DNA of 64,000 nucleotides from Candidatus Magasanikiibacteriota bacterium (GTDB lineage: Bacteria; Patescibacteriota; Patescibacteriia; Magasanikbacterales; UBA922), in the NCBI GenBank assembly GCA_041665025.1, contig JBAYJP010000006.1, forward strand, positions 5,440 to 69,439, given 5' to 3'. Shown here in pieces: positions 1 through 64,000 of this stretch (positions are counted from its first letter, which is position 1; every line of letters begins with the position of its first letter). A program made the position numbers and the translations under genes. Below the pieces are notes generated by a model. The model saw nothing but the letters and a program-made list of their open reading frames with translations, was not told the DNA's origin and did not search any database.

Positions 1-1568
1 AAGATGACGACCCCCTTGATCGCGGTGTTGATTTTTGTGTAAAACAAATAAGCCCCTCTTACCCTCCCAACAATTCGGATACTATAAAATATCCTATTGA
101 CCATAAATTAAAAATTGGTGAAAAATGTGCAGGAGGCGTAGCCACGCCTGCAGCACCTGATCTAAACAAACAGTGCATTACCGGAGATTGCGAAGACAGC
201 GCTGTCGATGATCCATTTGACAACTATTGCGTTTGTCAGACTGCACAACATTGTTTTGACCAATATGGAGGCAGTGATCCCACTGACAAAGTTAGTAACT
301 GGGTATGCAGTGACGATGATGATGATGTGACACACAATGTATATTATTGCAAACAACTCTCAACTAACCACATGATAGACCCAACTGGACAAAAAAGTGA
401 CGCGGGATTCATGGAAGCACTCACCAATCCAGAAGCATACGTTCAAATGTTTACCCAAGAACTTGAGGACGTACTTCGAAAGCCAAATCCGAAAATAGCA
501 ATCCCGGGTCTCAAATTTAGCGAGATAGATGTAGCAAGCATGGTAACCAGTGAGAACGGCAAATCATATTTAAACATTCCTTTCATAGGAGAATACCTAA
601 CTGCGGTTTACAAATACGGCATGATTGCGGCGGGAATTTTGGCGGTATATTACCTTATAGATGCCGGCACGGGCATGATACTCGGCGGGAAAACTCAGGA
701 AGGTAGGCAGGGCGCTCAGAAAAAAATTATCAACGCGATCACCGGGCTTGTGATTGCCTTGTTATCATATATAATTCTCTATACGATCAACCCATATTTA
801 GTACAATTCAAAAATCTGAAAATATTATATGTAAATCAAGATACGTTTAATGAACTTATACTTGGAGGTGACAGAGAAATAAATATGCAAGGAAACAAAT
901 CTATGTCAAATACTGAATTTGACCGGATATTTAAATCATTTAGCAATTGTTTTAATATAGATTACCGAGTGGCAAAAGTAATATCATTGAACGCATCGGG
1001 GTTAGACCCAAATATACAAAATAAAAAAGGAGCAAACTATTTTGGATTATTCCAGACAAACTCAACTAACTGTAAATCAGGACTTAAGGAATATAGCCAA
1101 TGGCTTACCCTGTGTGATGATATCAGAAATCCATGGATAAATTCTGCAGTAGGAGTAAAAATGCTCGAAAAATCAACAAATACCATAAAAAAATACTGCG
1201 GAGGCAATATTTCAGCGCTTGACGCAGGGACATTGTTGCATGTAGGTTTAAATAGCGGACCCGGTGCTTTGAAGCACATTGTCTCAGAGGGACAAGCCTG
1301 CAAAGGAGGAGAATATATTAGGCAAGAACTTGTAAAATATTGGGGTCCAAGATGCGAATCGCTTTTGGGATTAAGCAACGGAAAAAAATGCGATGCACAA
1401 CAAAAACAAGAAGTCATACAACGTGCAGGAAGAAAATATGAATTTACCAGAAAAACTGGACAACAGCTTGTTGACTTGGGTGTAACTGATATGTTTAGCA
1501 ATGCAGCGAATGATGGCCTCCTATGTCCGTTGCACGGCAAACCCTCTGATTTTATTACTGCTCGCTAA
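1..1568 (+). CDS. C-terminal part of a large Cys/Asp-rich secreted protein, 5'-truncated by the window edge. It has a two-helix hydrophobic hairpin and a C-terminal SLT-like (lytic transglycosylase-like) domain.
   Basis: The frame of the listed ORF 327..1568 stays open back to position 3, so the gene enters from upstream. The hydrophobic pair is AAGILAVYYLIDAGTGMILGG...ITGLVIALLSYIILY. The C-terminal part has SLT motif II-like GLFQ and motif III-like LNSGPGAL, but Ile replaces the catalytic Glu in the ES motif (AKVISLNASG). Confidence 0.55.
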   Translation, partial: DDDPLDRGVDFCVKQISPSYPPNNSDTIKYPIDHKLKIGEKCAGGVATPAAPDLNKQCITGDCEDSAVDDPFDNYCVCQTAQHCFDQYGGSDPTDKVSNWVCSDDDDDVTHNVYYCKQLSTNHMIDPTGQKSDAGFMEALTNPEAYVQMFTQELEDVLRKPNPKIAIPGLKFSEIDVASMVTSENGKSYLNIPFIGEYLTAVYKYGMIAAGILAVYYLIDAGTGMILGGKTQEGRQGAQKKIINAITGLVIALLSYIILYTINPYLVQFKNLKILYVNQDTFNELILGGDREINMQGNKSMSNTEFDRIFKSFSNCFNIDYRVAKVISLNASGLDPNIQNKKGANYFGLFQTNSTNCKSGLKEYSQWLTLCDDIRNPWINSAVGVKMLEKSTNTIKKYCGGNISALDAGTLLHVGLNSGPGALKHIVSEGQACKGGEYIRQELVKYWGPRCESLLGLSNGKKCDAQQKQEVIQRAGRKYEFTRKTGQQLVDLGVTDMFSNAANDGLLCPLHGKPSDFITAR

Positions 1569-1584
1569 TAAAAAATCATTTTGA

Positions 1585-2973
1585 TTGGTTCTCAGTTATA
1601 TGGTAAAAAATAATATTATATTCACCTGTTCCAACTGTGGCGCCCAATTTAGTAAATGGACGGGACGTTGTTTGGATTGCGGAAAATGGGGAACAATTGA
1701 GCAAGAAACAAAATACATAGACAAAAATACAAAAATAGTAGGAGAATATAAGCCAGTACAAACTAAAACACTTGATGAAATAAAAGGTAATAATACACAA
1801 CGAACTAAGACAAACATTTCTGAACTCGACCGTGTACTCGGTGGTGGAATTGTCCCTGGCAGTCTGACATTACTTGGTGGCGAACCTGGCATTGGCAAAT
1901 CAACTCTTGCACTCCAACTCGCGCTGTCCATCTCCCCTGCTCTATACATTTCAGGCGAAGAATCAGTTGAACAAATCAAACTTCGTGCAGATCGTCTCGA
2001 GGTAAAGACGCAAAATTTTGCGTCTCTTGAGCTGGCCAACGAAACCAATATCGACTCAATCTGCGCTACTATAAAAAATGTAAAAACCCAGCATGCTGCG
2101 TCTATGGACTACCATCTTGCTATCATCGATTCGATCCAAACTATCTACTCAGACGAAGTCGAGGGCGAACCGGGAAACGTAACGCAAATAAAAGCATGCA
2201 CCATAAAACTTCTCGAATGTGCGAAAAGCACCCGAACACCAATTGTACTCATAGGCCACGTAACCAAAGATGGCGAAGTTGCAGGTCCAAAAACACTGGA
2301 ACATTTGGTAGACACTGTCCTTTATCTCGAGGGCGACCGTTATCATAACTATAGAATTTTACGTACCGCAAAAAACAGATTTGGCGCAACTGATGAAGTG
2401 GGTATTTTTGAAATGACTGGGGCAGGTCTTAAGCCAGTTGAAAATCCATCTGCAAGTTTTTTGCAAGAACGCGGAGAAAATATGCCTGGCTCTGTCGTTA
2501 CGTGTTTGTTGGAAGGTACACGTCCCCTGTTGGTCGAAATACAGGCGCTTGTAAATAAGACATCGTTTGGTTATCCAGTACGCAAAGCAAGTGGATTCGA
2601 CTTGAATCGCTTACATGTACTAACTGCAATATTGCAAAAACGCGCAGGTCTTAATCTCGCGCAATACGATATTTATTTAAACGTGGTCGGAGGAATAAAA
2701 ACATCTGAACCTGCCGCAGACCTCGCTGTGTGTCTTGCAATAGCAAGCTCATACAAAGACAAAGCACTGGGTAAAGATTTAGTTGTGTTTGGCGAAGTTG
2801 GTCTTGGCGGAGAAGTGCGTACTGTAGGTCAGACTGAAAAAAGAATAAAAGAAAGTATGGGATTGGGAATGAAAAGAGTGATAAGCCATTTCAGCAAAAC
2901 AACAGAACAACACAAAAACACATTAACATTGATTGATGTGAAAAATATTGCAGAGTTGATAAAGCATACGTAA
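1585..2973 (+). CDS. radA: DNA repair protein RadA/Sms
   Basis: N-terminal C4 zinc finger (CSNCGAQFSKWTGRCLDCGKWGT), RecA-like Walker A (GGEPGIGKST) and a Lon-protease-like C-terminal domain. Confidence 0.9.
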   Translation: MVLSYMVKNNIIFTCSNCGAQFSKWTGRCLDCGKWGTIEQETKYIDKNTKIVGEYKPVQTKTLDEIKGNNTQRTKTNISELDRVLGGGIVPGSLTLLGGEPGIGKSTLALQLALSISPALYISGEESVEQIKLRADRLEVKTQNFASLELANETNIDSICATIKNVKTQHAASMDYHLAIIDSIQTIYSDEVEGEPGNVTQIKACTIKLLECAKSTRTPIVLIGHVTKDGEVAGPKTLEHLVDTVLYLEGDRYHNYRILRTAKNRFGATDEVGIFEMTGAGLKPVENPSASFLQERGENMPGSVVTCLLEGTRPLLVEIQALVNKTSFGYPVRKASGFDLNRLHVLTAILQKRAGLNLAQYDIYLNVVGGIKTSEPAADLAVCLAIASSYKDKALGKDLVVFGEVGLGGEVRTVGQTEKRIKESMGLGMKRVISHFSKTTEQHKNTLTLIDVKNIAELIKHT

Positions 2974-3002
2974 GTGGTGACGAATTACAACCCATCACCT
3001 GT

Positions 3003-3105
3003 CCTCTTCCCTTAAAAAAGGAAGAGTAACCATCAGCGAACACAAAACTTCTCTACAACGTTCTCCCTCCCTTTTTAAGGGAGGGAGCCAGAGGGTGGGT
3101 TGCTC
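3003..3105. repeat. GC-rich REP-like hairpin cluster (family A): CTCTTCCCTTAAAAAAGGAAGAG, then CTCCCTCCCTTTTTAAGGGAGGGAG followed by CCAGAGGGTGGGTTGC.
   Basis: Perfect inverted repeats read directly. The same hairpin-plus-tail architecture recurs at 5397-5437, 6291-6330, 13586-13660, 14707-14737 and 34641-34802. Confidence 0.7.
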
Positions 3106-3122
3106 AGTCACCTTCAAACAAA

Positions 3123-3150
3123 AAACACCCTTTACAGGTGTTTCTTTTTA
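3123..3150 (+). terminator. Rho-independent terminator downstream of radA
   Basis: AAACACC / GGTGTTT 7-bp stem with a 7-nt loop, followed by CTTTTTA. Confidence 0.6.
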
Positions 3151-3339
3151 TAAACAAAAAACCGCCCAAAAATCCTCCTCGCTCTATCTCCCATTTGGTC
3201 ATCCCGAGCGAACGTAGTGAGAGAGGGATCTTTCTTACTAATAACTTTATTTATTTCTAAAGTTATTATTTCAAAGACACATGTCTTAGGAAAGATTCCT
3301 CGTCACTTTGTTCCTCGGAATGTAATGAGGAATACAGCG

Positions 3340-3740
3340 AGTCGTGGGCGGTCTTCTGTGGAGAAGTACTGGTGTAAAGAACGAGACCACTCGCGACTTG
3401 CCCGGCTGTGGCGGTGGGAGCCGGAAGGGCAGAGAGTCCGGGCCTAGAGGCCCGGCGAGGTCAGGCGCGGTTTCGCGCCTGCATCAGAGCGCGATAGTCG
3501 TTCGAGCCGATCCCGGACTGAACGCCCGAGAACGCGACATCGTAGGTGTTCTCCGAGCCGACCGGCTTGAAGCGAACACGGATGTCCAGTTCCGTGTTCA
3601 CACCCACGATGTGCCCACGCACGCCACGATCGCCTCGAACTTCGATGTGCTCTTCCAGAATCTTCACGAGTAAACTCCCTCAGGGATTTGCGCAAGGCCG
3701 CCTGCCCGACCCAATCGGGTATGGCCTCGCACGAGATGAC
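3340..3740. other. High-GC island 1, about 400 bp of GC-rich DNA in an AT-rich intergenic region. It carries one small ORF with its own RBS and terminator.
   Basis: Abrupt composition shift visible by eye. Long ORFs appear in several frames, which is typical of high-GC sequence. Confidence 0.6.
3461..3667 (-). CDS. Small (68 aa) protein encoded on high-GC island 1. It uses a GTG start and its function is unknown.
   Basis: GGGAG RBS lies 9 nt upstream of the GTG. A CCGGGCCTAGAGGCCCGG hairpin sits immediately after the stop at 3437-3456. Third codon positions are GC-rich. Confidence 0.4.
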   Translation of the reverse strand: MKILEEHIEVRGDRGVRGHIVGVNTELDIRVRFKPVGSENTYDVAFSGVQSGIGSNDYRALMQARNRA

Positions 3741-3824
3741 AACATAATACATAAAAAAAGTGAAAAAGTCAATCAACACAAAAAAACTGGGCAAAACCCA
3801 GTCTTATTCTATGTATGTTCTATG

Positions 3825-4499
3825 TCAGTCCAATCGCTTGATAACCAATTTTCTCTTATCTTTAGGATCCCATATTCCCTGTTCTTTCATCATCTGTTTA
3901 ATTCGAGCATCTTTTAATTCGGTAAAATTGTTTCCGCCTTCCTCTTTCACAAAAAAATCAAATGATCCTTGAGAAAATGCCTCTGCCACAATATAATCAA
4001 ACCCGAGCATCTGTGCCAATGCAATAAGCCTTTCTTTACATTCTGACCCCAAACCTTTGCCGTGATAATCTGCATTGATGTCAATAGTCTCTAAGACCAG
4101 AGCCTTTTGGTCTTTATTCAGCTTGCCAAGTTGTACATACAATACCGGCATTTTTTGTTCTTCATCCAAAAATAAATCAGTAACATCTCTACTTTCTTCA
4201 AAATGCAATTTTGTCCGTGCTGAAGTTCTATCATAACGTACCCTCTTATCTACAACAGCAAAATGCAGTGAGCGTGATGTCTTATCCGGCCCTATCCTAA
4301 GTTCAAATTGTCCTGCTTTGACTGCATCGGGCACGAGCAATGATACAGCTTCTGGGGGTAAATCAAGAGTATGGGCATCTCTCAACTCAGGATGGTTGGA
4401 AAAATAATCTTCAATCTTTTTTTTATGCCCACCAACTCTATCTCCTAATTCAAAGTTTGCAATGCGTGCTCTGCTATGTTGAGAATATTCCAAAGTCAT
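3825..4499 (-). CDS. GNAT family N-acetyltransferase
   Basis: C-terminal GNAT acetyl-CoA motif A: INADYHGKGLGSECKERLIALAQMLGFDYIV. Confidence 0.6.
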   Translation of the reverse strand: MTLEYSQHSRARIANFELGDRVGGHKKKIEDYFSNHPELRDAHTLDLPPEAVSLLVPDAVKAGQFELRIGPDKTSRSLHFAVVDKRVRYDRTSARTKLHFEESRDVTDLFLDEEQKMPVLYVQLGKLNKDQKALVLETIDINADYHGKGLGSECKERLIALAQMLGFDYIVAEAFSQGSFDFFVKEEGGNNFTELKDARIKQMMKEQGIWDPKDKRKLVIKRLD

Positions 4500-4521
4500 A
4501 TATTCAATATATTATTATTTT

Positions 4522-6735
4522 TTATTCAAGATGAACACTCGTTTCCCACTCCTCCACTTTCTCTCTCAAACTTGGATACTCTCCAAAATCAATACCTCTT
4601 GCCATATCTCGCGCTAGTTTAATCAAGTCATGATCTTTGAGCGTGGCTAATTTGAAATTCATCATACCACTCTGTGCTGTGCCATACACTTCTCCAGGCC
4701 CACGTTGGTCTAGATCATACTCTGCCACTTTGAATCCATCAGTTGTTTTTTCAAAATACGATAATCGTTCTTTTACTTTGTCTGTGTCACTGTCAGTAAA
4801 CAAAAAACAATACGACTGGTGAAAACTTCTGCCGACTCGTCCTCTAAACTGATGTAACTGAGCCAAACCAAACCTCTCAGCACCTTCTATCATCATCACA
4901 CTTGCATTGGGAATATTTACGCCAACTTCCACAACTGACGTAGAAACTAAAATGTCTAACTCCCCTGCTGCAAATTTTTTCATGGTCTCATCTTTTTCTT
5001 GTGATTTCATTTTTCCATGTAAATACCCAATTCTTAGATCAGGAAAAACATTCTTAGATAATTTCTCATATTCTGCGAGTACACTCTTTTTTTCAAATGT
5101 AATTGGTAATTGGTAATTGGTAATTGGAATTTTATTTGTATCTTGTCTCTTGGAATTTATTTCTTCTATTAGTGGGCATACAACAAATACTTGCTTTCTA
5201 CGCTTCACTTGTTCGCGTATAAACGCATACGCCTTGTCTCGATTGTGTGGATCTACGAGCCGTGTCATCACTGGCTTTCTATCTTTTGGCATTTCACGGA
5301 TAATAGACAAATCCAAATCACCATACAAAGTCAGAGCAAACGAACGTGGGATAGGTGTCGCAGTCATTGAAAGGAAATGGGGTGAAAGTCTGTCGTCCTC
5401 CCCTCTCTTCGTAAGAGAGGGGCCGGGGGTGAGTTGCGCCGCCGAAGAAATACTTTTCTCTTTTAAAATCTTCCTCTGCTCTACCCCGAACCGGTGCTGT
5501 TCGTCCACAATCACCAAACCCAAATTCTTAAACTGCACATCTTCGGTAAGTAAGGCATGCGTCCCCACAATAACATCAACCTCTCCTTTTGCGATTTGGT
5601 CTATCATTTCTTTTTTTTGAGAAATTTTAGAATTGTTTCGAAATTCGAAATTCGAAATTCGAAATTCATTACGCGTTTGAATCCCCAACCTAACTTTATC
5701 TCCCAACAACTTCACAAGCGACTCATAATGTTGCACCGCCAAAATCTCTGTCGGCGCCATGATGACTCCCTGATATCCATTAAGTGCGGTATTATAGAGC
5801 GCCATTGCCGCCACAACTGTTTTACCAGACCCAACGTCCCCTTCTAGCAAACGATTCATCGGCTCTTTCTTTTCCAAATCTTGCAAAATTTCCCATGCTG
5901 AAACTTTTTGATCTTTCGTGAGTGCAAAAGGAAGCGAATGTACAAATTCTTTAATGGCGTCTTCTTGAAATGAAAGTTGAGGAGCAACAGATCTTTTTAT
6001 ACTTTGGCGTATCATTTCAGCACGAAGTTGCATGACAAATAGTTCATCAAACTTAAGCCGTCTTTGCGCGTATTTCAATTCATCTTGGCTTTCAGGAAAA
6101 TGTATTGCTTTCAAGGCCTCTTGCAACGGCATAATATCTGCCTGCTCCAATAAGTCATCGGGCAACCATTCCTTTATTTCATTTCTAACCTCAATAATCT
6201 GGCTCATCAAAAATCTAATCTGCTTGTGCGTTATACCGGTTGTCAATGAATACATCGGCACTATTCGAGCTGTGTGCGTACTCAAGAGCGTTCCCTCTCC
6301 TTGTAGGAGAGGGTCAGGGTAAGGTCTCTGCTTCACCTTTTCATATCCAGGAGAAACCATCTCTAACCCAAACATATCTGACTTTACTTTCCCAGATAAA
6401 TACACACTATCACCCACATGCAGGGCTTTCGCAATAAACGGCTGACCAAACCAAATAATTCGTAATTGCCCTGAATCATCGGCAACTAAAGCTTCAGTTA
6501 TCATTTTCCGTTTCCGCGGACTTCGTTTATTTGAGATAAGTTCAATTTTTCCTTGTATCGTAACATCCATCCCCTCTTGCAAATCTTTAATTGAAACAAC
6601 GGAACTGTAATCTTCATAGCGAAAAGGAAAATAAAACAAAAGATCCTCGACTGTTTCCACACCGAGATGTTTTAGCCGCGTTGCAAGGATTTTCCCCACG
6701 CGGTTTAATTGTGTAATAGGGGTAGTCAAATTCAT
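4522..6735 (-). CDS. recG: ATP-dependent DNA helicase RecG
   Basis: Wedge/OB N-terminus; helicase motifs GDVGSGKT, DEQHRFGV and MTATPIPRS. It contains four in-frame repeat insertions, described in the findings. Confidence 0.9.
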   Translation of the reverse strand: MNLTTPITQLNRVGKILATRLKHLGVETVEDLLFYFPFRYEDYSSVVSIKDLQEGMDVTIQGKIELISNKRSPRKRKMITEALVADDSGQLRIIWFGQPFIAKALHVGDSVYLSGKVKSDMFGLEMVSPGYEKVKQRPYPDPLLQGEGTLLSTHTARIVPMYSLTTGITHKQIRFLMSQIIEVRNEIKEWLPDDLLEQADIMPLQEALKAIHFPESQDELKYAQRRLKFDELFVMQLRAEMIRQSIKRSVAPQLSFQEDAIKEFVHSLPFALTKDQKVSAWEILQDLEKKEPMNRLLEGDVGSGKTVVAAMALYNTALNGYQGVIMAPTEILAVQHYESLVKLLGDKVRLGIQTRNEFRISNFEFRNNSKISQKKEMIDQIAKGEVDVIVGTHALLTEDVQFKNLGLVIVDEQHRFGVEQRKILKEKSISSAAQLTPGPSLTKRGEDDRLSPHFLSMTATPIPRSFALTLYGDLDLSIIREMPKDRKPVMTRLVDPHNRDKAYAFIREQVKRRKQVFVVCPLIEEINSKRQDTNKIPITNYQLPITFEKKSVLAEYEKLSKNVFPDLRIGYLHGKMKSQEKDETMKKFAAGELDILVSTSVVEVGVNIPNASVMMIEGAERFGLAQLHQFRGRVGRSFHQSYCFLFTDSDTDKVKERLSYFEKTTDGFKVAEYDLDQRGPGEVYGTAQSGMMNFKLATLKDHDLIKLARDMARGIDFGEYPSLREKVEEWETSVHLE
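5397..5437. repeat. Family A GC-rich hairpin, in-frame inside recG: CCTCCCCTCTCTT CGTA AGAGAGGGG then CCGGGGGTGAGTTGC.
   Basis: It translates through on the minus strand as ...AAQLTPGPSLTKRGEDDRLS... in the variable region before MTATPIPRS. Confidence 0.65.
6291..6330. repeat. Family A GC-rich hairpin, in-frame inside recG: CCCTCTCC TTGTA GGAGAGGG then TCAGGGTAAGGTCTC.
   Basis: Translated as ...KQRPYPDPLLQGEGTLL... It contains a GTAG tetranucleotide. Confidence 0.65.
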
Positions 6736-6787
6736 GGCTTTATTCTAACACAAAACCTCCTATGTGAGGAGGTTTAATATCAAAGAG

Positions 6788-6861
6788 TGGATGATACTGG
6801 TTTCGAACCAGTGACCTCTGCAATGTGAATGCAGCGCTCTAACCAACTGAGCTAATCATCC
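6788..6861 (-). tRNA. tRNA-Val (anticodon CAC)
   Basis: The reverse complement folds as a cloverleaf: acceptor GGATGAT/ATCATCC, D-arm GCTCAGTTGGTTAGAGC, anticodon stem CTGCA/TGCAG with loop TTCACAT, and T-loop TTCGAAA. Confidence 0.8.
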
Positions 6862-6958
6862 TTTGCCAGCAACACTATATCACGGAAAAAATTCAAAATC
6901 AAGGCCATATTATTGACTTTCTTTACTTTTTTGTATATACTTCTTACGTTTTCATCAA

Positions 6959-7030
6959 GCGCTCGTCGTTCAACGGATAGGACATTGGCCTGCGAAGCCG
7001 AAAATCCAGGTTCGATTCCTGGCGGGCGCA
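6959..7030 (+). tRNA. tRNA-Arg with a GCG anticodon (unusual for bacteria)
   Basis: Manual fold: acceptor GCGCTCG/CGGGCGC with one G-U pair; anticodon stem TTGGC/GCCGA; loop CTGCGAA with U33 and A37; T-arm CCAGG TTCGATT CCTGG; discriminator A. Confidence 0.65.
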
Positions 7031-7097
7031 CACCTTTGGGGACTAATGTATACATACACACAGACGCATAAATGGTACGTCCCCACAAAATAATACA

Positions 7098-7124
7098 TAA
7101 AAACCCGCCGCGACGGGTTTTTAT
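7098..7124 (+). terminator. Rho-independent terminator after tRNA-Arg
   Basis: AAACCCG CCGCGA CGGGTTTTT. Confidence 0.6.
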
Positions 7125-7221
7125 GTATTATTTTGAAAAATCCGAATAAAAAAATATTGCTTAAACAACAGACAAACTAGAGGATTTGCTAAACAAATTC
7201 CATAGATTCTATATATAAAAT

Positions 7222-7250
7222 TTGAACCCGTTTACCAAATGTGCTATACT
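7222..7250 (+). promoter_or_regulatory. Sigma70-like promoter: TTGAAC, 17-nt spacer, TATACT
   Basis: Near-consensus -35 and -10 hexamers with a 17-bp spacer, 9 bp upstream of the ATG at 7259. Confidence 0.6.
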
Positions 7251-7258
7251 AGCCGTAT

Positions 7259-7762
7259 ATGCCAAAACAAATCTCACCAGATATTATCATCGGCGAGGTA
7301 CTTCATGAATGGAGCATACCCGAATACGAGCAATACCAGAGAAACAAAGCATGGTATATTATTATGTTTGTCCTCGGAGGATCTATGGTATTGTATGCTA
7401 TTTTAAGCAACAACTTTTTGTTTGCCTTGATTATCATATTGTTTGCCATAATTCTCTTCCTACAATCACACCAACAACCCATTGTCATACCATTCAAAAT
7501 CACTGAGATGGGAGTCGTGGTAAATAACCGCTTTTACTCATATATAGAGCTTGATTCGTTTTATCTCTTCTACAATCCTCCAGATGTCAAAACATTGTTT
7601 ATCGAAACCCGAAACGTAAGCCGCCCCAAATTGCGCGTACCACTTATGGACATGGATCCAAATGAAATTCGCGCGACATTGAAAGAATTTCTCGAAGAAG
7701 ACCTGGAAAAAGAAGAAGAACCCATAAGTGATATGATCGGACGCAAATGGCAAATACATTAA
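7259..7762 (+). CDS. Hypothetical small membrane protein with two predicted TM helices
   Basis: ORF with hydrophobic segments, preceded by a promoter and followed by a terminator. Confidence 0.5.
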   Translation: MPKQISPDIIIGEVLHEWSIPEYEQYQRNKAWYIIMFVLGGSMVLYAILSNNFLFALIIILFAIILFLQSHQQPIVIPFKITEMGVVVNNRFYSYIELDSFYLFYNPPDVKTLFIETRNVSRPKLRVPLMDMDPNEIRATLKEFLEEDLEKEEEPISDMIGRKWQIH

Positions 7763-7775
7763 CACCTTCGCCTAT

Positions 7776-7800
7776 AACCCTCTAATATAGAGGGTTTTTA
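7776..7800 (+). terminator. Rho-independent terminator
   Basis: AACCCTCT AATAT AGAGGGTT followed by TTTA. Confidence 0.65.
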
Positions 7801-7826
7801 AATTGTCAGCTTGTCCTGATGTTTTG

Positions 7827-7937
7827 ATAATTATTCTAATTATACTAAATTATGCTGGACAAATTATAGTTTGTTTTATTTTAAAAATTAAAAATTTTTT
7901 AGAATAATTAGGTCAATCAGGATAATTAGAATAATTA
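7827..7937. mobile_element. MITE-like element of about 110 bp with terminal inverted repeats: ATAATTATTCTAATTATACTAA ... TTAGGTCAATCAGGATAATTAGAATAATT.
   Basis: AATTATTCTAATT and AATTAGAATAATT form an inverted pair. A near-identical second copy lies at 28609-28720. Both are bounded by AATTGTCAG. Confidence 0.5.
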
Positions 7938-7948
7938 CCGATGATTGG

Positions 7949-7977
7949 TTGCATTTTGCGTTTTTTTGCTGTATAAT
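7949..7977 (+). promoter_or_regulatory. Sigma70-like promoter: TTGCAT, 17-nt spacer, TATAAT
   Basis: Near-consensus hexamers about 20 bp upstream of the LCP gene start. Confidence 0.6.
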
Positions 7978-7997
7978 CAACAAGAAAATAAATACAT

Positions 7998-9443
7998 ATG
8001 GATCCAACAGAAATCCGTCATATTAATTTTCTTCATGAAAACCCAGAACCAGAACCTCCCAAACGGAGACGCTCCGGCCGGTGGATTTTTGTGTTGATGC
8101 TTATTGGGCTTATTATTGCCGGCGGTATTGGATATGCGGCAAATCAAAAACAACCAGATCTCGATCCTCTTGATTATGACCCGGTAACGCTTGAACCAAA
8201 ACAGCCCGAAGGATTTCTGAAAAAATTGTCCTATTTAGTCTTCAAAAAAGAAGTGAAACTTGAAGGCGCAAAAAATGATCGGATCAATATACTGCTACTT
8301 GGCATGGGTGGGCCAGGCCACGATGGGCCATACCTTACTGACACTATGATGATTGCAAGCATCAAGCCATCTACCAATGAAGTTGCCCTTATTTCAATAC
8401 CTCGAGATTTAGGTGTTGCCATCCCTGGATATGGAACACGAAAAATAAACCACGCCAACGCATTTGGAGAGATGGAAAAAGAAAATTGGGGTGGGGCATT
8501 TGCGACGCAAGTTGTAGCTGATGCATTTGACATGGATATCCCCTATTATATACGCATGGATTTTGCCGCTTTTGAAGAAATCATAAATGAAGTCGGCGGG
8601 ATTCGCGTAAACGTTGATAAAGCATTTACTGATTATATGTTCCCCGCACCACGCGATCAATACCAGACAATATCGTTCAAACAAGGACCGCAAACCATGG
8701 ACGGAAAGATAGCTTTAAATTTTGTACGTTCTCGGCATGGCAATAACGGCGAGGGGTCAGACTTCGCGCGCGCTAGACGTCAACAAAAAGTTATTCTCGC
8801 GCTTAAAGAAAAAGTTTTGTCATTTTCCACGCTTACCAACCCGGTCCGCATCAAAAAAATTATGGATTCGCTCGAACGGCATATGACGACAAATATGAAT
8901 TTTGATGCAATCGTCGGACTCGTGCGCATGGCTCGATCGATAAACACCGACAACGTAAAGACGCTCGTATTGGATAATGCAACAAATGGATTTCTCATAA
9001 GTAGCAACCATCCTACCGCAGGCTTTTTATTGACGCCAAAGACAGGAAATTTTAATGAAATACAACAAGCAATCAGTACTATTTTTGAAAATAATGAATT
9101 AACAAAAAAAGACACAACGCCTGAACAAGAAAAACCACGCTACGATACTGCAGTGGTCGAAGTTCAAAATGGTACATGGAGGGCAGGAACTGCGGCCCGG
9201 CTAAAACAGCAGCTTACTGAAGCAAACTTCTATGTTGACGCGGTTGGAAATACAGACCCAGCCTATAAACCGATTACTATAAGCGGTATTTATAAAATCT
9301 CAGACAATGAATCGCTTGAAGTAATGCAGGCTCTGCAAAATTCTCTGCACATACCTATAAAACAAACCCCTCCAGAAGGGATAATACCAACAGCCACCAG
9401 CACTGATATATTGGTAATTGTGGGGGATGATTTTGTCGAATGA
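7998..9443 (+). CDS. LytR-CpsA-Psr (LCP) family cell-wall glycopolymer phosphotransferase
   Basis: N-terminal TM helix; LCP core motifs LLLGMGGPG...LTDTMMIASI...ALISIPRDL...KINHANAFG; LytR_C-like C-terminus. Confidence 0.85.
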   Translation: MDPTEIRHINFLHENPEPEPPKRRRSGRWIFVLMLIGLIIAGGIGYAANQKQPDLDPLDYDPVTLEPKQPEGFLKKLSYLVFKKEVKLEGAKNDRINILLLGMGGPGHDGPYLTDTMMIASIKPSTNEVALISIPRDLGVAIPGYGTRKINHANAFGEMEKENWGGAFATQVVADAFDMDIPYYIRMDFAAFEEIINEVGGIRVNVDKAFTDYMFPAPRDQYQTISFKQGPQTMDGKIALNFVRSRHGNNGEGSDFARARRQQKVILALKEKVLSFSTLTNPVRIKKIMDSLERHMTTNMNFDAIVGLVRMARSINTDNVKTLVLDNATNGFLISSNHPTAGFLLTPKTGNFNEIQQAISTIFENNELTKKDTTPEQEKPRYDTAVVEVQNGTWRAGTAARLKQQLTEANFYVDAVGNTDPAYKPITISGIYKISDNESLEVMQALQNSLHIPIKQTPPEGIIPTATSTDILVIVGDDFVE

Positions 9444-9530
9444 TGAAATCCGTTCATACAAAAAATATTTTAAATAAAACAGTTAGCCGTGCTTTGGTGC
9501 TCAAGTGCTAAAGTGCTTAAGTGAATTATT

Positions 9531-10925
9531 ATGGATTCAGAAAACAGACAAGCCCAGGAAACAAACCTCCCCATTATTACTCTTGTTGGGCGTGCAAACG
9601 TAGGTAAATCAACACTCTTCAATAAACTAGTAGAAGAACACAAGGCGCTTGTATCGATAATACCCGGCACAACACGCACCGTAAATGAAGGCGATATATT
9701 ATGGAGAGGCGTGTATATCCATACGATAGACACGGGGGGGATAGATAATCTCGAAAATGAACGATTTTCCAAAGAAATTGTAGAACAGTCCGAAGGTGCT
9801 CTCAAACGCGCAGACATCATTCTTATGGTTTTCGACGCGCAAGTAGGCATTCTCCCCCAAGAAAAAGAACTTGCCCGAACATTATTAAAAAAATATCGAG
9901 CAACAAAAAAAATTATACCCGTAGCAAACAAAATAGACAGCAAACGAATTGAAAATAAGCTTCATGCAGAAGAATTTTTGTCTCTGGGGTTGGGCCAGCC
10001 ATTATATATCTCAGCGACAAACGGAAGTGGTGTGGGTGACCTGCTTGATTATGTGTACAAAGAACTACGGAAGCTCGGCAAACGGCCTAAGCAAACTAAC
10101 AAAGCATTGACAACCGATGTGCGCGTGTCTATGTTTGGCAAACCAAATGTAGGAAAATCATCGCTCTTCAACAAAATTGTTGGTCTCGAGAAAGTTATTG
10201 TAAGTGATATTGCACACACAACCCGTGAACCATTTGATACGCAAGTGGAATATACCGAAGGCAAGAAAAAATATACTATTACATTTGTCGACACGGCAGG
10301 CATTCGTAGAAAAGCACATGTGAGCGGTATGCTTGAAGAACAGGGAATTAAAAAAAGTATCCAAAATATTGAAAAATCAGATATTATTTTACTTGTGCTT
10401 GATGGGAGCCAACCATTCTCTTCCCAAGATATGCAGCTTGGCGGACTTATTGAACGCAGAAGCAAAAGTGTTATAATTCTTATCAACAAATGGGATCTGA
10501 CCGAAGATAATAGCGACGCGTACCGCAACCAAGTAAAGGCAATGACGTATGCCCATTTCCCCCATCTCGATTTTGCACCTATTTTATTTGTAAGTGGCAA
10601 GACGGCATATCGTGTTCAACAGATATTTCCATTGATCGTCCAAATTGCGCAGGCCCGTACAACTGAAATTCCCACAGACAAATTGGATGACTTCCTAAAA
10701 CGCGCCATGAAAACACATAGGCCTACCAAGGGAAAAGGCAAAAGTATCCCCGTCATTTGGGGAATAAAACAAATCAATTCAAATCCTCCTGTGTTCGAGT
10801 TATTTTTAAAACCACGAACTTCAGTACATGGATCATACTTCAAATATTTGGAGCACAAACTTCGAGAAGAATTCAACTTTTTGGCAACTCCAATTGTCAT
10901 CAAAGTGACTAAGATGAAAAAATAA
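9531..10925 (+). CDS. der: Ribosome-biogenesis GTPase Der/EngA
   Basis: Two tandem GTPase domains (GRANVGKSTLFN, GKPNVGKSSLFN; DTGG/DTAG; NKxD) and a KH-like C-terminus. Confidence 0.9.
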   Translation: MDSENRQAQETNLPIITLVGRANVGKSTLFNKLVEEHKALVSIIPGTTRTVNEGDILWRGVYIHTIDTGGIDNLENERFSKEIVEQSEGALKRADIILMVFDAQVGILPQEKELARTLLKKYRATKKIIPVANKIDSKRIENKLHAEEFLSLGLGQPLYISATNGSGVGDLLDYVYKELRKLGKRPKQTNKALTTDVRVSMFGKPNVGKSSLFNKIVGLEKVIVSDIAHTTREPFDTQVEYTEGKKKYTITFVDTAGIRRKAHVSGMLEEQGIKKSIQNIEKSDIILLVLDGSQPFSSQDMQLGGLIERRSKSVIILINKWDLTEDNSDAYRNQVKAMTYAHFPHLDFAPILFVSGKTAYRVQQIFPLIVQIAQARTTEIPTDKLDDFLKRAMKTHRPTKGKGKSIPVIWGIKQINSNPPVFELFLKPRTSVHGSYFKYLEHKLREEFNFLATPIVIKVTKMKK

Positions 10926-10930
10926 TTACA

Positions 10931-10994
10931 AGTTCATAGCCAATAGCCAGTAGCTCATAGTATTGAACATTGTCCATTCTATTGGCTATGAACT
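10931..10994. repeat. Palindromic repeat, family E: AGTTCATAGCCAATAG ... CTATTGGCTATGAACT
   Basis: Perfect 16-bp inverted arms between der and pth. A related copy lies at 54321-54390. Confidence 0.6.
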
Positions 10995-11014
10995 ATTGGC
11001 TATCAACTAATTAT

Positions 11015-11560
11015 ATGAAACTCATCGTCGGTCTCGGAAACCCAGGCAAGCAATATGAAAAGACGCGCCACAACGTCGGTTTTATGATACTTGACGCCTT
11101 ACATGATGCACTTTCAGAATATAGTATAAACACATGGGAATTAAGCAAAAAATTTAATGCGTACGTTGCGGGATGCACTATGCATGGCGAAAAAATAATT
11201 TTAGCAAAGCCATTGACATTCATGAATGCATCAGGAGAAACAATCCAGCTCATTGCGCATTTTTATCAGCTTTCTCATGATGATCTTGTCATTGTACATG
11301 ATGATAAAGACATTAAACTGGGCGAAATAAAAATTCAAAAAGACCGCGGAGACGCAGGGCATAATGGCATAAAATCAGTTATCGAACACATTGGCAGTAA
11401 AAATTTTATGCGCGTACGTGTTGGCATTGCACCAGAAGATGAAAAAAGAATGAGAAAAGACGTACCAAAATTTGTATTGGGAAAATTTAGCATGTTTGAA
11501 AAGAAAAAAGTAGAGCAAACAATAGACAATGCGATCCAAAATATTATGAGTCTCCTATAG
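11015..11560 (+). CDS. pth: Peptidyl-tRNA hydrolase
   Basis: MKLIVGLGNPG...RHNVGF N-terminal signature. The start is placed at the ATG at 11015, because the longer ORF from 10970 merely translates the palindrome. Confidence 0.9.
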   Translation: MKLIVGLGNPGKQYEKTRHNVGFMILDALHDALSEYSINTWELSKKFNAYVAGCTMHGEKIILAKPLTFMNASGETIQLIAHFYQLSHDDLVIVHDDKDIKLGEIKIQKDRGDAGHNGIKSVIEHIGSKNFMRVRVGIAPEDEKRMRKDVPKFVLGKFSMFEKKKVEQTIDNAIQNIMSLL

Positions 11561-11565
11561 TTTAA

Positions 11566-11682
11566 CCTATCACATAACACATATCACGTATCACATTGAC
11601 GAAATCACAGAGAACGTCGAATCTGATGTTATGTGTTATGTGTTATGTGTTATATGTTATGTGTTACGTGCTACGTAATATC
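11566..11682. repeat. Imperfect inverted arrays of CACATAA/GTGTTAT heptamers flanking the dprA start
   Basis: TATCACATAACACATATCACGTATCAC ... GTTATGTGTTATGTGTTATATGTTATGTGTTACGTG. Confidence 0.5.
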
Positions 11683-12762
11683 ATGAACAAAGAAATTCTC
11701 CTCGCTCACTTCCCCAAAATTACTGTCAAACGATACCGAGATCTACTCGGTGTTTTTTCATCTATTGAAAACGTATGGAGAGCAGAATTTGATGAACTAA
11801 AAAAAACTAGATGGGATGATCAATTAGTTCATGAATTTCTTGTATGGAGAGAACATATCGACCAAAATAAAATTGAAGAACATCTCCAAAAAGAACATAT
11901 TCATTGTGTTACCAACGAAGACTCAGAATATCCTGAACTCTTAAAACAAATATATGACCCGCCATTTTGTTTATTTGTCCGCGGAAAATTAAAAACTGAT
12001 GCCTTCAATCTGGCCGTTGTAGGAACGCGCAAATATACTCCCTACGGCAAACAAGTTACTGAAGAGATAGTCGGCGAATTAGCACGCCAAGGTATTGTAA
12101 TTATCAGCGGACTTGCTTTTGGCATAGATAGTATTGCCCATGCTGTAACGATCAAAAATCAAGGTACGACAATAGGTATACTCGGTTCGGGTATAGACGA
12201 CGACCACATATACCCTGTAGCTCACAGAGAGCTCGCACAGACGATTATAGAGCGTGGTGGGGCAATTATATCTGAATACCCACCAGGCACACAGCCAAGT
12301 ACATTTACATTTCCTAGAAGAAATCGTATTATTGCGGGGATGTCCTTGGGTACTCTCGTTATTGAGGCCGGAGAACAGTCTGGCGCGCTTATTACAGCTC
12401 AAGTTGCACTAGATAGTGGACGAGAAGTTTTTGCCATACCCCAAAACATCACCTCGCGAACTGCAAAGGGTCCAAATAATTTGATAAAGATGGGAGCGCG
12501 TGCGGTGACATCTGTGCAAGATATCCTAGATGCTTTGAACTTGCAGAATATCTCACAATATGTTACTAATACAGAAGTTTTGCCTGATTCCCCGAGCGAA
12601 GCTCATATCCTCGCTCATGTATCAAAAGAACCCATCCACGTGGATGAACTCATCAAAAAGTCAGGATTAAATAGTCAAACAGTAAATAGCACACTGACAC
12701 TCATGGAAATGAAAGGTAAAGTGCGCAATGTAGGTGGGATGATGTATGTCTTAGCTCGATAA
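11683..12762 (+). CDS. dprA: DNA processing protein DprA/Smf
   Basis: Rossmann-like DprA core (GTRKYTPYG...ISGLAFGIDSIAH...GTLVIEAGEQSGALITA). The start is chosen at the in-frame ATG at 11683 (MNKEILLAHFP); the upstream 29 codons are repeat-derived. Confidence 0.8.
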   Translation: MNKEILLAHFPKITVKRYRDLLGVFSSIENVWRAEFDELKKTRWDDQLVHEFLVWREHIDQNKIEEHLQKEHIHCVTNEDSEYPELLKQIYDPPFCLFVRGKLKTDAFNLAVVGTRKYTPYGKQVTEEIVGELARQGIVIISGLAFGIDSIAHAVTIKNQGTTIGILGSGIDDDHIYPVAHRELAQTIIERGGAIISEYPPGTQPSTFTFPRRNRIIAGMSLGTLVIEAGEQSGALITAQVALDSGREVFAIPQNITSRTAKGPNNLIKMGARAVTSVQDILDALNLQNISQYVTNTEVLPDSPSEAHILAHVSKEPIHVDELIKKSGLNSQTVNSTLTLMEMKGKVRNVGGMMYVLAR

Positions 12763-12900
12763 ATCTCAATTTACAAATTTTCAATTTTCAAATATGTTAT
12801 AAAGTCAAAATTAATCTTTATCGTAAATTTATCCGGCGTAGTCCCGCCTTGGTCGGGACGAAGACGGAATCTTGATTCTTCAATTTTATATTTTATTCCT

Positions 12901-13581
12901 ATGTTCTCACCTATACGAATCAAACAGTCCATTGTCCTCACGCTGTTCATCTTCCTCGGCTTTCTCGCCATGCAAGTTCCTTTTTCACAAATCATTGGCT
13001 CCAGTGTTAAATTTAGTTTATTCGATTTTTACGGACCTATCGTAGGCGGATTTGTCGGATCAGTATGGGGGCTTATTACGGTCATAGCAATGCAGCTCAC
13101 AAACTGGGCATGGCATGGATTTACTATTGACGCCGCTACCGCTATTCGATTTTTTCCAGTCCTTTTTTCAGTTCTCTATTTTGCTCGCAAGTCAAAATCA
13201 ATACTCGCCGTTCCCATCCTCTGTATGATTGCATTTTGGATGCACCCAGAGGGACGTATTGCATGGACCTATGCGCTCTATTGGTTTATCCCTATCGTGG
13301 CATATTTTTTTCATGATTCACATATATTTGCTCGTGCGCTCGGCACGACGTTTACTGCGCATGCGGTTGGCGGCGCTCTATGGATTTGGGTGTTTAACAT
13401 GAAAGCAGGCATATGGATTAGTCTCATCCCAATAGTTTGGAAAGAACGCGGACTCATGTCAATAGGTATCATGCTTACATTTTTGCTCTTCAACTTTGTC
13501 TTACGTACCATCAATGAAAAGACAAATATCAAACTCCCCTTCCTCAAACTCCAACCAAAATTCAGCTTACATACAAAATAA
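12901..13581 (+). CDS. Polytopic membrane protein with about 6 TM helices. It may be an ECF-transporter S-component-like protein, lying upstream of the folC-like gene.
   Basis: Hydrophobicity pattern only. The functional guess rests on size, topology and neighbourhood. Confidence 0.35.
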   Translation: MFSPIRIKQSIVLTLFIFLGFLAMQVPFSQIIGSSVKFSLFDFYGPIVGGFVGSVWGLITVIAMQLTNWAWHGFTIDAATAIRFFPVLFSVLYFARKSKSILAVPILCMIAFWMHPEGRIAWTYALYWFIPIVAYFFHDSHIFARALGTTFTAHAVGGALWIWVFNMKAGIWISLIPIVWKERGLMSIGIMLTFLLFNFVLRTINEKTNIKLPFLKLQPKFSLHTK

Positions 13582-13585
13582 TTTT

Positions 13586-13660
13586 CCCTCCCCCTACAAG
13601 GGGGAGCCAGAGGGGGTCTTCTAAAATTAAGACCCCACCTCGCCTCCCCTTCTAGGGGAG
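13586..13660. repeat. Family A REP-like cluster of three hairpins (CTCCCCCTACAAGGGGGAG, GGGGTCTT..AAGACCCC, CTCCCCTTCTAGGGGAG)
   Basis: Intergenic, between the membrane protein and the folC-like gene; shares the CCAGAGGGGGTC tail. Confidence 0.65.
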
Positions 13661-13673
13661 TTTTCCTGTTACT

Positions 13674-15050
13674 ATGACATTTGACCAAGCATACAATTAC
13701 ATCCTCTCTCTCAACAATCTTCCGCGCAAAGAATACATGGCCGACCCTCGCCACTGCGGATGGTATCTTAAGCGCCTCCAGTTTTTCTTGGATATTTTAG
13801 GGAACCCCGAACGCAAAATTCCACACTATATTCACGTAACCGGCACAAGCGGCAAAGGATCGGTGACTGCCTATATGCATTCTATACTTCATGCAAGCGG
13901 GAAAAAGGTAGGCTCGACCTACTCCCCTCATCCTACTATTATCACTGAGCGATGGAAAATTGGGAACAAATTTATGACAAAAAAAGAGTTTGTCCAATTA
14001 GTGGAATATATCAAGCCAAAACTTGATGAATACACGGCAACTACTCCCTATGATGCGCTGTCCTTCTTTGAAATCACTGAAGCAATCGGTTTTTTGTATT
14101 TTGCAAAACATAATGTCAAATGGGCAGTTTTAGAAGTTGCCTGCGGAGGACGTTATGATGCAAGTAATATTATTCCGTGGAAAGATATCGCTGTTATTAC
14201 AAATATAGGGTTAGACCATGTCGGGCTTATTGGTAATAATAAATCAGAAATTGCATACGAAAAAGCTGGCATCATAAAACGTGGGTGTACATTTTTTTCT
14301 ACTGAAAAAGATAAGAGGATTATCAATGTATTAACTCGGGAAGCAAAAAAAATATTAAATATTAAAGATATTAGGATATTAAATGATATTAAATATCCCA
14401 ATATCACAATATCAAAATATCATAATATCCCAATATCTGGAACCAACTTTACATACAAAGATGCCATATATCACCTGCCCACAATAGGTACGCATCAAAT
14501 ACAAAATTCAATATTATGTATCGAAATTGCCAAACATCTTCATATTCCGCAACATGCTATCAAGCGCGGACTCTCACAAGTCAAACAGCCTCTTCGTATG
14601 GAAATCGTTTCTCACAATCCTCTCGTCATCCTTGACGGCGCACACAATCCAGACAAGATGAGGACGACTGTTGAGACTACAAAAACATTGCAAAAACAAA
14701 AAAATATCCTCCCCCTAGGGGGAGGCGAGAGGGGGTCAAAAAATATCCATCTGGTCGTCGGCTTCTCTGGTGACAAAAACATTCCCAACATGGTTAAACA
14801 ACTTGCCACTGTCAAACCAAAATCAATTGCGGTGACACGCAACACAACAAATCCATTTCGTAAAGTCGCAGACCTACAACTTGTTGCTAGGCAATTTAAA
14901 AAATTACTTCCAAAATCAAAAATTAAACTCTTCCTCGAACCATCTAAAGCATTATTGTGGACAAAAAAAATAGCCAAGACACATGATATCATCTTGGCTA
15001 CTGGATCAATATTTGTAAGTGGAGAACTACGAGGTCAAACAAATGGATAG
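13674..15050 (+). CDS. folC: Folylpolyglutamate synthase / dihydrofolate synthase (Mur ligase family)
   Basis: Mur-ligase P-loop HVTGTSGKGS and overall FolC-like layout. It carries an in-frame AT-rich low-complexity insert (14349-14438) and an in-frame family-A hairpin (14707-14737, PLGGGERGS). Confidence 0.7.
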   Translation: MTFDQAYNYILSLNNLPRKEYMADPRHCGWYLKRLQFFLDILGNPERKIPHYIHVTGTSGKGSVTAYMHSILHASGKKVGSTYSPHPTIITERWKIGNKFMTKKEFVQLVEYIKPKLDEYTATTPYDALSFFEITEAIGFLYFAKHNVKWAVLEVACGGRYDASNIIPWKDIAVITNIGLDHVGLIGNNKSEIAYEKAGIIKRGCTFFSTEKDKRIINVLTREAKKILNIKDIRILNDIKYPNITISKYHNIPISGTNFTYKDAIYHLPTIGTHQIQNSILCIEIAKHLHIPQHAIKRGLSQVKQPLRMEIVSHNPLVILDGAHNPDKMRTTVETTKTLQKQKNILPLGGGERGSKNIHLVVGFSGDKNIPNMVKQLATVKPKSIAVTRNTTNPFRKVADLQLVARQFKKLLPKSKIKLFLEPSKALLWTKKIAKTHDIILATGSIFVSGELRGQTNG

Positions 15051-15052
15051 GA

Positions 15053-18000
15053 CTACGGAAGCATTATTCGAGCTCCCGTATATCCATTTATATATACGTA
15101 TTCCCCATTTCTAACTTTCGTTACTTTCAAAACTGCGGAGTTATTATAGTGCTCTACACGAAGAGAACCAATAAACCAACTGAAAATACTGTACTCATAC
15201 ACTGCGTGGTCACTATACGTTACCTGGACTTTGCCAAACCATGTAGGTGTAACTGATACCATATAACGTTTGGCCAACTGTACATCAAACGGATCCAATT
15301 TAAATAAAAAAGGATGTGTACCGTTCTGGCTTATGGTATTGACTTCATCTACATATTTGTCTCCGTCATTATCTCTTTTATCGCCTTTAATCTCTATTCC
15401 TCGCGCCGGAATTTCATCATCAAAATCTAAATTATTATTTACGTAACCAGCTGGTGCAGAATTACTGCATACAGAGGTTAAAACAATTTTACTTCCGAGC
15501 CCATCGTCATCTCTATCTTCATAAAAATTCTTTAGCTGATATACATTAGGATCGTGATCATTACAGTCTGTAGACGCAGAGGCACCATCGTTGTCAGCAT
15601 CATTGTCATTATGATCATTACTATTGGTTACGTATCCCGCAGGTGTATGTGCCGAACACAAAGTCAGCGTGTCGTTTGGATTACCCAAGCCATCGTAATC
15701 TAAATCATGATAATATATGACAGGTGTTGAAATTTGTGGATTATAATCATCACAATCAGCGCTAGCATCTACTCCATCATTATCACGATCATACGCGTGT
15801 TCATCGCACGCGTCCCCTATTCCATCTTGGTCAGTATCATTTTGATCAGGGTTATATATTTCTAGACAATTGTCTACTGAATCAACAACAGCGTCATTAT
15901 CCTTGTCAAAATCATTTGCATCATCATGATTTGTGACAAATCCATCCAAAGGTACCTCTGAACATATTTCCATGATATCATGTATCGAGCCCAGCCCATC
16001 CTGATCATAATCCCGATAATAAGTAACAGGGCCTAAAACAGCCACGTCATGATCATCGCAATCAACACTCATTTCCACATTATCGTTATCATAATCATGG
16101 TCATTAACATCATCAGAATTGATTACGAAACCTTCAACCAACGTGCATGACTGCTGTAATGTATCAGATCCCCTACCATCACCATCTACATCTTGATAAT
16201 AGTTAATCGGTCCCAAAATAGCAGGATTATTATCATTGCAATCTGTGCCAGTATTAACATTGTCATTATCAAAATCATTGTCATTTCTATCATCGACGTT
16301 CGTAACATAACCAGGAACTACCATGCAGGACTGTCGCGCTGATCCAAAACCCAATCCATCTCCATCAACATCTGCATAATAAAATTGTGGACCTTTAACA
16401 TCAAAATCACGATCATTACAATCTAAAGCTGTGTCAATATTGTCATTGTCATAATCATTATCATTTGTGTCCAGTTCGCTTGAAGCAGTGAGAACATACG
16501 TACCAGAAGCGGAACACATGATCTGTGGTTCACCAAATCTTTTTCCATCGCCATCTGCATCACGATAATAATTAATGGGACCTAAAACAGTGTTATTGTT
16601 ATCATCACAATCAATACCCGTATTCACATTATCATTATCGTGGTCATTATCATTTTGATCACTAGAATTGGTAACACGACCAGAAACTACTGCGCAAGAC
16701 AGTACTGCTTCTCCAGATCCGAGTCCATCGCCGTCTAGATCAAGATAGTATGATTGTGGCCCACGAATATTGTAGTCACGGTCATTACAGTCTATGAGAG
16801 AAGAAATCGTATCATTATCAAAGTCATTGTCATCCACATCTTCTACATTGGTAACATGGCCCGCAAGTACAGTACATGACTGTCGTGCTTGGCCAAATCC
16901 CTTTCCGTCTCCATCAGCGTCAATATAATAATTTACCGGTCCTAAAACGGTATTATTAGCATCATTACAATCAACACCAATACTGATGCCATCATTATCG
17001 AAATCGTTGTCATTCACGTCATTTGAATTAGCAACATAGCCCGTCGGCGCTGCCAAGGTACTTATCATGCTTGAAACATGAGAACCAAGTCCGTCATTAT
17101 CTAAATCCTGATAATATACGGCGGTGTGCTTGCTTATATACGTGGCGGTAGAAGCGTCATGCGCAATATAAATAATTGATCCGCCAATCTCATCTCGTCT
17201 AATCAAAAATCCTTCACGTCCATCACCCGGAACATTCGTATACGCCCGTACAACTTTATTAGTTTTTGGATCGACCTCTATCAAAAGATTTACGCCGTCA
17301 TCATACAAAATAAAAAGAGTGCCGGTATCTTCATTGAAGAACATGTCAGAAATGTTTGAGTTTGCCAAGCCCGTGAAACCATTTGCATTCAATGTAATAT
17401 AACCTCTTGATGTAAAAATACCTGTATGATTTACATCAAGATCAAAAACATAAATAAGGCCATCATCTGTTGTAGTTGCTCCTCCAGGGGTAGGCGCTCT
17501 TTGCACGCCAACATAAAATAACCCGCCAGATCCGTAAATACTGTCAGGAACACTGGAAGGTAAAAAAGCATTTGGGACAAAAGCCGCGCCTTCAAGTCCG
17601 GAATTAGAAGGGGTATTCAAATGATAACTTAAATCCCATGATTTCCCTGTTTTTACTCCGCGTGACCAATCAAACTGAGAGATTGAGTCAGGATTTTCCT
17701 CACCTAAATATATAAAATTACTATGTGGATCAGTAATTACCAGGGCTTCAAGATCTGCATTAGCCGTAGCATTGGGTGGTTCTCTCTTTATATTTCTCCA
17801 TTCTGTTTCTACTACCCCATCTTTGTTCATCTTTGTCAAAACCCCTCCATCACTAATAGTAAATAATTTTTCCGATACACTATTCCACGCCATACCACTT
17901 GGTTCATAAGGCGCGGTTGGAGTGATGCGATCACTAAGGCTAGAAGAAGCTGGCCAATTCGTCGGACTTACGGCCAAAACAAAATTACTAGGGAACAATA

Positions 18001-18070
18001 GCACTCCAAGAGCCAGTGCGCCTAAGATAAACTTTTTCTGCATACGGAAATATATAGTATTAAAAACCAT
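15053..18070 (-). CDS. Secreted 1005-aa protein: signal peptide, YjiK/SdiA-regulated-like beta-propeller region, then about 10 tandem MopE-like (YYxDxDGDGxG ... DCxDxN) putative metal/Ca-binding repeats
   Basis: The N-terminus KKFILGALALGVLLFPSNFVLAVS is signal-like; the likely start is the second Met, near 18043. Repeat units of about 55 aa match NDNDFDNDxxxxxxDCNDxxxxxxGPxxYYxDxDGDGxGxG...C..xGYVTN. Confidence 0.7.
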   Translation of the reverse strand: MVFNTIYFRMQKKFILGALALGVLLFPSNFVLAVSPTNWPASSSLSDRITPTAPYEPSGMAWNSVSEKLFTISDGGVLTKMNKDGVVETEWRNIKREPPNATANADLEALVITDPHSNFIYLGEENPDSISQFDWSRGVKTGKSWDLSYHLNTPSNSGLEGAAFVPNAFLPSSVPDSIYGSGGLFYVGVQRAPTPGGATTTDDGLIYVFDLDVNHTGIFTSRGYITLNANGFTGLANSNISDMFFNEDTGTLFILYDDGVNLLIEVDPKTNKVVRAYTNVPGDGREGFLIRRDEIGGSIIYIAHDASTATYISKHTAVYYQDLDNDGLGSHVSSMISTLAAPTGYVANSNDVNDNDFDNDGISIGVDCNDANNTVLGPVNYYIDADGDGKGFGQARQSCTVLAGHVTNVEDVDDNDFDNDTISSLIDCNDRDYNIRGPQSYYLDLDGDGLGSGEAVLSCAVVSGRVTNSSDQNDNDHDNDNVNTGIDCDDNNNTVLGPINYYRDADGDGKRFGEPQIMCSASGTYVLTASSELDTNDNDYDNDNIDTALDCNDRDFDVKGPQFYYADVDGDGLGFGSARQSCMVVPGYVTNVDDRNDNDFDNDNVNTGTDCNDNNPAILGPINYYQDVDGDGRGSDTLQQSCTLVEGFVINSDDVNDHDYDNDNVEMSVDCDDHDVAVLGPVTYYRDYDQDGLGSIHDIMEICSEVPLDGFVTNHDDANDFDKDNDAVVDSVDNCLEIYNPDQNDTDQDGIGDACDEHAYDRDNDGVDASADCDDYNPQISTPVIYYHDLDYDGLGNPNDTLTLCSAHTPAGYVTNSNDHNDNDADNDGASASTDCNDHDPNVYQLKNFYEDRDDDGLGSKIVLTSVCSNSAPAGYVNNNLDFDDEIPARGIEIKGDKRDNDGDKYVDEVNTISQNGTHPFLFKLDPFDVQLAKRYMVSVTPTWFGKVQVTYSDHAVYEYSIFSWFIGSLRVEHYNNSAVLKVTKVRNGEYVYINGYTGARIMLP

Positions 18071-18156
18071 TTTATTATAACATAAAATGACATCTCAATC
18101 AAAACAAAAGTCGGTAATCAAACATGGCTGAAGTAAATTTACAAAACTCTATATGT

Positions 18157-18489
18157 CTAGGGTTCTTGTAAAGGTTCAAAAAATATTTTTGGCTGCTTTG
18201 TATTTCTATCTACACTCAAAAAAACCACCAATTGAATAGCTATCCATTTATTACCTATATAAACATTAAAAAATTCCTCCTCTCTATGCCCTGTCAATTT
18301 CTGATTGCTTCTTAAATTACCCAAAGGAACCGGTGACATGGGCATGCCACATGTTTTTTCATAATATTCTACCCATGCCATTCTCAAATCTGCTATGGTC
18401 GGAAAACCATTTTCTCTACAAAAATCAACAAACTGTCGACGAGCATCATGATCTCCTCCCCCTCTTCTCTTTTCTTCCTCTGTCGCCAT
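18157..18489 (-). CDS. Hypothetical protein (110 aa)
   Basis: ORF only; no recognisable motif. Confidence 0.3.
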   Translation of the reverse strand: MATEEEKRRGGGDHDARRQFVDFCRENGFPTIADLRMAWVEYYEKTCGMPMSPVPLGNLRSNQKLTGHREEEFFNVYIGNKWIAIQLVVFLSVDRNTKQPKIFFEPLQEP

Positions 18490-18533
18490 ATGTAATATAG
18501 CTAAATATGATTAAATCTAATTTTACTACATAT

Positions 18534-18562
18534 TTGACACCCTCGTCAATTTAGACTATGCT
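18534..18562 (+). promoter_or_regulatory. Sigma70-like promoter: TTGACA, 17-nt spacer, TATGCT, upstream of topA
   Basis: Consensus -35 with a plausible -10, about 20 bp before the topA start. Confidence 0.5.
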
Positions 18563-18583
18563 GTTTACCATTCAATACTACAT

Positions 18584-20866
18584 ATGAAATTAGTCATCGT
18601 CGAATCACCTACCAAAGCAAAAACCATTTCCAAATTCCTTGGTAAGGATTTTGTTGTAGAGTCATCATTTGGCCATGTACGCGATTTGCCCAAAAGCAAA
18701 ATGGGAATTGATATAGAAGGCGGGACGTTTGAACCAAGCTATATGGTAAGTAAAGATAAGACAAAGCACGTGACCAAGCTCAAACAGCTTGCCAAAAAAG
18801 CAGACGCCATCATATTTGCAACTGACGAAGACCGCGAGGGAGAAGCTATTTCCTGGCATCTTGCCTATCTATTTGACATCAAGCCAGAAAAGGCAGAGCG
18901 CATTGCATTTCATGAAATTACTAAATCTGCTATAGAAGATGCCCTGAAGCACCCACGCCATATTGATCAAAAATTAGTCGACGCACAGCAGGCACGTCGC
19001 GTCTTAGATAGGCTTGTCGGATATGAGCTTTCTCCATTTTTATGGAAAAAAGTAGCACGAGGCCTTTCTGCCGGACGCGTGCAATCGGTGGCTGTTCGCA
19101 TTATTGTAGAACGCGAACGAGAAATCCAAGCATTTATACCACAAGAATATTGGTCCTTAGAAGGTATTTTTATCCCCTCATCAAAAAAAGAAAACCAAAT
19201 TCTTGGAAAATTACATACGATTGATGACAAAAAGATTGACCGTCTAGAAATAAAAACAAAAGAGCAGATGGATGAAATTTTAAACGATCTGAAAGATGAG
19301 ACTTACCATATCAAAAATATTGACGAAAAAGAAACAAAGCGCAGTCCTTCTGCGCCATTTACCACATCAACGCTCCAACAACAATCGAACCAAAAACTTG
19401 GCTACTCGGCAAAACAAACCATGGTACTCGCGCAACAATTGTATGAAGGCGTCGAGCTCGGATCACAAGGTTCTATTGGTCTTATCACCTACATGCGTAC
19501 TGATTCAGTAAATTTGTCTGATAATTTTTTAAATAGTGCGTCTGATTATATCAAGAAAAATTTTAGTGAAAAATTTTTAGAAAAAAGAACATTCAAGACA
19601 AAATCAAAAGGCGCGCAAGAAGCGCATGAAGCAATCAGACCAACCGATGTATACAATACCCCAGATGCAGTTGCACCATATCTCAATCCGCAACAATTAA
19701 AATTGTATACGCTTATTTGGAAACGCTCAGTTGCAACACAAATGGCAGATGCACGCTTGCTCAATACAAACATTGATATAAACACGCAAAAGTCTAACAA
19801 TCATGCGTACTCATTTCGTGCGACAGGACAACGTATCACATTTAATGGATGGCTTGCCCTCTATCCTGAGACGATAAAAGAAGAAACTCTCCCTACCCTT
19901 CACATCGATGAAACGCTTGTATGTGAGAAATTGAATCCCGAGCAACACAGTACCGAGCCACCAGCTCGATATTCAGACGCAACACTCGTCAAAACGCTTG
20001 AAGAATATGGCATTGGCCGCCCTTCTACCTATGCGCCTACCATTGCCACAATTGAAGACCGCGGATACGTAGAACGCGACGACAACAAACGCCTTAGGCC
20101 AAAAGATATTGCATTTCTCGTAAATGATTTGTTAGTCCAGCATTTTAGCAACATTGTAGATTACCAATTTACTGCACAAATGGAAGGTAATCTTGATGCT
20201 ATTGCAGAAGGAGAAAAGGATTGGAAACCAATTATTGCGACATTTTATACTCCTTTTCATGAAAATGTTGTTCAAAAAACAGACAACCTCACCAAAGAAG
20301 ACACGGCAAGCATGCGCGAACTTGGTGCTGATCCAGAAAGCGGAAAACCTATCTTTGTTCGCATTGGACGCTATGGGCCATTTGTACAAAAAGGCAAAGC
20401 TGAGGATGAAGAAAAACCTCAATTTGCAAAACTTAAAAAAGAACAGTCAGTTGAAACTATTACGCTTGAGGACGCGCTTATACTCTTCACACTGCCCCGT
20501 ATTTTAGGTACAGACGAGGAGGGACACGACATTATTGCAAACACCGGACGGTTTGGACCGTATGTACAAATTGAAAAAAAATATTTTTCAATAAAAGGTG
20601 AAGACCCCTACACCATCACACTACAGCGCGCTCGAGAGATTATTGCTGAACAAAAAGAAAAGAAAGAAAAAGCTACTATTAAAAAATTTGAAAACTCAAC
20701 CGTAGAAATTCGTGATGGGCGCTATGGACCATACATTACTGATACGGCAACCAAAACTAACACAAAAATTCCAAAAGACAAAGCTCCTGCAGATTTGACG
20801 CTTGAGGAATGCACTAAACTTCTCATAGAACAACCGAGCAAAAAACGCTGGAGAAAAAAGAAATAA
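18584..20866 (+). CDS. topA: DNA topoisomerase I
   Basis: Toprim N-terminus (MKLVIVESPTKAKTI...DEDREGEAISWH), topoisomerase IA core and C-terminal repeats. Confidence 0.9.
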   Translation: MKLVIVESPTKAKTISKFLGKDFVVESSFGHVRDLPKSKMGIDIEGGTFEPSYMVSKDKTKHVTKLKQLAKKADAIIFATDEDREGEAISWHLAYLFDIKPEKAERIAFHEITKSAIEDALKHPRHIDQKLVDAQQARRVLDRLVGYELSPFLWKKVARGLSAGRVQSVAVRIIVEREREIQAFIPQEYWSLEGIFIPSSKKENQILGKLHTIDDKKIDRLEIKTKEQMDEILNDLKDETYHIKNIDEKETKRSPSAPFTTSTLQQQSNQKLGYSAKQTMVLAQQLYEGVELGSQGSIGLITYMRTDSVNLSDNFLNSASDYIKKNFSEKFLEKRTFKTKSKGAQEAHEAIRPTDVYNTPDAVAPYLNPQQLKLYTLIWKRSVATQMADARLLNTNIDINTQKSNNHAYSFRATGQRITFNGWLALYPETIKEETLPTLHIDETLVCEKLNPEQHSTEPPARYSDATLVKTLEEYGIGRPSTYAPTIATIEDRGYVERDDNKRLRPKDIAFLVNDLLVQHFSNIVDYQFTAQMEGNLDAIAEGEKDWKPIIATFYTPFHENVVQKTDNLTKEDTASMRELGADPESGKPIFVRIGRYGPFVQKGKAEDEEKPQFAKLKKEQSVETITLEDALILFTLPRILGTDEEGHDIIANTGRFGPYVQIEKKYFSIKGEDPYTITLQRAREIIAEQKEKKEKATIKKFENSTVEIRDGRYGPYITDTATKTNTKIPKDKAPADLTLEECTKLLIEQPSKKRWRKKK

Positions 20867-20966
20867 AGGATCTTCACAACAAGCTAACGAGGTATTACGA
20901 GCTTAATTGAAGAGCTATTTTCTTGGCAAGCCACGAGGTATTGATCCTATAGTTACTCCTCGGCTC

Positions 20967-20993
20967 GGAAAAGCAAAATCGCTTTTGCTTTCC
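20967..20993 (+). terminator. Stable hairpin GGAAAAGCAAAA-TCGC-TTTTGCTTTCC downstream of topA; a possible terminator or part of an ncRNA
   Basis: 9-bp perfect stem read from sequence. A weaker hairpin with a T-tract lies at 21033-21064. Confidence 0.4.
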
Positions 20994-21451
20994 TCTCGCC
21001 TGCGTCGTAAATAAAACAAATTCCACAACAAAAAAACGCCCATTATTACGATGCGCGTTTTTTATGTAGCAGGAGAGTGTGACCTCAATGCCTATGGTGA
21101 TAGTAAGGTTCTCTACCCGCTACGCAAAATAGTATAGCAGGCTGAACAAAAAAAGACAAGCGTAGAGACACTAATTACACTAATTTTGTCGGATTCTACA
21201 GTGTTCTTAATTATACTCAGCGTAATCCTTAAAAAACAGTATAATCAATGTTAAATAAGCTAAAAAAAGAGAAAACCCCAACCTTACGATTGGGGTTTCC
21301 TTTCGGCGTTTAGGCCTCTACCTTATTATCACCAAAAGTATTATATCATAAATATAGCCTTTTGTCAAGGTTTTGGTCGATATACAGCAAATTAACTTGC
21401 AAAATAAGCCAATAAATGATACAAATATAAAGACGTCAAATTAATTATTAT

Positions 21452-22951
21452 ATGCCTGCTACGCAAAAAAACATCACTATAGAGCAATTACTTGAAAAAA
21501 TTAAGTCTTATGACCCTAAGGCTGATTTAGATTTGGTCAGACTTGCCTACGATTTTGCAGCGCACGCGCATGAAGGACAGACGCGAAAATCAGGAGAACC
21601 TTATATAATCCATCCACTTGCTGCGGCAGACATACTCGTTGACATGCACATAGATCCCATTATTGTTGTGGCCGCCCTTTTGCATGATGTTCCAGAAGAC
21701 ACAAAATATACACTAGACGACATTGAAAAAAATTTTGGCGGTGAAGTGGCGTCTATGGTACGAGGCATTACTAAATTGGGTAAATTAAAATACCGCGGGG
21801 TAGAACGCTACATAGAAAATTTACGTAAAATGTTTATTGCCATGGCCGAGGATGTCCGCGTGATGATTATCAAATTTGCCGACCGGATACACAATCTCAC
21901 TACGCTTGATGCTCTACCTCCCCAAAAACGATATCGAATTGCATTAGAAAGTCTAGAAATTTATGCTCCCATTGCCAACCGCCTTGGCATGGATGAAATC
22001 AAAGGGCAACTCGAAGACCTGTCATTTAAGTATGTATATCCCAAAGAATATGAACGCATAAAAGATGAACGCGATGAAAAACTAAAAGGAAAAGAAGGAT
22101 ATTTTGCCCAACTCATCCTACGCACAAAACAAGAATTAGAAAAAGCAGGTATACATCCGATATCCATACATGGAAGAGATAAACGCCTGTATAGTCTGTA
22201 TCGGAAACTTTTGCGCAAAGAAAATGACATAAATAAAATATACGACATCGTCGCTATACGTATTATCGTAAATAATTTAGCTGAATGTTACGCCACACTG
22301 GGAATTTTACATACATGTTGGAAACCGGTAAAAGGAAGAATAAAAGACTATATTTCACAACCAAAACCAAACGGTTATCAATCATTGCACACTACGGTGT
22401 TTGATCAAAGTGGCGAACTTATAGAATTTCAAATACGGACATTATCCATGCATGAAAATGCTGAATTTGGTATTGCCGCGCATTGGCACTATGATGAGAA
22501 TGGAAGTCATATGCCTGCCAAACAAATAAAATGGATAAAGGAACTGGCAGAAATACAAAAAGAAATCTTGAGCAAACTGTCTGATCTTGAAGAAATAAAG
22601 GTGGATTTCCTTCAATCACGGATATTTGTATTTACTCCAAAAGGCGACGTCATAGATTTGCCGGAAGACGCCACGCCTATTGATTTTGCCTACCACATAC
22701 ACTCGGACGTCGGAAATAAATGCGTGGCTGCTCGTGTAAATGACAAAATGGTAAGTCTAGATACGGGGCTCAACAATGGCGATGTTGTAGAGATAATAAC
22801 TGACAAAAATAGAAAAGGACCAAGCGACGACTGGATTAATATTGCAAAAACTCATACTGCCAAAATACATATACGAACGGCAATGAAAAAAAGCGGAGGT
22901 ATGTCTATTACAAAATTATTCAAATCCGTATTACCGAAAAAACAAGGATGA
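21452..22951 (+). CDS. rel: Bifunctional (p)ppGpp synthetase/hydrolase Rel/SpoT, short form: HD, synthetase and TGS domains, with no ACT/RIS C-terminus
   Basis: HD motif HDVPEDT, synthetase motif GYQSLHTTV, TGS motif VFTPKGDVIDLPEDATPIDFAYHIHSDVG. It is 499 aa. Confidence 0.85.
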   Translation: MPATQKNITIEQLLEKIKSYDPKADLDLVRLAYDFAAHAHEGQTRKSGEPYIIHPLAAADILVDMHIDPIIVVAALLHDVPEDTKYTLDDIEKNFGGEVASMVRGITKLGKLKYRGVERYIENLRKMFIAMAEDVRVMIIKFADRIHNLTTLDALPPQKRYRIALESLEIYAPIANRLGMDEIKGQLEDLSFKYVYPKEYERIKDERDEKLKGKEGYFAQLILRTKQELEKAGIHPISIHGRDKRLYSLYRKLLRKENDINKIYDIVAIRIIVNNLAECYATLGILHTCWKPVKGRIKDYISQPKPNGYQSLHTTVFDQSGELIEFQIRTLSMHENAEFGIAAHWHYDENGSHMPAKQIKWIKELAEIQKEILSKLSDLEEIKVDFLQSRIFVFTPKGDVIDLPEDATPIDFAYHIHSDVGNKCVAARVNDKMVSLDTGLNNGDVVEIITDKNRKGPSDDWINIAKTHTAKIHIRTAMKKSGGMSITKLFKSVLPKKQG

Positions 22952-23012
22952 TTTCCTCCCTAAGTTTACTAAGTACCTACGTTACCTAAGTAAAATCATA
23001 AACGCCATATCA

Positions 23013-23046
23013 TAAAAATCTGTGTTTAATACACAGATTTTTTTAA
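23013..23046. terminator. Bidirectional rho-independent terminator between the convergent rel and parB genes
   Basis: AAAAATCTGTGT TTAAT ACACAGATTTTTTT, a perfect 9-bp stem flanked by an A-tract and a T-tract. It sits at the centre of a symmetric CTAAGT x3 / ACTTAG x3 array. Confidence 0.7.
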
Positions 23047-23067
23047 AATTAGCTTAGTCAACTTAGA

Positions 23068-23931
23068 CTAACTTAGTTCCTGAACTAACCGTTTGAGTTC
23101 TTCGCGAGAATGATATGCAATGACAATAGTCCCCTTTTCTCCTTTTTGGGTAATGCTCACGCGTGTACCAAGGCGTTCCTCAATCATTTCTTCTTGTGCT
23201 CGAATATTTGGATCTCTTCGAACTGATCCTTTACGGGATGTTTCTGGCTTTTGAGATACCAAATGTTCCACATCACGCACACTCATCTGTTGTCCCATCA
23301 TACTTTTGAACACTTCAAGCTGTTCTTCTGAATTTTTGAGTGTAAGCAATGCTTTGGCCTTGCCAGCACTCAGTGTGCCATCTGCCAAAGATTTTTGTAT
23401 TGCGTCTGGCAAATCAAGCAAACGTATGGTATTTGCTACTGCAGGTCTGCTTTTTCCAACACGCTGTGCAACCTGTTCTTGAGTCAGATTGAATTCTTCC
23501 ATAAGCCGGCTATATGCAAACGCCTCTTCTATCGGATTCAAATTCTGTCTTTGAACATTTTCAATAAGGGCTAATTCGAGTTTCTGCTGTTCTGTTGCGC
23601 TACGCACCAACACAGGGACAGTTGCAAGCCCTGCGATTTGTGCTGAACGAAGACGCCGTTCTCCGGCAATAAGCTCATATCCTCCGTCTTCTTTTTCTGT
23701 TGCAATAAGAGGCTGTAAAATTCCATGTTCTTTTATCGAACTCACCAAATCTTCCAGTCCCTGGTGATCAAAATATTGACGCGGCTGATGTGCATTGGGC
23801 GTGATCTCAGAAATTGGCACATGCCAAATTTTATCATCTTGTCGCTGTGCTATACCTGTTTCATGGCGAATAATATGCAAAACTTTTTTTTGCTGGGGAA
23901 TAAGAGAATTGAGTCCTTTGCCTAAAGCCAT
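23068..23931 (-). CDS. parB: Chromosome partitioning protein ParB/Spo0J
   Basis: ParB box GERRLRSAQIAGL plus an HTH region. Confidence 0.9.
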   Translation of the reverse strand: MALGKGLNSLIPQQKKVLHIIRHETGIAQRQDDKIWHVPISEITPNAHQPRQYFDHQGLEDLVSSIKEHGILQPLIATEKEDGGYELIAGERRLRSAQIAGLATVPVLVRSATEQQKLELALIENVQRQNLNPIEEAFAYSRLMEEFNLTQEQVAQRVGKSRPAVANTIRLLDLPDAIQKSLADGTLSAGKAKALLTLKNSEEQLEVFKSMMGQQMSVRDVEHLVSQKPETSRKGSVRRDPNIRAQEEMIEERLGTRVSITQKGEKGTIVIAYHSREELKRLVQELS

Positions 23932-23998
23932 AAAAAAATTTAGAATTTCAAATTTTAAATTTCGAATTGTTTCAAAATTTAGAATTCAAAACTAATAA

Positions 23999-24766
23999 TT
24001 AAATCTGGTGTCTTTCAATAACTTCTCTTGCTAACCGCTCATATGCTTTTGCACCTTTGCCGTTTGGTTCATAATGAACAATAGATTTTCCAAAACTAGG
24101 CGCTTCGGCAAGACGTACGGTGCGCGGAATTACGGAACGAAATATATTATTGGGAAAATATTTATATAATTCATTCATGACCTCGGTCGACAACCGTGTC
24201 CGCTGGTCAAACATGGTCAATACTGCGCCCAACACCTTGAGGTCTGGGTGGATGTGCGTTTTGACAAGCTCAATGGTGTGCAATAACTGTCCCAATCCTT
24301 CAAGCGCGTAATACTCAGCTTGAACTGGAATTAGTAATTCATCCGCAGCAACCAGACTATTTATGGTGAGCAAACCAAGTGATGGTGGACAATCAATAAT
24401 AATATAATCATATCCATGCCTTACTTCGCTCAATAAATCACGCAATTGAAATTCTCGACGCTCGACGTCCACAAGCTCGACAGATGCACCTGCAAGATTT
24501 GAGGTGGCTGGGGCAATGCGCAAGCCTTCGTGACCCGTATTTACAACCACGTCATGCATCCTTTTTTGACGCGCCAATGCTTCATAAATGCCATGCGTAA
24601 GCTGTTCGCGATTAATGCCAAGACCGCTTGTAGCATTTCCCTGTGGATCCATATCCACAAGCAAGACAAACTTGCCCAGTTCAGCAAGAAAAGCGGCAAG
24701 ATTTACCGCCGTTGTAGTTTTCCCTACTCCGCCTTTTTGATTGACAACAGAAACAATTTTTGGCAT
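23999..24766 (-). CDS. parA: Chromosome partitioning ATPase ParA/Soj
   Basis: Deviant Walker A KGGVGKTTTAVNLAA. Confidence 0.9.
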   Translation of the reverse strand: MPKIVSVVNQKGGVGKTTTAVNLAAFLAELGKFVLLVDMDPQGNATSGLGINREQLTHGIYEALARQKRMHDVVVNTGHEGLRIAPATSNLAGASVELVDVERREFQLRDLLSEVRHGYDYIIIDCPPSLGLLTINSLVAADELLIPVQAEYYALEGLGQLLHTIELVKTHIHPDLKVLGAVLTMFDQRTRLSTEVMNELYKYFPNNIFRSVIPRTVRLAEAPSFGKSIVHYEPNGKGAKAYERLAREVIERHQI

Positions 24767-24951
24767 ACGATAATATGTACATACAGTATATCAAATATTG
24801 ACATAGGCTACAATATTTTATATACTTCTTTTCGTCTAAAAAGCTCGGGTGGCGGAATTAGCCTGCCCGCCGTCGCTACGCTCAGGCATTGCAGGCGGGT
24901 AGACGCAACAACATTTTTGATCTCAACAACATATCTTAAAAAGTAAGCAAA

Positions 24952-25035
24952 GCCGAAGTGGTGGAATTGGTAGACGCAACGGACTCAAAATCCGTCGGGG
25001 GCAACCCCATGAGGGTTCAAGTCCCTCCTTCGGTA
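24952..25035 (+). tRNA. tRNA-Leu (anticodon CAA)
   Basis: Acceptor GCCGAAG, D-arm GGTGGAATTGGTAGACGC, anticodon stem ACGGA/TCCGT with loop CTCAAAA, long variable arm, T-arm GAGGG TTCAAGT CCCTC. Confidence 0.8.
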
Positions 25036-25042
25036 CTAATAT

Positions 25043-26017
25043 ATGAACATATTTTTTGACTTGCTTATTGCGATAGGTATGATAATAACTGCTTTTCCAG
25101 CGGTTATTTTATTGTATAGTAGTTTTAAGCGGCCAGAAAGTTGGGAATATACTCATAAAAAAATCACATATATATTTTCGTCTCTACTATTTGCTTGTAC
25201 ACTAACTTTAATCTGGGGAAGTTTTATCGAGCCTCGTATACTTGTGGTCAAGGAATATACACAGGATATACAACAAATTAAAAAACCAGTGAGAATTGCT
25301 TTTGTTTCAGACATCCACATGGGTATATACAAACAAACTGAATGGATGAAAAAAATTATTGAAAAAATTAAAACACTCAATCCAGACATGGTCATCCTTG
25401 GAGGTGATCAAATAGACAATGATATCTACAATCCCGCAGAACTCATTTACTTGGAACCATTGCGCGAACTTGCAAAAGATTACCCTGTCTATACTATACA
25501 TGGCAACCATGAATATGGCATTCGCGGAGGTAAATCTGTAAGTGATCCAAAATATCGCGCAGCAGATATTTCCAAAGAAGCCAGAAAAAGAATGGAAGAT
25601 ATCGGGGTTATTTATCTCGTAAATCAAGTAGAGCTTGTCACCGTCGAGGAACAGACGTTCTATCTATTTGGGGGCGATGAATATTGGAACCACACACTTG
25701 ATTTCTCTACAATACAAAATCGTGAAAAGAAAGATATCCCCGTCATAGGTGTTGTACATAACCCCTCATTTATTACAGAGACATATCCGTATGATGTGCC
25801 ACTATGGCTTTCTGGACATACACACGGTGGACAAATAAGGTTGCCTTTTGTGGGGCCGATAGGTCGTGCTGATTCTGTCTTGTCGACACGATATTACAAA
25901 GGACTGCAAGAACTGCCCAATACCCAACATATTCTTATAAGCTCTGGCGCTGGCGAAACAGGTGCACGAGCACGACTGTTTAATCCGCCAGAAATTGTTT
26001 TCCTTACCATATACTAA
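25043..26017 (+). CDS. Membrane-anchored metallophosphoesterase (calcineurin-like)
   Basis: N-terminal TM helices; motifs FVSDIHMG, GGDQ, GNHEY and GHTHGGQ. Confidence 0.8.
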   Translation: MNIFFDLLIAIGMIITAFPAVILLYSSFKRPESWEYTHKKITYIFSSLLFACTLTLIWGSFIEPRILVVKEYTQDIQQIKKPVRIAFVSDIHMGIYKQTEWMKKIIEKIKTLNPDMVILGGDQIDNDIYNPAELIYLEPLRELAKDYPVYTIHGNHEYGIRGGKSVSDPKYRAADISKEARKRMEDIGVIYLVNQVELVTVEEQTFYLFGGDEYWNHTLDFSTIQNREKKDIPVIGVVHNPSFITETYPYDVPLWLSGHTHGGQIRLPFVGPIGRADSVLSTRYYKGLQELPNTQHILISSGAGETGARARLFNPPEIVFLTIY

Positions 26018-26042
26018 AAAGATCCTATACGTACGGGATCTT

Positions 26043-26534
26043 TTATATTAGTTTTTGACGTAGCAGCTCAGACACTGGCGGTCCATCTTGGACTTTAAAC
26101 TCAACTTCATTCTCCCCCGACAATACATACGCGATTCTCTCCTTTTTGTAAGGCGAAGTATTGCGGGGTAATTCATCATACGAAAACCACTTGCAATCAT
26201 TTACTTCTTCTTTTTGAAGTTTTAATTTTCCCCCGATAACATGGCCTACAAAATTAAACACCATACCATTGTTGTGAGGACGTATATATATTCCCGAAAG
26301 CCGATCTATCTCAATATCATATCCTGTCTCTTCTTTTACTTCTCGAACGGCTGCATCGTAGGGAGTTTCACCAGGCTCAAGCCCTCCACCAGGTGTTTCC
26401 CATAAGTCACGGTCTGCGCGATGAATATACAAAATCTCTTTTTTATCATTTAAAATAGTTACAAATACTCCTATAGCATATTTTGTTTTCTTTTTCTTAT
26501 GCATAATTACCATAGCCATTGAAAAGCCTCCCAA
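26043..26534 (-). CDS. NUDIX hydrolase
   Basis: Nudix box GGGLEPGETPYDAAVREVKEETG. Confidence 0.85.
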   Translation of the reverse strand: MGGFSMAMVIMHKKKKTKYAIGVFVTILNDKKEILYIHRADRDLWETPGGGLEPGETPYDAAVREVKEETGYDIEIDRLSGIYIRPHNNGMVFNFVGHVIGGKLKLQKEEVNDCKWFSYDELPRNTSPYKKERIAYVLSGENEVEFKVQDGPPVSELLRQKLI

Positions 26535-27079
26535 GCAAAAAGCGTAATGAGCGTAACAATAATACCAGCTAATGCAACGCCTGCAAAAATAAGCGGAAAG
26601 GATTTACGAAATGGGATGTTGAAAATAAATGCGATGAGAGACCCTGTCCATGCACCCGTCATAGGCAAAGGAATACCTACAAAAATAACAAGGGCGATGG
26701 CTCCATATTTTGAAAATTTTCCAGAAAATACACGCTCAGCTTTTTCGAGCCTATGTTTAAATAGCTTTCCAATGAGTGGTTGATGAAGTAGCCACGTATG
26801 CAGTTTTGGGATAATGAGGAGTAATACTGCAACAGGCACCATATTCCCCAATACAGTCAAAATGAAAGCCTCCCACACCGGAAGTTTATACACGGTAAGT
26901 GCAATCGGCAATGAAGCACGCAATTCAGTCAAGGGCAACATGGAAAGCAAAAAGGTCGCCCACTCATGCGACACGCCACTAAACCATATAGATGTATCTA
27001 ACATACGTATATTAATTCCACGTATAATTATCAAAAGCCCACTGTGCCAAATCTCGAGCTTCATTAAAACGAGATTCAT
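26507..27079 (-). CDS. Small polytopic membrane protein, possibly of the small multidrug-export family
   Basis: About four TM helices; the family assignment is tentative. Confidence 0.4.
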   Translation of the reverse strand: MNLVLMKLEIWHSGLLIIIRGINIRMLDTSIWFSGVSHEWATFLLSMLPLTELRASLPIALTVYKLPVWEAFILTVLGNMVPVAVLLLIIPKLHTWLLHQPLIGKLFKHRLEKAERVFSGKFSKYGAIALVIFVGIPLPMTGAWTGSLIAFIFNIPFRKSFPLIFAGVALAGIIVTLITLFAWEAFQWLW

Positions 27080-28040
27080 TGCTTTGTGAACCTAATACCA
27101 CCACATCAACCGCATGGCCATTCTCATCAGCCACTTCCATAGTAAAATTATATCCAGACGAAGGTATAAAACCTGTCTTGCCTCCTCTAAAATCAGCAAA
27201 ATTATGAGTGACCCACCCAAGCAAGAGCCAATCAGTATTCCACATCTGATGCTCGTTATCTCGTTCATGCGAGTACAACGTGTATTCTTTTACATGAAGA
27301 GCTGAGGCTATTTCTGATTTTTGCAAAGCTTCATGAACCAACAAAGCAACATCTGACGCGTTTGAAACATTTCCACTATCTAATCCTGTAGGCTCTACAA
27401 ATACAGTCTGGGTTAGACCAATTTCTTGGGCTTTTTCATTCATACGGGCCACAAATTGCTCGCGCGTCCAGCCAGTCGCATCAACCAATGTTAAAACTGC
27501 TTTATTTGATGAACCAACATACGCGGCATTCCAAAGCTGTTCAAGCGTATAGGTATCCCCTGCATACATATGCGTATCAACAACGGCATCATCTACAACC
27601 ACGGTAGATGTTGTCCATTCAACATCATGTTCGAGCAAGACAAGAGCGCTCATCAATTTGGTAATGCTTGCAAGCGGACGGCTCATATATTCATTTTGTG
27701 AAAATAAAACAGTACCGCTCTGAATATCTTTTACCATTGTACAGCAGGCACTAAGTCCAGATGCGTCATAGGGCGACGAAGAAGTATTGAGGACAGGAGT
27801 AGGAATAATGACGCGCGCAAAAGTTACATCCCCGCCAATGTCTGATATATTATCCTGCGAATCAATGTTGCGTACCACGTGCCGGTACAATTCTCCAAAT
27901 GAAATATCTTCGTTTTCGCTTCTGCTATAGAACACAAGAGATCCCGCAGCCACTATAAGAAGTATAAGAGCTATTCCATTTCTTACTCGATTTGAAGCAA
28001 TCGTGACACCCTGTGTGTTTTGTTTTAAAAAATTTATCAT
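27012..28040 (-). CDS. D-alanyl-D-alanine carboxypeptidase (serine peptidase S11, PBP5-like)
   Basis: N-terminal TM helix; SxxK motif (ASITK), SxN motif (SSNK) and KTG motif (GGKTGF). Confidence 0.8.
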   Translation of the reverse strand: MINFLKQNTQGVTIASNRVRNGIALILLIVAAGSLVFYSRSENEDISFGELYRHVVRNIDSQDNISDIGGDVTFARVIIPTPVLNTSSSPYDASGLSACCTMVKDIQSGTVLFSQNEYMSRPLASITKLMSALVLLEHDVEWTTSTVVVDDAVVDTHMYAGDTYTLEQLWNAAYVGSSNKAVLTLVDATGWTREQFVARMNEKAQEIGLTQTVFVEPTGLDSGNVSNASDVALLVHEALQKSEIASALHVKEYTLYSHERDNEHQMWNTDWLLLGWVTHNFADFRGGKTGFIPSSGYNFTMEVADENGHAVDVVVLGSQSNESRFNEARDLAQWAFDNYTWN

Positions 28041-28597
28041 AAGGTTTTTTCATTTTCAGACGATGTATTATCAGACTCCTGTTCTAAATGTGCATGATGA
28101 CGCAATGCGTCATAATCGGGAAGCTCTTTAACCTCCGAAATGCCCAAGAAACGCAATGCATCGATAGATAATTCGTATGTGGAAAGGACACTTTCCTTTT
28201 GTTCTTTTTCCTCCACCAAACCGCGCATGAGCAAATTACGTAAAATAATAGAACAATTAACACCACGAATTTCTTCAAGTTCAGGACGCGTCATCGGACC
28301 ACGATAGGCGACAACCGTAAGTGTTTCCAACTGTGCACGCGTTAATTCCCCTACTATTTCATTCTTGGTAAATTGTTCTACAGATGACGTATATAACGGG
28401 TTAGTAATCATTTGTACTGTCTCACCAGAACGCACAACCCACAAACCACGCTCATTTGAATATATATGTATGAGATCCTGTACCACCTGCTCAACTTCTT
28501 CGTCTGAAACAGATAACGCCTTTGCAATTTTTTGTATAGACAAAGGCTTTGACGCAACAAAGAGAATAGATTCAACAATAGAAACAAAATTATTCAT
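28037..28597 (-). CDS. scpB: Segregation and condensation protein B
   Basis: ScpB winged-helix N-terminus SIVESILFVASKPLSIQKIA. Confidence 0.85.
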   Translation of the reverse strand: MNNFVSIVESILFVASKPLSIQKIAKALSVSDEEVEQVVQDLIHIYSNERGLWVVRSGETVQMITNPLYTSSVEQFTKNEIVGELTRAQLETLTVVAYRGPMTRPELEEIRGVNCSIILRNLLMRGLVEEKEQKESVLSTYELSIDALRFLGISEVKELPDYDALRHHAHLEQESDNTSSENEKTL

Positions 28598-28608
28598 AAA
28601 GAATAAAA

Positions 28609-28720
28609 AATTATTCTAATTATACTAACTATTCTAATTATTCTAAACAAATTCTAATTTCAAAAAATAATTTGTGTATTCCTTAGGTCAATTAGAATAA
28701 TTAGCACAATTAGAACAATT
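28609..28720. mobile_element. Second copy of the MITE-like element (AAAAATTATTCTAATTATACTAA ... TTAGGTCAATTAGAATAATTAGCACAATTAGAACAATTG), between scpA and scpB
   Basis: Same terminal inverted repeats as 7827-7937; about 110 bp. Confidence 0.5.
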
Positions 28721-28721
28721 G

Positions 28722-29435
28722 TCAGATACCTTTAATAACAATATTCCCAAAGCTCGCATCCTGTTCAACATAGACCATCTTTTGTTTTACCAGCTCGAGC
28801 AAGGCGAGAAAACTTATGATTATTTCTGTGCGCGATGTAGTATCTGCAAGCAATTCATTGAAACTCAATGTCTTTCTTTTTGAAATAAGTGATCGTAATA
28901 TGTCAACTTTTTCTTTCAATGAAACAGTCTTGTCAATACGCGTCTCAGGCAATGGTTTGGGAGGCGCAAGTCGCGACACCAATTGTACCATACTTTCATA
29001 TAGCGCGTCAGTGGACAAATTATCAGGTTTCACTAATTCCTTTGGGGGAGACAGGGGTTCAATACGCTCATATCCTTTGTCTGGAGAAAGCCACATCTCA
29101 TTTAATTTTTTACTTACTGCTACAAAATGCCGATACAGACGCAATTGTTCCTCAAGCGACATCCCTTCTTCGTCTGGCTGACCTATTTCTGGCAACAGCG
29201 TCTTTGATTTGAGCAAAAGCAATTTTGCGGCAATAACCAAAAAATCAGCTAAATCATGAGGGTTTATCTCTTCCAAAGAATCAAGATATATCAAATATTG
29301 TTCGGTAACGGCAGAAAGCGAAATCTCGCTCAACTCCATTTTTTCTTGTTCAATAAGAGAAAGCAAGAGATCCAAAGGACCTTCAAATTTTCTACTTTTA
29401 AAACTAATTGCGTTCATACACTCCTTGTTTATCAT
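28722..29435 (-). CDS. scpA: Segregation and condensation protein A
   Basis: FEGPLDLLLSLIEQEKMELSEISLSAVTEQYL N-terminal signature. Confidence 0.85.
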   Translation of the reverse strand: MINKECMNAISFKSRKFEGPLDLLLSLIEQEKMELSEISLSAVTEQYLIYLDSLEEINPHDLADFLVIAAKLLLLKSKTLLPEIGQPDEEGMSLEEQLRLYRHFVAVSKKLNEMWLSPDKGYERIEPLSPPKELVKPDNLSTDALYESMVQLVSRLAPPKPLPETRIDKTVSLKEKVDILRSLISKRKTLSFNELLADTTSRTEIIISFLALLELVKQKMVYVEQDASFGNIVIKGI

Positions 29436-30177
29436 TGCGATAAATAGTTATGACATCTTTTATAATCTGCAAACCATGGCGCAATGCCGATACTCCCCCG
29501 CGCGTATTGCATGGTTGCTTCAATGCAACAGGAATTTGGAGTATATCCACGTTATTGCGGATTGCGATAATAAATAATTCAACATCAAAAACCCACCGGT
29601 ATGTCTTTATGTTTGAAAACAAAATATGTGCCGCCTCCCGCGTAAATATTTTCAATCCGCACTGTGTGTCTTCGTACGCACGCACCTCTCTTGGTAATAT
29701 GAGATGAAAAATTTTGGTAAAAAAACCACGGTATCTATTATACTGCGGATGAAGTGTTTTGACTATATGCCTGTTGCCTACAATCATACCAATTTCTTTG
29801 TCTTGCAACAACATCATACTGTCTTTCAAAACTTCTAAACCGTAGGGTAACTCTACATCAGTAAAAGCAACAAGACCATTTGGATGAACATGTTCAAACG
29901 CAAACTTAATAGCATGACCTTTTCCTTTATTTTCTCTATAGCCTAAAATTTTGAATTTAAAACTTTTATTTTGAGTATAATCTTCCATGCGTTTTCGCGT
30001 TTCATCGGTGCTTCCATCGTCCACAAATACAATGGTATCAATAAAATTATTCTGAACACAAAAAGTATGCAATTCATTGCACGTCTTTTCAATATACTGC
30101 TCGCCATTGTAGACCGGAATAATAAGGGTCAAAATTTGTGGGAATTGCATAAGAATATAGAAGAGTAAGTATAACAC
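29404..30177 (-). CDS. Family 2 glycosyltransferase (dolichyl/polyprenyl-phosphate sugar transferase-like)
   Basis: GT-A signature LIIPVYNGE...FVDDGSTDET; the DxD region is present. Confidence 0.8.
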   Translation of the reverse strand: MLYLLFYILMQFPQILTLIIPVYNGEQYIEKTCNELHTFCVQNNFIDTIVFVDDGSTDETRKRMEDYTQNKSFKFKILGYRENKGKGHAIKFAFEHVHPNGLVAFTDVELPYGLEVLKDSMMLLQDKEIGMIVGNRHIVKTLHPQYNRYRGFFTKIFHLILPREVRAYEDTQCGLKIFTREAAHILFSNIKTYRWVFDVELFIIAIRNNVDILQIPVALKQPCNTRGGVSALRHGLQIIKDVITIYRNDKQGVYERN

Positions 30178-30187
30178 ACATCGTTCA

Positions 30188-31846
30188 TCACTTCACCTCA
30201 AAAAAGTTCATCTTCTCTCCATCAAAAAAAGCTAAAATTATTTGCTTCTCCTGCTCTGTATATGTTTTTAAGACATCATCTCTAACATCAATAGTAATGC
30301 CCTCTCCCTTAAATCCCAATCGGACAAAATTCTCCATACTAAAATTTGCTAATTCATGTTTGTATGTCGCAAACCCAGTGAAAATACTTTTATCTAAATT
30401 ATTAATCGGCACAAGTTGATAGCTATATTCATTTTGTTCTAATGCGAGAATATTCTTACCCACTCTTGATTTGCCGAGTTCTGTATATAGCGGTATTCTC
30501 TCGCCAAGAAAGAAGCCTCTGTCTGAAGTCAAATACACTGCCTCTTTTATGGCGTTACGAAATACAGGAGCTCCAGCCACGTTGTCTGGCAACCCGACAA
30601 TAAGCGTATAGTAATTATTTTTAAAATTAAATGATCTAAAATCATCTAAAATCTGATCACGAACACGGGATGCGAGCGTATAATCATGTAATTTGGAAGG
30701 AATCTGATATAACAAAAATATACTTGCAACGGCAACAATACCCCATGTTATCCACTTTCCATATGTTACTCGTATGAATACTCCATACAAAACTACCCCT
30801 ACCCACATCACAAAAAATATAGATACAAAATATCCATACCGTTCACCTTCATTATTTACAGGGTTTAATTGCAAAGATAAAAATGGATAACTCAAAATAA
30901 CATATGCACCCAGTAAAAACCACGCTATTTTTCTATATTCTTTGTGCATTACAAAAATCATTATTCCCAAAATTGCCAGGATACTTAATACAAACAACAT
31001 ATCATGTCTAAAAAACCACTCCGAAACCGACTGCCTATATGGATAAGAAATAACATGTGAAGTTGCAATTTCTACAAAAGTTTTCAGCTTTGCAACAAGT
31101 CCTATTGATTCACCTTGCCCTGCGTAATACCCAAATACATACCCGACAATACGATAACGCAACCATACGAACAACAGGGTAAAAAGGCCAAAAGGCAACA
31201 AACGAATCACCAGGCGTTTGAACGTACCCAAAATTCCATCCCATCTGCCAAAGAAGCATTCCATAAGCAAGACAACGAATGGAAGCATAATGGCTGTTTC
31301 TTTGGTAAAGACTGACAGAACATACGCACATACAGAAACAAACAAAAGATTTTTTTTCTTGGTCTCAATAAATTCGTAATAAAAATATAATGCCAGAACC
31401 GCAAAGAACGTGGCAAATACATGCGGTTGTACGGCAATCCACGATACGGACTCAATATGGCCGGGCAATATAATAAACAGAACACTAGAAATAAAACCTA
31501 TTATTTTTGAATGAGACAATTTCGTTAACCACAGATATATAATAAAAGCCGTTAGTGTATACAAGATAAGTGACACCAAGTGGTAAAAAACAGCATTGAG
31601 ATGAAACAAAAGATACTCAATCGTAAACAACACATTCCACACAGGTCCATATGACCCTCCGGAGGCTTCGCCGACATTATTTGTATTGAAGTATTTCAAT
31701 ACTGAATCCTGAAGTGATGTAATATACAAAAAATGATAATCATCGCTCAGAAAGCCGAAAAATAATGAACGGTAATATAAACTAAAAACAACTCCCAGAA
31801 GGAGGAGAAAGACAAGGATATTTTTTCGGGTTGAAGTCATGTGCAT
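30188..31846 (-). CDS. Polytopic membrane protein, putative GT-C fold (ArnT/PMT-like) glycosyltransferase
   Basis: Twelve or more TM helices, with an extracytoplasmic loop near the N-terminus; placed directly downstream of the GT2 gene. Confidence 0.45.
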   Translation of the reverse strand: MHMTSTRKNILVFLLLLGVVFSLYYRSLFFGFLSDDYHFLYITSLQDSVLKYFNTNNVGEASGGSYGPVWNVLFTIEYLLFHLNAVFYHLVSLILYTLTAFIIYLWLTKLSHSKIIGFISSVLFIILPGHIESVSWIAVQPHVFATFFAVLALYFYYEFIETKKKNLLFVSVCAYVLSVFTKETAIMLPFVVLLMECFFGRWDGILGTFKRLVIRLLPFGLFTLLFVWLRYRIVGYVFGYYAGQGESIGLVAKLKTFVEIATSHVISYPYRQSVSEWFFRHDMLFVLSILAILGIMIFVMHKEYRKIAWFLLGAYVILSYPFLSLQLNPVNNEGERYGYFVSIFFVMWVGVVLYGVFIRVTYGKWITWGIVAVASIFLLYQIPSKLHDYTLASRVRDQILDDFRSFNFKNNYYTLIVGLPDNVAGAPVFRNAIKEAVYLTSDRGFFLGERIPLYTELGKSRVGKNILALEQNEYSYQLVPINNLDKSIFTGFATYKHELANFSMENFVRLGFKGEGITIDVRDDVLKTYTEQEKQIILAFFDGEKMNFFEVK

Positions 31847-31849
31847 GCA

Positions 31850-32152
31850 TTAACGACGAAACGGTAATTTCCGCTGTCGTCGCTGATATATTTCTTTCAC
31901 TATCTTCGCACCCACCAGGGTTAGCCCCACATGCGTGATAAACCATTTGTGCGGCGTTCGCCTACCAAATCCGGTCAGAAGCTCTCTGTCGATTAGGCGT
32001 TCGATGCTTTGGGTAATAATGTGTTCTAGGTATTCTTGTTTGGGTTTTTTATTTTGAGTTTCGTAAAATGTCCGAAATATTTTTCGATCTACGCGCCCTC
32101 CCTTTTGTGATAACTCAAGCAAAATATATTCTTGTAAGCGGGAAAGAAGCAT
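31850..32152 (-). CDS. Hypothetical small basic protein
   Basis: ORF only. Confidence 0.35.
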   Translation of the reverse strand: MLLSRLQEYILLELSQKGGRVDRKIFRTFYETQNKKPKQEYLEHIITQSIERLIDRELLTGFGRRTPHKWFITHVGLTLVGAKIVKEIYQRRQRKLPFRR

Positions 32153-32195
32153 ATGAAACCAACAACGAAATTTACTGCACCAAATGGCTTTTAAT

Positions 32196-32741
32196 TTAAT
32201 TATCTTCTTTCAATATAGGTGGTTCATTATCTTCATGCACAACGCCTTGTCGAAGTAATCCGGGGTGCACTCGTTCAGCCATATCTATAAACCTCTCTTT
32301 TTCTGACACTTGTAATCCCGCTAACACCTCAGCAGGAATTTGCTGTCCTCCCGGGTAAACAGATGAATATGCGATTTTCGCACTTAAAATTTCAGCAAGA
32401 TCAGCATCTGTTGCAGGCCTTAAACTTTGCGGAAGAGGTTCGCCACTTTCAAAGTAAGGTACGGAAGCACCACCTCCAAGACCATATTGGAAGCGTCGTT
32501 CCCCGTCAATGACCGCACCTGGCTTTGTACTGGTTATTCCTTGCCACGCGCCATCCGGCGTAGAAGGGCTGACAACTAGTTCCTTCTTCACCCTATCTGC
32601 AGAGTTTGTTACTGTATTTATATACAAGCTACCAGGGACAAATTCCCTTTTACCGAGTTCCGTCTTAGCGCGATCCTCCTGTACAGGTACTGAAAACCCA
32701 GATACTTCTGCGCCATGACGTAATATTTCTGATTCATTCAT
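32196..32741 (-). CDS. Hypothetical protein
   Basis: ORF only; slightly GC-richer than its neighbours. Confidence 0.35.
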   Translation of the reverse strand: MNESEILRHGAEVSGFSVPVQEDRAKTELGKREFVPGSLYINTVTNSADRVKKELVVSPSTPDGAWQGITSTKPGAVIDGERRFQYGLGGGASVPYFESGEPLPQSLRPATDADLAEILSAKIAYSSVYPGGQQIPAEVLAGLQVSEKERFIDMAERVHPGLLRQGVVHEDNEPPILKEDN

Positions 32742-32778
32742 AAGAAATTTGATTAAAACAAATTAAATATTAAAACTC

Positions 32779-34551
32779 TTATTTTCTATCTATAATCTTC
32801 AGTCCCAGTTCACCAAGCTGTTTTTTATCAACTTCAGATGGGCTTCCCATCATCGGCTCTTGTGCTTTTTGATTTTTGGGGAATGCGACAACAGCACGGA
32901 TATTCTTTTCGCCTTTCAAAACCATGGTAAGTCGTTCAATGCCCGGTGCAAAACCGCAGTGTGGAGGCGCACCGTATTCAAACGCGTCAATCATGTGTCC
33001 AAATTTTGCGTCAACATCTTTTTTGCTGTATCCGGCAATTTCAAATGCTTTGTACATTATTTTTGGATCCTTATTTCGAACCGCGCCAGAAGAAAGTTCA
33101 AATCCGTTGGCGATAATGTCGTATTGGTATGCGAGAATATCCAGAGGATCTCGGGTTTCAAGAGCTTTCATACCCCCTTGCGGCATTGAGAATGGATTGT
33201 GTCCAAAGTCTATTTTTTTCTGATCATCATTGTATTCATACATGGGAAAGTCCACAATCCACGCCCACGCAATCACACTTTCATCAATCAAATGTAATTT
33301 ATTGGCTGCAAGTTCTCGTACTGGTCCTAGTGATTTGCATGATACATCCCATCTATCTGCAGAGAAAAATAATATGGCATTACCAAACTTAGATAATGTA
33401 GCTAACTCGGTCAACTTAGATAGCTTTTTATCGTCAAAAAATTTACTCACTCCCCCATCAAATTTTCCATCTGTATATTTCATCCACGCCAATCCTTTGG
33501 CCCCGGTGCGTTTTGCTTTATCAGTAAATTCGTCATCAATTTCTTTTCGGGTAAACACGTCCCCACCTGGTACGACAAGCACGCGCACATAAGGTGCTTG
33601 TTTGAATACATTGAAATCTGAAGAATGTGCCCAGTCGGTAACATCGGTTAATTTCAAATCATAACGCAAATCCGGCCTATCACTGCCATATTCTTCCATA
33701 ACTTGTTTGAAGGGAATGCGTGGGAATGGTGTTTTCAATACTTTTTTTCCTGCAAGCTTCTCGGTCAATTCTACAAACAATGGTTCAACTACATCAAAAA
33801 ATTCATCCTGAGTAAGAAAACTTGTCTCCACATCAAGCTGATAAAATTCTCCTGGAGAACGGTCTGCACGTGCGTCCTCGTCGCGCATACACGCCGCTAT
33901 TTGGTAATACCTGTCAAACCCCGCAACCATTAATAATTGCTTGTATTGTTGAGGAGCTTGTGGCAAAGCATAAAATTTTCCTGGATGGAGTCGTGACGGC
34001 ACAAGAAAATCACGAGCGCCTTCGGGAGAAGACACAGTTAAAATGGGTGTAGCAATATCTACAAAATTTCTATCTTCCATGAATTTGCGAATGTGCTGTA
34101 CGACTTTTGCGCGAAATAAAATATTGTCTCTCAATTTTTCACGGCGCAATTCCAAATAACGGTATTTGAGGCGCAGTTCTTCGTCTTCTTCTTCTTTGTG
34201 CGCGTCAAAAATTTCAAATGGCAATGTCTTTGCTTCGCTTAATATTTCGATCTCGTTTGCAATTATTTCAATCTCACCTGTAGATAATTTATTATTCACG
34301 CTTTTTGCCTCTCGCTCACCTACTTCGCCCTCAACTCTAATAACATATTCATATTTCAGTTTTTCTACAACATCAAAATGTTTCACCGTGTCGGGATGAA
34401 ATACGACTTGGGTCAAGCCATATTTGTCACGCAGGTCTACAAACACAAGTCCGCCTAAATCACGCCGTTTGTGCACCCAGCCGGATAACATTACCTTTTT
34501 TCCAACATGTTTTTTGGTTAATTCACCACAGGTGTGTGTACGATAGGTCAT
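32779..34551 (-). CDS. aspS: Aspartyl-tRNA synthetase (bacterial type with GAD insertion)
   Basis: N-terminal OB fold (GWVHKRRDLGGLVFVDLRD) and class II motifs (FRDED-like, GFDRYYQIAACMRDED, GGGIERL). Confidence 0.9.
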   Translation of the reverse strand: MTYRTHTCGELTKKHVGKKVMLSGWVHKRRDLGGLVFVDLRDKYGLTQVVFHPDTVKHFDVVEKLKYEYVIRVEGEVGEREAKSVNNKLSTGEIEIIANEIEILSEAKTLPFEIFDAHKEEEDEELRLKYRYLELRREKLRDNILFRAKVVQHIRKFMEDRNFVDIATPILTVSSPEGARDFLVPSRLHPGKFYALPQAPQQYKQLLMVAGFDRYYQIAACMRDEDARADRSPGEFYQLDVETSFLTQDEFFDVVEPLFVELTEKLAGKKVLKTPFPRIPFKQVMEEYGSDRPDLRYDLKLTDVTDWAHSSDFNVFKQAPYVRVLVVPGGDVFTRKEIDDEFTDKAKRTGAKGLAWMKYTDGKFDGGVSKFFDDKKLSKLTELATLSKFGNAILFFSADRWDVSCKSLGPVRELAANKLHLIDESVIAWAWIVDFPMYEYNDDQKKIDFGHNPFSMPQGGMKALETRDPLDILAYQYDIIANGFELSSGAVRNKDPKIMYKAFEIAGYSKKDVDAKFGHMIDAFEYGAPPHCGFAPGIERLTMVLKGEKNIRAVVAFPKNQKAQEPMMGSPSEVDKKQLGELGLKIIDRK

Positions 34552-34640
34552 ATTTTTTTGCTTAAATTACGTACGTATCTTAGCAAAAAAACCTTGGTAA
34601 GACAAGGGTGATAATAGGTTATCCCGAAGACTTAATCTCT

Positions 34641-34802
34641 GCCCCTCTGAGTTTGTTCGAGCAACCCACCCTTAATCCCTCCTTTAAAAAGGGAGGGAAA
34701 GACGATTTAACAAACTCCTCCTCCCTTTTTAAGGGAGGAGGTTGGGAGGTGGGTTGCACGGACAATGCAAGGGAAAATAAAAAGAAGATAGGTTGCTCGA
34801 AC
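34641..34802. repeat. Family A REP-like cluster: two oppositely oriented CTCC(T)CCCTTTTTAAGGGAGG hairpins nested inside a GTTCGAGCAACCCACCC ... GGGTGGGTTGC ... GGTTGCTCGAAC outer inverted repeat
   Basis: Intergenic, between aspS and the M23/LTD gene; read directly from sequence. Confidence 0.65.
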
Positions 34803-34816
34803 TGTTAACCCAAGAC

Positions 34817-37800
34817 TCAAAACGGAAACAACTCCGCCGGATGCCAATTTTTTAATCCCTGATGAAAAAACATATCAGCAAAACTATCAGCCGACATGTT
34901 ATTATGAGAAAATATGTAATCGCCTTCTGCATGCACAGCAAAATCCATTCTGTTGAACTGCACCGCATCCAAATTCAATGAACCTCCATCAAAATATATA
35001 CCATTGTCATACCATGATGAATATATTTTATCATATGGCTCATCCCAGCCTATCGAACTGTTTGAAATATTCAACTGGCTATTTTTTGCATATATATTTC
35101 CTCCTGGCCGTCGAGAATTTGATATTTCGACTCCATTTAAAATGACTTCTGAATCTCGCAACCACAATGCTGCGCTCTCCGGCGCGCCTACTATTGGATA
35201 TGATGAAACATTTGGAAATGATCCTCCTCTTATTATATCTACATGATTTAACTGTGATATTGAATTATTAAAATATATTCCTCCAAACCAACTATTATCT
35301 GCTCCGGAAATAATCACAGGAAATTCAACTGTCCCTTGCGCGTTAAGCGTACCATCCACCGTCAATAGGCTATATGGAGTAAACAAAAGCGTTGCGCCAG
35401 GCATAAGAGTAAGTGTACTTGAAGCAGAGACTGTCGCGCTTGAAAAAATAAAAGGTGTTTGAGCTTGTATGGTTGTGTCATAGTCAAATACAACTGAACT
35501 GCCATACATTGCACTGGTTGAATTCCCTATAAATGTATTGCCTGAACTTGAATGAGGAAAATTTCCTGCAAAGACTGCAGGGTATGTATGGGGAAATATA
35601 AAATCAGAAAAAATTGAATTATTCACCATAGCATGTGGAACATCTTTTATATAAACACCCTGGTAACCTCCACTCAAATGTATATTCTCCAATGAAACTT
35701 GTCCGCCATTGCTCCATATATATGCATCATTATCAGACGTACGAGATCCCGCGTCATAACTATTGTGAACACTCACGTGATCTAAATCTAGAATTCCTCC
35801 GTCATTTCGTACAAGCTCCGAAACTGATTGGGATGTAGGAAAAAAGCGATTTCCGCCATAGTACATATCAGCATATTGGGCTTTAAATAAACCTCCGCTT
35901 TGCACGTGTATTCCCTGCCAGTCTCCTGCAGCAGGTTCACCTTCACATGAGGCAAGAGTCATAAATGCTTCACACACCTGTACTGTTTGAGGATCTCTAC
36001 GGGACGTCATAATAATATGATGGTCCTGCGCACCTGAAAAGATTAAAGAACCACTGACACTAAATCCTCCAGCATCAAATATGCTAATAATGTTTGAACC
36101 TTGTGCAAATTCAACTGTGTATCCCGTTGGAATAACTACATTATCAATAATATAAGGACTATGCTCTTTTGAAAATACTATGGTAGAAGTATTGGCAAGC
36201 AGATTATTATAATATAACGTAACATTACTTGGAATGTACCAATCTGTTTTGTTGTCTGACTCGGGACTTCCATATACGTCTCCACAATTATTGCTTCTAA
36301 CTCCATAACGCAGAGATTCACTCGTACGCCAATTCGTTGGCCAATTGCCAGGCAAAGCAGAATTCACGCGTTCCATAGGACGAAATACTCCTATTGATTG
36401 ACCACCAAACCAACCAGCTTGTTGATCTGTTTCATCTACAATATTACTTTCACTATCTTTTAACGTGAGATGCGCGCCGCTATCGGACAATGAAACACCT
36501 GGAGGAAATAAGGAGTTAGACTGTTTGCTTGTGATTACTTTTTCATTGCGCTCGACAAGATAATATCCATGTCCTGCAATACTGCCCGCAAGCGGCATAC
36601 TAAACTCTTCATTTTCATATTGTACCTGTAGGGTCCACCCGGATACATCCATAGGTACATCGCTCGGGTTATACAATTCAATCCATTCATCTTGCGCACA
36701 TTTGTTAATAGATGCCACACCCATCCACGCTATCTCATTTATAACCACTGTCTTTGGCCAGTCAACTGCTACGCTTTGATCTTCCCCACTCCACAAAGAC
36801 TCATTGCCTGCCTTATCATATGCTTTTACGCGCATATAATATGATACATAGCGATCTACGTCTGTCATTTCATAACTCGTACTTGTCGTGTGAGATAGGA
36901 GTTTCTGCCACTCTGAACCTGAACCATTTTTGTATTCAATATCAAAATATGCAATACCAGTCCCCGAGTCAGTACTTGTCCATTCACTGTGCAATGTAGG
37001 AGTAGCAAAATCACTTTGTACAAGCTGGACAATAGGCTGCGTTGGTGGCGTACTATCAAGATTGATAACAATATTTGCTCCGGATATTGGTTTCCCTTCT
37101 CCATCCTCAATATGCAATGAAAATACATTTTCACCTTCTGTCAAAACGACCTCTTTGCGCCATGTTGTGCTTGACGCGTATTCCACTCCGTCTGAACTGC
37201 CATTGATAAAAATCTTTTCAACACTCACTGATTTGTCACCTTCAAATGTAGTTGTTGCAGAATTGGTTATCCACGGCGTTTCAGTTGGGAATGAAATACT
37301 AAACCACGGCTCTTCTTCACCAGATTCTGCATTACTAGATTCCTGTGTAGAATCTGACGAAGAATTCGGCGTAGATGAGCCGCCCCCACCGCCATATGAA
37401 GGTGAAACAAATGGTGAAATAATAGTATGCACTACTTCTTCAACTTTTTCCTGAATAATTTTTATACCATGCACGATATCATCCAATGCTCTCTGGTCTT
37501 TTTCAACTATTGTTTCTGGTTTCCACTCCTCTTCAACTTTTTTATCTGCAATAGCTAGATTCAATCTATATATCTCATTTCCAATTTGTTCATATGTGCT
37601 GCCCGTGTATCTCACAATCATCAATTGTAATCCGTAATTCCCTACAACATCTGGAGTATGAACAATGAAGGAAAAAGACGCTGTTTGACCACTAATAACC
37701 ATAGCTTGGTCCATGAGTGCTGGACGCAAGCTTGTAAGCCAGGTCGCGTGTTTGAACTGTACGTTTTTTTCCACTCCCCCAATTACATTTAGAGAAACCT

Positions 37801-38764
37801 GATCAGACCTGTTCCACGCAGTCTTTCCTGTATTTTTTACACTGATTTTTAGTGCGACATCTTTGCCTGGTTCAGAAGTAATATGTTCTGGCGTATTCAA
37901 AATATCTGCATTATACACAGACAGATTGTTTGCTTCTTCTTTCTTCTCCTCCGGTTTTTGTTCTGGTATATTTTCTATTTTTTCTCCCTCAACGTTTTGT
38001 TGTTCTGAAGAAAAGAGTGAAGAAAAAAAGATTTTTACATTGTTCCAGAGAGAGGGCGACGGAGATTGAGATTGCGATTGAGAATTTTGGATTGGTTGGT
38101 TTTCCTGAACACCTAAATTTTTATTGAGTTCGATAAATTTGGATGGGGAGTAACGGTGAGGGGCGTAGCCGGTGGTGCCGGAGTAACCTTTACCGACGCC
38201 ACCTAAAATATCATCCTGAAAAGCTTTAGCATCTTTTACCTCAAAGTGTAGATGTGCATCATAAATACACAACTTAGCAACATCAGCTATGATATCTCCC
38301 TTCTTCACAATGTCTCCATCTTCTACTTTTATATTTGTTAAATGCCCGTAAAGACTATACACAACAGTAGGATTATTTTCAGTCGATGCGGTAATGATAG
38401 TACCATCGGAAGAAAAGACGTCAGGATTTACAACCTCATGCTTTATGATAACCACGCCTCCCCACCCGTGTGAATCTTCTACCTTTTTTCTAACACCATC
38501 GATTATTTCCACCTTATCACATAGTGCCCAGCGAACGCTTTTAACTACTTCGCCGTTAGCAATCGATTTTACCTGAGTACCCGCATCTACCGCAAAGTCC
38601 TCACCTAAGTGTCCCACATACTTATCTGTATATTTTGCGCCAAATCCGTTAGACAAATAATAATCACTAAGTGGCAATAGCATGCCACTGTCAACAACAG
38701 AAAATACTAAAACTGGAATAAAAACAAATAGACCAACAAAGAAAAATATATCCCTCCTAAACAT
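34817..38764 (-). CDS. Secreted 1315-aa protein: N-terminal TM/signal, M23 (LytM-type) peptidase domain, Ig/FN3-like regions, Lamin-tail domain (LTD) and a beta-helix-like C-terminal region
   Basis: M23 motifs HLGEDF...YGHL...HLHFEV; LTD signature NEIAWMG...EWIELYNPSD..VSGWTL. Confidence 0.7.
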   Translation of the reverse strand: MFRRDIFFFVGLFVFIPVLVFSVVDSGMLLPLSDYYLSNGFGAKYTDKYVGHLGEDFAVDAGTQVKSIANGEVVKSVRWALCDKVEIIDGVRKKVEDSHGWGGVVIIKHEVVNPDVFSSDGTIITASTENNPTVVYSLYGHLTNIKVEDGDIVKKGDIIADVAKLCIYDAHLHFEVKDAKAFQDDILGGVGKGYSGTTGYAPHRYSPSKFIELNKNLGVQENQPIQNSQSQSQSPSPSLWNNVKIFFSSLFSSEQQNVEGEKIENIPEQKPEEKKEEANNLSVYNADILNTPEHITSEPGKDVALKISVKNTGKTAWNRSDQVSLNVIGGVEKNVQFKHATWLTSLRPALMDQAMVISGQTASFSFIVHTPDVVGNYGLQLMIVRYTGSTYEQIGNEIYRLNLAIADKKVEEEWKPETIVEKDQRALDDIVHGIKIIQEKVEEVVHTIISPFVSPSYGGGGGSSTPNSSSDSTQESSNAESGEEEPWFSISFPTETPWITNSATTTFEGDKSVSVEKIFINGSSDGVEYASSTTWRKEVVLTEGENVFSLHIEDGEGKPISGANIVINLDSTPPTQPIVQLVQSDFATPTLHSEWTSTDSGTGIAYFDIEYKNGSGSEWQKLLSHTTSTSYEMTDVDRYVSYYMRVKAYDKAGNESLWSGEDQSVAVDWPKTVVINEIAWMGVASINKCAQDEWIELYNPSDVPMDVSGWTLQVQYENEEFSMPLAGSIAGHGYYLVERNEKVITSKQSNSLFPPGVSLSDSGAHLTLKDSESNIVDETDQQAGWFGGQSIGVFRPMERVNSALPGNWPTNWRTSESLRYGVRSNNCGDVYGSPESDNKTDWYIPSNVTLYYNNLLANTSTIVFSKEHSPYIIDNVVIPTGYTVEFAQGSNIISIFDAGGFSVSGSLIFSGAQDHHIIMTSRRDPQTVQVCEAFMTLASCEGEPAAGDWQGIHVQSGGLFKAQYADMYYGGNRFFPTSQSVSELVRNDGGILDLDHVSVHNSYDAGSRTSDNDAYIWSNGGQVSLENIHLSGGYQGVYIKDVPHAMVNNSIFSDFIFPHTYPAVFAGNFPHSSSGNTFIGNSTSAMYGSSVVFDYDTTIQAQTPFIFSSATVSASSTLTLMPGATLLFTPYSLLTVDGTLNAQGTVEFPVIISGADNSWFGGIYFNNSISQLNHVDIIRGGSFPNVSSYPIVGAPESAALWLRDSEVILNGVEISNSRRPGGNIYAKNSQLNISNSSIGWDEPYDKIYSSWYDNGIYFDGGSLNLDAVQFNRMDFAVHAEGDYIFSHNNMSADSFADMFFHQGLKNWHPAELFPF

Positions 38765-38769
38765 ATATT

Positions 38770-39348
38770 TTATCTAAAAGTCATGTTATTAAAAATTTCC
38801 ATAGGGTTTCCAAATATGGAATCAACGAATACAACTTTATTCTCATACTTATAAATCAAAATTTTTTCATTATCTGCATATGAGGGAACATTAATTATAT
38901 ACACTTCTTTGTCTCCTATTAATTTTTTCTCATAAGAATAATCGTCACCGTATTCTTGTTGACTAATCCATGACAATACCCAATCTTCTAAAGAAGAATT
39001 TTTTAAATCTAACAAACTGATATTGTAAGATTCCCTATAATCTAATTCGTTATTATCCGAAATAGCTTGATTAGTTACTACTAACAAGCCATTTTTATAT
39101 TCGATTGATTTAAAATCTGATTCTAATCTGACAGAATAATTATCGATGTTATTGACCAATTTTTTATTACCATCTTCTTCAATAATGCTCACCCCCTCTG
39201 GCAACGATACTTCTTGCCCACCATTCGTTTCTTGGTCCTTATCAACTACAGAATTATTTTGTCTTACAAAAAATAAATAACCCCCGACACCGAGGGCTAC
39301 AACCAAAATAATTGCCCCCCACAACATAAAATATGTTTTGTTTCGCAT
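38770..39348 (-). CDS. Hypothetical membrane-anchored protein (single N-terminal TM helix), co-directional with and 6 bp downstream of the 1315-aa gene
   Basis: ORF with an N-terminal hydrophobic helix. Confidence 0.45.
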   Translation of the reverse strand: MRNKTYFMLWGAIILVVALGVGGYLFFVRQNNSVVDKDQETNGGQEVSLPEGVSIIEEDGNKKLVNNIDNYSVRLESDFKSIEYKNGLLVVTNQAISDNNELDYRESYNISLLDLKNSSLEDWVLSWISQQEYGDDYSYEKKLIGDKEVYIINVPSYADNEKILIYKYENKVVFVDSIFGNPMEIFNNMTFR

Positions 39349-39427
39349 AGAAAAAATTAATGTATATTAATAATATAAAAATTATACTACACAGCGTGGC
39401 TAAAGACAATATGTGTATGTTGTATGT

Positions 39428-40144
39428 TTATAAACGTGGACGATTGTTCCGATCACGATTCCACATGGGTGGATTATATATAATATAACGTTGTATATTA
39501 TGAAACGCCGTTTCATTTCGGATAATATTATCATAAAACGACCGTTGCCATTTGAATTGTGGAAAACCAATTTCGTGGATACGTTTCGACGTGGTCGTTT
39601 TCAATGCGCCGATAATATTTGATAATGATAATATGTTGTATGAACCCGGTGCATGTAGGGACAGGTCTAGACCTGTCCCTACACCACGTTCCATGTCAAT
39701 CATCATATTGAGGTCATTGCCGCGACCTGCCCCTACGGACCCCGCATTATCCAAATCCATTGCAATACCACCGGCATGACCCACCCCTACACCATCGGCA
39801 CAATCCATATCAATATCATTATTCAAATCCATTGTAATATTATTTCCATTGACGACCGTATCGTCACATATTTCCAATATCCCATGCACATGGTTCGGCA
39901 TAACCACAAACCCGTGTGATCGTATATACGAATATTGGTGCGACAACCATTCCCATTGGCGATATAGGACCGTGCCCACACGATTCACGCACATTACACC
40001 ATTATATACACCACCAAAAAATGAAATCCTACCCTCTACACAGATCGTAATAAAATAACACCTATTATTTTTATAATCAAAACCCCGTAAACGATTATTT
40101 TTTCTATTATTCCTCCTATACATATACGCATAGTATACATGCAA
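39428..40144 (-). mobile_element. REP-associated tyrosine transposase (RAYT, IS200/IS605-like Y1/HuH family) carrying an in-frame insertion of about 85 aa
   Basis: YFITICVEGR...VVMPNHVHGIL (HuH) ... FKWQRSFYDNIIRNE (catalytic Tyr helix) ... YIIYNPPMW. The order and spacing match E. coli YafM-type RAYTs, apart from the insert between the HuH motif and the Tyr helix. Confidence 0.75.
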
Positions 40145-40559
40145 AATTCTATGATTTAAATCTATCTAACTTAGACGAACTTAGATAACTTAGGTACTTA
40201 GCAAACTCAAGTTTATCCCCACTCTATCCCCAAAAGCGCTCTTGACTTGACAAAAAGGCTAAAAAGTGGTCTAATAGGTATGTATTTAGGGAAAAATGTC
40301 TCATACCACATACCACACAACAACTCGCTTGTTACGCGGTATGTGTCATGTGACCACGAGGCGAAGCTTTTCGTGGCGCATACACTATGCATAGTGAGCC
40401 CAATACCACTCTGGTATAGGACAAACTTCCGTAAACAAAATGTTCTGTTCTTTCCATTTGTCACACTATTCCTCTGATCAAGGAGTAGTACGACAATACA
40501 ATTAAGTGCGCGAGGCAATTTATCACGTGTCCGCCCAAGGCGGATTTACGTGAGACAAA

Positions 40560-41300
40560 CTCGTCCGTTTTAAAATTTAGAAACCACGTCGTCAACCAGC
40601 AAGAGTGCGATGTGGATATTGAGAAGTAAATTTACTCCTTAGTACCCACATCACATCTCTCGACCGCGAGAAGTTTTTCGGGGGCACTCGCTCCCGACTC
40701 GCGGTCAAGCCGCAAGCGCCGCGTTTCGCGGTAAGGAAAGGGGGACTCATGTCCCACCTGCGGCTCGCGCTGTTCGCCGCGATCGCGGCGCTGGCACTCG
40801 TCCTCTCGGGCTGCGTCGAGCCCGAGGACGAGACGAATGAGTCTCCCGACACGACGCAACAGCCGTCGGGAGATGTGCAGGCGCCCCTCTGCCAGAAGAA
40901 GGCGGACGGGACCTGCCGCGACGACGTCGCCCCCTCCCCGGGCGACGAGATCGTCGGTGACGACACCGACGGGGAGACGGACGAGGACGTCCTCCAGCCG
41001 AACGGCTGCGAGGCGGTGGAGTGGACCGAGATCACGATCGGCCACGACATCGCCCTCTGCCACGCCGAGAACGGCATGGGCAGCGAGGGCGAGTGCGAGT
41101 TCGCCATGTACGAGCAAGATGGGCAGTGCGTCACCGACTGCATGCCCAACTTCTCGGGGCGACCGACGAACGAGATGGAGGCGGTCCCTGGTGGATTCGC
41201 CTACAACCACCCGTTCCTCGGGCGGGTCATCTGCATCATGCAGTGACCCGACCACACCCGACTGAGCTCGTCCGTGGACTGGGATGCGTCGCGCACCGGT
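40560..41300. other. High-GC island 2, about 740 bp, immediately upstream of the RAYT and 3' of the giant gene
   Basis: Abrupt compositional shift. Contains the inverted repeats GACCGCGAG..CTCGCGGTC and GATGTGG..CCACATC. Confidence 0.6.
40749..41246 (+). CDS. Lipoprotein (165 aa) encoded on high-GC island 2
   Basis: Signal peptide with lipobox LVLSGC; a GGGGG RBS; strongly GC-biased third codon positions. Overlapping ORFs in other frames are GC artefacts. Confidence 0.55.
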   Translation: MSHLRLALFAAIAALALVLSGCVEPEDETNESPDTTQQPSGDVQAPLCQKKADGTCRDDVAPSPGDEIVGDDTDGETDEDVLQPNGCEAVEWTEITIGHDIALCHAENGMGSEGECEFAMYEQDGQCVTDCMPNFSGRPTNEMEAVPGGFAYNHPFLGRVICIMQ

Positions 41301-41333
41301 CCCTAGAGAATAACAAAATGGTATTATCTAGAG

Positions 41334-41366
41334 AAAAAAAATCTCCCAAATTGGGAGATTTTTTTG
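41334..41366. terminator. Bidirectional terminator AAAAAAATCTCCCAA-ATT-GGGAGATTTTTTT directly 3' of the giant gene
   Basis: Perfect 9-bp stem flanked by an A-tract and a T-tract. Confidence 0.75.
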
Positions 41367-41377
41367 TTTTGGAATCT

Positions 41378-44300
41378 TTACGGAATGACAATAATTGCAC
41401 CTTTATATTTTGTAAAATGATAATCATGCATGGTTGAATCATCACATTGATGATCAGTAGTATCATTAAAAAATGCGGTCGGATTGCCATTACCATCTAC
41501 CCCATTACACCACCCCCAATTATCAAGCACCTGAACGCCGGGTTTGAAGATACAGATACCAGTCTCTTCGGTAATTTCACTGCGTTCCATGAGACGAGCG
41601 TATGCTTCGTCTGCGTATGAGAGATTATCACCAAAATATTTTCTCTTTATGGTGTCATTTCTCAAATCACCTACTTCAATATCTGTCGTGTTGCAATAAT
41701 AGGTATGCTCGAATTCAAAATAATTTTCCTGGCACGCACGCGGTGCATCTCCAAAGATTGGATCCTCAATGTTATCATCACAAAAGTAGCCATCCCCAAA
41801 TATCTGGACGCATTCCTCATCTTTTTTACATGTAATGGGAGGCTCGCCCTGAGCCCAGTTACGTTCACGTTCATCTCCTGTACATCTACCTACTGTTTTA
41901 TTACCGTCTGTATCATCACAATAAGGCTTGTGATTCCGATACATGCCCTTTACATCTTTGTTTTGCACGTCCGTGCCGTCGTCCCAATTCACCATCACTC
42001 TGCGTATAGGCATGCGATTATCATCCGCAAACGCAAAGAACCGAGCATTGACCGTAACACTTCCCTGCTGGATAAATGGATCGGGCGTACCTCTTCCGAA
42101 ATCGCTTTTATCTTCATCCCCGTCTTTCCCATCGTCATCATAATCTTTCATTGTATAATTTTTCATGTTAATCGTGATATTGTCTGCTTCTCCTGGAATA
42201 CAATCTTTGTCTCTCCTCGAACATAGGCTCGGGTTGATAGAGAAAATTTGTGGAGGTTTGGTATCGCCAATAAAATCTTGACCTCCTAAATTACTGCTAT
42301 AATCTTCTCCGACATATTCACCTCCTACATAGTCTCCAAGTGTGTCCACTACTGCATCATCTCCAAAAAGATGATTTTGCGACTTAATACTAAAATACTT
42401 CAAAAATAAATCATTCAAACTCAGGTAATACAGATTTGCGTCTTGATATGAAAAATTATCATCCTGTTCTTGTTCTTGCCTATCTACTGCGTGAGTATTT
42501 ATTCCTTTAAGCGTGGCATAACTACCTCCTGTGGTTTTTATTTCTTCACATATAGTTGGAACTCCTCCCAGACGATGGCTATCTGTTTCGTCGCAACTAT
42601 AAGGGAACCCATCGAATACGAGATTGGTGAATGTGTATGAAAGCCAATAAGGATTTCCAATCCCAAGCCATGGATCAAGAGGGCTCGTTCCGCGAAGTGA
42701 GAGAGAAGCATAAGGTTGGAGTTGAGTGGTTTTGAAAATCTGACTAAAAAACCCTGATGACGCTAGATATTCACCGTGTTCCCAGATGCGATCTGTCCAT
42801 GCCTTATTTGTAGTATCTCCAATGTCTCCGCTTTCGTCATATACCTTTACAAATTCATTACAGCTCTCATTCAACTCGACAATAACCGCAAATCGGATGC
42901 CGTGTCCTTCTCCATCATCATTTTCATATCCATTACACCAGCGAGATACATATCCAAGAAATTCACCATTTTTATTAAAGTCAAGGCCAATGGCAATCCA
43001 ACTACCTTCTTTTTTGCCGTCATTTTCATCCTGATGAAGATTAAATTTACATTCAGCCTGCAGAGGATCGGAGTCAGCATTACTGGGTAGACTTACTTCC
43101 TGGCCAGCTATTCCATTCACCAGATCTGTGTTAGGCAAAAACTCAGGCGTTTGCTTTTCAGTATTAGTCAATGGGTAGTATTCATGATATACACCCATAT
43201 ATCTATGCTCTATCTCATTGAGTGTTTGTAAAGCAGGATACCTTTTATACACTTCAAGTATCTTACCGGAAAACTCATATGGACTTGAATCATCATATCC
43301 CTGAAACGACACTAATCCATTTTCATTATCCTTATCCAAAAGATATGTGTACAAGCCTGCGTCCGCAGCACCATCGTCATTAAAAAAATCTATATACCCT
43401 CCATCACTATTACCTCTAATATAATGATATGTTAATGGAACTCTCTCATGAAAGGCAATTTTATCAGGTTCTCTTCCACCTGGGCCTGCAATTCCTCTCA
43501 AACCATTAAAATCAATTCTAAACGCATCTGTCAACAAAGGAACAGGTGCTCCGCCCTCGAGCTTACCTGGATAAGCAACAGGAACAAAATAAATGGCCTT
43601 TATATCTTTTTCTCTTATTTTTTCTTCAAGCGTCGAGCGATATATCTTTGGATAGCTATCGGAAAATGCTAATTTAGTCATCGAAGCTAGTGTCATCGAT
43701 TCTCCTAACACTCTGTCCACGGTTAAAAACGAAGTTTCAACCTTATAATCTATTCCATGCTCTAACTCCATGCCTATAAGAGTCCTGTCTCGAGATGTTT
43801 CATCGCTGTTTTCTATTCCATCGAGGTCACTCATGAAAAAATTCTTGGCATCTGTATCTGGGAGATCTCGAGCTTCTGCAGCCTTATCCCACAAACGCGG
43901 AGGATGCATAAATGTTCCCAGCTCGACAGTATCATACAGCTCAGCATATGTGCCCTCATTTTTTTCAAAAATAGAAGGAGCAAAAATCTCAGGTACGAGT
44001 AATGATGCATCATCTTTGGCCACTTGGCTCTCCAAACTTGTGATATAATCTACACTATTAAAAGCTAGATAGGGATATAATTCTCCTCCTCTTGGATTCA
44101 TGTCCATTCGCAGTACTGTCGCGTTTGTGCCTATTTTCCTCCACGCCCATATATTCATAAGTGCAATAGGAGTGTTTTCTTCATATGGTCCTCGCCATGC
44201 ATCCCTATTGAGATCATCAGCCCAACACATAATATATCTATACATCCCCGTATGACCACAACTTTCTCCGTCATCAAGATTGAGAGGACAAATGCCGCCT

Positions 44301-47300
44301 GCATTTGTTTTAACATTGGGACAATTTTCAGCTAGGCCAGCACTACCCCATGGCAAATTTTCTGAATCCATAAACCGGGTGTAATCTCTATTCATCACTA
44401 TCTGGTGGGCCGGGGGTGCATCTGGATTTGTCTTTAGAGTAAAATTTCCATCTGCAGGTCCTGTTCCTCCGGGCTCAAAACTATATGTACCACCAAAATC
44501 TACTTCTGAATACGCACCTCCGACATTATTACTCAAACTGCAATAATATTCGCCGCCATTGCTTTCACTATCGAGTGTGGGAAAATATCCGGCATCCTGG
44601 TAGGCATTGTAGTTGTCAACAGTAGAAGCAGATGATTGTATAGGAAACCAGGTAAGGCACGCATACTGTTCATCCATACGAACCATGCTCCCGGCTGGCC
44701 CAAGTGGTCGGCTCAGATCATATTCAAGACATAGCCCTTTAAGCCCAAAATATGATGCCTGTTGTTTGATCATACTACATGTTCCTGTGCTACCGCATTC
44801 ATCATTGGTCATACAAGGGAACCCATTTATTGCGCCATCTCCTACACAAACTCCCCCGGTACTTACATGTGCCGGCGTGTCTCGTACTGGCCAATAATCA
44901 ATAGTGCCGTCTTTATATTCTATTTTTCTATATTCACACGAACATTCTTCAACTATAGAGCCATCCTCTTTTACTACTCGTTGACATACATTCGCTTGCG
45001 AATATATTGGTTTTTTTGTCGAGTAATCCCAACGATAATACTGATTGTCCTCCCCTGACGTTTTTTTGTCTCTTTGTTCCGGCTGTTGAGTTAGCGCCAT
45101 TTGAGTAGAAAAAGGACTGCCTTGCTCCGGGTATGCTTTACATATGCCTGTTTCCAAATAAATAGTCATCTCTTCAACTGAATTAACCTCATCGGGAAAC
45201 ATTCCACCGAGTGGATATGTACACCGTTGTTTATAACATCTACCCCCATCATCAAAACCGCACGCATCGCCGTCTTCTTTTTTAAATTTGCTGTCGCTAT
45301 CCACCTCACTGCAGCCTACGTCTGGAAAATCTGCGTCCCCGTCGCCATCTTTATCTGCCATAAAAAATGAATCATTCATCAGATAGGTCAGGTAGACTTC
45401 GTTATCCAAGACAACAGACTTGTAATTTCCAATATTATACTTGTTGAATAAAGAATATCCCGAATATTCAAAACTACCCCAACCTACATTGCGAATGACA
45501 TATTCTTCCTCTGATAACAATGTGTTGTTAAGTGATATGTCTGCCCAACCATCATCGGCGCACGCCCCGTTGCTATTGAGTTTATTACATGTTCCGTAGT
45601 CTTGACATATCCGCTGAGGCACATTATTTTCATCATATACGGTCATCGATGTCCGGCACGCCAACCACTCACTACACTCACGATCACGTTCTACTTTGAG
45701 AAGTACATTGGTATCACGCGTTCCTGCGGTGGCAATAGGAACAAGCGCGTACTTTTTGCTCATACTATCTGCATACGTCAGTACGCTATTATATATCTTG
45801 TTTGGATTTTCAGTCATGTTGAAGAGCACGCATCCTTCTTTTTGGCTCGCTTTGCTATCGCATTCTCCGGTACGTTCAAACAAGCGATCATTATTTATCA
45901 CATAATAAGGTTCACCATCCATATTCCCCGACGTATCTGCTGGATCTATGAGCTCAGTACACCCACTGTATTCTGTTTCGCACATCCCCACATACCCTTG
46001 GTATCCAGGGGTGCCCTGGGACAAAAGTCCATATTCTCCGCTTCCCGAGAGCTGATTTGGATAGCACGCTGTGAGGCCTTTTTTGCATGTTTCGCCTGAA
46101 ACGGTACACTCATTGTCACTGCTACAATAGGTATTAGTACCTCCGCCTGCTTCAGTTTGGCACTGTCCAACGTTATCCATAAACCAGCCACTATATTGTA
46201 TACCACTTATTTCGACATTATCGCGATATGTGCATGATTTAGCACCAATAACAGCCGGATCTTTGAAATAAGTGAGATTATTTCCATTTCTATACTCAGA
46301 ACACCCGACCAAATCTTCACTGCATAATGTCTGGTCATAGTGATCCGGATTATTGAGGACCATAGTATCTGAAAAACTATACGCGGTGTTACTCTGCGCG
46401 TCTGGATTTGTCTGCTGTTGTAATCCTACTTTCTCGCATCCCACATGTTCATCGCTACATACAAATTCAGAACGATGAGTAAGGTAAATCGTATTGGAAT
46501 CAGCAGGAACAACAATAGTAGACGTCACTACATACAAATCGTCAGTATTACCCGTACAAAGACCTACCATGCCAGTTCTCTCTATACACCCACTGGGGAG
46601 ATACACCTTATTGTGAAATTCAGTTGCTCCTGGATCATCGCTATAACTGGGTACGACAACCGCAGTATCTATATAACAACTTGTTTCTCCTTTTCGTATC
46701 GTACAACTATATGTTTCAAAATTAGTAGCGTCAGAATATATTTTTGCCTCGCATTTCGATGCATCACCTGGATACGTAGGACTTGTCGTACCCCGTTTAC
46801 ATAATACATTGTACGCATTCATTTGCATGGCATCTTCACCTGATACAGTATTGTATGTATCTACCATCGCCTTACACCCAACTGCCTCGACACGGCACAA
46901 ACGGTCAAAACCAGACAAAGCAACAGGCTCATTATCTCGTGTCGTGTATGCACGACAGCCCAATGCTTCGCCAGGAAATGCGTCAAGCGGTGTAGAATCG
47001 CATAAAAGTGGCACATCATACCCTTCGCGTGTTTTCCATGAATTTTTTATCAGATAAAGATGGTCATCATTTTCCTGTCCAATACGAACAATGCGGACAT
47101 TATCAATAAAGTACGAGGCAGATTCATTGGTGTCCAAAAACAATGACGCCGTGCCACTCGCCATACCCGTAAACTGTACAGGGCCCAATGTATATTCCTG
47201 CCAATCATTGCCAATAGGCGCTTGTATCGAAGTATTGGTAAGCGGATCAAGCGTAAATGTTCCTTTTGTTGCTCCGTCTTGTCTAAACGAAATGTCCAAT

Positions 47301-50300
47301 GCCTGAGTCTGTCCGCGCGCCCAGAAACTCAACTCATACCATGCACCCGACTGCATACGCTCGGCATTAAATGTATATGAGGCGTCACCGGTAATGCGCA
47401 AAGAATGAAGGCCGACTTGCGTTGCCTCTGCTTCAATAGAAGTATTGCCTGGCCACCCTTCCTTTGCCCGTGTCAACGCATCTGTATCATCCCCATCCGG
47501 TTCAAAATTCATGGAATGAACTTCAATATTATTCCCCTGATTGCCAATATATGAACGGCATCCATTTGCTGTCGCAGGGCATGAATCTGCTTCGCTTTTT
47601 ATGGAATAATATACGCATGCGCCTTGCGCGGGATTACTCGGATCTGTTTGATATGTTCCGCCATTATAACAACGATTGCACACGCTATTCACACTATCCC
47701 ATGTACCACCTTTCTGCGCACATAACGTATTTTTTGCAACCCCTCCGACAGACCCTGATCCGGATAAATATTCATCCTCGTACAAATTTGAAATGCTTTT
47801 ACGCAATGGACGGCAGTCCAAAGACACTGACACGGTATCATTTTTCAAACGATAATATACGCCTCCGGAAGCATCATAATACGCGCGGCAGTCAGGACTT
47901 GTATTAGAAGCATATGGATTTTGCAAATGCAGATTATATTGTGCTGCATTACAAATTGCATAATTATTTTCCAAGGAAGTTTTACTATCATCGGCGTATG
48001 CCGGAGAGTTACTCGCAAACTCAGCAACCGCACCACTTGCCAGACCAAGTCCTGAAATATAAAGTGCCTGAGCCGCGTCAATTTTTGCAAGCGTGTGTTT
48101 TTGCAATATAAATCCCTGACTTGCAGAACCTTCCCACGTATAAAATACTTTTGCATTTTCACCTTCGGGTCGTTCACAATATTTCAAATTACTATAATAT
48201 TCTAGTGACTCGCCTCCGCCGGTGAGCGCATCAATATTGGTAAATTCATCACACCCTACATACTGAGCTGCGCACGTCTGACCGCCTGAAGGACCTGTAG
48301 GAATAAAATACATGGGAAATTGAGATTGTTCGAAATTGGATTCTTCTTGTTTAAACGTGTCATATCCAATACACTGCTCATTGCATAAATTTTCTGTGGT
48401 TGCAATGCCCGGAATTTCTATACCCCCTTGCGCCGGAGTATACCCTTTGCATCCCACTTCGTCTTGTACACACACTTGCGCAAAATTACTGCAACTTTCC
48501 GGTTTATCTTCAAATCCAACAAGATCCGCGCGAGTCTGCGGCCAATCTATGGCAGGCGTACCAATATTTTTATCATAACAACCCAGATACTCTGGAGCTT
48601 TTTTCAATCGAATTGATTCTCCATTCAAAGCATCTTTGAAAACACTACATCCTTCTGCGTTACCGGGACATGAAGCGTAGGAAGATAATTTGTCATTAAA
48701 ATAAAGCATTTGCTCTCTGCCAAGAAGTTTATCCTCGATATTTACTTGGCCACTATTCTTCCATGTACCATCTTCATTTTGTTCACTACTATATGCACGG
48801 CATCCTTTTGATTCCACACTGCATGCGCCATAGTCGAGGGTGCGTGAAAGATACGATGATACAGAGCCCGAGACTGAATTGACATATGTTTTGCATGTGT
48901 TGTAATACGCCGGACAACTGTCTCCCGGCATATGCCATACATTTTTTTCTTTTGTACAATATCCATACGAAATGCACTGGCCTTTGTCGTCTTCTTTGAG
49001 ACATGTTGAAAAATCTACGCACTCCTGCGTTCGCAGGGCTGTACCTTCTTGTTGCAATTGGGGACCCCACACGCGCGCTTCACAGCGAGCCTCAGGAGCT
49101 TTGATAATCCAATTGGGATCAATGAGGTGACAATATGGGAAAGCAGCACTTGGTCTTCCTGAGGGATCGCACTCGGTAAATCCGTCTACGACCTTCTTTA
49201 GTGTCACGGGGTTATCTGGATCAGATTTAAGTGCAGCAATTTCAAACCCAAGCGGTAAAATACGTGCTTTTCTAAGTTTTTGAATATTTGAATAACAATA
49301 TGCCTGACTATAGCAATAGGGCAAATTCGTATTATCTACATCACGACCTGGCGGTATGAGTAGCCAATTTTCATGAAGCTGTCCACTCTTCATTGCTTCA
49401 TCTATGGTAAGAGGATCCCCTGTTTGTGCCAAATTGACTGCTTCTACAAGCTTACCATCCATAACACAATTATTGAGTCCTGGCGCCGGCGTTTGCGGAC
49501 ATGCACTGAATTCAGTTACCAAATCATAGGTGTCGAGGCTGCGCTGAGGAACCGTTGCAATAAGATATGAAAAAGCTTTTTCTGCCGCCTGACGATTGTA
49601 ACTAATATTTGAAGCAAAAAAATCAGTAACTCCTGAGGATTCGCTATCACCACCTGAAGGAAATAATCCCCCATCCATTATATTTTGTAAAAGAGAAGAC
49701 ACGAGCGTATTAGCAAAGACTGACAGCGCCATGGGCAAAATCTGTAAAGATCCTGAACCATAGATACCTGCGATTTGACCGGCCGTCATGTCTCCTTGAT
49801 TTTTTGCAGTCACTGACTTTGTTTCTTCTTGGATTACTTGGGCTGGCGTTCGAATCTTACCTGAGATAATGTCAGCAACTGGTTTGAAGCCATTTCCCTC
49901 TTGACGCGCTTGAGTTGCGTCTATCTGCGATTGGGTCACCACACGATCCAACTTCCCCATCAGTCCAAGCGCCGCTCCAAAATCTGAGTCTGAAACACTT
50001 AGAGAGGCAGTGAAACGCTCGGAAATAGCGTCCTTACTTCCGTACATATCATCAACTTGCTCCCAATTACTCGTGAATTCAGACCAATTACAACGAGGAG
50101 CTGGACCGCCTTCGTTTCCATATTCTGAATCATATATTCTCTGCAATCCAACCTGTAGCCCCACTTGCACCCGAAGATCCGGTGGTTTACACAAATCAAG
50201 TCCGAGAGGCTCCCCAAACTGCTGAATGGCTCCCGCAGCACTATCCAATGCAGTATTTCCAAGATATGAACCAAAACCATCTTGAAATGCGAGTGCGCTT

Positions 50301-50599
50301 TGACCCTTCCCACCGGAGGCAACATACTTGGCAGAATCATAAGCCAACTTACGCATAAAATATGATGCGCCATTGACCAGAGCGCCGAGAGCTGCACCCA
50401 CAAGAGTATTTTGAACTTGTTCCCACGTCCATTTCCCGGAAAAAGCTGCAGTAATCGCGGCATCCATCTGCGCGTGTGCTCTTTGTGGCAACGCAAAAAA
50501 ACCGAGCAATTGCACTCCCAAAAATAATGATATAACAAAAGAGATAGACAATTTACGGGAACGATTGGAGGAAAACCACATACATCTTTTAAGTAACAA
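41378..50599 (-). CDS. Giant (3073 aa) secreted Cys-rich protein with a signal peptide and a galactose-binding/CBM-like domain among many Cys-rich modules
   Basis: Uninterrupted 9.2-kb ORF. The N-terminal hydrophobic segment FVISLFLGVQLLGFFALPQRAHA is signal-like. The CBM-like segment is (...WYELSFWARGQ...FIDNVRIV). Cysteines are frequent and patterned. Confidence 0.75.
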   Translation of the reverse strand: MLLKRCMWFSSNRSRKLSISFVISLFLGVQLLGFFALPQRAHAQMDAAITAAFSGKWTWEQVQNTLVGAALGALVNGASYFMRKLAYDSAKYVASGGKGQSALAFQDGFGSYLGNTALDSAAGAIQQFGEPLGLDLCKPPDLRVQVGLQVGLQRIYDSEYGNEGGPAPRCNWSEFTSNWEQVDDMYGSKDAISERFTASLSVSDSDFGAALGLMGKLDRVVTQSQIDATQARQEGNGFKPVADIISGKIRTPAQVIQEETKSVTAKNQGDMTAGQIAGIYGSGSLQILPMALSVFANTLVSSLLQNIMDGGLFPSGGDSESSGVTDFFASNISYNRQAAEKAFSYLIATVPQRSLDTYDLVTEFSACPQTPAPGLNNCVMDGKLVEAVNLAQTGDPLTIDEAMKSGQLHENWLLIPPGRDVDNTNLPYCYSQAYCYSNIQKLRKARILPLGFEIAALKSDPDNPVTLKKVVDGFTECDPSGRPSAAFPYCHLIDPNWIIKAPEARCEARVWGPQLQQEGTALRTQECVDFSTCLKEDDKGQCISYGYCTKEKNVWHMPGDSCPAYYNTCKTYVNSVSGSVSSYLSRTLDYGACSVESKGCRAYSSEQNEDGTWKNSGQVNIEDKLLGREQMLYFNDKLSSYASCPGNAEGCSVFKDALNGESIRLKKAPEYLGCYDKNIGTPAIDWPQTRADLVGFEDKPESCSNFAQVCVQDEVGCKGYTPAQGGIEIPGIATTENLCNEQCIGYDTFKQEESNFEQSQFPMYFIPTGPSGGQTCAAQYVGCDEFTNIDALTGGGESLEYYSNLKYCERPEGENAKVFYTWEGSASQGFILQKHTLAKIDAAQALYISGLGLASGAVAEFASNSPAYADDSKTSLENNYAICNAAQYNLHLQNPYASNTSPDCRAYYDASGGVYYRLKNDTVSVSLDCRPLRKSISNLYEDEYLSGSGSVGGVAKNTLCAQKGGTWDSVNSVCNRCYNGGTYQTDPSNPAQGACVYYSIKSEADSCPATANGCRSYIGNQGNNIEVHSMNFEPDGDDTDALTRAKEGWPGNTSIEAEATQVGLHSLRITGDASYTFNAERMQSGAWYELSFWARGQTQALDISFRQDGATKGTFTLDPLTNTSIQAPIGNDWQEYTLGPVQFTGMASGTASLFLDTNESASYFIDNVRIVRIGQENDDHLYLIKNSWKTREGYDVPLLCDSTPLDAFPGEALGCRAYTTRDNEPVALSGFDRLCRVEAVGCKAMVDTYNTVSGEDAMQMNAYNVLCKRGTTSPTYPGDASKCEAKIYSDATNFETYSCTIRKGETSCYIDTAVVVPSYSDDPGATEFHNKVYLPSGCIERTGMVGLCTGNTDDLYVVTSTIVVPADSNTIYLTHRSEFVCSDEHVGCEKVGLQQQTNPDAQSNTAYSFSDTMVLNNPDHYDQTLCSEDLVGCSEYRNGNNLTYFKDPAVIGAKSCTYRDNVEISGIQYSGWFMDNVGQCQTEAGGGTNTYCSSDNECTVSGETCKKGLTACYPNQLSGSGEYGLLSQGTPGYQGYVGMCETEYSGCTELIDPADTSGNMDGEPYYVINNDRLFERTGECDSKASQKEGCVLFNMTENPNKIYNSVLTYADSMSKKYALVPIATAGTRDTNVLLKVERDRECSEWLACRTSMTVYDENNVPQRICQDYGTCNKLNSNGACADDGWADISLNNTLLSEEEYVIRNVGWGSFEYSGYSLFNKYNIGNYKSVVLDNEVYLTYLMNDSFFMADKDGDGDADFPDVGCSEVDSDSKFKKEDGDACGFDDGGRCYKQRCTYPLGGMFPDEVNSVEEMTIYLETGICKAYPEQGSPFSTQMALTQQPEQRDKKTSGEDNQYYRWDYSTKKPIYSQANVCQRVVKEDGSIVEECSCEYRKIEYKDGTIDYWPVRDTPAHVSTGGVCVGDGAINGFPCMTNDECGSTGTCSMIKQQASYFGLKGLCLEYDLSRPLGPAGSMVRMDEQYACLTWFPIQSSASTVDNYNAYQDAGYFPTLDSESNGGEYYCSLSNNVGGAYSEVDFGGTYSFEPGGTGPADGNFTLKTNPDAPPAHQIVMNRDYTRFMDSENLPWGSAGLAENCPNVKTNAGGICPLNLDDGESCGHTGMYRYIMCWADDLNRDAWRGPYEENTPIALMNIWAWRKIGTNATVLRMDMNPRGGELYPYLAFNSVDYITSLESQVAKDDASLLVPEIFAPSIFEKNEGTYAELYDTVELGTFMHPPRLWDKAAEARDLPDTDAKNFFMSDLDGIENSDETSRDRTLIGMELEHGIDYKVETSFLTVDRVLGESMTLASMTKLAFSDSYPKIYRSTLEEKIREKDIKAIYFVPVAYPGKLEGGAPVPLLTDAFRIDFNGLRGIAGPGGREPDKIAFHERVPLTYHYIRGNSDGGYIDFFNDDGAADAGLYTYLLDKDNENGLVSFQGYDDSSPYEFSGKILEVYKRYPALQTLNEIEHRYMGVYHEYYPLTNTEKQTPEFLPNTDLVNGIAGQEVSLPSNADSDPLQAECKFNLHQDENDGKKEGSWIAIGLDFNKNGEFLGYVSRWCNGYENDDGEGHGIRFAVIVELNESCNEFVKVYDESGDIGDTTNKAWTDRIWEHGEYLASSGFFSQIFKTTQLQPYASLSLRGTSPLDPWLGIGNPYWLSYTFTNLVFDGFPYSCDETDSHRLGGVPTICEEIKTTGGSYATLKGINTHAVDRQEQEQDDNFSYQDANLYYLSLNDLFLKYFSIKSQNHLFGDDAVVDTLGDYVGGEYVGEDYSSNLGGQDFIGDTKPPQIFSINPSLCSRRDKDCIPGEADNITINMKNYTMKDYDDDGKDGDEDKSDFGRGTPDPFIQQGSVTVNARFFAFADDNRMPIRRVMVNWDDGTDVQNKDVKGMYRNHKPYCDDTDGNKTVGRCTGDERERNWAQGEPPITCKKDEECVQIFGDGYFCDDNIEDPIFGDAPRACQENYFEFEHTYYCNTTDIEVGDLRNDTIKRKYFGDNLSYADEAYARLMERSEITEETGICIFKPGVQVLDNWGWCNGVDGNGNPTAFFNDTTDHQCDDSTMHDYHFTKYKGAIIVIP

Positions 50600-50698
50600 A
50601 GTTATAATGTTATAAAGTTCCGAGTTATAAAGTTCCGAGTTATAAATATATAAATTTTTCTATAACTTTATAACATTATAACTTTCAACTTTACAACC

Positions 50699-51394
50699 CT
50701 ACATTTGTGGCGTACTTGAAGTCTGTCCATCTGTATTCGTCGGCATGGATTGTTTTTGCATAATGCTTTCAACCATAGACATAAGTTCTGCATCGCTTAT
50801 GCTATTTAATTTTTCTTGTGATATCTGCCCAGTTTGCAAAAGTAATTGTCGTACGTACTCTGGATTTGAAGTAAGCGCGGACATGTCTAGACTACCACCA
50901 GATACCGTAGATGACGTGGAACCCTGATTTAATTCTCCCATACTGCCCATAACCACATCAGCCACAGTCCCTACCCCGCTTACCAAAGGAGAAATCAGTG
51001 AGGCAGGAGTGCTACTCGGGCTCGTGTCGCTTGTCTGCGAACATATTTTTCCCTCTGCACATAGTGGATCCTTGCCCTGGTCTATTTCCACTTTGTCTTG
51101 CAATCCATCTGAGTCTGTGTCAGGAAGATAAGGACTTGTCTGATAAAAATTCAATTCTTCATAATCATTTATCCCATCGCGATCTGTGTCTATCTGTTGA
51201 AGCCTAATTTCTTCGTCAAATTGAAAGGAAAGGTCGACCTCTTTGGCTACACGGCGTGAAGCAAATGGTCCATAAATAGAATTGCGCATTTGAAGAAACC
51301 CCAGCGCAACGGTCGTAATAGCAAAAATGAGCAATAAAACAAAACCTGTCTTTTGCCCATTTGACAATTGTTTGTAGTAGCCTAATTTTGACAT
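50699..51394 (-). CDS. Membrane-anchored protein with two EF-hand/thrombospondin-type-3-like Asp loops (DTDRDGINDYEE, DTDSDGLQDKVE) and a Ser/Thr-rich tail; first gene of the giant-protein operon
   Basis: Single N-terminal TM helix plus the sequence motifs; 100 bp upstream of, and co-directional with, the 3073-aa gene. Confidence 0.55.
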   Translation of the reverse strand: MSKLGYYKQLSNGQKTGFVLLLIFAITTVALGFLQMRNSIYGPFASRRVAKEVDLSFQFDEEIRLQQIDTDRDGINDYEELNFYQTSPYLPDTDSDGLQDKVEIDQGKDPLCAEGKICSQTSDTSPSSTPASLISPLVSGVGTVADVVMGSMGELNQGSTSSTVSGGSLDMSALTSNPEYVRQLLLQTGQISQEKLNSISDAELMSMVESIMQKQSMPTNTDGQTSSTPQM

Positions 51395-51520
51395 CTTGCT
51401 AAGTTTTCTAAGTATCTAAGTTTTCTAAGTATCTAAGTTACAAGTCTATAGTAATAACTTAGTCAACTTAGCGAACTTAGTAAACTTAATTAACTTAGTC
51501 TAGTATACCAAAAAATAAGA
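51395..51520. promoter_or_regulatory. Symmetric heptamer array upstream of the giant-protein operon: CTAAGT x5, a central spacer, then ACTTAG x5
   Basis: Read directly from sequence. The same heptamer family occurs at 22965-23080 and 40165-40205. Confidence 0.5.
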
Positions 51521-51533
51521 AAACTCACAAAGA

Positions 51534-52388
51534 TTATGTGAGTTTTTTGGCCAAAGTTATCCACTGTTGCACATTGAGTTCCTGCGCCCGTGCTTTTTCA
51601 TTGTCTATTATCTCTTTTAAGAAGCTTTCCATTTGTAATTTATCTCTTTTCAACCCATCTGCTAAGTTTTTTGCCAACTGTTTTCGTTTGTTGGCAAATC
51701 CAATTCTTGCAATTTCAAAAAATCTCTGATTAAAATCTCTGTTCCCTGTTCCTTGTTCCCTAATCAATATATGTACCACAGCTGAATCAACCGCGGGCAT
51801 TGGCCAAAAATTACCTTTAGGAACTTTGCATACAATTTTTGGCTCACCATAGTATTGGACTGACAAGGACAACAAACTCATATCTCCTGGTTTGGCAACT
51901 ATTCTTTCAGCAACTTCTTTTTGAACCATGACCGTAATGCTTTCTGGTTTGTGTTCAAGCTCGAGCAAAACGCGCAGGATATGTGAGGTGATTTGATAAG
52001 GTAAATTAGCAATCACTTTATAATTTTTGATACGTGATACGTGATACGTGATGAGTGATAAAACATCTCCCCAAATAATTTCAATATCTCCTGTCTCATT
52101 GTCTAATCTTGTAATCTTAAAATCTTTTAATCTTTCGTCCCAATACTGTTCCAACCGTCGTTCAATCTCAAACGCTTTCACATGTGCACCTCTCTGTGCT
52201 AATTCAAACGTCAGCACGCCAAAACCTGGTCCTATTTCAATAACTGTGTCCCCTTTCCTGACATCCGCTGCTTCAATCATTTTGTGAATAGGCGCATCTG
52301 AAATCAAAAAATTCTGGCCATACTTTTTGGAAGGGATAAGACCACATTCTTTGCAGAGTTGTTTCAGTTTAGTTGGCGTGAGTTGCAT
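51534..52388 (-). CDS. rsmA: 16S rRNA (adenine1518/1519-N6) dimethyltransferase RsmA/KsgA
   Basis: YGQNFL...IEIGPGFG...NLPYQITS motifs. It contains an in-frame GTGATAC x3 tandem at 52028-52060. Confidence 0.9.
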   Translation of the reverse strand: MQLTPTKLKQLCKECGLIPSKKYGQNFLISDAPIHKMIEAADVRKGDTVIEIGPGFGVLTFELAQRGAHVKAFEIERRLEQYWDERLKDFKITRLDNETGDIEIIWGDVLSLITYHVSRIKNYKVIANLPYQITSHILRVLLELEHKPESITVMVQKEVAERIVAKPGDMSLLSLSVQYYGEPKIVCKVPKGNFWPMPAVDSAVVHILIREQGTGNRDFNQRFFEIARIGFANKRKQLAKNLADGLKRDKLQMESFLKEIIDNEKARAQELNVQQWITLAKKLT

Positions 52389-52486
52389 AAAAAAATAATT
52401 TCTAATTTTAAATTTTCAATTTAGAAACAATTTACAATTTTAGAATTTTTTAATTCGAAATTGTTTTAAAATTTGAAATTAAAAAT

Positions 52487-53659
52487 TTAAAATTCTAAAC
52501 CAGATTTTAGTCCATCAGACGTGTAACGATTAGCGGCATTCCACAACAACCACCCTGCATCAGTGTATTTCTCAATGGTATCAATCTGGGCACGAATTTT
52601 CTGTGCATCATATACCGCTCCGATATTAAATGCCTGTATCCATGGACGAAATTCTGCACGCTTGTCTATAAATGCATCAATCCCCTTTTTTGTGCTATAT
52701 GCTAAAACTTGAGATGGATATTGCGCTGGATTTTCATACCCCGCATAGCCATGTGCATAGTGCGACGGATACATCATCGGACAAATATAATCTACCTCAT
52801 CAACGCTATCTACAAGTCGCTGGCCAATATTCATATCACTTCCAGTCGGGACCGTATCCATAATCATGCCAAACAAATCAAGGGAAATAAGTGCTGGTCG
52901 GGGCGTAAGTTCAGTGTTCAAAAAATGATAAAATTCTTTCATGACCTCATGCTTGGCTTTTTCCGGAACGGTATAGACCACATCTGACATATTTCCATCA
53001 GAAGGAAAGCGGACATAATCAAAATTAATTTCATCAAACCCAAGACGTATTGCTTCTTTTGCAATAGCTACGTTATAACTCCATACCGATGTTTGCGTAG
53101 GGTCGACCCATGACAATCCATTTCGGTCACGCCATATTCCTCCTCGTTTACTTTTTACCGCCCACTCGGGCTTGGCACCTGCTAGCACAGGATCTTGAAA
53201 CACCGTCTGGCGCGCAATGACGTAAATAGTATGTTCGTGTAATTTTTTTATTAATGCTTTTGCATCGCCTATCCTGTTATCCTCTGCGCCGATATCCTGA
53301 ACCATAGCAAGATCACTATCATACAGCACACGTCCGCTGTAATCTTTTATATCAATAACAACTGCGTTCAATTCTGTCGTATCAATAAGTCTAATAATCT
53401 CATCAATTTTTTTCTCACTACCTGCTGAGTATGCCGTCACATACAACCCCTTTACGGTTTGGCGTGCGGGTTTTTCTCTCCTTTGTTTAGCAATAACTTC
53501 AGGGTCATTTTGTGCAGAAGATGAATTTGTCTCAGCCGCATATGCATACATGGTGTTTTGATATTCTGACGTTGACGACCCTGAGTACCAGACAAGCATA
53601 AAAATAATACAACCGAATGCTATACACAACGGGAGATAGAAGCGATGATGATTATTCAT
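52487..53659 (-). CDS. Putative glycoside hydrolase of the DUF4015/GHL TIM-barrel family, with an N-terminal TM anchor
   Basis: NAVVIDIKD...IYVIARQTVFQDP...WVDP...EINFDYVRFP pattern. Confidence 0.55.
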   Translation of the reverse strand: MNNHHRFYLPLCIAFGCIIFMLVWYSGSSTSEYQNTMYAYAAETNSSSAQNDPEVIAKQRREKPARQTVKGLYVTAYSAGSEKKIDEIIRLIDTTELNAVVIDIKDYSGRVLYDSDLAMVQDIGAEDNRIGDAKALIKKLHEHTIYVIARQTVFQDPVLAGAKPEWAVKSKRGGIWRDRNGLSWVDPTQTSVWSYNVAIAKEAIRLGFDEINFDYVRFPSDGNMSDVVYTVPEKAKHEVMKEFYHFLNTELTPRPALISLDLFGMIMDTVPTGSDMNIGQRLVDSVDEVDYICPMMYPSHYAHGYAGYENPAQYPSQVLAYSTKKGIDAFIDKRAEFRPWIQAFNIGAVYDAQKIRAQIDTIEKYTDAGWLLWNAANRYTSDGLKSGLEF

Positions 53660-53707
53660 ACAAATTATGAAAAAAAATGTCCGTTATTAACTTTATGACT
53701 GTCAACG

Positions 53708-54328
53708 TTACAGATGTTCAATTATCACGCTGCCTTGCCTCACTATTTCTATGTTTCCATTTTTTATTGCAATAATAGTGGATGGCTTTTGGACAGGCAG
53801 TTCCCCCGCGTCGATACATATGTCAGGCTGTACTAATTCGTGTTCAAATGTTTTTATAACATCAATAGGTGTATACGCATTATCTCCTCCACTGATATTT
53901 GCCGAGGTAGAAACAAGTGGTGCTCTTAGCTCACTGCAAATTTTTTGTGCAATTGGATGAGAGGTTATTCTAAATGCAACTGTTCCTTCACTACTTACAA
54001 TTCCTTTGGGTAAAATTACACCCTGTTTTATGGGCACGACAACTGTCAGAGGCCCTGGCCAATATTTTTTTGCGACCATATCGAGCGTTTGATTCCACTC
54101 GACATATCCCTTCATCATTTCAATATCTGAAGTAACAACAAGTAGAGATTTTGAGACTGGCCTTTGTTTTATGTTGTATATATGTTCAACGGCCGTTACA
54201 TGTGTTGCATCGCAACCCAATCCATAACAGGTTTCTGTGGGATAGATAATTGTCTTGCCATCATGCAAAGAGTCTACAATACTCTGAATGTTAAGTTGTG
54301 AAGATTTAATAATCTGCATATAGTTCAT
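53708..54328 (-). CDS. tsaC: L-threonylcarbamoyladenylate synthase (TsaC/YrdC/Sua5 family)
   Basis: IYPTETCYGLGCDA signature. The start is trimmed to the Met at 54328/54319, because the longer ORF to 54358 translates the family-E palindrome. Confidence 0.8.
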   Translation of the reverse strand: MNYMQIIKSSQLNIQSIVDSLHDGKTIIYPTETCYGLGCDATHVTAVEHIYNIKQRPVSKSLLVVTSDIEMMKGYVEWNQTLDMVAKKYWPGPLTVVVPIKQGVILPKGIVSSEGTVAFRITSHPIAQKICSELRAPLVSTSANISGGDNAYTPIDVIKTFEHELVQPDICIDAGELPVQKPSTIIAIKNGNIEIVRQGSVIIEHL

Positions 54329-54390
54329 AGCCAATAGTTCATAGCCAACAAACACCAAAACTATTGGCTAATGGCTGTTGGCTACGAACT
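54321..54390. repeat. Family E palindrome: TAGTTCATAGCCAATAGTTCATAGCCAAC ... CTATTGGCTAATGGCTGTTGGCTACGAACT
   Basis: Related to 10931-10994; it overlaps the apparent 5' end of tsaC. Confidence 0.55.
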
Positions 54391-54536
54391 AAAGATATTG
54401 TAGCTAAAATAAGCTAAATTTGCAATTATTCAACCTATTTTTCTGGGATACTTGATTTTTATCTAAATTTAGACTATAATATGTCCATTATTATTTATTC
54501 ACCATTCATAATTCAAAATTCATAATTCTACACTAT

Positions 54537-54755
54537 ATGGGACTCCCCGCAAAACGAAGAACATCACGATCACGCGACGACCGTCGTTCACATTTCGCAC
54601 TCAAAACTACTACTGTCACAAAATGCGTATCTTGTGGTGCGAATGTATTACCACACCGTGCATGCGCGGCATGTGGCACATACAAGGGCAAAAAAATAGT
54701 AGGAACTGAAAAACGAGCCACTCGTCTTGCACGCAGAACGAAAAAAATTAGCTAA
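54537..54755 (+). CDS. rpmF: 50S ribosomal protein L32
   Basis: MGLPAKRRTSRSRDDRRSHFAL..., with a Cys pair and a CAACG zinc-ribbon-like region. Confidence 0.8.
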   Translation: MGLPAKRRTSRSRDDRRSHFALKTTTVTKCVSCGANVLPHRACAACGTYKGKKIVGTEKRATRLARRTKKIS

Positions 54756-54830
54756 GATAAAAATGTACGAAATTCGAAAACTGCGAAATATCCGAAATTC
54801 GTTTTTTTCGTACCTTTCGTAGTTTTCGAA
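54755..54830 (+). repeat. Hairpin element F of about 75 nt: GTACGAAATTCGAAAACTGCGAAA ... TTTCGTAGTTTTCGAATTTCGTAC, a 24-bp stem with one G-U pair
   Basis: A near-identical copy lies at 56241-56312, so the pair flanks nusB and rnc. Confidence 0.65.
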
Positions 54831-54846
54831 TTTCGTACATAAAAAT

Positions 54847-55317
54847 ATGTCTAAACGCCATCTCGCCCGTTCTATTGTCATGCAATCATTGTATCAGTGG
54901 GATTTTCGCGGCAACCCAACAGCTGCTATTCCTGCTATTATTGATGAAATCATGGAAGAGTTTGGCGTAGGACTTGAAGATACAAAAGAATACGTAGAAA
55001 AAACAGTTAACGGTGTCATTGACCACAAAGACGAAATAGACAAACTCATGGCAGAGTATGCCCCCCATTGGCCGCTTGCACAGATGACGCTTATTGATCG
55101 AAATATTTTGCGCATTGGAATATATGAACTTTCATATAATACAGAAGAAATCCCTCCGCGTGTGGCTATCAATGAAGCAATCGAGCTTGCCAAAACATAT
55201 GGCGGTCCAAGCTCTGGAAAATTCGTAAACGGAATATTGGGAGCGATGTACAAAAAAATTGAAGGGAATATAAACAATAAAACAAAGTCCAGTCAATTAA
55301 ATAAAAAAACAGAATAA
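54847..55317 (+). CDS. nusB: Transcription antitermination factor NusB
   Basis: [18 protein letters not shown]-terminus and an all-helical NusB fold. Confidence 0.85.
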
Positions 55318-55323
55318 AATTAT

Positions 55324-55436
55324 AACTCAAAAATCAAATCTCAAAACTCAAATAAAAAACTTAAAACTAAAACCGCTCTGAATATTCATTTTTGAGTTTA
55401 GAGTTTATGTTTTGACTTTTGACCTTTGAGTTTTGA
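55324..55436. repeat. Long AT-rich hairpin built from CAAAACT/AGTTTTG-type repeats (family G)
   Basis: AACTCAAAAATCAAATCTCAAAACTCAAA ... TTTGAGTTTAGAGTTTATGTTTTGACTTTTGACCTTTGAGTTTTG. A second copy of the family lies at 56399-56490. Confidence 0.5.
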
Positions 55437-55475
55437 AATTCTGCATCCCATTTTGGATTTCGAAATTCAATATAT

Positions 55476-56237
55476 ATGTCTATACCATTCTACGAAGAAA
55501 AAAACTTCACAAAAATAGAGGAAAAAATTGGTGTATCATTCAACAACAAAGATATTTTGGTCCAAGCCCTTGTTCACCGATCATACCTCAACGAACACCG
55601 AGACTTTCCTTTGGCTCATAACGAACGTCTGGAATTCTTGGGAGATGCGGTGCTTGAACTGATCGTAACAGAATTCCTCTTTGAAAATTACTTAAATCCC
55701 GAAGGAGAACTTACCAATTGGCGTGCGGCTTTGGTAAATGGCACCAACTGCGCATTAGTATCGCATGAAATAGGACTTGATGAATTTTTGTTCTTGAGTC
55801 ATGGGGAATCAAAAGATGCAAATACCAAGGCGCGGGACTATATACTTGCCAATGCGCTTGAAGCACTTATTGGCGCGATTTATATAGATCAAGGCTGGGA
55901 CATTACGGAGCAATTTGTTATACGCTGGGTAGTAACCAAACTTCCCGAGGTACTCGAACAAGGACTCTGGATGGATCCAAAATCTCGGTTCCAGGAAGCG
56001 GCCCAAGAGATTGTCGGCGTCACACCGACATACAAAGTAGTAAAAGAAGAAGGGCCTGATCATGCAAAACAATTTGTCATTGCGGTATATCTCGATAAAG
56101 AACAAATAGCAACCGGTGAAGGGACAAGTAAGCAAGAAGCACAGACTTCCGCTGCAGAAGCAGGGCTCAAGGCGAAGGGATGGAAAGGACCAAAAATACA
56201 GATACTTACACGAAAACCAGAAGATCCAATTGGATAA
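55476..56237 (+). CDS. rnc: Ribonuclease III
   Basis: RNase III signature ERLEFLGDAVLEL plus a C-terminal dsRBD. Confidence 0.9.
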   Translation: MSIPFYEEKNFTKIEEKIGVSFNNKDILVQALVHRSYLNEHRDFPLAHNERLEFLGDAVLELIVTEFLFENYLNPEGELTNWRAALVNGTNCALVSHEIGLDEFLFLSHGESKDANTKARDYILANALEALIGAIYIDQGWDITEQFVIRWVVTKLPEVLEQGLWMDPKSRFQEAAQEIVGVTPTYKVVKEEGPDHAKQFVIAVYLDKEQIATGEGTSKQEAQTSAAEAGLKAKGWKGPKIQILTRKPEDPIG

Positions 56238-56240
56238 CGT

Positions 56241-56312
56241 GTACGAAATACGAAAACTGCGAAATATTCGAAATTCGTTTTTCGTACCTTTCGTAGTTTT
56301 CGTATTTCGTAT
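56241..56312 (+). repeat. Second copy of hairpin element F, between rnc and tRNA-Lys
   Basis: GTACGAAATACGAAAACTGCGAAATATTCGAAATTCGTTTTTCGTACCTTTCGTAGTTTTCGTATTTCGTATAT. Confidence 0.65.
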
Positions 56313-56318
56313 ATAGAT

Positions 56319-56394
56319 GGGTCGCTAGCTCAGTTGGTAGAGCAGTTGCCTCTTAAGCAAACGGTCCAGGGTTCGATCCCCTGGCGACCCACCA
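56319..56394 (+). tRNA. tRNA-Lys (anticodon CTT) with an encoded CCA
   Basis: GGGTCGC acceptor, GCTCAGTTGGTAGAGC D-arm, anticodon loop CTCTTAA, T-arm CAGGG TTCGATC CCCTG, then ACCA. Confidence 0.85.
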
Positions 56395-56495
56395 ATATAA
56401 AACTCAAAACACAAAATTCAAAATGCAAAACTGAGATAATGCATACATAAAAATAAGTTTTGAATTTTGAGCTTTGACTTTTGAGTTTTTTTATT

Positions 56496-56567
56496 GCCTC
56501 TGTCGTTCAACGGATAGGACAACAGCCTTCGAAGCTGTATATGCGGGTTCGATTCCTGCCGGGGGCA
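56496..56567 (+). tRNA. tRNA-Arg (anticodon TCG)
   Basis: Acceptor GCCTCTG/CGGGGGC with two G-U pairs; D-arm identical to the other Arg tRNA; anticodon stem ACAGC/GCTGT with loop CTTCGAA; T-arm GCGGG TTCGATT CCTGC. Confidence 0.7.
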
Positions 56568-56630
56568 CGCGTAAAAAATTTCGAATTTTAAATTTCGAAT
56601 TTCGAAACAATCAATTTAGAATTCAATCCT

Positions 56631-56701
56631 GGGCTTATAGTACAGCGGTAGTACGGGGCATTCGCATTGCTCAGACCCGGGTTCGATTCCCGGTAAGTCC
56701 A
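56631..56701 (+). tRNA. tRNA-Ala (anticodon CGC)
   Basis: A G3-U70 pair in the acceptor stem (GGGCTTA/TAAGTCC); anticodon loop TTCGCAT; T-arm CCGGG TTCGATT CCCGG. Confidence 0.8.
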
Positions 56702-56787
56702 CTGTATTCGCACTTGCCCGCAGTAGCTTTCTTGACCGCCATAGCTTTAGCGAAGGCGGTAGTGAAGGTGGGTTAATAATAACGCCT

Positions 56788-57822
56788 ATGAAAACGCTAA
56801 TGCTGAGTAGCAATAACATCAAATCTATCATTAAACAGGTAGGCATTGATGAATTCATGGATGCCTCAATAAATAACATAGAAAATTATTTTTTATACCT
56901 AGGAAAAAAATACGAAAGAAGACAACGAATCGGCTTTTTCTTTAGGAATGGAAGAACTGTCGAAAGTATGCCTTGCAGAAAAATTGGATCTAAAATTCTT
57001 TTCAAGACAGTAAACTTTCATGAGACAAATTGCTTAAGAGGACTTCCGACTGTTATGTCCTCTACAATACTATGCGATGAAAAAACAGGATTTCAAGAAG
57101 TTATCACTGACTCAACTCTTCTTACGTATATTAGAACGGGAGCTGCCACTGCAATTGCCACTAAATATTTAGCACGTAAAGAAAGTTCGAAAGTTGGGGT
57201 AATAGGTGCAGGCAGCGTAGGCCAAGCATGTCTACATGCTATATCGAGGATCTACAATCTCACAAAAATCTATATATGGGACACAGATAACAACGCACTG
57301 GAAACATTTCGAAAAAGAATGGAAAAAATTATAAAAAAACCAATTGAAATTGAACACCCTAAAAAATTTGTTCCCGATATCGATATCTTGACAACAACTA
57401 CTTATGGTAATAAAAAAATTGTAAAAAACTTATGGGTCCCAAAAGGAATTCATATAAATGCAATAGGTGGTGATGCCCCAGGAAAACAGGAATTGGATGG
57501 GAATATCTTAAAAAGAGCCAAAATTGTTGTTGATTACAAAGAACAAGCTATTACGGAAGGAGAAATTAATGTGCCAATTACTAAAGGTATTATCTCTATT
57601 GAGGATGTTCACGCTGAACTCTCGGATGTTGTAAAAAAGAAAAAAAATAGTAGAAAAAATTCCTCGGAAATCACTTTATTTGATTCAACCGGCGATCCTC
57701 TTGAGGATCTTGCAATTATAGAACTTCTTCTAAAATATAATAAAAGATTTAATCTAGGAAAGAAAACAAATTTTATATACAGCCCATCACACACCAAGGA
57801 TCCCTACAAAGACCTCCGTTGA
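56788..57822 (+). CDS. Ornithine cyclodeaminase / mu-crystallin family protein
   Basis: LLTYIRTGAATAIATKYLARKESSKVGVIGAGSVGQ, the OCD-family Rossmann signature. Confidence 0.6.
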   Translation: MKTLMLSSNNIKSIIKQVGIDEFMDASINNIENYFLYLGKKYERRQRIGFFFRNGRTVESMPCRKIGSKILFKTVNFHETNCLRGLPTVMSSTILCDEKTGFQEVITDSTLLTYIRTGAATAIATKYLARKESSKVGVIGAGSVGQACLHAISRIYNLTKIYIWDTDNNALETFRKRMEKIIKKPIEIEHPKKFVPDIDILTTTTYGNKKIVKNLWVPKGIHINAIGGDAPGKQELDGNILKRAKIVVDYKEQAITEGEINVPITKGIISIEDVHAELSDVVKKKKNSRKNSSEITLFDSTGDPLEDLAIIELLLKYNKRFNLGKKTNFIYSPSHTKDPYKDLR

Positions 57823-57881
57823 CACAATAAAACTCTCCGTTATCCCGGAGAGTTTTATAATCTGTAATATCTGTCGGCAAA

Positions 57882-59891
57882 TTATTTCAACAATATCTCC
57901 TCCCCTTCTCCCGTTATCTGTTGATTTAAAACAGTATCAAGCGCTTGAACTTTTACTTTTGAAGTAAGATTGGTCTGGGTTGGATTGTCAGTAACTATTT
58001 CAACGTCAAACTGCATAGCCAATACATCACTACTAAGGGGTATCTCGGGTATGGTCCAAACAAGTTTTTTTGTCTTTTCATCAAATTGAGCCGTGCCCCC
58101 CGTCACTTGTTCATCATCCAACAATACCTTTACGTCTCCGTAAATATCTGCAGTAAGTTTAACATCTTTTAGCGGATGAAATGAATTGGATAAAAGCCAG
58201 ATAACGGTATGTACGGCATTTCCTTCTGCGTTTGTTGTGATTTCGTTACGGACTTCAACTCCCATATCAGAAGCGACAGTCAAAAGGACTTCATTACTGC
58301 GCACGATAAATGAATCACTACCATGTTGTAGTTCGACGACCTGCGTAATGCGAGATGCACTATAATTTGAAAGCGTCGTTTCAGTGCCATTTTTAATAGG
58401 CAAACTTACATCAATCAAAACTTCTTGCCCTGGATCAAGGCGTCCTAGCTCTGGAATATATCTCTTATCCCAGGTAATAACACCTCTACGAACATCTTCT
58501 GAAATTTGTTCGCCATTTATATCCGCATCATAGAGCGAATCGAGTCTCGGCCAGGCGAGCATACTTTTGTTTGAGTATGACGGAGCGTCGATAAAAAGAC
58601 GAACCTGAGCATTTTCAATAGGTGTATTGCCAGAATTTTTAACTACAATACTTGTGTTTAATGACTGGCCGGGCATAACAGACAAACCACTCATCCCTCC
58701 GTTAACTGCAAGGGTTAATACGGTATCAGTCTTTTGTATGGCAAATTCTTTTTCAACTTCTGAAAGTACTACCCCATCGCCTGTTCGATCTGCCGAATTC
58801 CAGCCAAGCAACTTCACCTTAAGCGTTGAAGAAGAATCCTGTTCACCGCTAAATGAGCCCGTTAATGTAAAGACACGCTCTTGGTCAAGCTTATCAAATG
58901 TCCACAAACAGCCTTTTCCTGCATCAGGAGATGGAGAAGAATGTTCTGCCTTTAGAGAAAACTCTCCAGATTCGCATGACAGCGCCAAATTTTCAATTGT
59001 CTTACCATCTATAGGAGCTACTTTTACAGAAAAAGATACCTCAGAACCAAATGAAATTTGTGCGGGCGATTCAATTGAAATTGAAGCCACCGGATCAGCC
59101 AACGACAACGCTATGTGAGAAACTTTTTGAAATTCTGAACTAAAGTTTGCGGGAGTATAGTTCAAAAATACACGTATAGATTGATCTGTGTTCAAATCTC
59201 CATATGCTTTCCCCGTAATATCTATAAAGCCACTGGCCTGAGGTTCAATGCTCCCCAAACGCCAGACATCATGAGTGTCATTGCTTGCAGGCAAGGTGCT
59301 TGTACTAAACAAAAAACCTTTTGGATATTTCACTTCAAGCACCACATTTGAAAGGGCAACATTTTGTGCATTGCGATACCGCACACGATAGACCACCTCC
59401 TGTCCTACTTTTATTTTTTCTTCACCTGAAATTGAGAGGATTACATCTTCCTGAGAAAAATGACTACGCGGTTGAACCACAAAAAAACCTACCCATGCAA
59501 TTACTGCTAACAATGCACACGACAATAACAAAACTAAAAGAGCACTCATCACCCGGTGTCGTTTGCGGCCGTCAAATTTTTTCATGTCAGGCATTGAACC
59601 ATCACCATTTTCATAAATCTCTGTCAATTGTTTTTCTATATGATCCTCATTTTGAAGAGGACTAAATTCATTTTCTGGTTGTTCTTTTCTTGGAGAAACT
59701 AGTAATTTTTTCTTTTTAATAATTCTCTTTGGCTTCTTTACTTTTTCAACTTTATCAACTTTATCAACTACAGAATCAAAAGGTACTTGGGTACTATCTA
59801 CCTTATCCTCTAGATTTTTGGTGACAAATTCATGATCTTCCAAAATAGAAGTGGGTTCCTTTTCGTCAATATTTTTTTTCTTTTTAGGCAT
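57882..59891 (-). CDS. Membrane-anchored surface protein (669 aa): basic cytoplasmic N-terminus, one TM helix, then repeated beta-rich (DUF11/CARDB-like) extracellular domains
   Basis: TM helix VMSALLVLLLSCALLAVIAWVGFFVV. No catalytic motif recognised. Confidence 0.5.
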   Translation of the reverse strand: MPKKKKNIDEKEPTSILEDHEFVTKNLEDKVDSTQVPFDSVVDKVDKVEKVKKPKRIIKKKKLLVSPRKEQPENEFSPLQNEDHIEKQLTEIYENGDGSMPDMKKFDGRKRHRVMSALLVLLLSCALLAVIAWVGFFVVQPRSHFSQEDVILSISGEEKIKVGQEVVYRVRYRNAQNVALSNVVLEVKYPKGFLFSTSTLPASNDTHDVWRLGSIEPQASGFIDITGKAYGDLNTDQSIRVFLNYTPANFSSEFQKVSHIALSLADPVASISIESPAQISFGSEVSFSVKVAPIDGKTIENLALSCESGEFSLKAEHSSPSPDAGKGCLWTFDKLDQERVFTLTGSFSGEQDSSSTLKVKLLGWNSADRTGDGVVLSEVEKEFAIQKTDTVLTLAVNGGMSGLSVMPGQSLNTSIVVKNSGNTPIENAQVRLFIDAPSYSNKSMLAWPRLDSLYDADINGEQISEDVRRGVITWDKRYIPELGRLDPGQEVLIDVSLPIKNGTETTLSNYSASRITQVVELQHGSDSFIVRSNEVLLTVASDMGVEVRNEITTNAEGNAVHTVIWLLSNSFHPLKDVKLTADIYGDVKVLLDDEQVTGGTAQFDEKTKKLVWTIPEIPLSSDVLAMQFDVEIVTDNPTQTNLTSKVKVQALDTVLNQQITGEGEEILLK

Positions 59892-59987
59892 AATATGTTC
59901 GAGAAAGTAACGAATAAGTTATAATGTTCCAAATTATAAAACCTCAAAACCGTTAAAACTTTATAACTTCTAACTTTATAACTTCGT

Positions 59988-62591
59988 TTAATATTTCTTC
60001 ATCACCACACCCGCAATAATATCCTCAGTAAATGGTTTTTCAAATGATTCTCCATTCACAGACACATTGACACCATCCCCTGTCTTCCATACAGGCCTCC
60101 AATTTGGGGGATAAATAACTGTGTGTTTTATTGTACTATCTGATCCAGATTGTTTCTGAAAAATAACATTATAGGTAGATAGTTGTTCATCTCCGCTAGC
60201 TCTTTCAAGCAATGAAGCAACCGATACAAATGATTGCTCAGAAATCGTTTTGGCAGAAACAGTAAAGGGAAGCTTGTACGTAAAATACACACGAGCATCT
60301 TCTTCCGGCTTGGTAACAATCCAATTGCCAAATGCGGTTTTGCCAAATTCTGTTGTGATACGCGTGCCTGTCTTTACATGTATCGACTCTTCTTTTTCAT
60401 ATGCACTCAAATCAATATCTTCCTTATATTCTCGAGGTGGCACACTAAATGATGCTTCGTCTGGATAGGTAAATCCTCCGGCATCAAGCAATTCAGACCC
60501 TTCCGGCACATACATGCGGATATAACTACTGTTGAATTCATCATACAAAAGAGCAGGGTTGTCTCCTTCGTGTGAACGTGTAATCCAAACCGTATCAATA
60601 ATAGAACCATCCTCTTGCACAACAGCTTGATGTTCAATAATTTGTTTCAACTGTGCATTGCTCTTTCCTCCCCCAATGTTTGCATCCACAAGCATGAAAT
60701 AGTCCTGATTTTGCTTGGTGTCAATAATATCACCTGTCCAACCATAATTTCCGACAAGCGACTGAATGCGTTCGTCTGAAAAATATAATTGTATTTCTTT
60801 TTCATCCAAAGCACCGCTGAGCTCGCCGAGCAACAAGACAACCTGCTTCGCGTCTATACGTGAGACTCCATTCAAAAGCTGGTCCAGTAAAACTGACAGA
60901 ATTGCTTTGGGCTTATTTTCTTCCTTATTATCATAATTTTGGATTTGATATTCTAATTGTGATAATGCGTTATCCGCGTCAAATACCACATTACTTTGTG
61001 CATCATACGTAGGTCCAAGCACGCGCAATAGACGCTCGAGTACGCTTGCATTTATCGCGATAACGCCATCGACCGTGCTATTTCTGCTATGCTGATAAAA
61101 CCACGCCATTTTTTGTGCAGAAGCAGGGAAATCAGGAAACCAGTTGCTATCTTGAAATTCCCATCGCTTATTGAGAAGCTGGAGAGGAAGCGGAGGCTTC
61201 ACAAATGTATCCAGTTGTCCTTGTACATCATACGTACCGCCTCCTGGAATCTCCATATTTAATACTTTTCCATTTTGGACATCTACAACCGCAAAACTTC
61301 CTGCAAAACCACCAGTTGGGCGCAATTCATATTGATTTTGAAATATAACTAGATATCGTTTAAACCCTTCACCGCCCATCATGAGCTGAATAGATTCAAT
61401 AATATCATCCATTTCATGCATATCAGAAACAAAGGCGCCAAACAATGTCTTGAAATCCTCAAATGATTCTTGGTGTTCAGCAGGTACTGCGGTCGACTGC
61501 ACTGTCTGTAAATAAGCCACGGCTTGTTCATACTGCGGAATAGCACTGCGCAAATGTTGCTTGATAATGCCAAGCCTACTAATAAGCGTACCCTCGCCAT
61601 CTTGTGTTGCTTCGCTGAGACCCTTTACTAAATACGTATTTCCAAGTGCCAAACTATGTCCCGCAAGAAGCAAAGACTGGCGGCTCTTGATTTGCGTCCC
61701 AACTATCGGCAACATCTCTCCGACATACACGAGCGCCTTATACTCTTTATCAAGCAATTCTTCCGCGCTATGAAAAGACTGGAGCGCGGAAGTAAGATCA
61801 AACTGTGCTTGACCAATGTTGTTATGAAATACAGCAACGGTGGAAGATTGCAAAGATAAAAATGCATTCGTACTATTTTCTATAATTTTGTTTGTATCGC
61901 TCTGGACCTTGCGATACAATCCAAGTGCGGGATATGGAATTGCAGCAATGAGGACAAACACAAGTGTACTTAAAGCAAATTTCTTGATATGAATATGATC
62001 TAAACACGAAATACATGCATCTTGTACATGCCGTAATACGCCAATGATAGCACCATACATGCTTCGAAATGGATTGAACTTGGGTACTTTAAATCCGTTT
62101 GACTTTTTCTTTTTCAAAAGAGCAGGATCAGAATAACGAAATATTGCTTCAGGAGAATTCTCGACAGGTGCAAAAGTCTGTTCATTTTGGTATTCAGCAA
62201 TTTCTTTCAAAATATCCACGCCGACAGTCTTGTCTGCATAAGTATCTTCAACCTGTGCAGTATTGACGACACCTTTGTTTGCCGTCCTCACCAAATGTGC
62301 AAAATCTATTTTTTTTCGTTCCATATTTCGTGGACGCGCGTCCTCGTATACGGGAATTTCATAAGATGGTTTCGTCTGTTTTTCACCACCAGGCAATTCC
62401 ATACGGTGTGGGGACAAAGACCACGAAGGCAAAACTCGAACAACCACGCTTTGAGGTGGTTTTTTATTTTCTTGTTTCGGTGACCCTTGTGCATGGGCAG
62501 GGCCACTTGAAATGCATGTTCGTGCGTTATGACCAAAACGTCCGCACGTGGAACATGCACGGGGTTCTACCCTCCTCTTTTGGTTCTTCAT
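59988..62591 (-). CDS. DUF4012 domain membrane protein with an N-terminal CCHC zinc knuckle
   Basis: CSTCGRFGHNARTC (CX2CX4HX4C), a TM helix, then the DUF4012 core RYLVIFQNQYELRPTGGFAGSFAVVDVQNGK. The start is placed at MKNQKRR (62591), which has an AGGT RBS. The 45 upstream codons of the listed ORF look like translated spacer. Confidence 0.6.
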   Translation of the reverse strand: MKNQKRRVEPRACSTCGRFGHNARTCISSGPAHAQGSPKQENKKPPQSVVVRVLPSWSLSPHRMELPGGEKQTKPSYEIPVYEDARPRNMERKKIDFAHLVRTANKGVVNTAQVEDTYADKTVGVDILKEIAEYQNEQTFAPVENSPEAIFRYSDPALLKKKKSNGFKVPKFNPFRSMYGAIIGVLRHVQDACISCLDHIHIKKFALSTLVFVLIAAIPYPALGLYRKVQSDTNKIIENSTNAFLSLQSSTVAVFHNNIGQAQFDLTSALQSFHSAEELLDKEYKALVYVGEMLPIVGTQIKSRQSLLLAGHSLALGNTYLVKGLSEATQDGEGTLISRLGIIKQHLRSAIPQYEQAVAYLQTVQSTAVPAEHQESFEDFKTLFGAFVSDMHEMDDIIESIQLMMGGEGFKRYLVIFQNQYELRPTGGFAGSFAVVDVQNGKVLNMEIPGGGTYDVQGQLDTFVKPPLPLQLLNKRWEFQDSNWFPDFPASAQKMAWFYQHSRNSTVDGVIAINASVLERLLRVLGPTYDAQSNVVFDADNALSQLEYQIQNYDNKEENKPKAILSVLLDQLLNGVSRIDAKQVVLLLGELSGALDEKEIQLYFSDERIQSLVGNYGWTGDIIDTKQNQDYFMLVDANIGGGKSNAQLKQIIEHQAVVQEDGSIIDTVWITRSHEGDNPALLYDEFNSSYIRMYVPEGSELLDAGGFTYPDEASFSVPPREYKEDIDLSAYEKEESIHVKTGTRITTEFGKTAFGNWIVTKPEEDARVYFTYKLPFTVSAKTISEQSFVSVASLLERASGDEQLSTYNVIFQKQSGSDSTIKHTVIYPPNWRPVWKTGDGVNVSVNGESFEKPFTEDIIAGVVMKKY

Positions 62592-62722
62592 TTTACCTAG
62601 ACTATGTATGAAGTAATATGATACAAGTATACCATATATACACAAACAAAAAAATGCCTCTCGGCGATTGTTTGTGTGTACAACTCTCGACCCAAAAACA
62701 AAAAAACCACCTATCATGGTGG

Positions 62723-63874
62723 TCAATGTTTGTCTGATGTTTTTTCATATATTTCCAACGTCTCTCTCGCCAATTTATTCCATGAAAATTGCTTGAGATG
62801 CTGTCGGGCATTTTCATGAAGTTCCATTTGAATATCTTTGTTAGATAATACCCCATACATTACGTCAGCAATTTGCTCTACGTTTTCTGGATCAAAATAC
62901 ATAGCCGCCTCCCCCAAAATCTCGGGCAAACAACTCGCGTTGGACGAGACAACAGGCGTACCACAACTCATTGCTTCAAGCGGAGGCAAACCAAATCCTT
63001 CATACAAGCTAGGAAACACATACAAGTGGGCATTTTCATATAAACCGATCAACGTTTCGTCATCGACAAATCCTGTGAAAACCACTGACTGATGATGGTT
63101 GATTGTTGATTTCAATCTTTTGTAGAAATAGTCTTCCTTGCCTACCAAGACGAGCTGATAATTTTTTCCATATTTTTCCTCAAACATTTTCCACGCTTCA
63201 ACCAACTTCTCTAAGTTCTTGTGCGGATACGCGGCTCCAACATATAAAATATATGGCTTATTAATATTATATGTTTTTAACATTTTTTCTTCTTTTTTGC
63301 TTTCTTGCTCCCTTTCCCGTGTCTCTTGTTCTCTATCTCTCAGTTCAAATGGAGCCTGATATGTCACCACGATTTTTTCTTTTGAGACACCTAGAGTTTT
63401 GACTATATCGTGCAACGTAAACTGGCTCGTTGTGATAATGCAATGGGATTTTTTCACTGCACGCCGAACAACAAAACGATGAATTTTGTCTTTCATCCAA
63501 AAAATAACCGGCCCAAGTGTGGTGGCTTCTGCACGCGGGTAGTGAAACATAATAAGATCATGGATAGTCACTACAAACGGTCCGCGATATAAAATAGGTA
63601 CATTGAAATGAGGAAAATGCATGAGATCCAGATTTTGCTTTCGTATGACAGAAGGCAAAATCAACTGCTCTTGAAACGAATACCAGGGTATATCTACTTT
63701 TACTTTTTGAAAATTACCTGCCTTTGGATTGTACGTATCCCAATTTTCAGAACGTAAAAAAATAAAGTATTGATTGACAGTATCAATCTGTTCTAAATAT
63801 GCTATAAGTTGTTCAATGTAGCGCCCTATCCCAAATGAGGGCCCCAGCATGCGTGCGTCTATCCCTATCTTCAT
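62723..63874 (-). CDS. Family 4 (GT-B) glycosyltransferase
   Basis: C-terminal EX7E-type region FVFPSLYEGFGLPPLEAMSCGTPVVSS. Confidence 0.8.
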   Translation of the reverse strand: MKIGIDARMLGPSFGIGRYIEQLIAYLEQIDTVNQYFIFLRSENWDTYNPKAGNFQKVKVDIPWYSFQEQLILPSVIRKQNLDLMHFPHFNVPILYRGPFVVTIHDLIMFHYPRAEATTLGPVIFWMKDKIHRFVVRRAVKKSHCIITTSQFTLHDIVKTLGVSKEKIVVTYQAPFELRDREQETREREQESKKEEKMLKTYNINKPYILYVGAAYPHKNLEKLVEAWKMFEEKYGKNYQLVLVGKEDYFYKRLKSTINHHQSVVFTGFVDDETLIGLYENAHLYVFPSLYEGFGLPPLEAMSCGTPVVSSNASCLPEILGEAAMYFDPENVEQIADVMYGVLSNKDIQMELHENARQHLKQFSWNKLARETLEIYEKTSDKH

Positions 63875-64000
63875 ACCAAATTTCTTATAAGAAGTTACCT
63901 AATACACCTCTGTCGATGGTATTGTAACAAACTGAAGGACTAGAAACAAGCTCTGTGCAACATATATAGTCCATCGCGTTTTTATTATATTGATACCCTT

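Follow-up and report, generated by a model that had tools for sequence, protein, structure and literature searches.

The twin hairpins on either side of the nusB–rnc genes, designated A1 and A2, are members of a widespread class of palindromes, made of unit arrays, that is found in the intercistronic spacers of Candidatus Magasanikbacteria and other Patescibacteria. Their position beside rnc is most likely coincidental. On balance, we consider it rather likely that they are gene-less palindromes resembling intervening sequences or MITEs, which are co-transcribed with the operon and plausibly cut by RNase III, with the proximity of rnc being incidental.

A first-pass annotation of this DNA described near-identical twin hairpins at the rpmF/nusB and rnc/tRNA-Lys junctions. 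Both are real and their arms are 95% identical; the flanking genes are those it named, although A1 had been placed at 54755–54830, which is off by approximately 8–10 nt (Table 1). Each hairpin consists of 26 contiguous pairs (24 had been proposed), one of them the G-U pair already noticed, followed by a 4 × 4 internal loop, 5 bp, and a U-rich loop of 8 nt in A1 and 6 nt in A2. The two copies differ in loop length, in the closing pairs, in a single internal-loop base, and at one position where a T-A pair is replaced by a compensated A-T pair. Fold prediction, as had been suggested, gave stable stem-loops for both, and none of 200 dinucleotide shuffles, from which their z values in Table 1 are derived, reached the stability of the native sequence. 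When the 1563-nt RNA is folded as a whole, its minimum-energy structure retains the local hairpins. Four TACGAAA units, irregularly spaced at 7–9 nt, make up each arm, and the two arms are inverted. Neither hairpin encloses an ORF. A1 begins 7 nt past the rpmF stop codon and ends 6 nt ahead of the nusB ATG; A2 begins 1 nt past the rnc stop codon and ends 4 nt ahead of tRNA-Lys. In the 64-kb window, i.e., the whole stretch of DNA analyzed, the 26-nt arm motif has four matches against 0.00 expected, and A1 and A2 are the only two copies of the TACGAAA family, both flanking nusB–rnc.

Table 1. Features of the rpmF–nusB–rnc–tRNA locus (window positions; dG in kcal/mol).
Feature	Position	Strand	Details
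Sigma-70-like promoter TTGATT-17-TATAAT, upstream of rpmF	54452–54480	+	10/12 matches
Solo array of 7-nt units TTCATAA/TTCAAAA, rpmF leader	54492–54534	+	no inverted partner
rpmF (ribosomal protein L32)	54537–54755	+	PF01783, E = 4e-16
Hairpin A1, TACGAAA-family palindrome	54763–54840	.	5' arm 54763–54797, 3' arm 54806–54840; dG -41.6, z -9.9
nusB	54847–55317	+	PF01029, E = 7e-36
Hairpin B1, CTCAAAA-family palindrome, directly upstream of rnc	55320–55440	.	dG -30.8, z -6.2
rnc (RNase III)	55476–56237	+	Pfam; ERLEFLGD catalytic signature and dsRBD
Hairpin A2, TACGAAA-family palindrome	56239–56314	.	5' arm 56239–56273, 3' arm 56280–56314; dG -40.7, z -9.1
tRNA-Lys (CTT)	56319–56394	+	
Hairpin B2, CTCAAAA-family palindrome, between tRNA-Lys and tRNA-Arg	56399–56489	.	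dG -29.1, z -6.1
tRNA-Arg (TCG)	56496–56568	+	
Short TTTCGAA unit array, between tRNA-Arg and tRNA-Ala	56576–56607	.	weak hairpin only, z -1.5
tRNA-Ala (CGC)	56631–56702	+	
First downstream terminator-like hairpin	57827–57858	.	short stem, G+C-rich core, flanking A run and U run

The only good plus-strand match to a sigma-70-like promoter in the scanned region (54300–56900) is the one before rpmF. No terminator-like hairpin occurs between this promoter and the one listed last in Table 1, which lies at a convergent junction after an ornithine-cyclodeaminase-family gene (spacer 57823–57881). Thus, as far as these signals indicate, A1 and A2 are probably co-transcribed in a single rpmF–nusB–rnc–tRNA precursor, which would need to be cut. 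Elements of the A and B families alternate along it, in the order A1–nusB–B1–rnc–A2–tRNA–B2–tRNA. There is no rRNA in the 64-kb window, and A1 and A2 lie between protein and tRNA genes. In an Rfam scan, only the tRNAs reached the gathering threshold; the sub-threshold matches of the hairpins were to plant miRNA-precursor models, with 21–28 bits against thresholds of 83–211.

The class extends far beyond this locus. The window alone contains approximately 16 unit-array palindromes and four solo arrays from at least eight sequence families, built from short tandem units of 7–9 bases and filling intergenic gaps. The TACGAAA arm motif was found on 81 metagenome contigs and in three GTDB-representative MAGs, two labelled Patescibacteria and one labelled Gammaproteobacteria. 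An earlier pattern for the genome collection was rejected because its ten hits were mostly single chance hits in unrelated phyla, and a search of IMG/VR for viral carriers gave no matches. The stems of the family comprise 27–42 pairs. At about half of the loci, only a single arm is present and no hairpin is possible, some of these cases being accounted for by contig ends or a distant partner arm. In some elements, all four units have switched together to TGCGAAA. The 5' arms start 2–14 nt past stop codons and the 3' arms end 0–11 nt before starts; elements are also present at convergent and divergent junctions and before tRNAs (A2 and B2), and one member lies in-frame inside a coding gene (locus L025). 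The ten neighboring genes tested with Pfam encode S19, L2, GT4, a DOT1-like methyltransferase, a response regulator, GatA, an NTP-transferase, RuvX, ScpB, and AdoHcyase. A literature search found neither the motif nor any description of such palindromes in Patescibacteria.

Some relatives of A1 and A2 carry genes. Genes for GxxExxY (TIGR04256) and four-helix-bundle (TIGR02436/PF05635) proteins, two small families typical of 23S rRNA intervening sequences, sit between arms of this kind, and in nine of the ten genes for which both flanks were available, inverted arms of 19–46 nt lie directly at the ORF ends. Within the TACGAAA family itself, one element carries a four-helix-bundle gene (L013) and three carry GxxExxY (L010, L068, and L091). 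The B family is connected in the same manner: a four-helix-bundle gene on the same contig, 9.8 kb downstream of B1 (TIGR02436; L001, 19821–20189), lies between B-family arms, and the 16-mer TAACTCAAAAATCAAA is common to its flanking arm and the 5' arm of B1. When ORFs were ranked blindly by the complementarity of their flanks, three further PF05635 genes emerged from the ten high-ranking ORFs tested. Because RNAduplex energies of ORF flanks have a noisy background (median -26.7 kcal/mol), ungapped inverted repeats were relied on instead. Of the neighbor relations of these genes, 18 of 19 are co-oriented. The proteins they encode are GxxExxY or four-helix-bundle proteins and include no known transposase; the GxxExxY family is assigned to the PD-(D/E)XK nuclease superfamily.

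Signs of selection on the RNA were sought across the family. Among 31 hairpins with co-directional neighbors, folding is better on the sense strand in 17 and on the antisense strand in 14 (Wilcoxon p = 0.6). G-U was also compared with A-C pairing in these hairpins, again without bias (48 versus 42 G-U pairs). Given this lack of strand bias throughout the family, the conserved G-U pair of A1 and A2 is not a strand signal. Covariation was rejected as an indication of a selected structure: some GC/AT double changes occur, but A-C mismatches are many, and the identity between the arms of one element (23.5 of 26) barely exceeds that between elements (23.1 of 26; permutation p = 0.02). The arms keep near a consensus and do not co-vary, a pattern that selection for an RNA structure explains no better than a recent spread or a sequence-specific recognition does. 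With regard to mobility, the elements resemble MITEs and Correia elements in that they end in inverted repeats and are dispersed in multiple copies. No consistent direct repeat indicative of target-site duplication was present in the flanks of 27 hairpins, with TAAAAA flanking A1 only, and no transposase was found with these elements.

Several known systems share parts of this architecture. One parallel is with the 23S rRNA intervening sequences of Coxiella, Leptospira, and Salmonella, which are excised by RNase III and likewise have terminal inverted repeats and a stem of approximately 26–28 bp. [quoted passage not shown] The loop of the 23S elements is either empty or occupied by an S23p/PF05635 ORF, and members of the present family carry PF05635 or GxxExxY. 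Unlike them, the elements described here occupy spacers between cistrons or ahead of tRNAs instead of 23S helices, and A1 and A2 have no ORF. Correia/nemis of Neisseria, ERIC, RUP, and the RPE of Rickettsia are also short, intergenic, palindromic repeats that are co-transcribed and fold into hairpins, and the in-frame member at L025 recalls the Rickettsia RPE. Transcripts of Correia elements are RNase III substrates. In contrast to Correia elements and MITEs, neither target-site duplication nor a cognate transposase is seen here, each arm consists of short units in tandem, and each family has few copies but each genome many families.

The heptamer repeats of Xanthomonas (GGGAATC) and Nostoc/Calothrix mostly have four units per array and are intergenic, near the 3' end of the upstream gene; they lie mostly between co-directional genes, either solo or as convergent inverted pairs (PMC4692102). 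The elements described here share these features. However, those repeats are G-rich and have been discussed as quadruplex formers, and that study did not link them to ORFs of the intervening-sequence type (PMC4692102). Finally, long stems whose cleavage separates the cistrons of a polycistronic RNA also occur in the E. coli rnc leader and at the intercistronic RNase III sites of phage T7; for the present hairpins, cleavage is an inference.

According to the preferred reading, the palindromic repeat would be present at this locus as two copies that lack a gene, A1 and A2, the gene-less form being a miniature of the gene-carrying members, and the class would behave like selfish or near-neutral DNA of presumably selfish origin. 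Each copy is predicted to fold locally into a 26 + 5-bp stem-loop inside the rpmF–nusB–rnc–tRNA precursor. RNase III would then most likely cleave the stems as generic junction hairpins, as it does intervening-sequence stems. This would sever the precursor at the rpmF/nusB and rnc/tRNA junctions, and the following start codon or the 5' end of the tRNA would be freed of the hairpin that adjoins it. The early suggestion that the hairpins are RNase III substrates is therefore kept as plausible, since the stem, at 26 bp, has sufficient length for a bacterial RNase III and the genome has an intact rnc gene, but the rnc-specific role attached to it is not supported. A further step is possible, although we hold it only tentatively: unit-array palindromes might serve as vehicles or landing pads for the selfish genes of the intervening-sequence type (four-helix-bundle TIGR02436 and GxxExxY) across the operons of Patescibacteria and not in rRNA alone, with excision of the stem from the RNA by host RNase III giving tolerance of insertion anywhere in a transcript, A1 and A2 as miniature derivatives, and the GxxExxY protein perhaps acting as a structure-specific mover.

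A translational function is unlikely. In such a gate, the hairpin would bury the region before the next start and be opened either by stem cleavage or by a ribosome that terminates 1–14 nt upstream, making translation of the downstream gene dependent on that of the upstream one. The placement of the arms just past stops and just before starts suits this idea, A1 included. So does a genome essentially without Shine-Dalgarno sites (2 of 45 starts), in which initiation needs an open leader. However, tight spacing is trivial where a short spacer is taken up by an element, elements of this kind also precede tRNAs and occupy convergent and divergent junctions, solo arms are incapable of gating, and there is no strand bias.

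We also doubt that the arm itself is the functional unit, with the four TACGAAA units forming part of a promoter or an array to which a conserved protein binds sequence-specifically, whether in DNA or in RNA. The frequency of solo arms would be in keeping with this proposal, as would a consensus that is conserved across genomes more than the arm-to-arm pairing, the joint switch of the four units to TGCGAAA, and a solo 3' arm at the same rpmF/nusB site in L064, where NusB is only 61% identical. Against it, the closer relatives L094–L097 have no TACGAAA arm at that site, the unit spacing is irregular, and at least eight unrelated unit families in one 64-kb window would need many cognate proteins. 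Several solo arms, moreover, border four-helix-bundle or GxxExxY genes or pseudogenes. A promoter within the 3' arm was rejected, as neither A1 nor A2 showed a sigma-70-like match in its 3' arm in the scan of 54300–56900.

The first-pass annotation had proposed that the pair deliberately brackets rnc and serves its autoregulation or feedback control, i.e., that A1 and A2 are dedicated RNase III feedback sites of the E. coli rnc-leader type. Some observations are in line with this: both TACGAAA copies of the window flank nusB–rnc, a duplex is possible between the 3' arm of A1 and the 5' arm of A2 (-38.3 kcal/mol), and some hairpin is present in the nusB–rnc spacer of all six rnc loci examined (dG -18 to -35). 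Yet the annotation had itself named scatter over dozens of unrelated loci as evidence against the link, and this is what was found: the family lies beside unrelated genes at more than 80 loci, and rnc is present at only one of the 91 arm-bearing loci. Nor is the bracketing conserved. In five orthologous loci of other Magasanikbacteria (L064, L094, L095, L096, and L097), synteny is kept, but the two A sites contain different palindromes, decayed remnants, or nothing. The position also differs from that of an rncO-type leader, as A1 precedes nusB, A2 follows rnc, and the hairpin in the rnc leader, B1, is of another family. As in E. coli, one hairpin does lie in that leader, but the A hairpins are a dispersed repeat and not a dedicated site, without sequence or positional conservation at rnc. 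In addition, B1 and B2 are likewise twinned in the same stretch, which makes local copying the simpler account of the twins. A long-range A1–A2 stem closing nusB–rnc was rejected as energetically inferior, since it sacrifices two local hairpins totalling -82 kcal/mol. Autoregulation of rnc is not supported and is largely refuted by the distribution of the family; we regard it as very improbable.

Factor-independent terminators or attenuators between genes are just as hard to credit: the elements are long, stable hairpins in intergenic spacers, but no plus-strand U-tract follows A1 or A2, the stem is AU-rich and the terminator scan makes no call, short stems with a G+C-rich core and U/A runs exist elsewhere in the genome (7086–7135 and 57827–57858), a canonical terminator follows the 5' arm at L032, L086, and L089, and elements lie 4–6 nt before starts or tRNAs and even within a ribosomal-protein operon, at L2/S19, which is difficult to reconcile with a strong-terminator role.

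A1 and A2 are not an rnc feedback device and are of little importance, and twins of this kind near any gene should not be taken during annotation as evidence of gene-specific regulation. The class to which they belong may, in turn, explain how long perfect hairpins are tolerated at the operon junctions of the compact, Shine-Dalgarno-poor genomes of Patescibacteria. It ties two widespread orphan families, four-helix-bundle/S23p and GxxExxY, to a recognizable DNA vehicle. If the tentative vehicle reading is true, these two orphan families would belong, together with 23S intervening sequences and the heptamer repeat pairs of bacteria, to one kind of mobile element.

Two near-identical TACGAAA-unit hairpins, A1 and A2, flank nusB-rnc in this Candidatus Magasanikbacteria genome, as the first-pass annotation had noticed, and their arms are 95% identical. 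Both hairpins are real, but the start and end of the first copy had been placed about 8–10 nt too low. As expected from that reading, the predicted stems are long and include a G-U pair: the fold of each RNA comprises 26 contiguous pairs (one G-U), a 4 × 4 internal loop, five further pairs, and a U-rich loop. The ΔG values are −41.6 (A1) and −40.7 kcal/mol (A2), with z-scores of −9.9 and −9.1, and no shuffled sequence was equally stable. The arm motif occurs four times in the window against 0.00 expected, and the hairpins matched no Rfam family. A1 starts 7 nt past the rpmF stop codon and ends 6 nt ahead of the nusB ATG; A2 starts 1 nt past that of rnc and is separated from tRNA-Lys by 4 nt. 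The gene order L32, NusB, RNase III, tRNA-Lys, tRNA-Arg, and tRNA-Ala was confirmed with Pfam and ARAGORN. The RNase III gene encodes a dsRBD together with the ERLEFLGD signature, and it has matches among solved structures of bacterial RNase III.

Since one promoter precedes rpmF, the sole convincing sigma-70-like match in a scan of 54300–56900, and the first terminator-like hairpin lies downstream at 57827, rpmF, nusB, rnc, and the three tRNAs probably form one precursor. A palindrome, i.e., two inverted arms, is located at every junction of this presumed precursor, in the order A1, nusB, B1, rnc, A2, tRNA-Lys, B2, tRNA-Arg, where B1 and B2 are CTCAAAA-unit hairpins. The rnc leader hairpin is B1, not A1 or A2. 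A long-range A1–A2 stem (−38 kcal/mol) is outcompeted by the two local hairpins, which total −82 kcal/mol; the local hairpins are retained in the minimum-energy fold of the full 1563-nt RNA.

The pair had been proposed to serve rnc processing or autoregulation. However, the element is scattered at unrelated loci, and L32/NusB/RNase III tblastn matches were found in only 1 of 91, the orthologous locus L064. Scatter of this kind is what the first-pass annotation had itself named as refuting its proposal. The 23-nt arm pattern retrieved 81 metagenome contigs, mostly from groundwater and lake assemblies, and was absent from viral contigs. A related pattern gave ten hits among GTDB representatives, mostly by chance, with family members in three MAGs (L007 and L011, labelled Patescibacteria, and L010, labelled Gammaproteobacteria). 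Roughly half of the family loci are compact hairpins (27–42 pairs, ΔG −30 to −55) and half single arms, a few having arms 115–480 nt apart; 5′ arms lie 2–14 nt past stop codons, and 3′ arms end 0–11 nt ahead of start codons. Ten Pfam-tested neighbours encode S19, L2, a GT4 glycosyltransferase, a DOT1-like methyltransferase, a response regulator, GatA, an NTP-transferase, RuvX, ScpB, and AdoHcyase. Twin TACGAAA hairpins also occur in L018 and L074, 1.2–3.5 kb apart, around one or two unrelated genes (in L018, a DOT1-like methyltransferase and a small ORF); therefore, twin bracketing recurs without rnc.

Nor is the bracketing conserved across five related loci that keep the order rpmF-nusB-rnc-tRNA-Lys-tRNA-Arg. 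L064 (RNase III identity 68%) has a solo 3′ arm only in the rpmF-nusB spacer and no element after rnc; L094 (82%) has decayed remnants at both positions; L095 (80%) has an unrelated palindrome and then an 8-nt spacer; L096 (77%) has nothing and then a G+C-rich multi-hairpin spacer outside the TACGAAA family; and L097 (77%) has nothing except a small 27-nt hairpin, followed after rnc by a TACGAAT-type hairpin. Some hairpin occupies the nusB/rnc spacer in every locus, its family varying. Beyond the TACGAAT-type hairpin of L097 lies a fragment like the 5′ part of tRNA-Lys (GGGTTGTTAGCTCAGTTG), with the intact tRNA-Lys about 40 nt further on, which points to an earlier insertion or duplication event at this tRNA.

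Folding of every intergenic spacer of the window, together with Tandem Repeats Finder, revealed about 16 palindromes with arms of 7–9-nt unit arrays, and four solo arrays. They fall into at least eight sequence families (TTCTAAT, ATAGCCA, ATCACAT, CTAAGT, GTTATAA, TTTAGAA/TTTCGAA, CTCAAAA, and TACGAAA), several of which occur as local pairs; terminator-type hairpins are separate. Unit arrays of 7–8 nt also lie in-frame within coding genes, which recalls the palindromic elements of Rickettsia. In L025, the reading frame of a 182-aa ORF runs through a full TACGAAA arm, with the partner arm just past the stop codon; by eye, without a family search, we take this ORF to resemble a PduO-type adenosyltransferase.

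Other features of the window are listed below. A G+C-rich family of palindromes distinct from those above (CCTCCCTTTTTAAGGGAGG and related sequences) lies in strongly structured non-coding stretches, two of them long; no Rfam match was found. Two further intergenic regions of very stable predicted structure, with no Rfam family above threshold, could be unannotated RNAs. A Shine-Dalgarno-like core within 20 nt of the start precedes 2 of 45 genes, and most ATGs follow A/T-rich sequence, often ...TAT ATG; the genome almost lacks Shine-Dalgarno sites, and translation initiation is largely Shine-Dalgarno-independent. A giant ORF without a Pfam family on record is matched in L094 and L095 by a similarly giant ORF in the corresponding place.

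Coordinates of the features (window numbering unless a locus is named)
Feature	Position	Remarks
A1	54763–54840	between rpmF and nusB
A2	56239–56314	between rnc and tRNA-Lys
B1	55320–55440	CTCAAAA units; rnc leader
B2	56399–56489	between tRNA-Lys and tRNA-Arg
Promoter	54452–54480	TTGATT-17-TATAAT, + strand, upstream of rpmF
Terminator-like hairpin	57827–57858	short stem, G+C-rich core, flanking A and U runs
Terminator-type hairpin	7086–7135	G+C-rich stem core, flanking U/A runs
Array in KsgA/RsmA gene (51534–52388, − strand)	52028–52060	TGATACG x4.7, reads ...ITYHVSRI...
Arrays in ORF 4522–6735	5099–5131, 5637–5667	
Array in ORF 13674–15050	14350–14437	
In-frame TACGAAA arm	L025 1242–1272	within 182-aa ORF
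Twin hairpins	L018 117–194, 1377–1448	
Twin hairpins	L074 3453–3529, 6963–7069	
tRNA-Lys-like fragment	L097 10855–10897	
CCTCCCTTTTTAAGGGAGG-type palindromes	2988–3102, 13582–13673, 34678–34738	
Stretch with CCTCCCTTTTTAAGGGAGG-type palindromes	2974–3443	470 nt, ΔG −178
Stretch with CCTCCCTTTTTAAGGGAGG-type palindromes	34552–34816	265 nt, ΔG −105
Structured intergenic region	20867–21451	585 nt, ΔG −140 to −171
Structured intergenic region	41144–41377	234 nt, ΔG −95 to −101
Giant ORF	41378–50581	− strand, ~3070 aa
Four-helix-bundle gene and arms	L001 19785–20250	window-equivalent ~65260–65725

Arms of these families also enclose genes. TACGAAA arms surround a GxxExxY gene in L010 and L068 (TIGR04256, E = 3e-24 and 7e-21). 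On the same contig as the window (L001), 1.3 kb past its end, a four-helix-bundle gene (TIGR02436/PF05635, E = 3e-26) lies between CTCAAAA-family arms that have a 16-mer in common with B1; it is wedged between two neighbours of the same orientation, an MgtE-like and an Nramp gene. Local HMMs identified eight four-helix-bundle and four to five GxxExxY genes in the DNA examined. In 9 of 10 with both flanks available, inverted unit-array arms of 19–46 nt lie directly at the ORF ends, and 18 of 19 relations to neighbouring genes are co-oriented. When all ORFs were ranked blindly by flank complementarity, tests of ten high-ranking ones yielded three more PF05635 genes. Several apparently solo arms (L013, L091, L010:808) lie next to a gene of these types or to a pseudogene.

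To date, related arrangements have been reported elsewhere. The Coxiella 23S intervening sequence carries a four-helix-bundle (S23p) ORF in a 28-bp terminal-inverted-repeat stem with tandem heptamers and is cut mid-stem by RNase III in vitro; according to the same study, the enzyme also acts on the intervening sequences of Salmonella, Leptospira, and Alphaproteobacteria (PMC4990558). Candidate Phyla Radiation rRNA genes contain short uncharacterised insertions and 23S_rRNA_IVP ORFs (10.1101/2024.02.27.582315), and in cyanobacteria 23S_rRNA_IVP genes lie sandwiched between the genes of operons (PMC3936711). Intergenic heptamer arrays of Xanthomonas and Nostoc, mostly of four units and with 70–75 inverted pairs, have no known function (PMC4692102). 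The literature search returned nothing with the TACGAAA motif or on these palindromes in Patescibacteria.

Collectively, A1 and A2 are best read as gene-less representatives of a class of unit-array palindromes, resembling intervening sequences and MITEs, that has colonised the intercistronic spacers of these bacteria. Local copying is the most likely origin of the twins and likewise of the B1/B2 pair; no target-site duplication was found. Arm-to-arm covariation is weak, the arms staying close to consensus, and across 31 hairpins neither G-U pairs nor folding energy favoured the sense strand. Autoregulation specific to rnc is not supported. It is plausible that A1 and A2 RNAs are RNase III substrates, and they may act as junction-processing sites; such a role, if true, would apply to any such palindrome in any operon.
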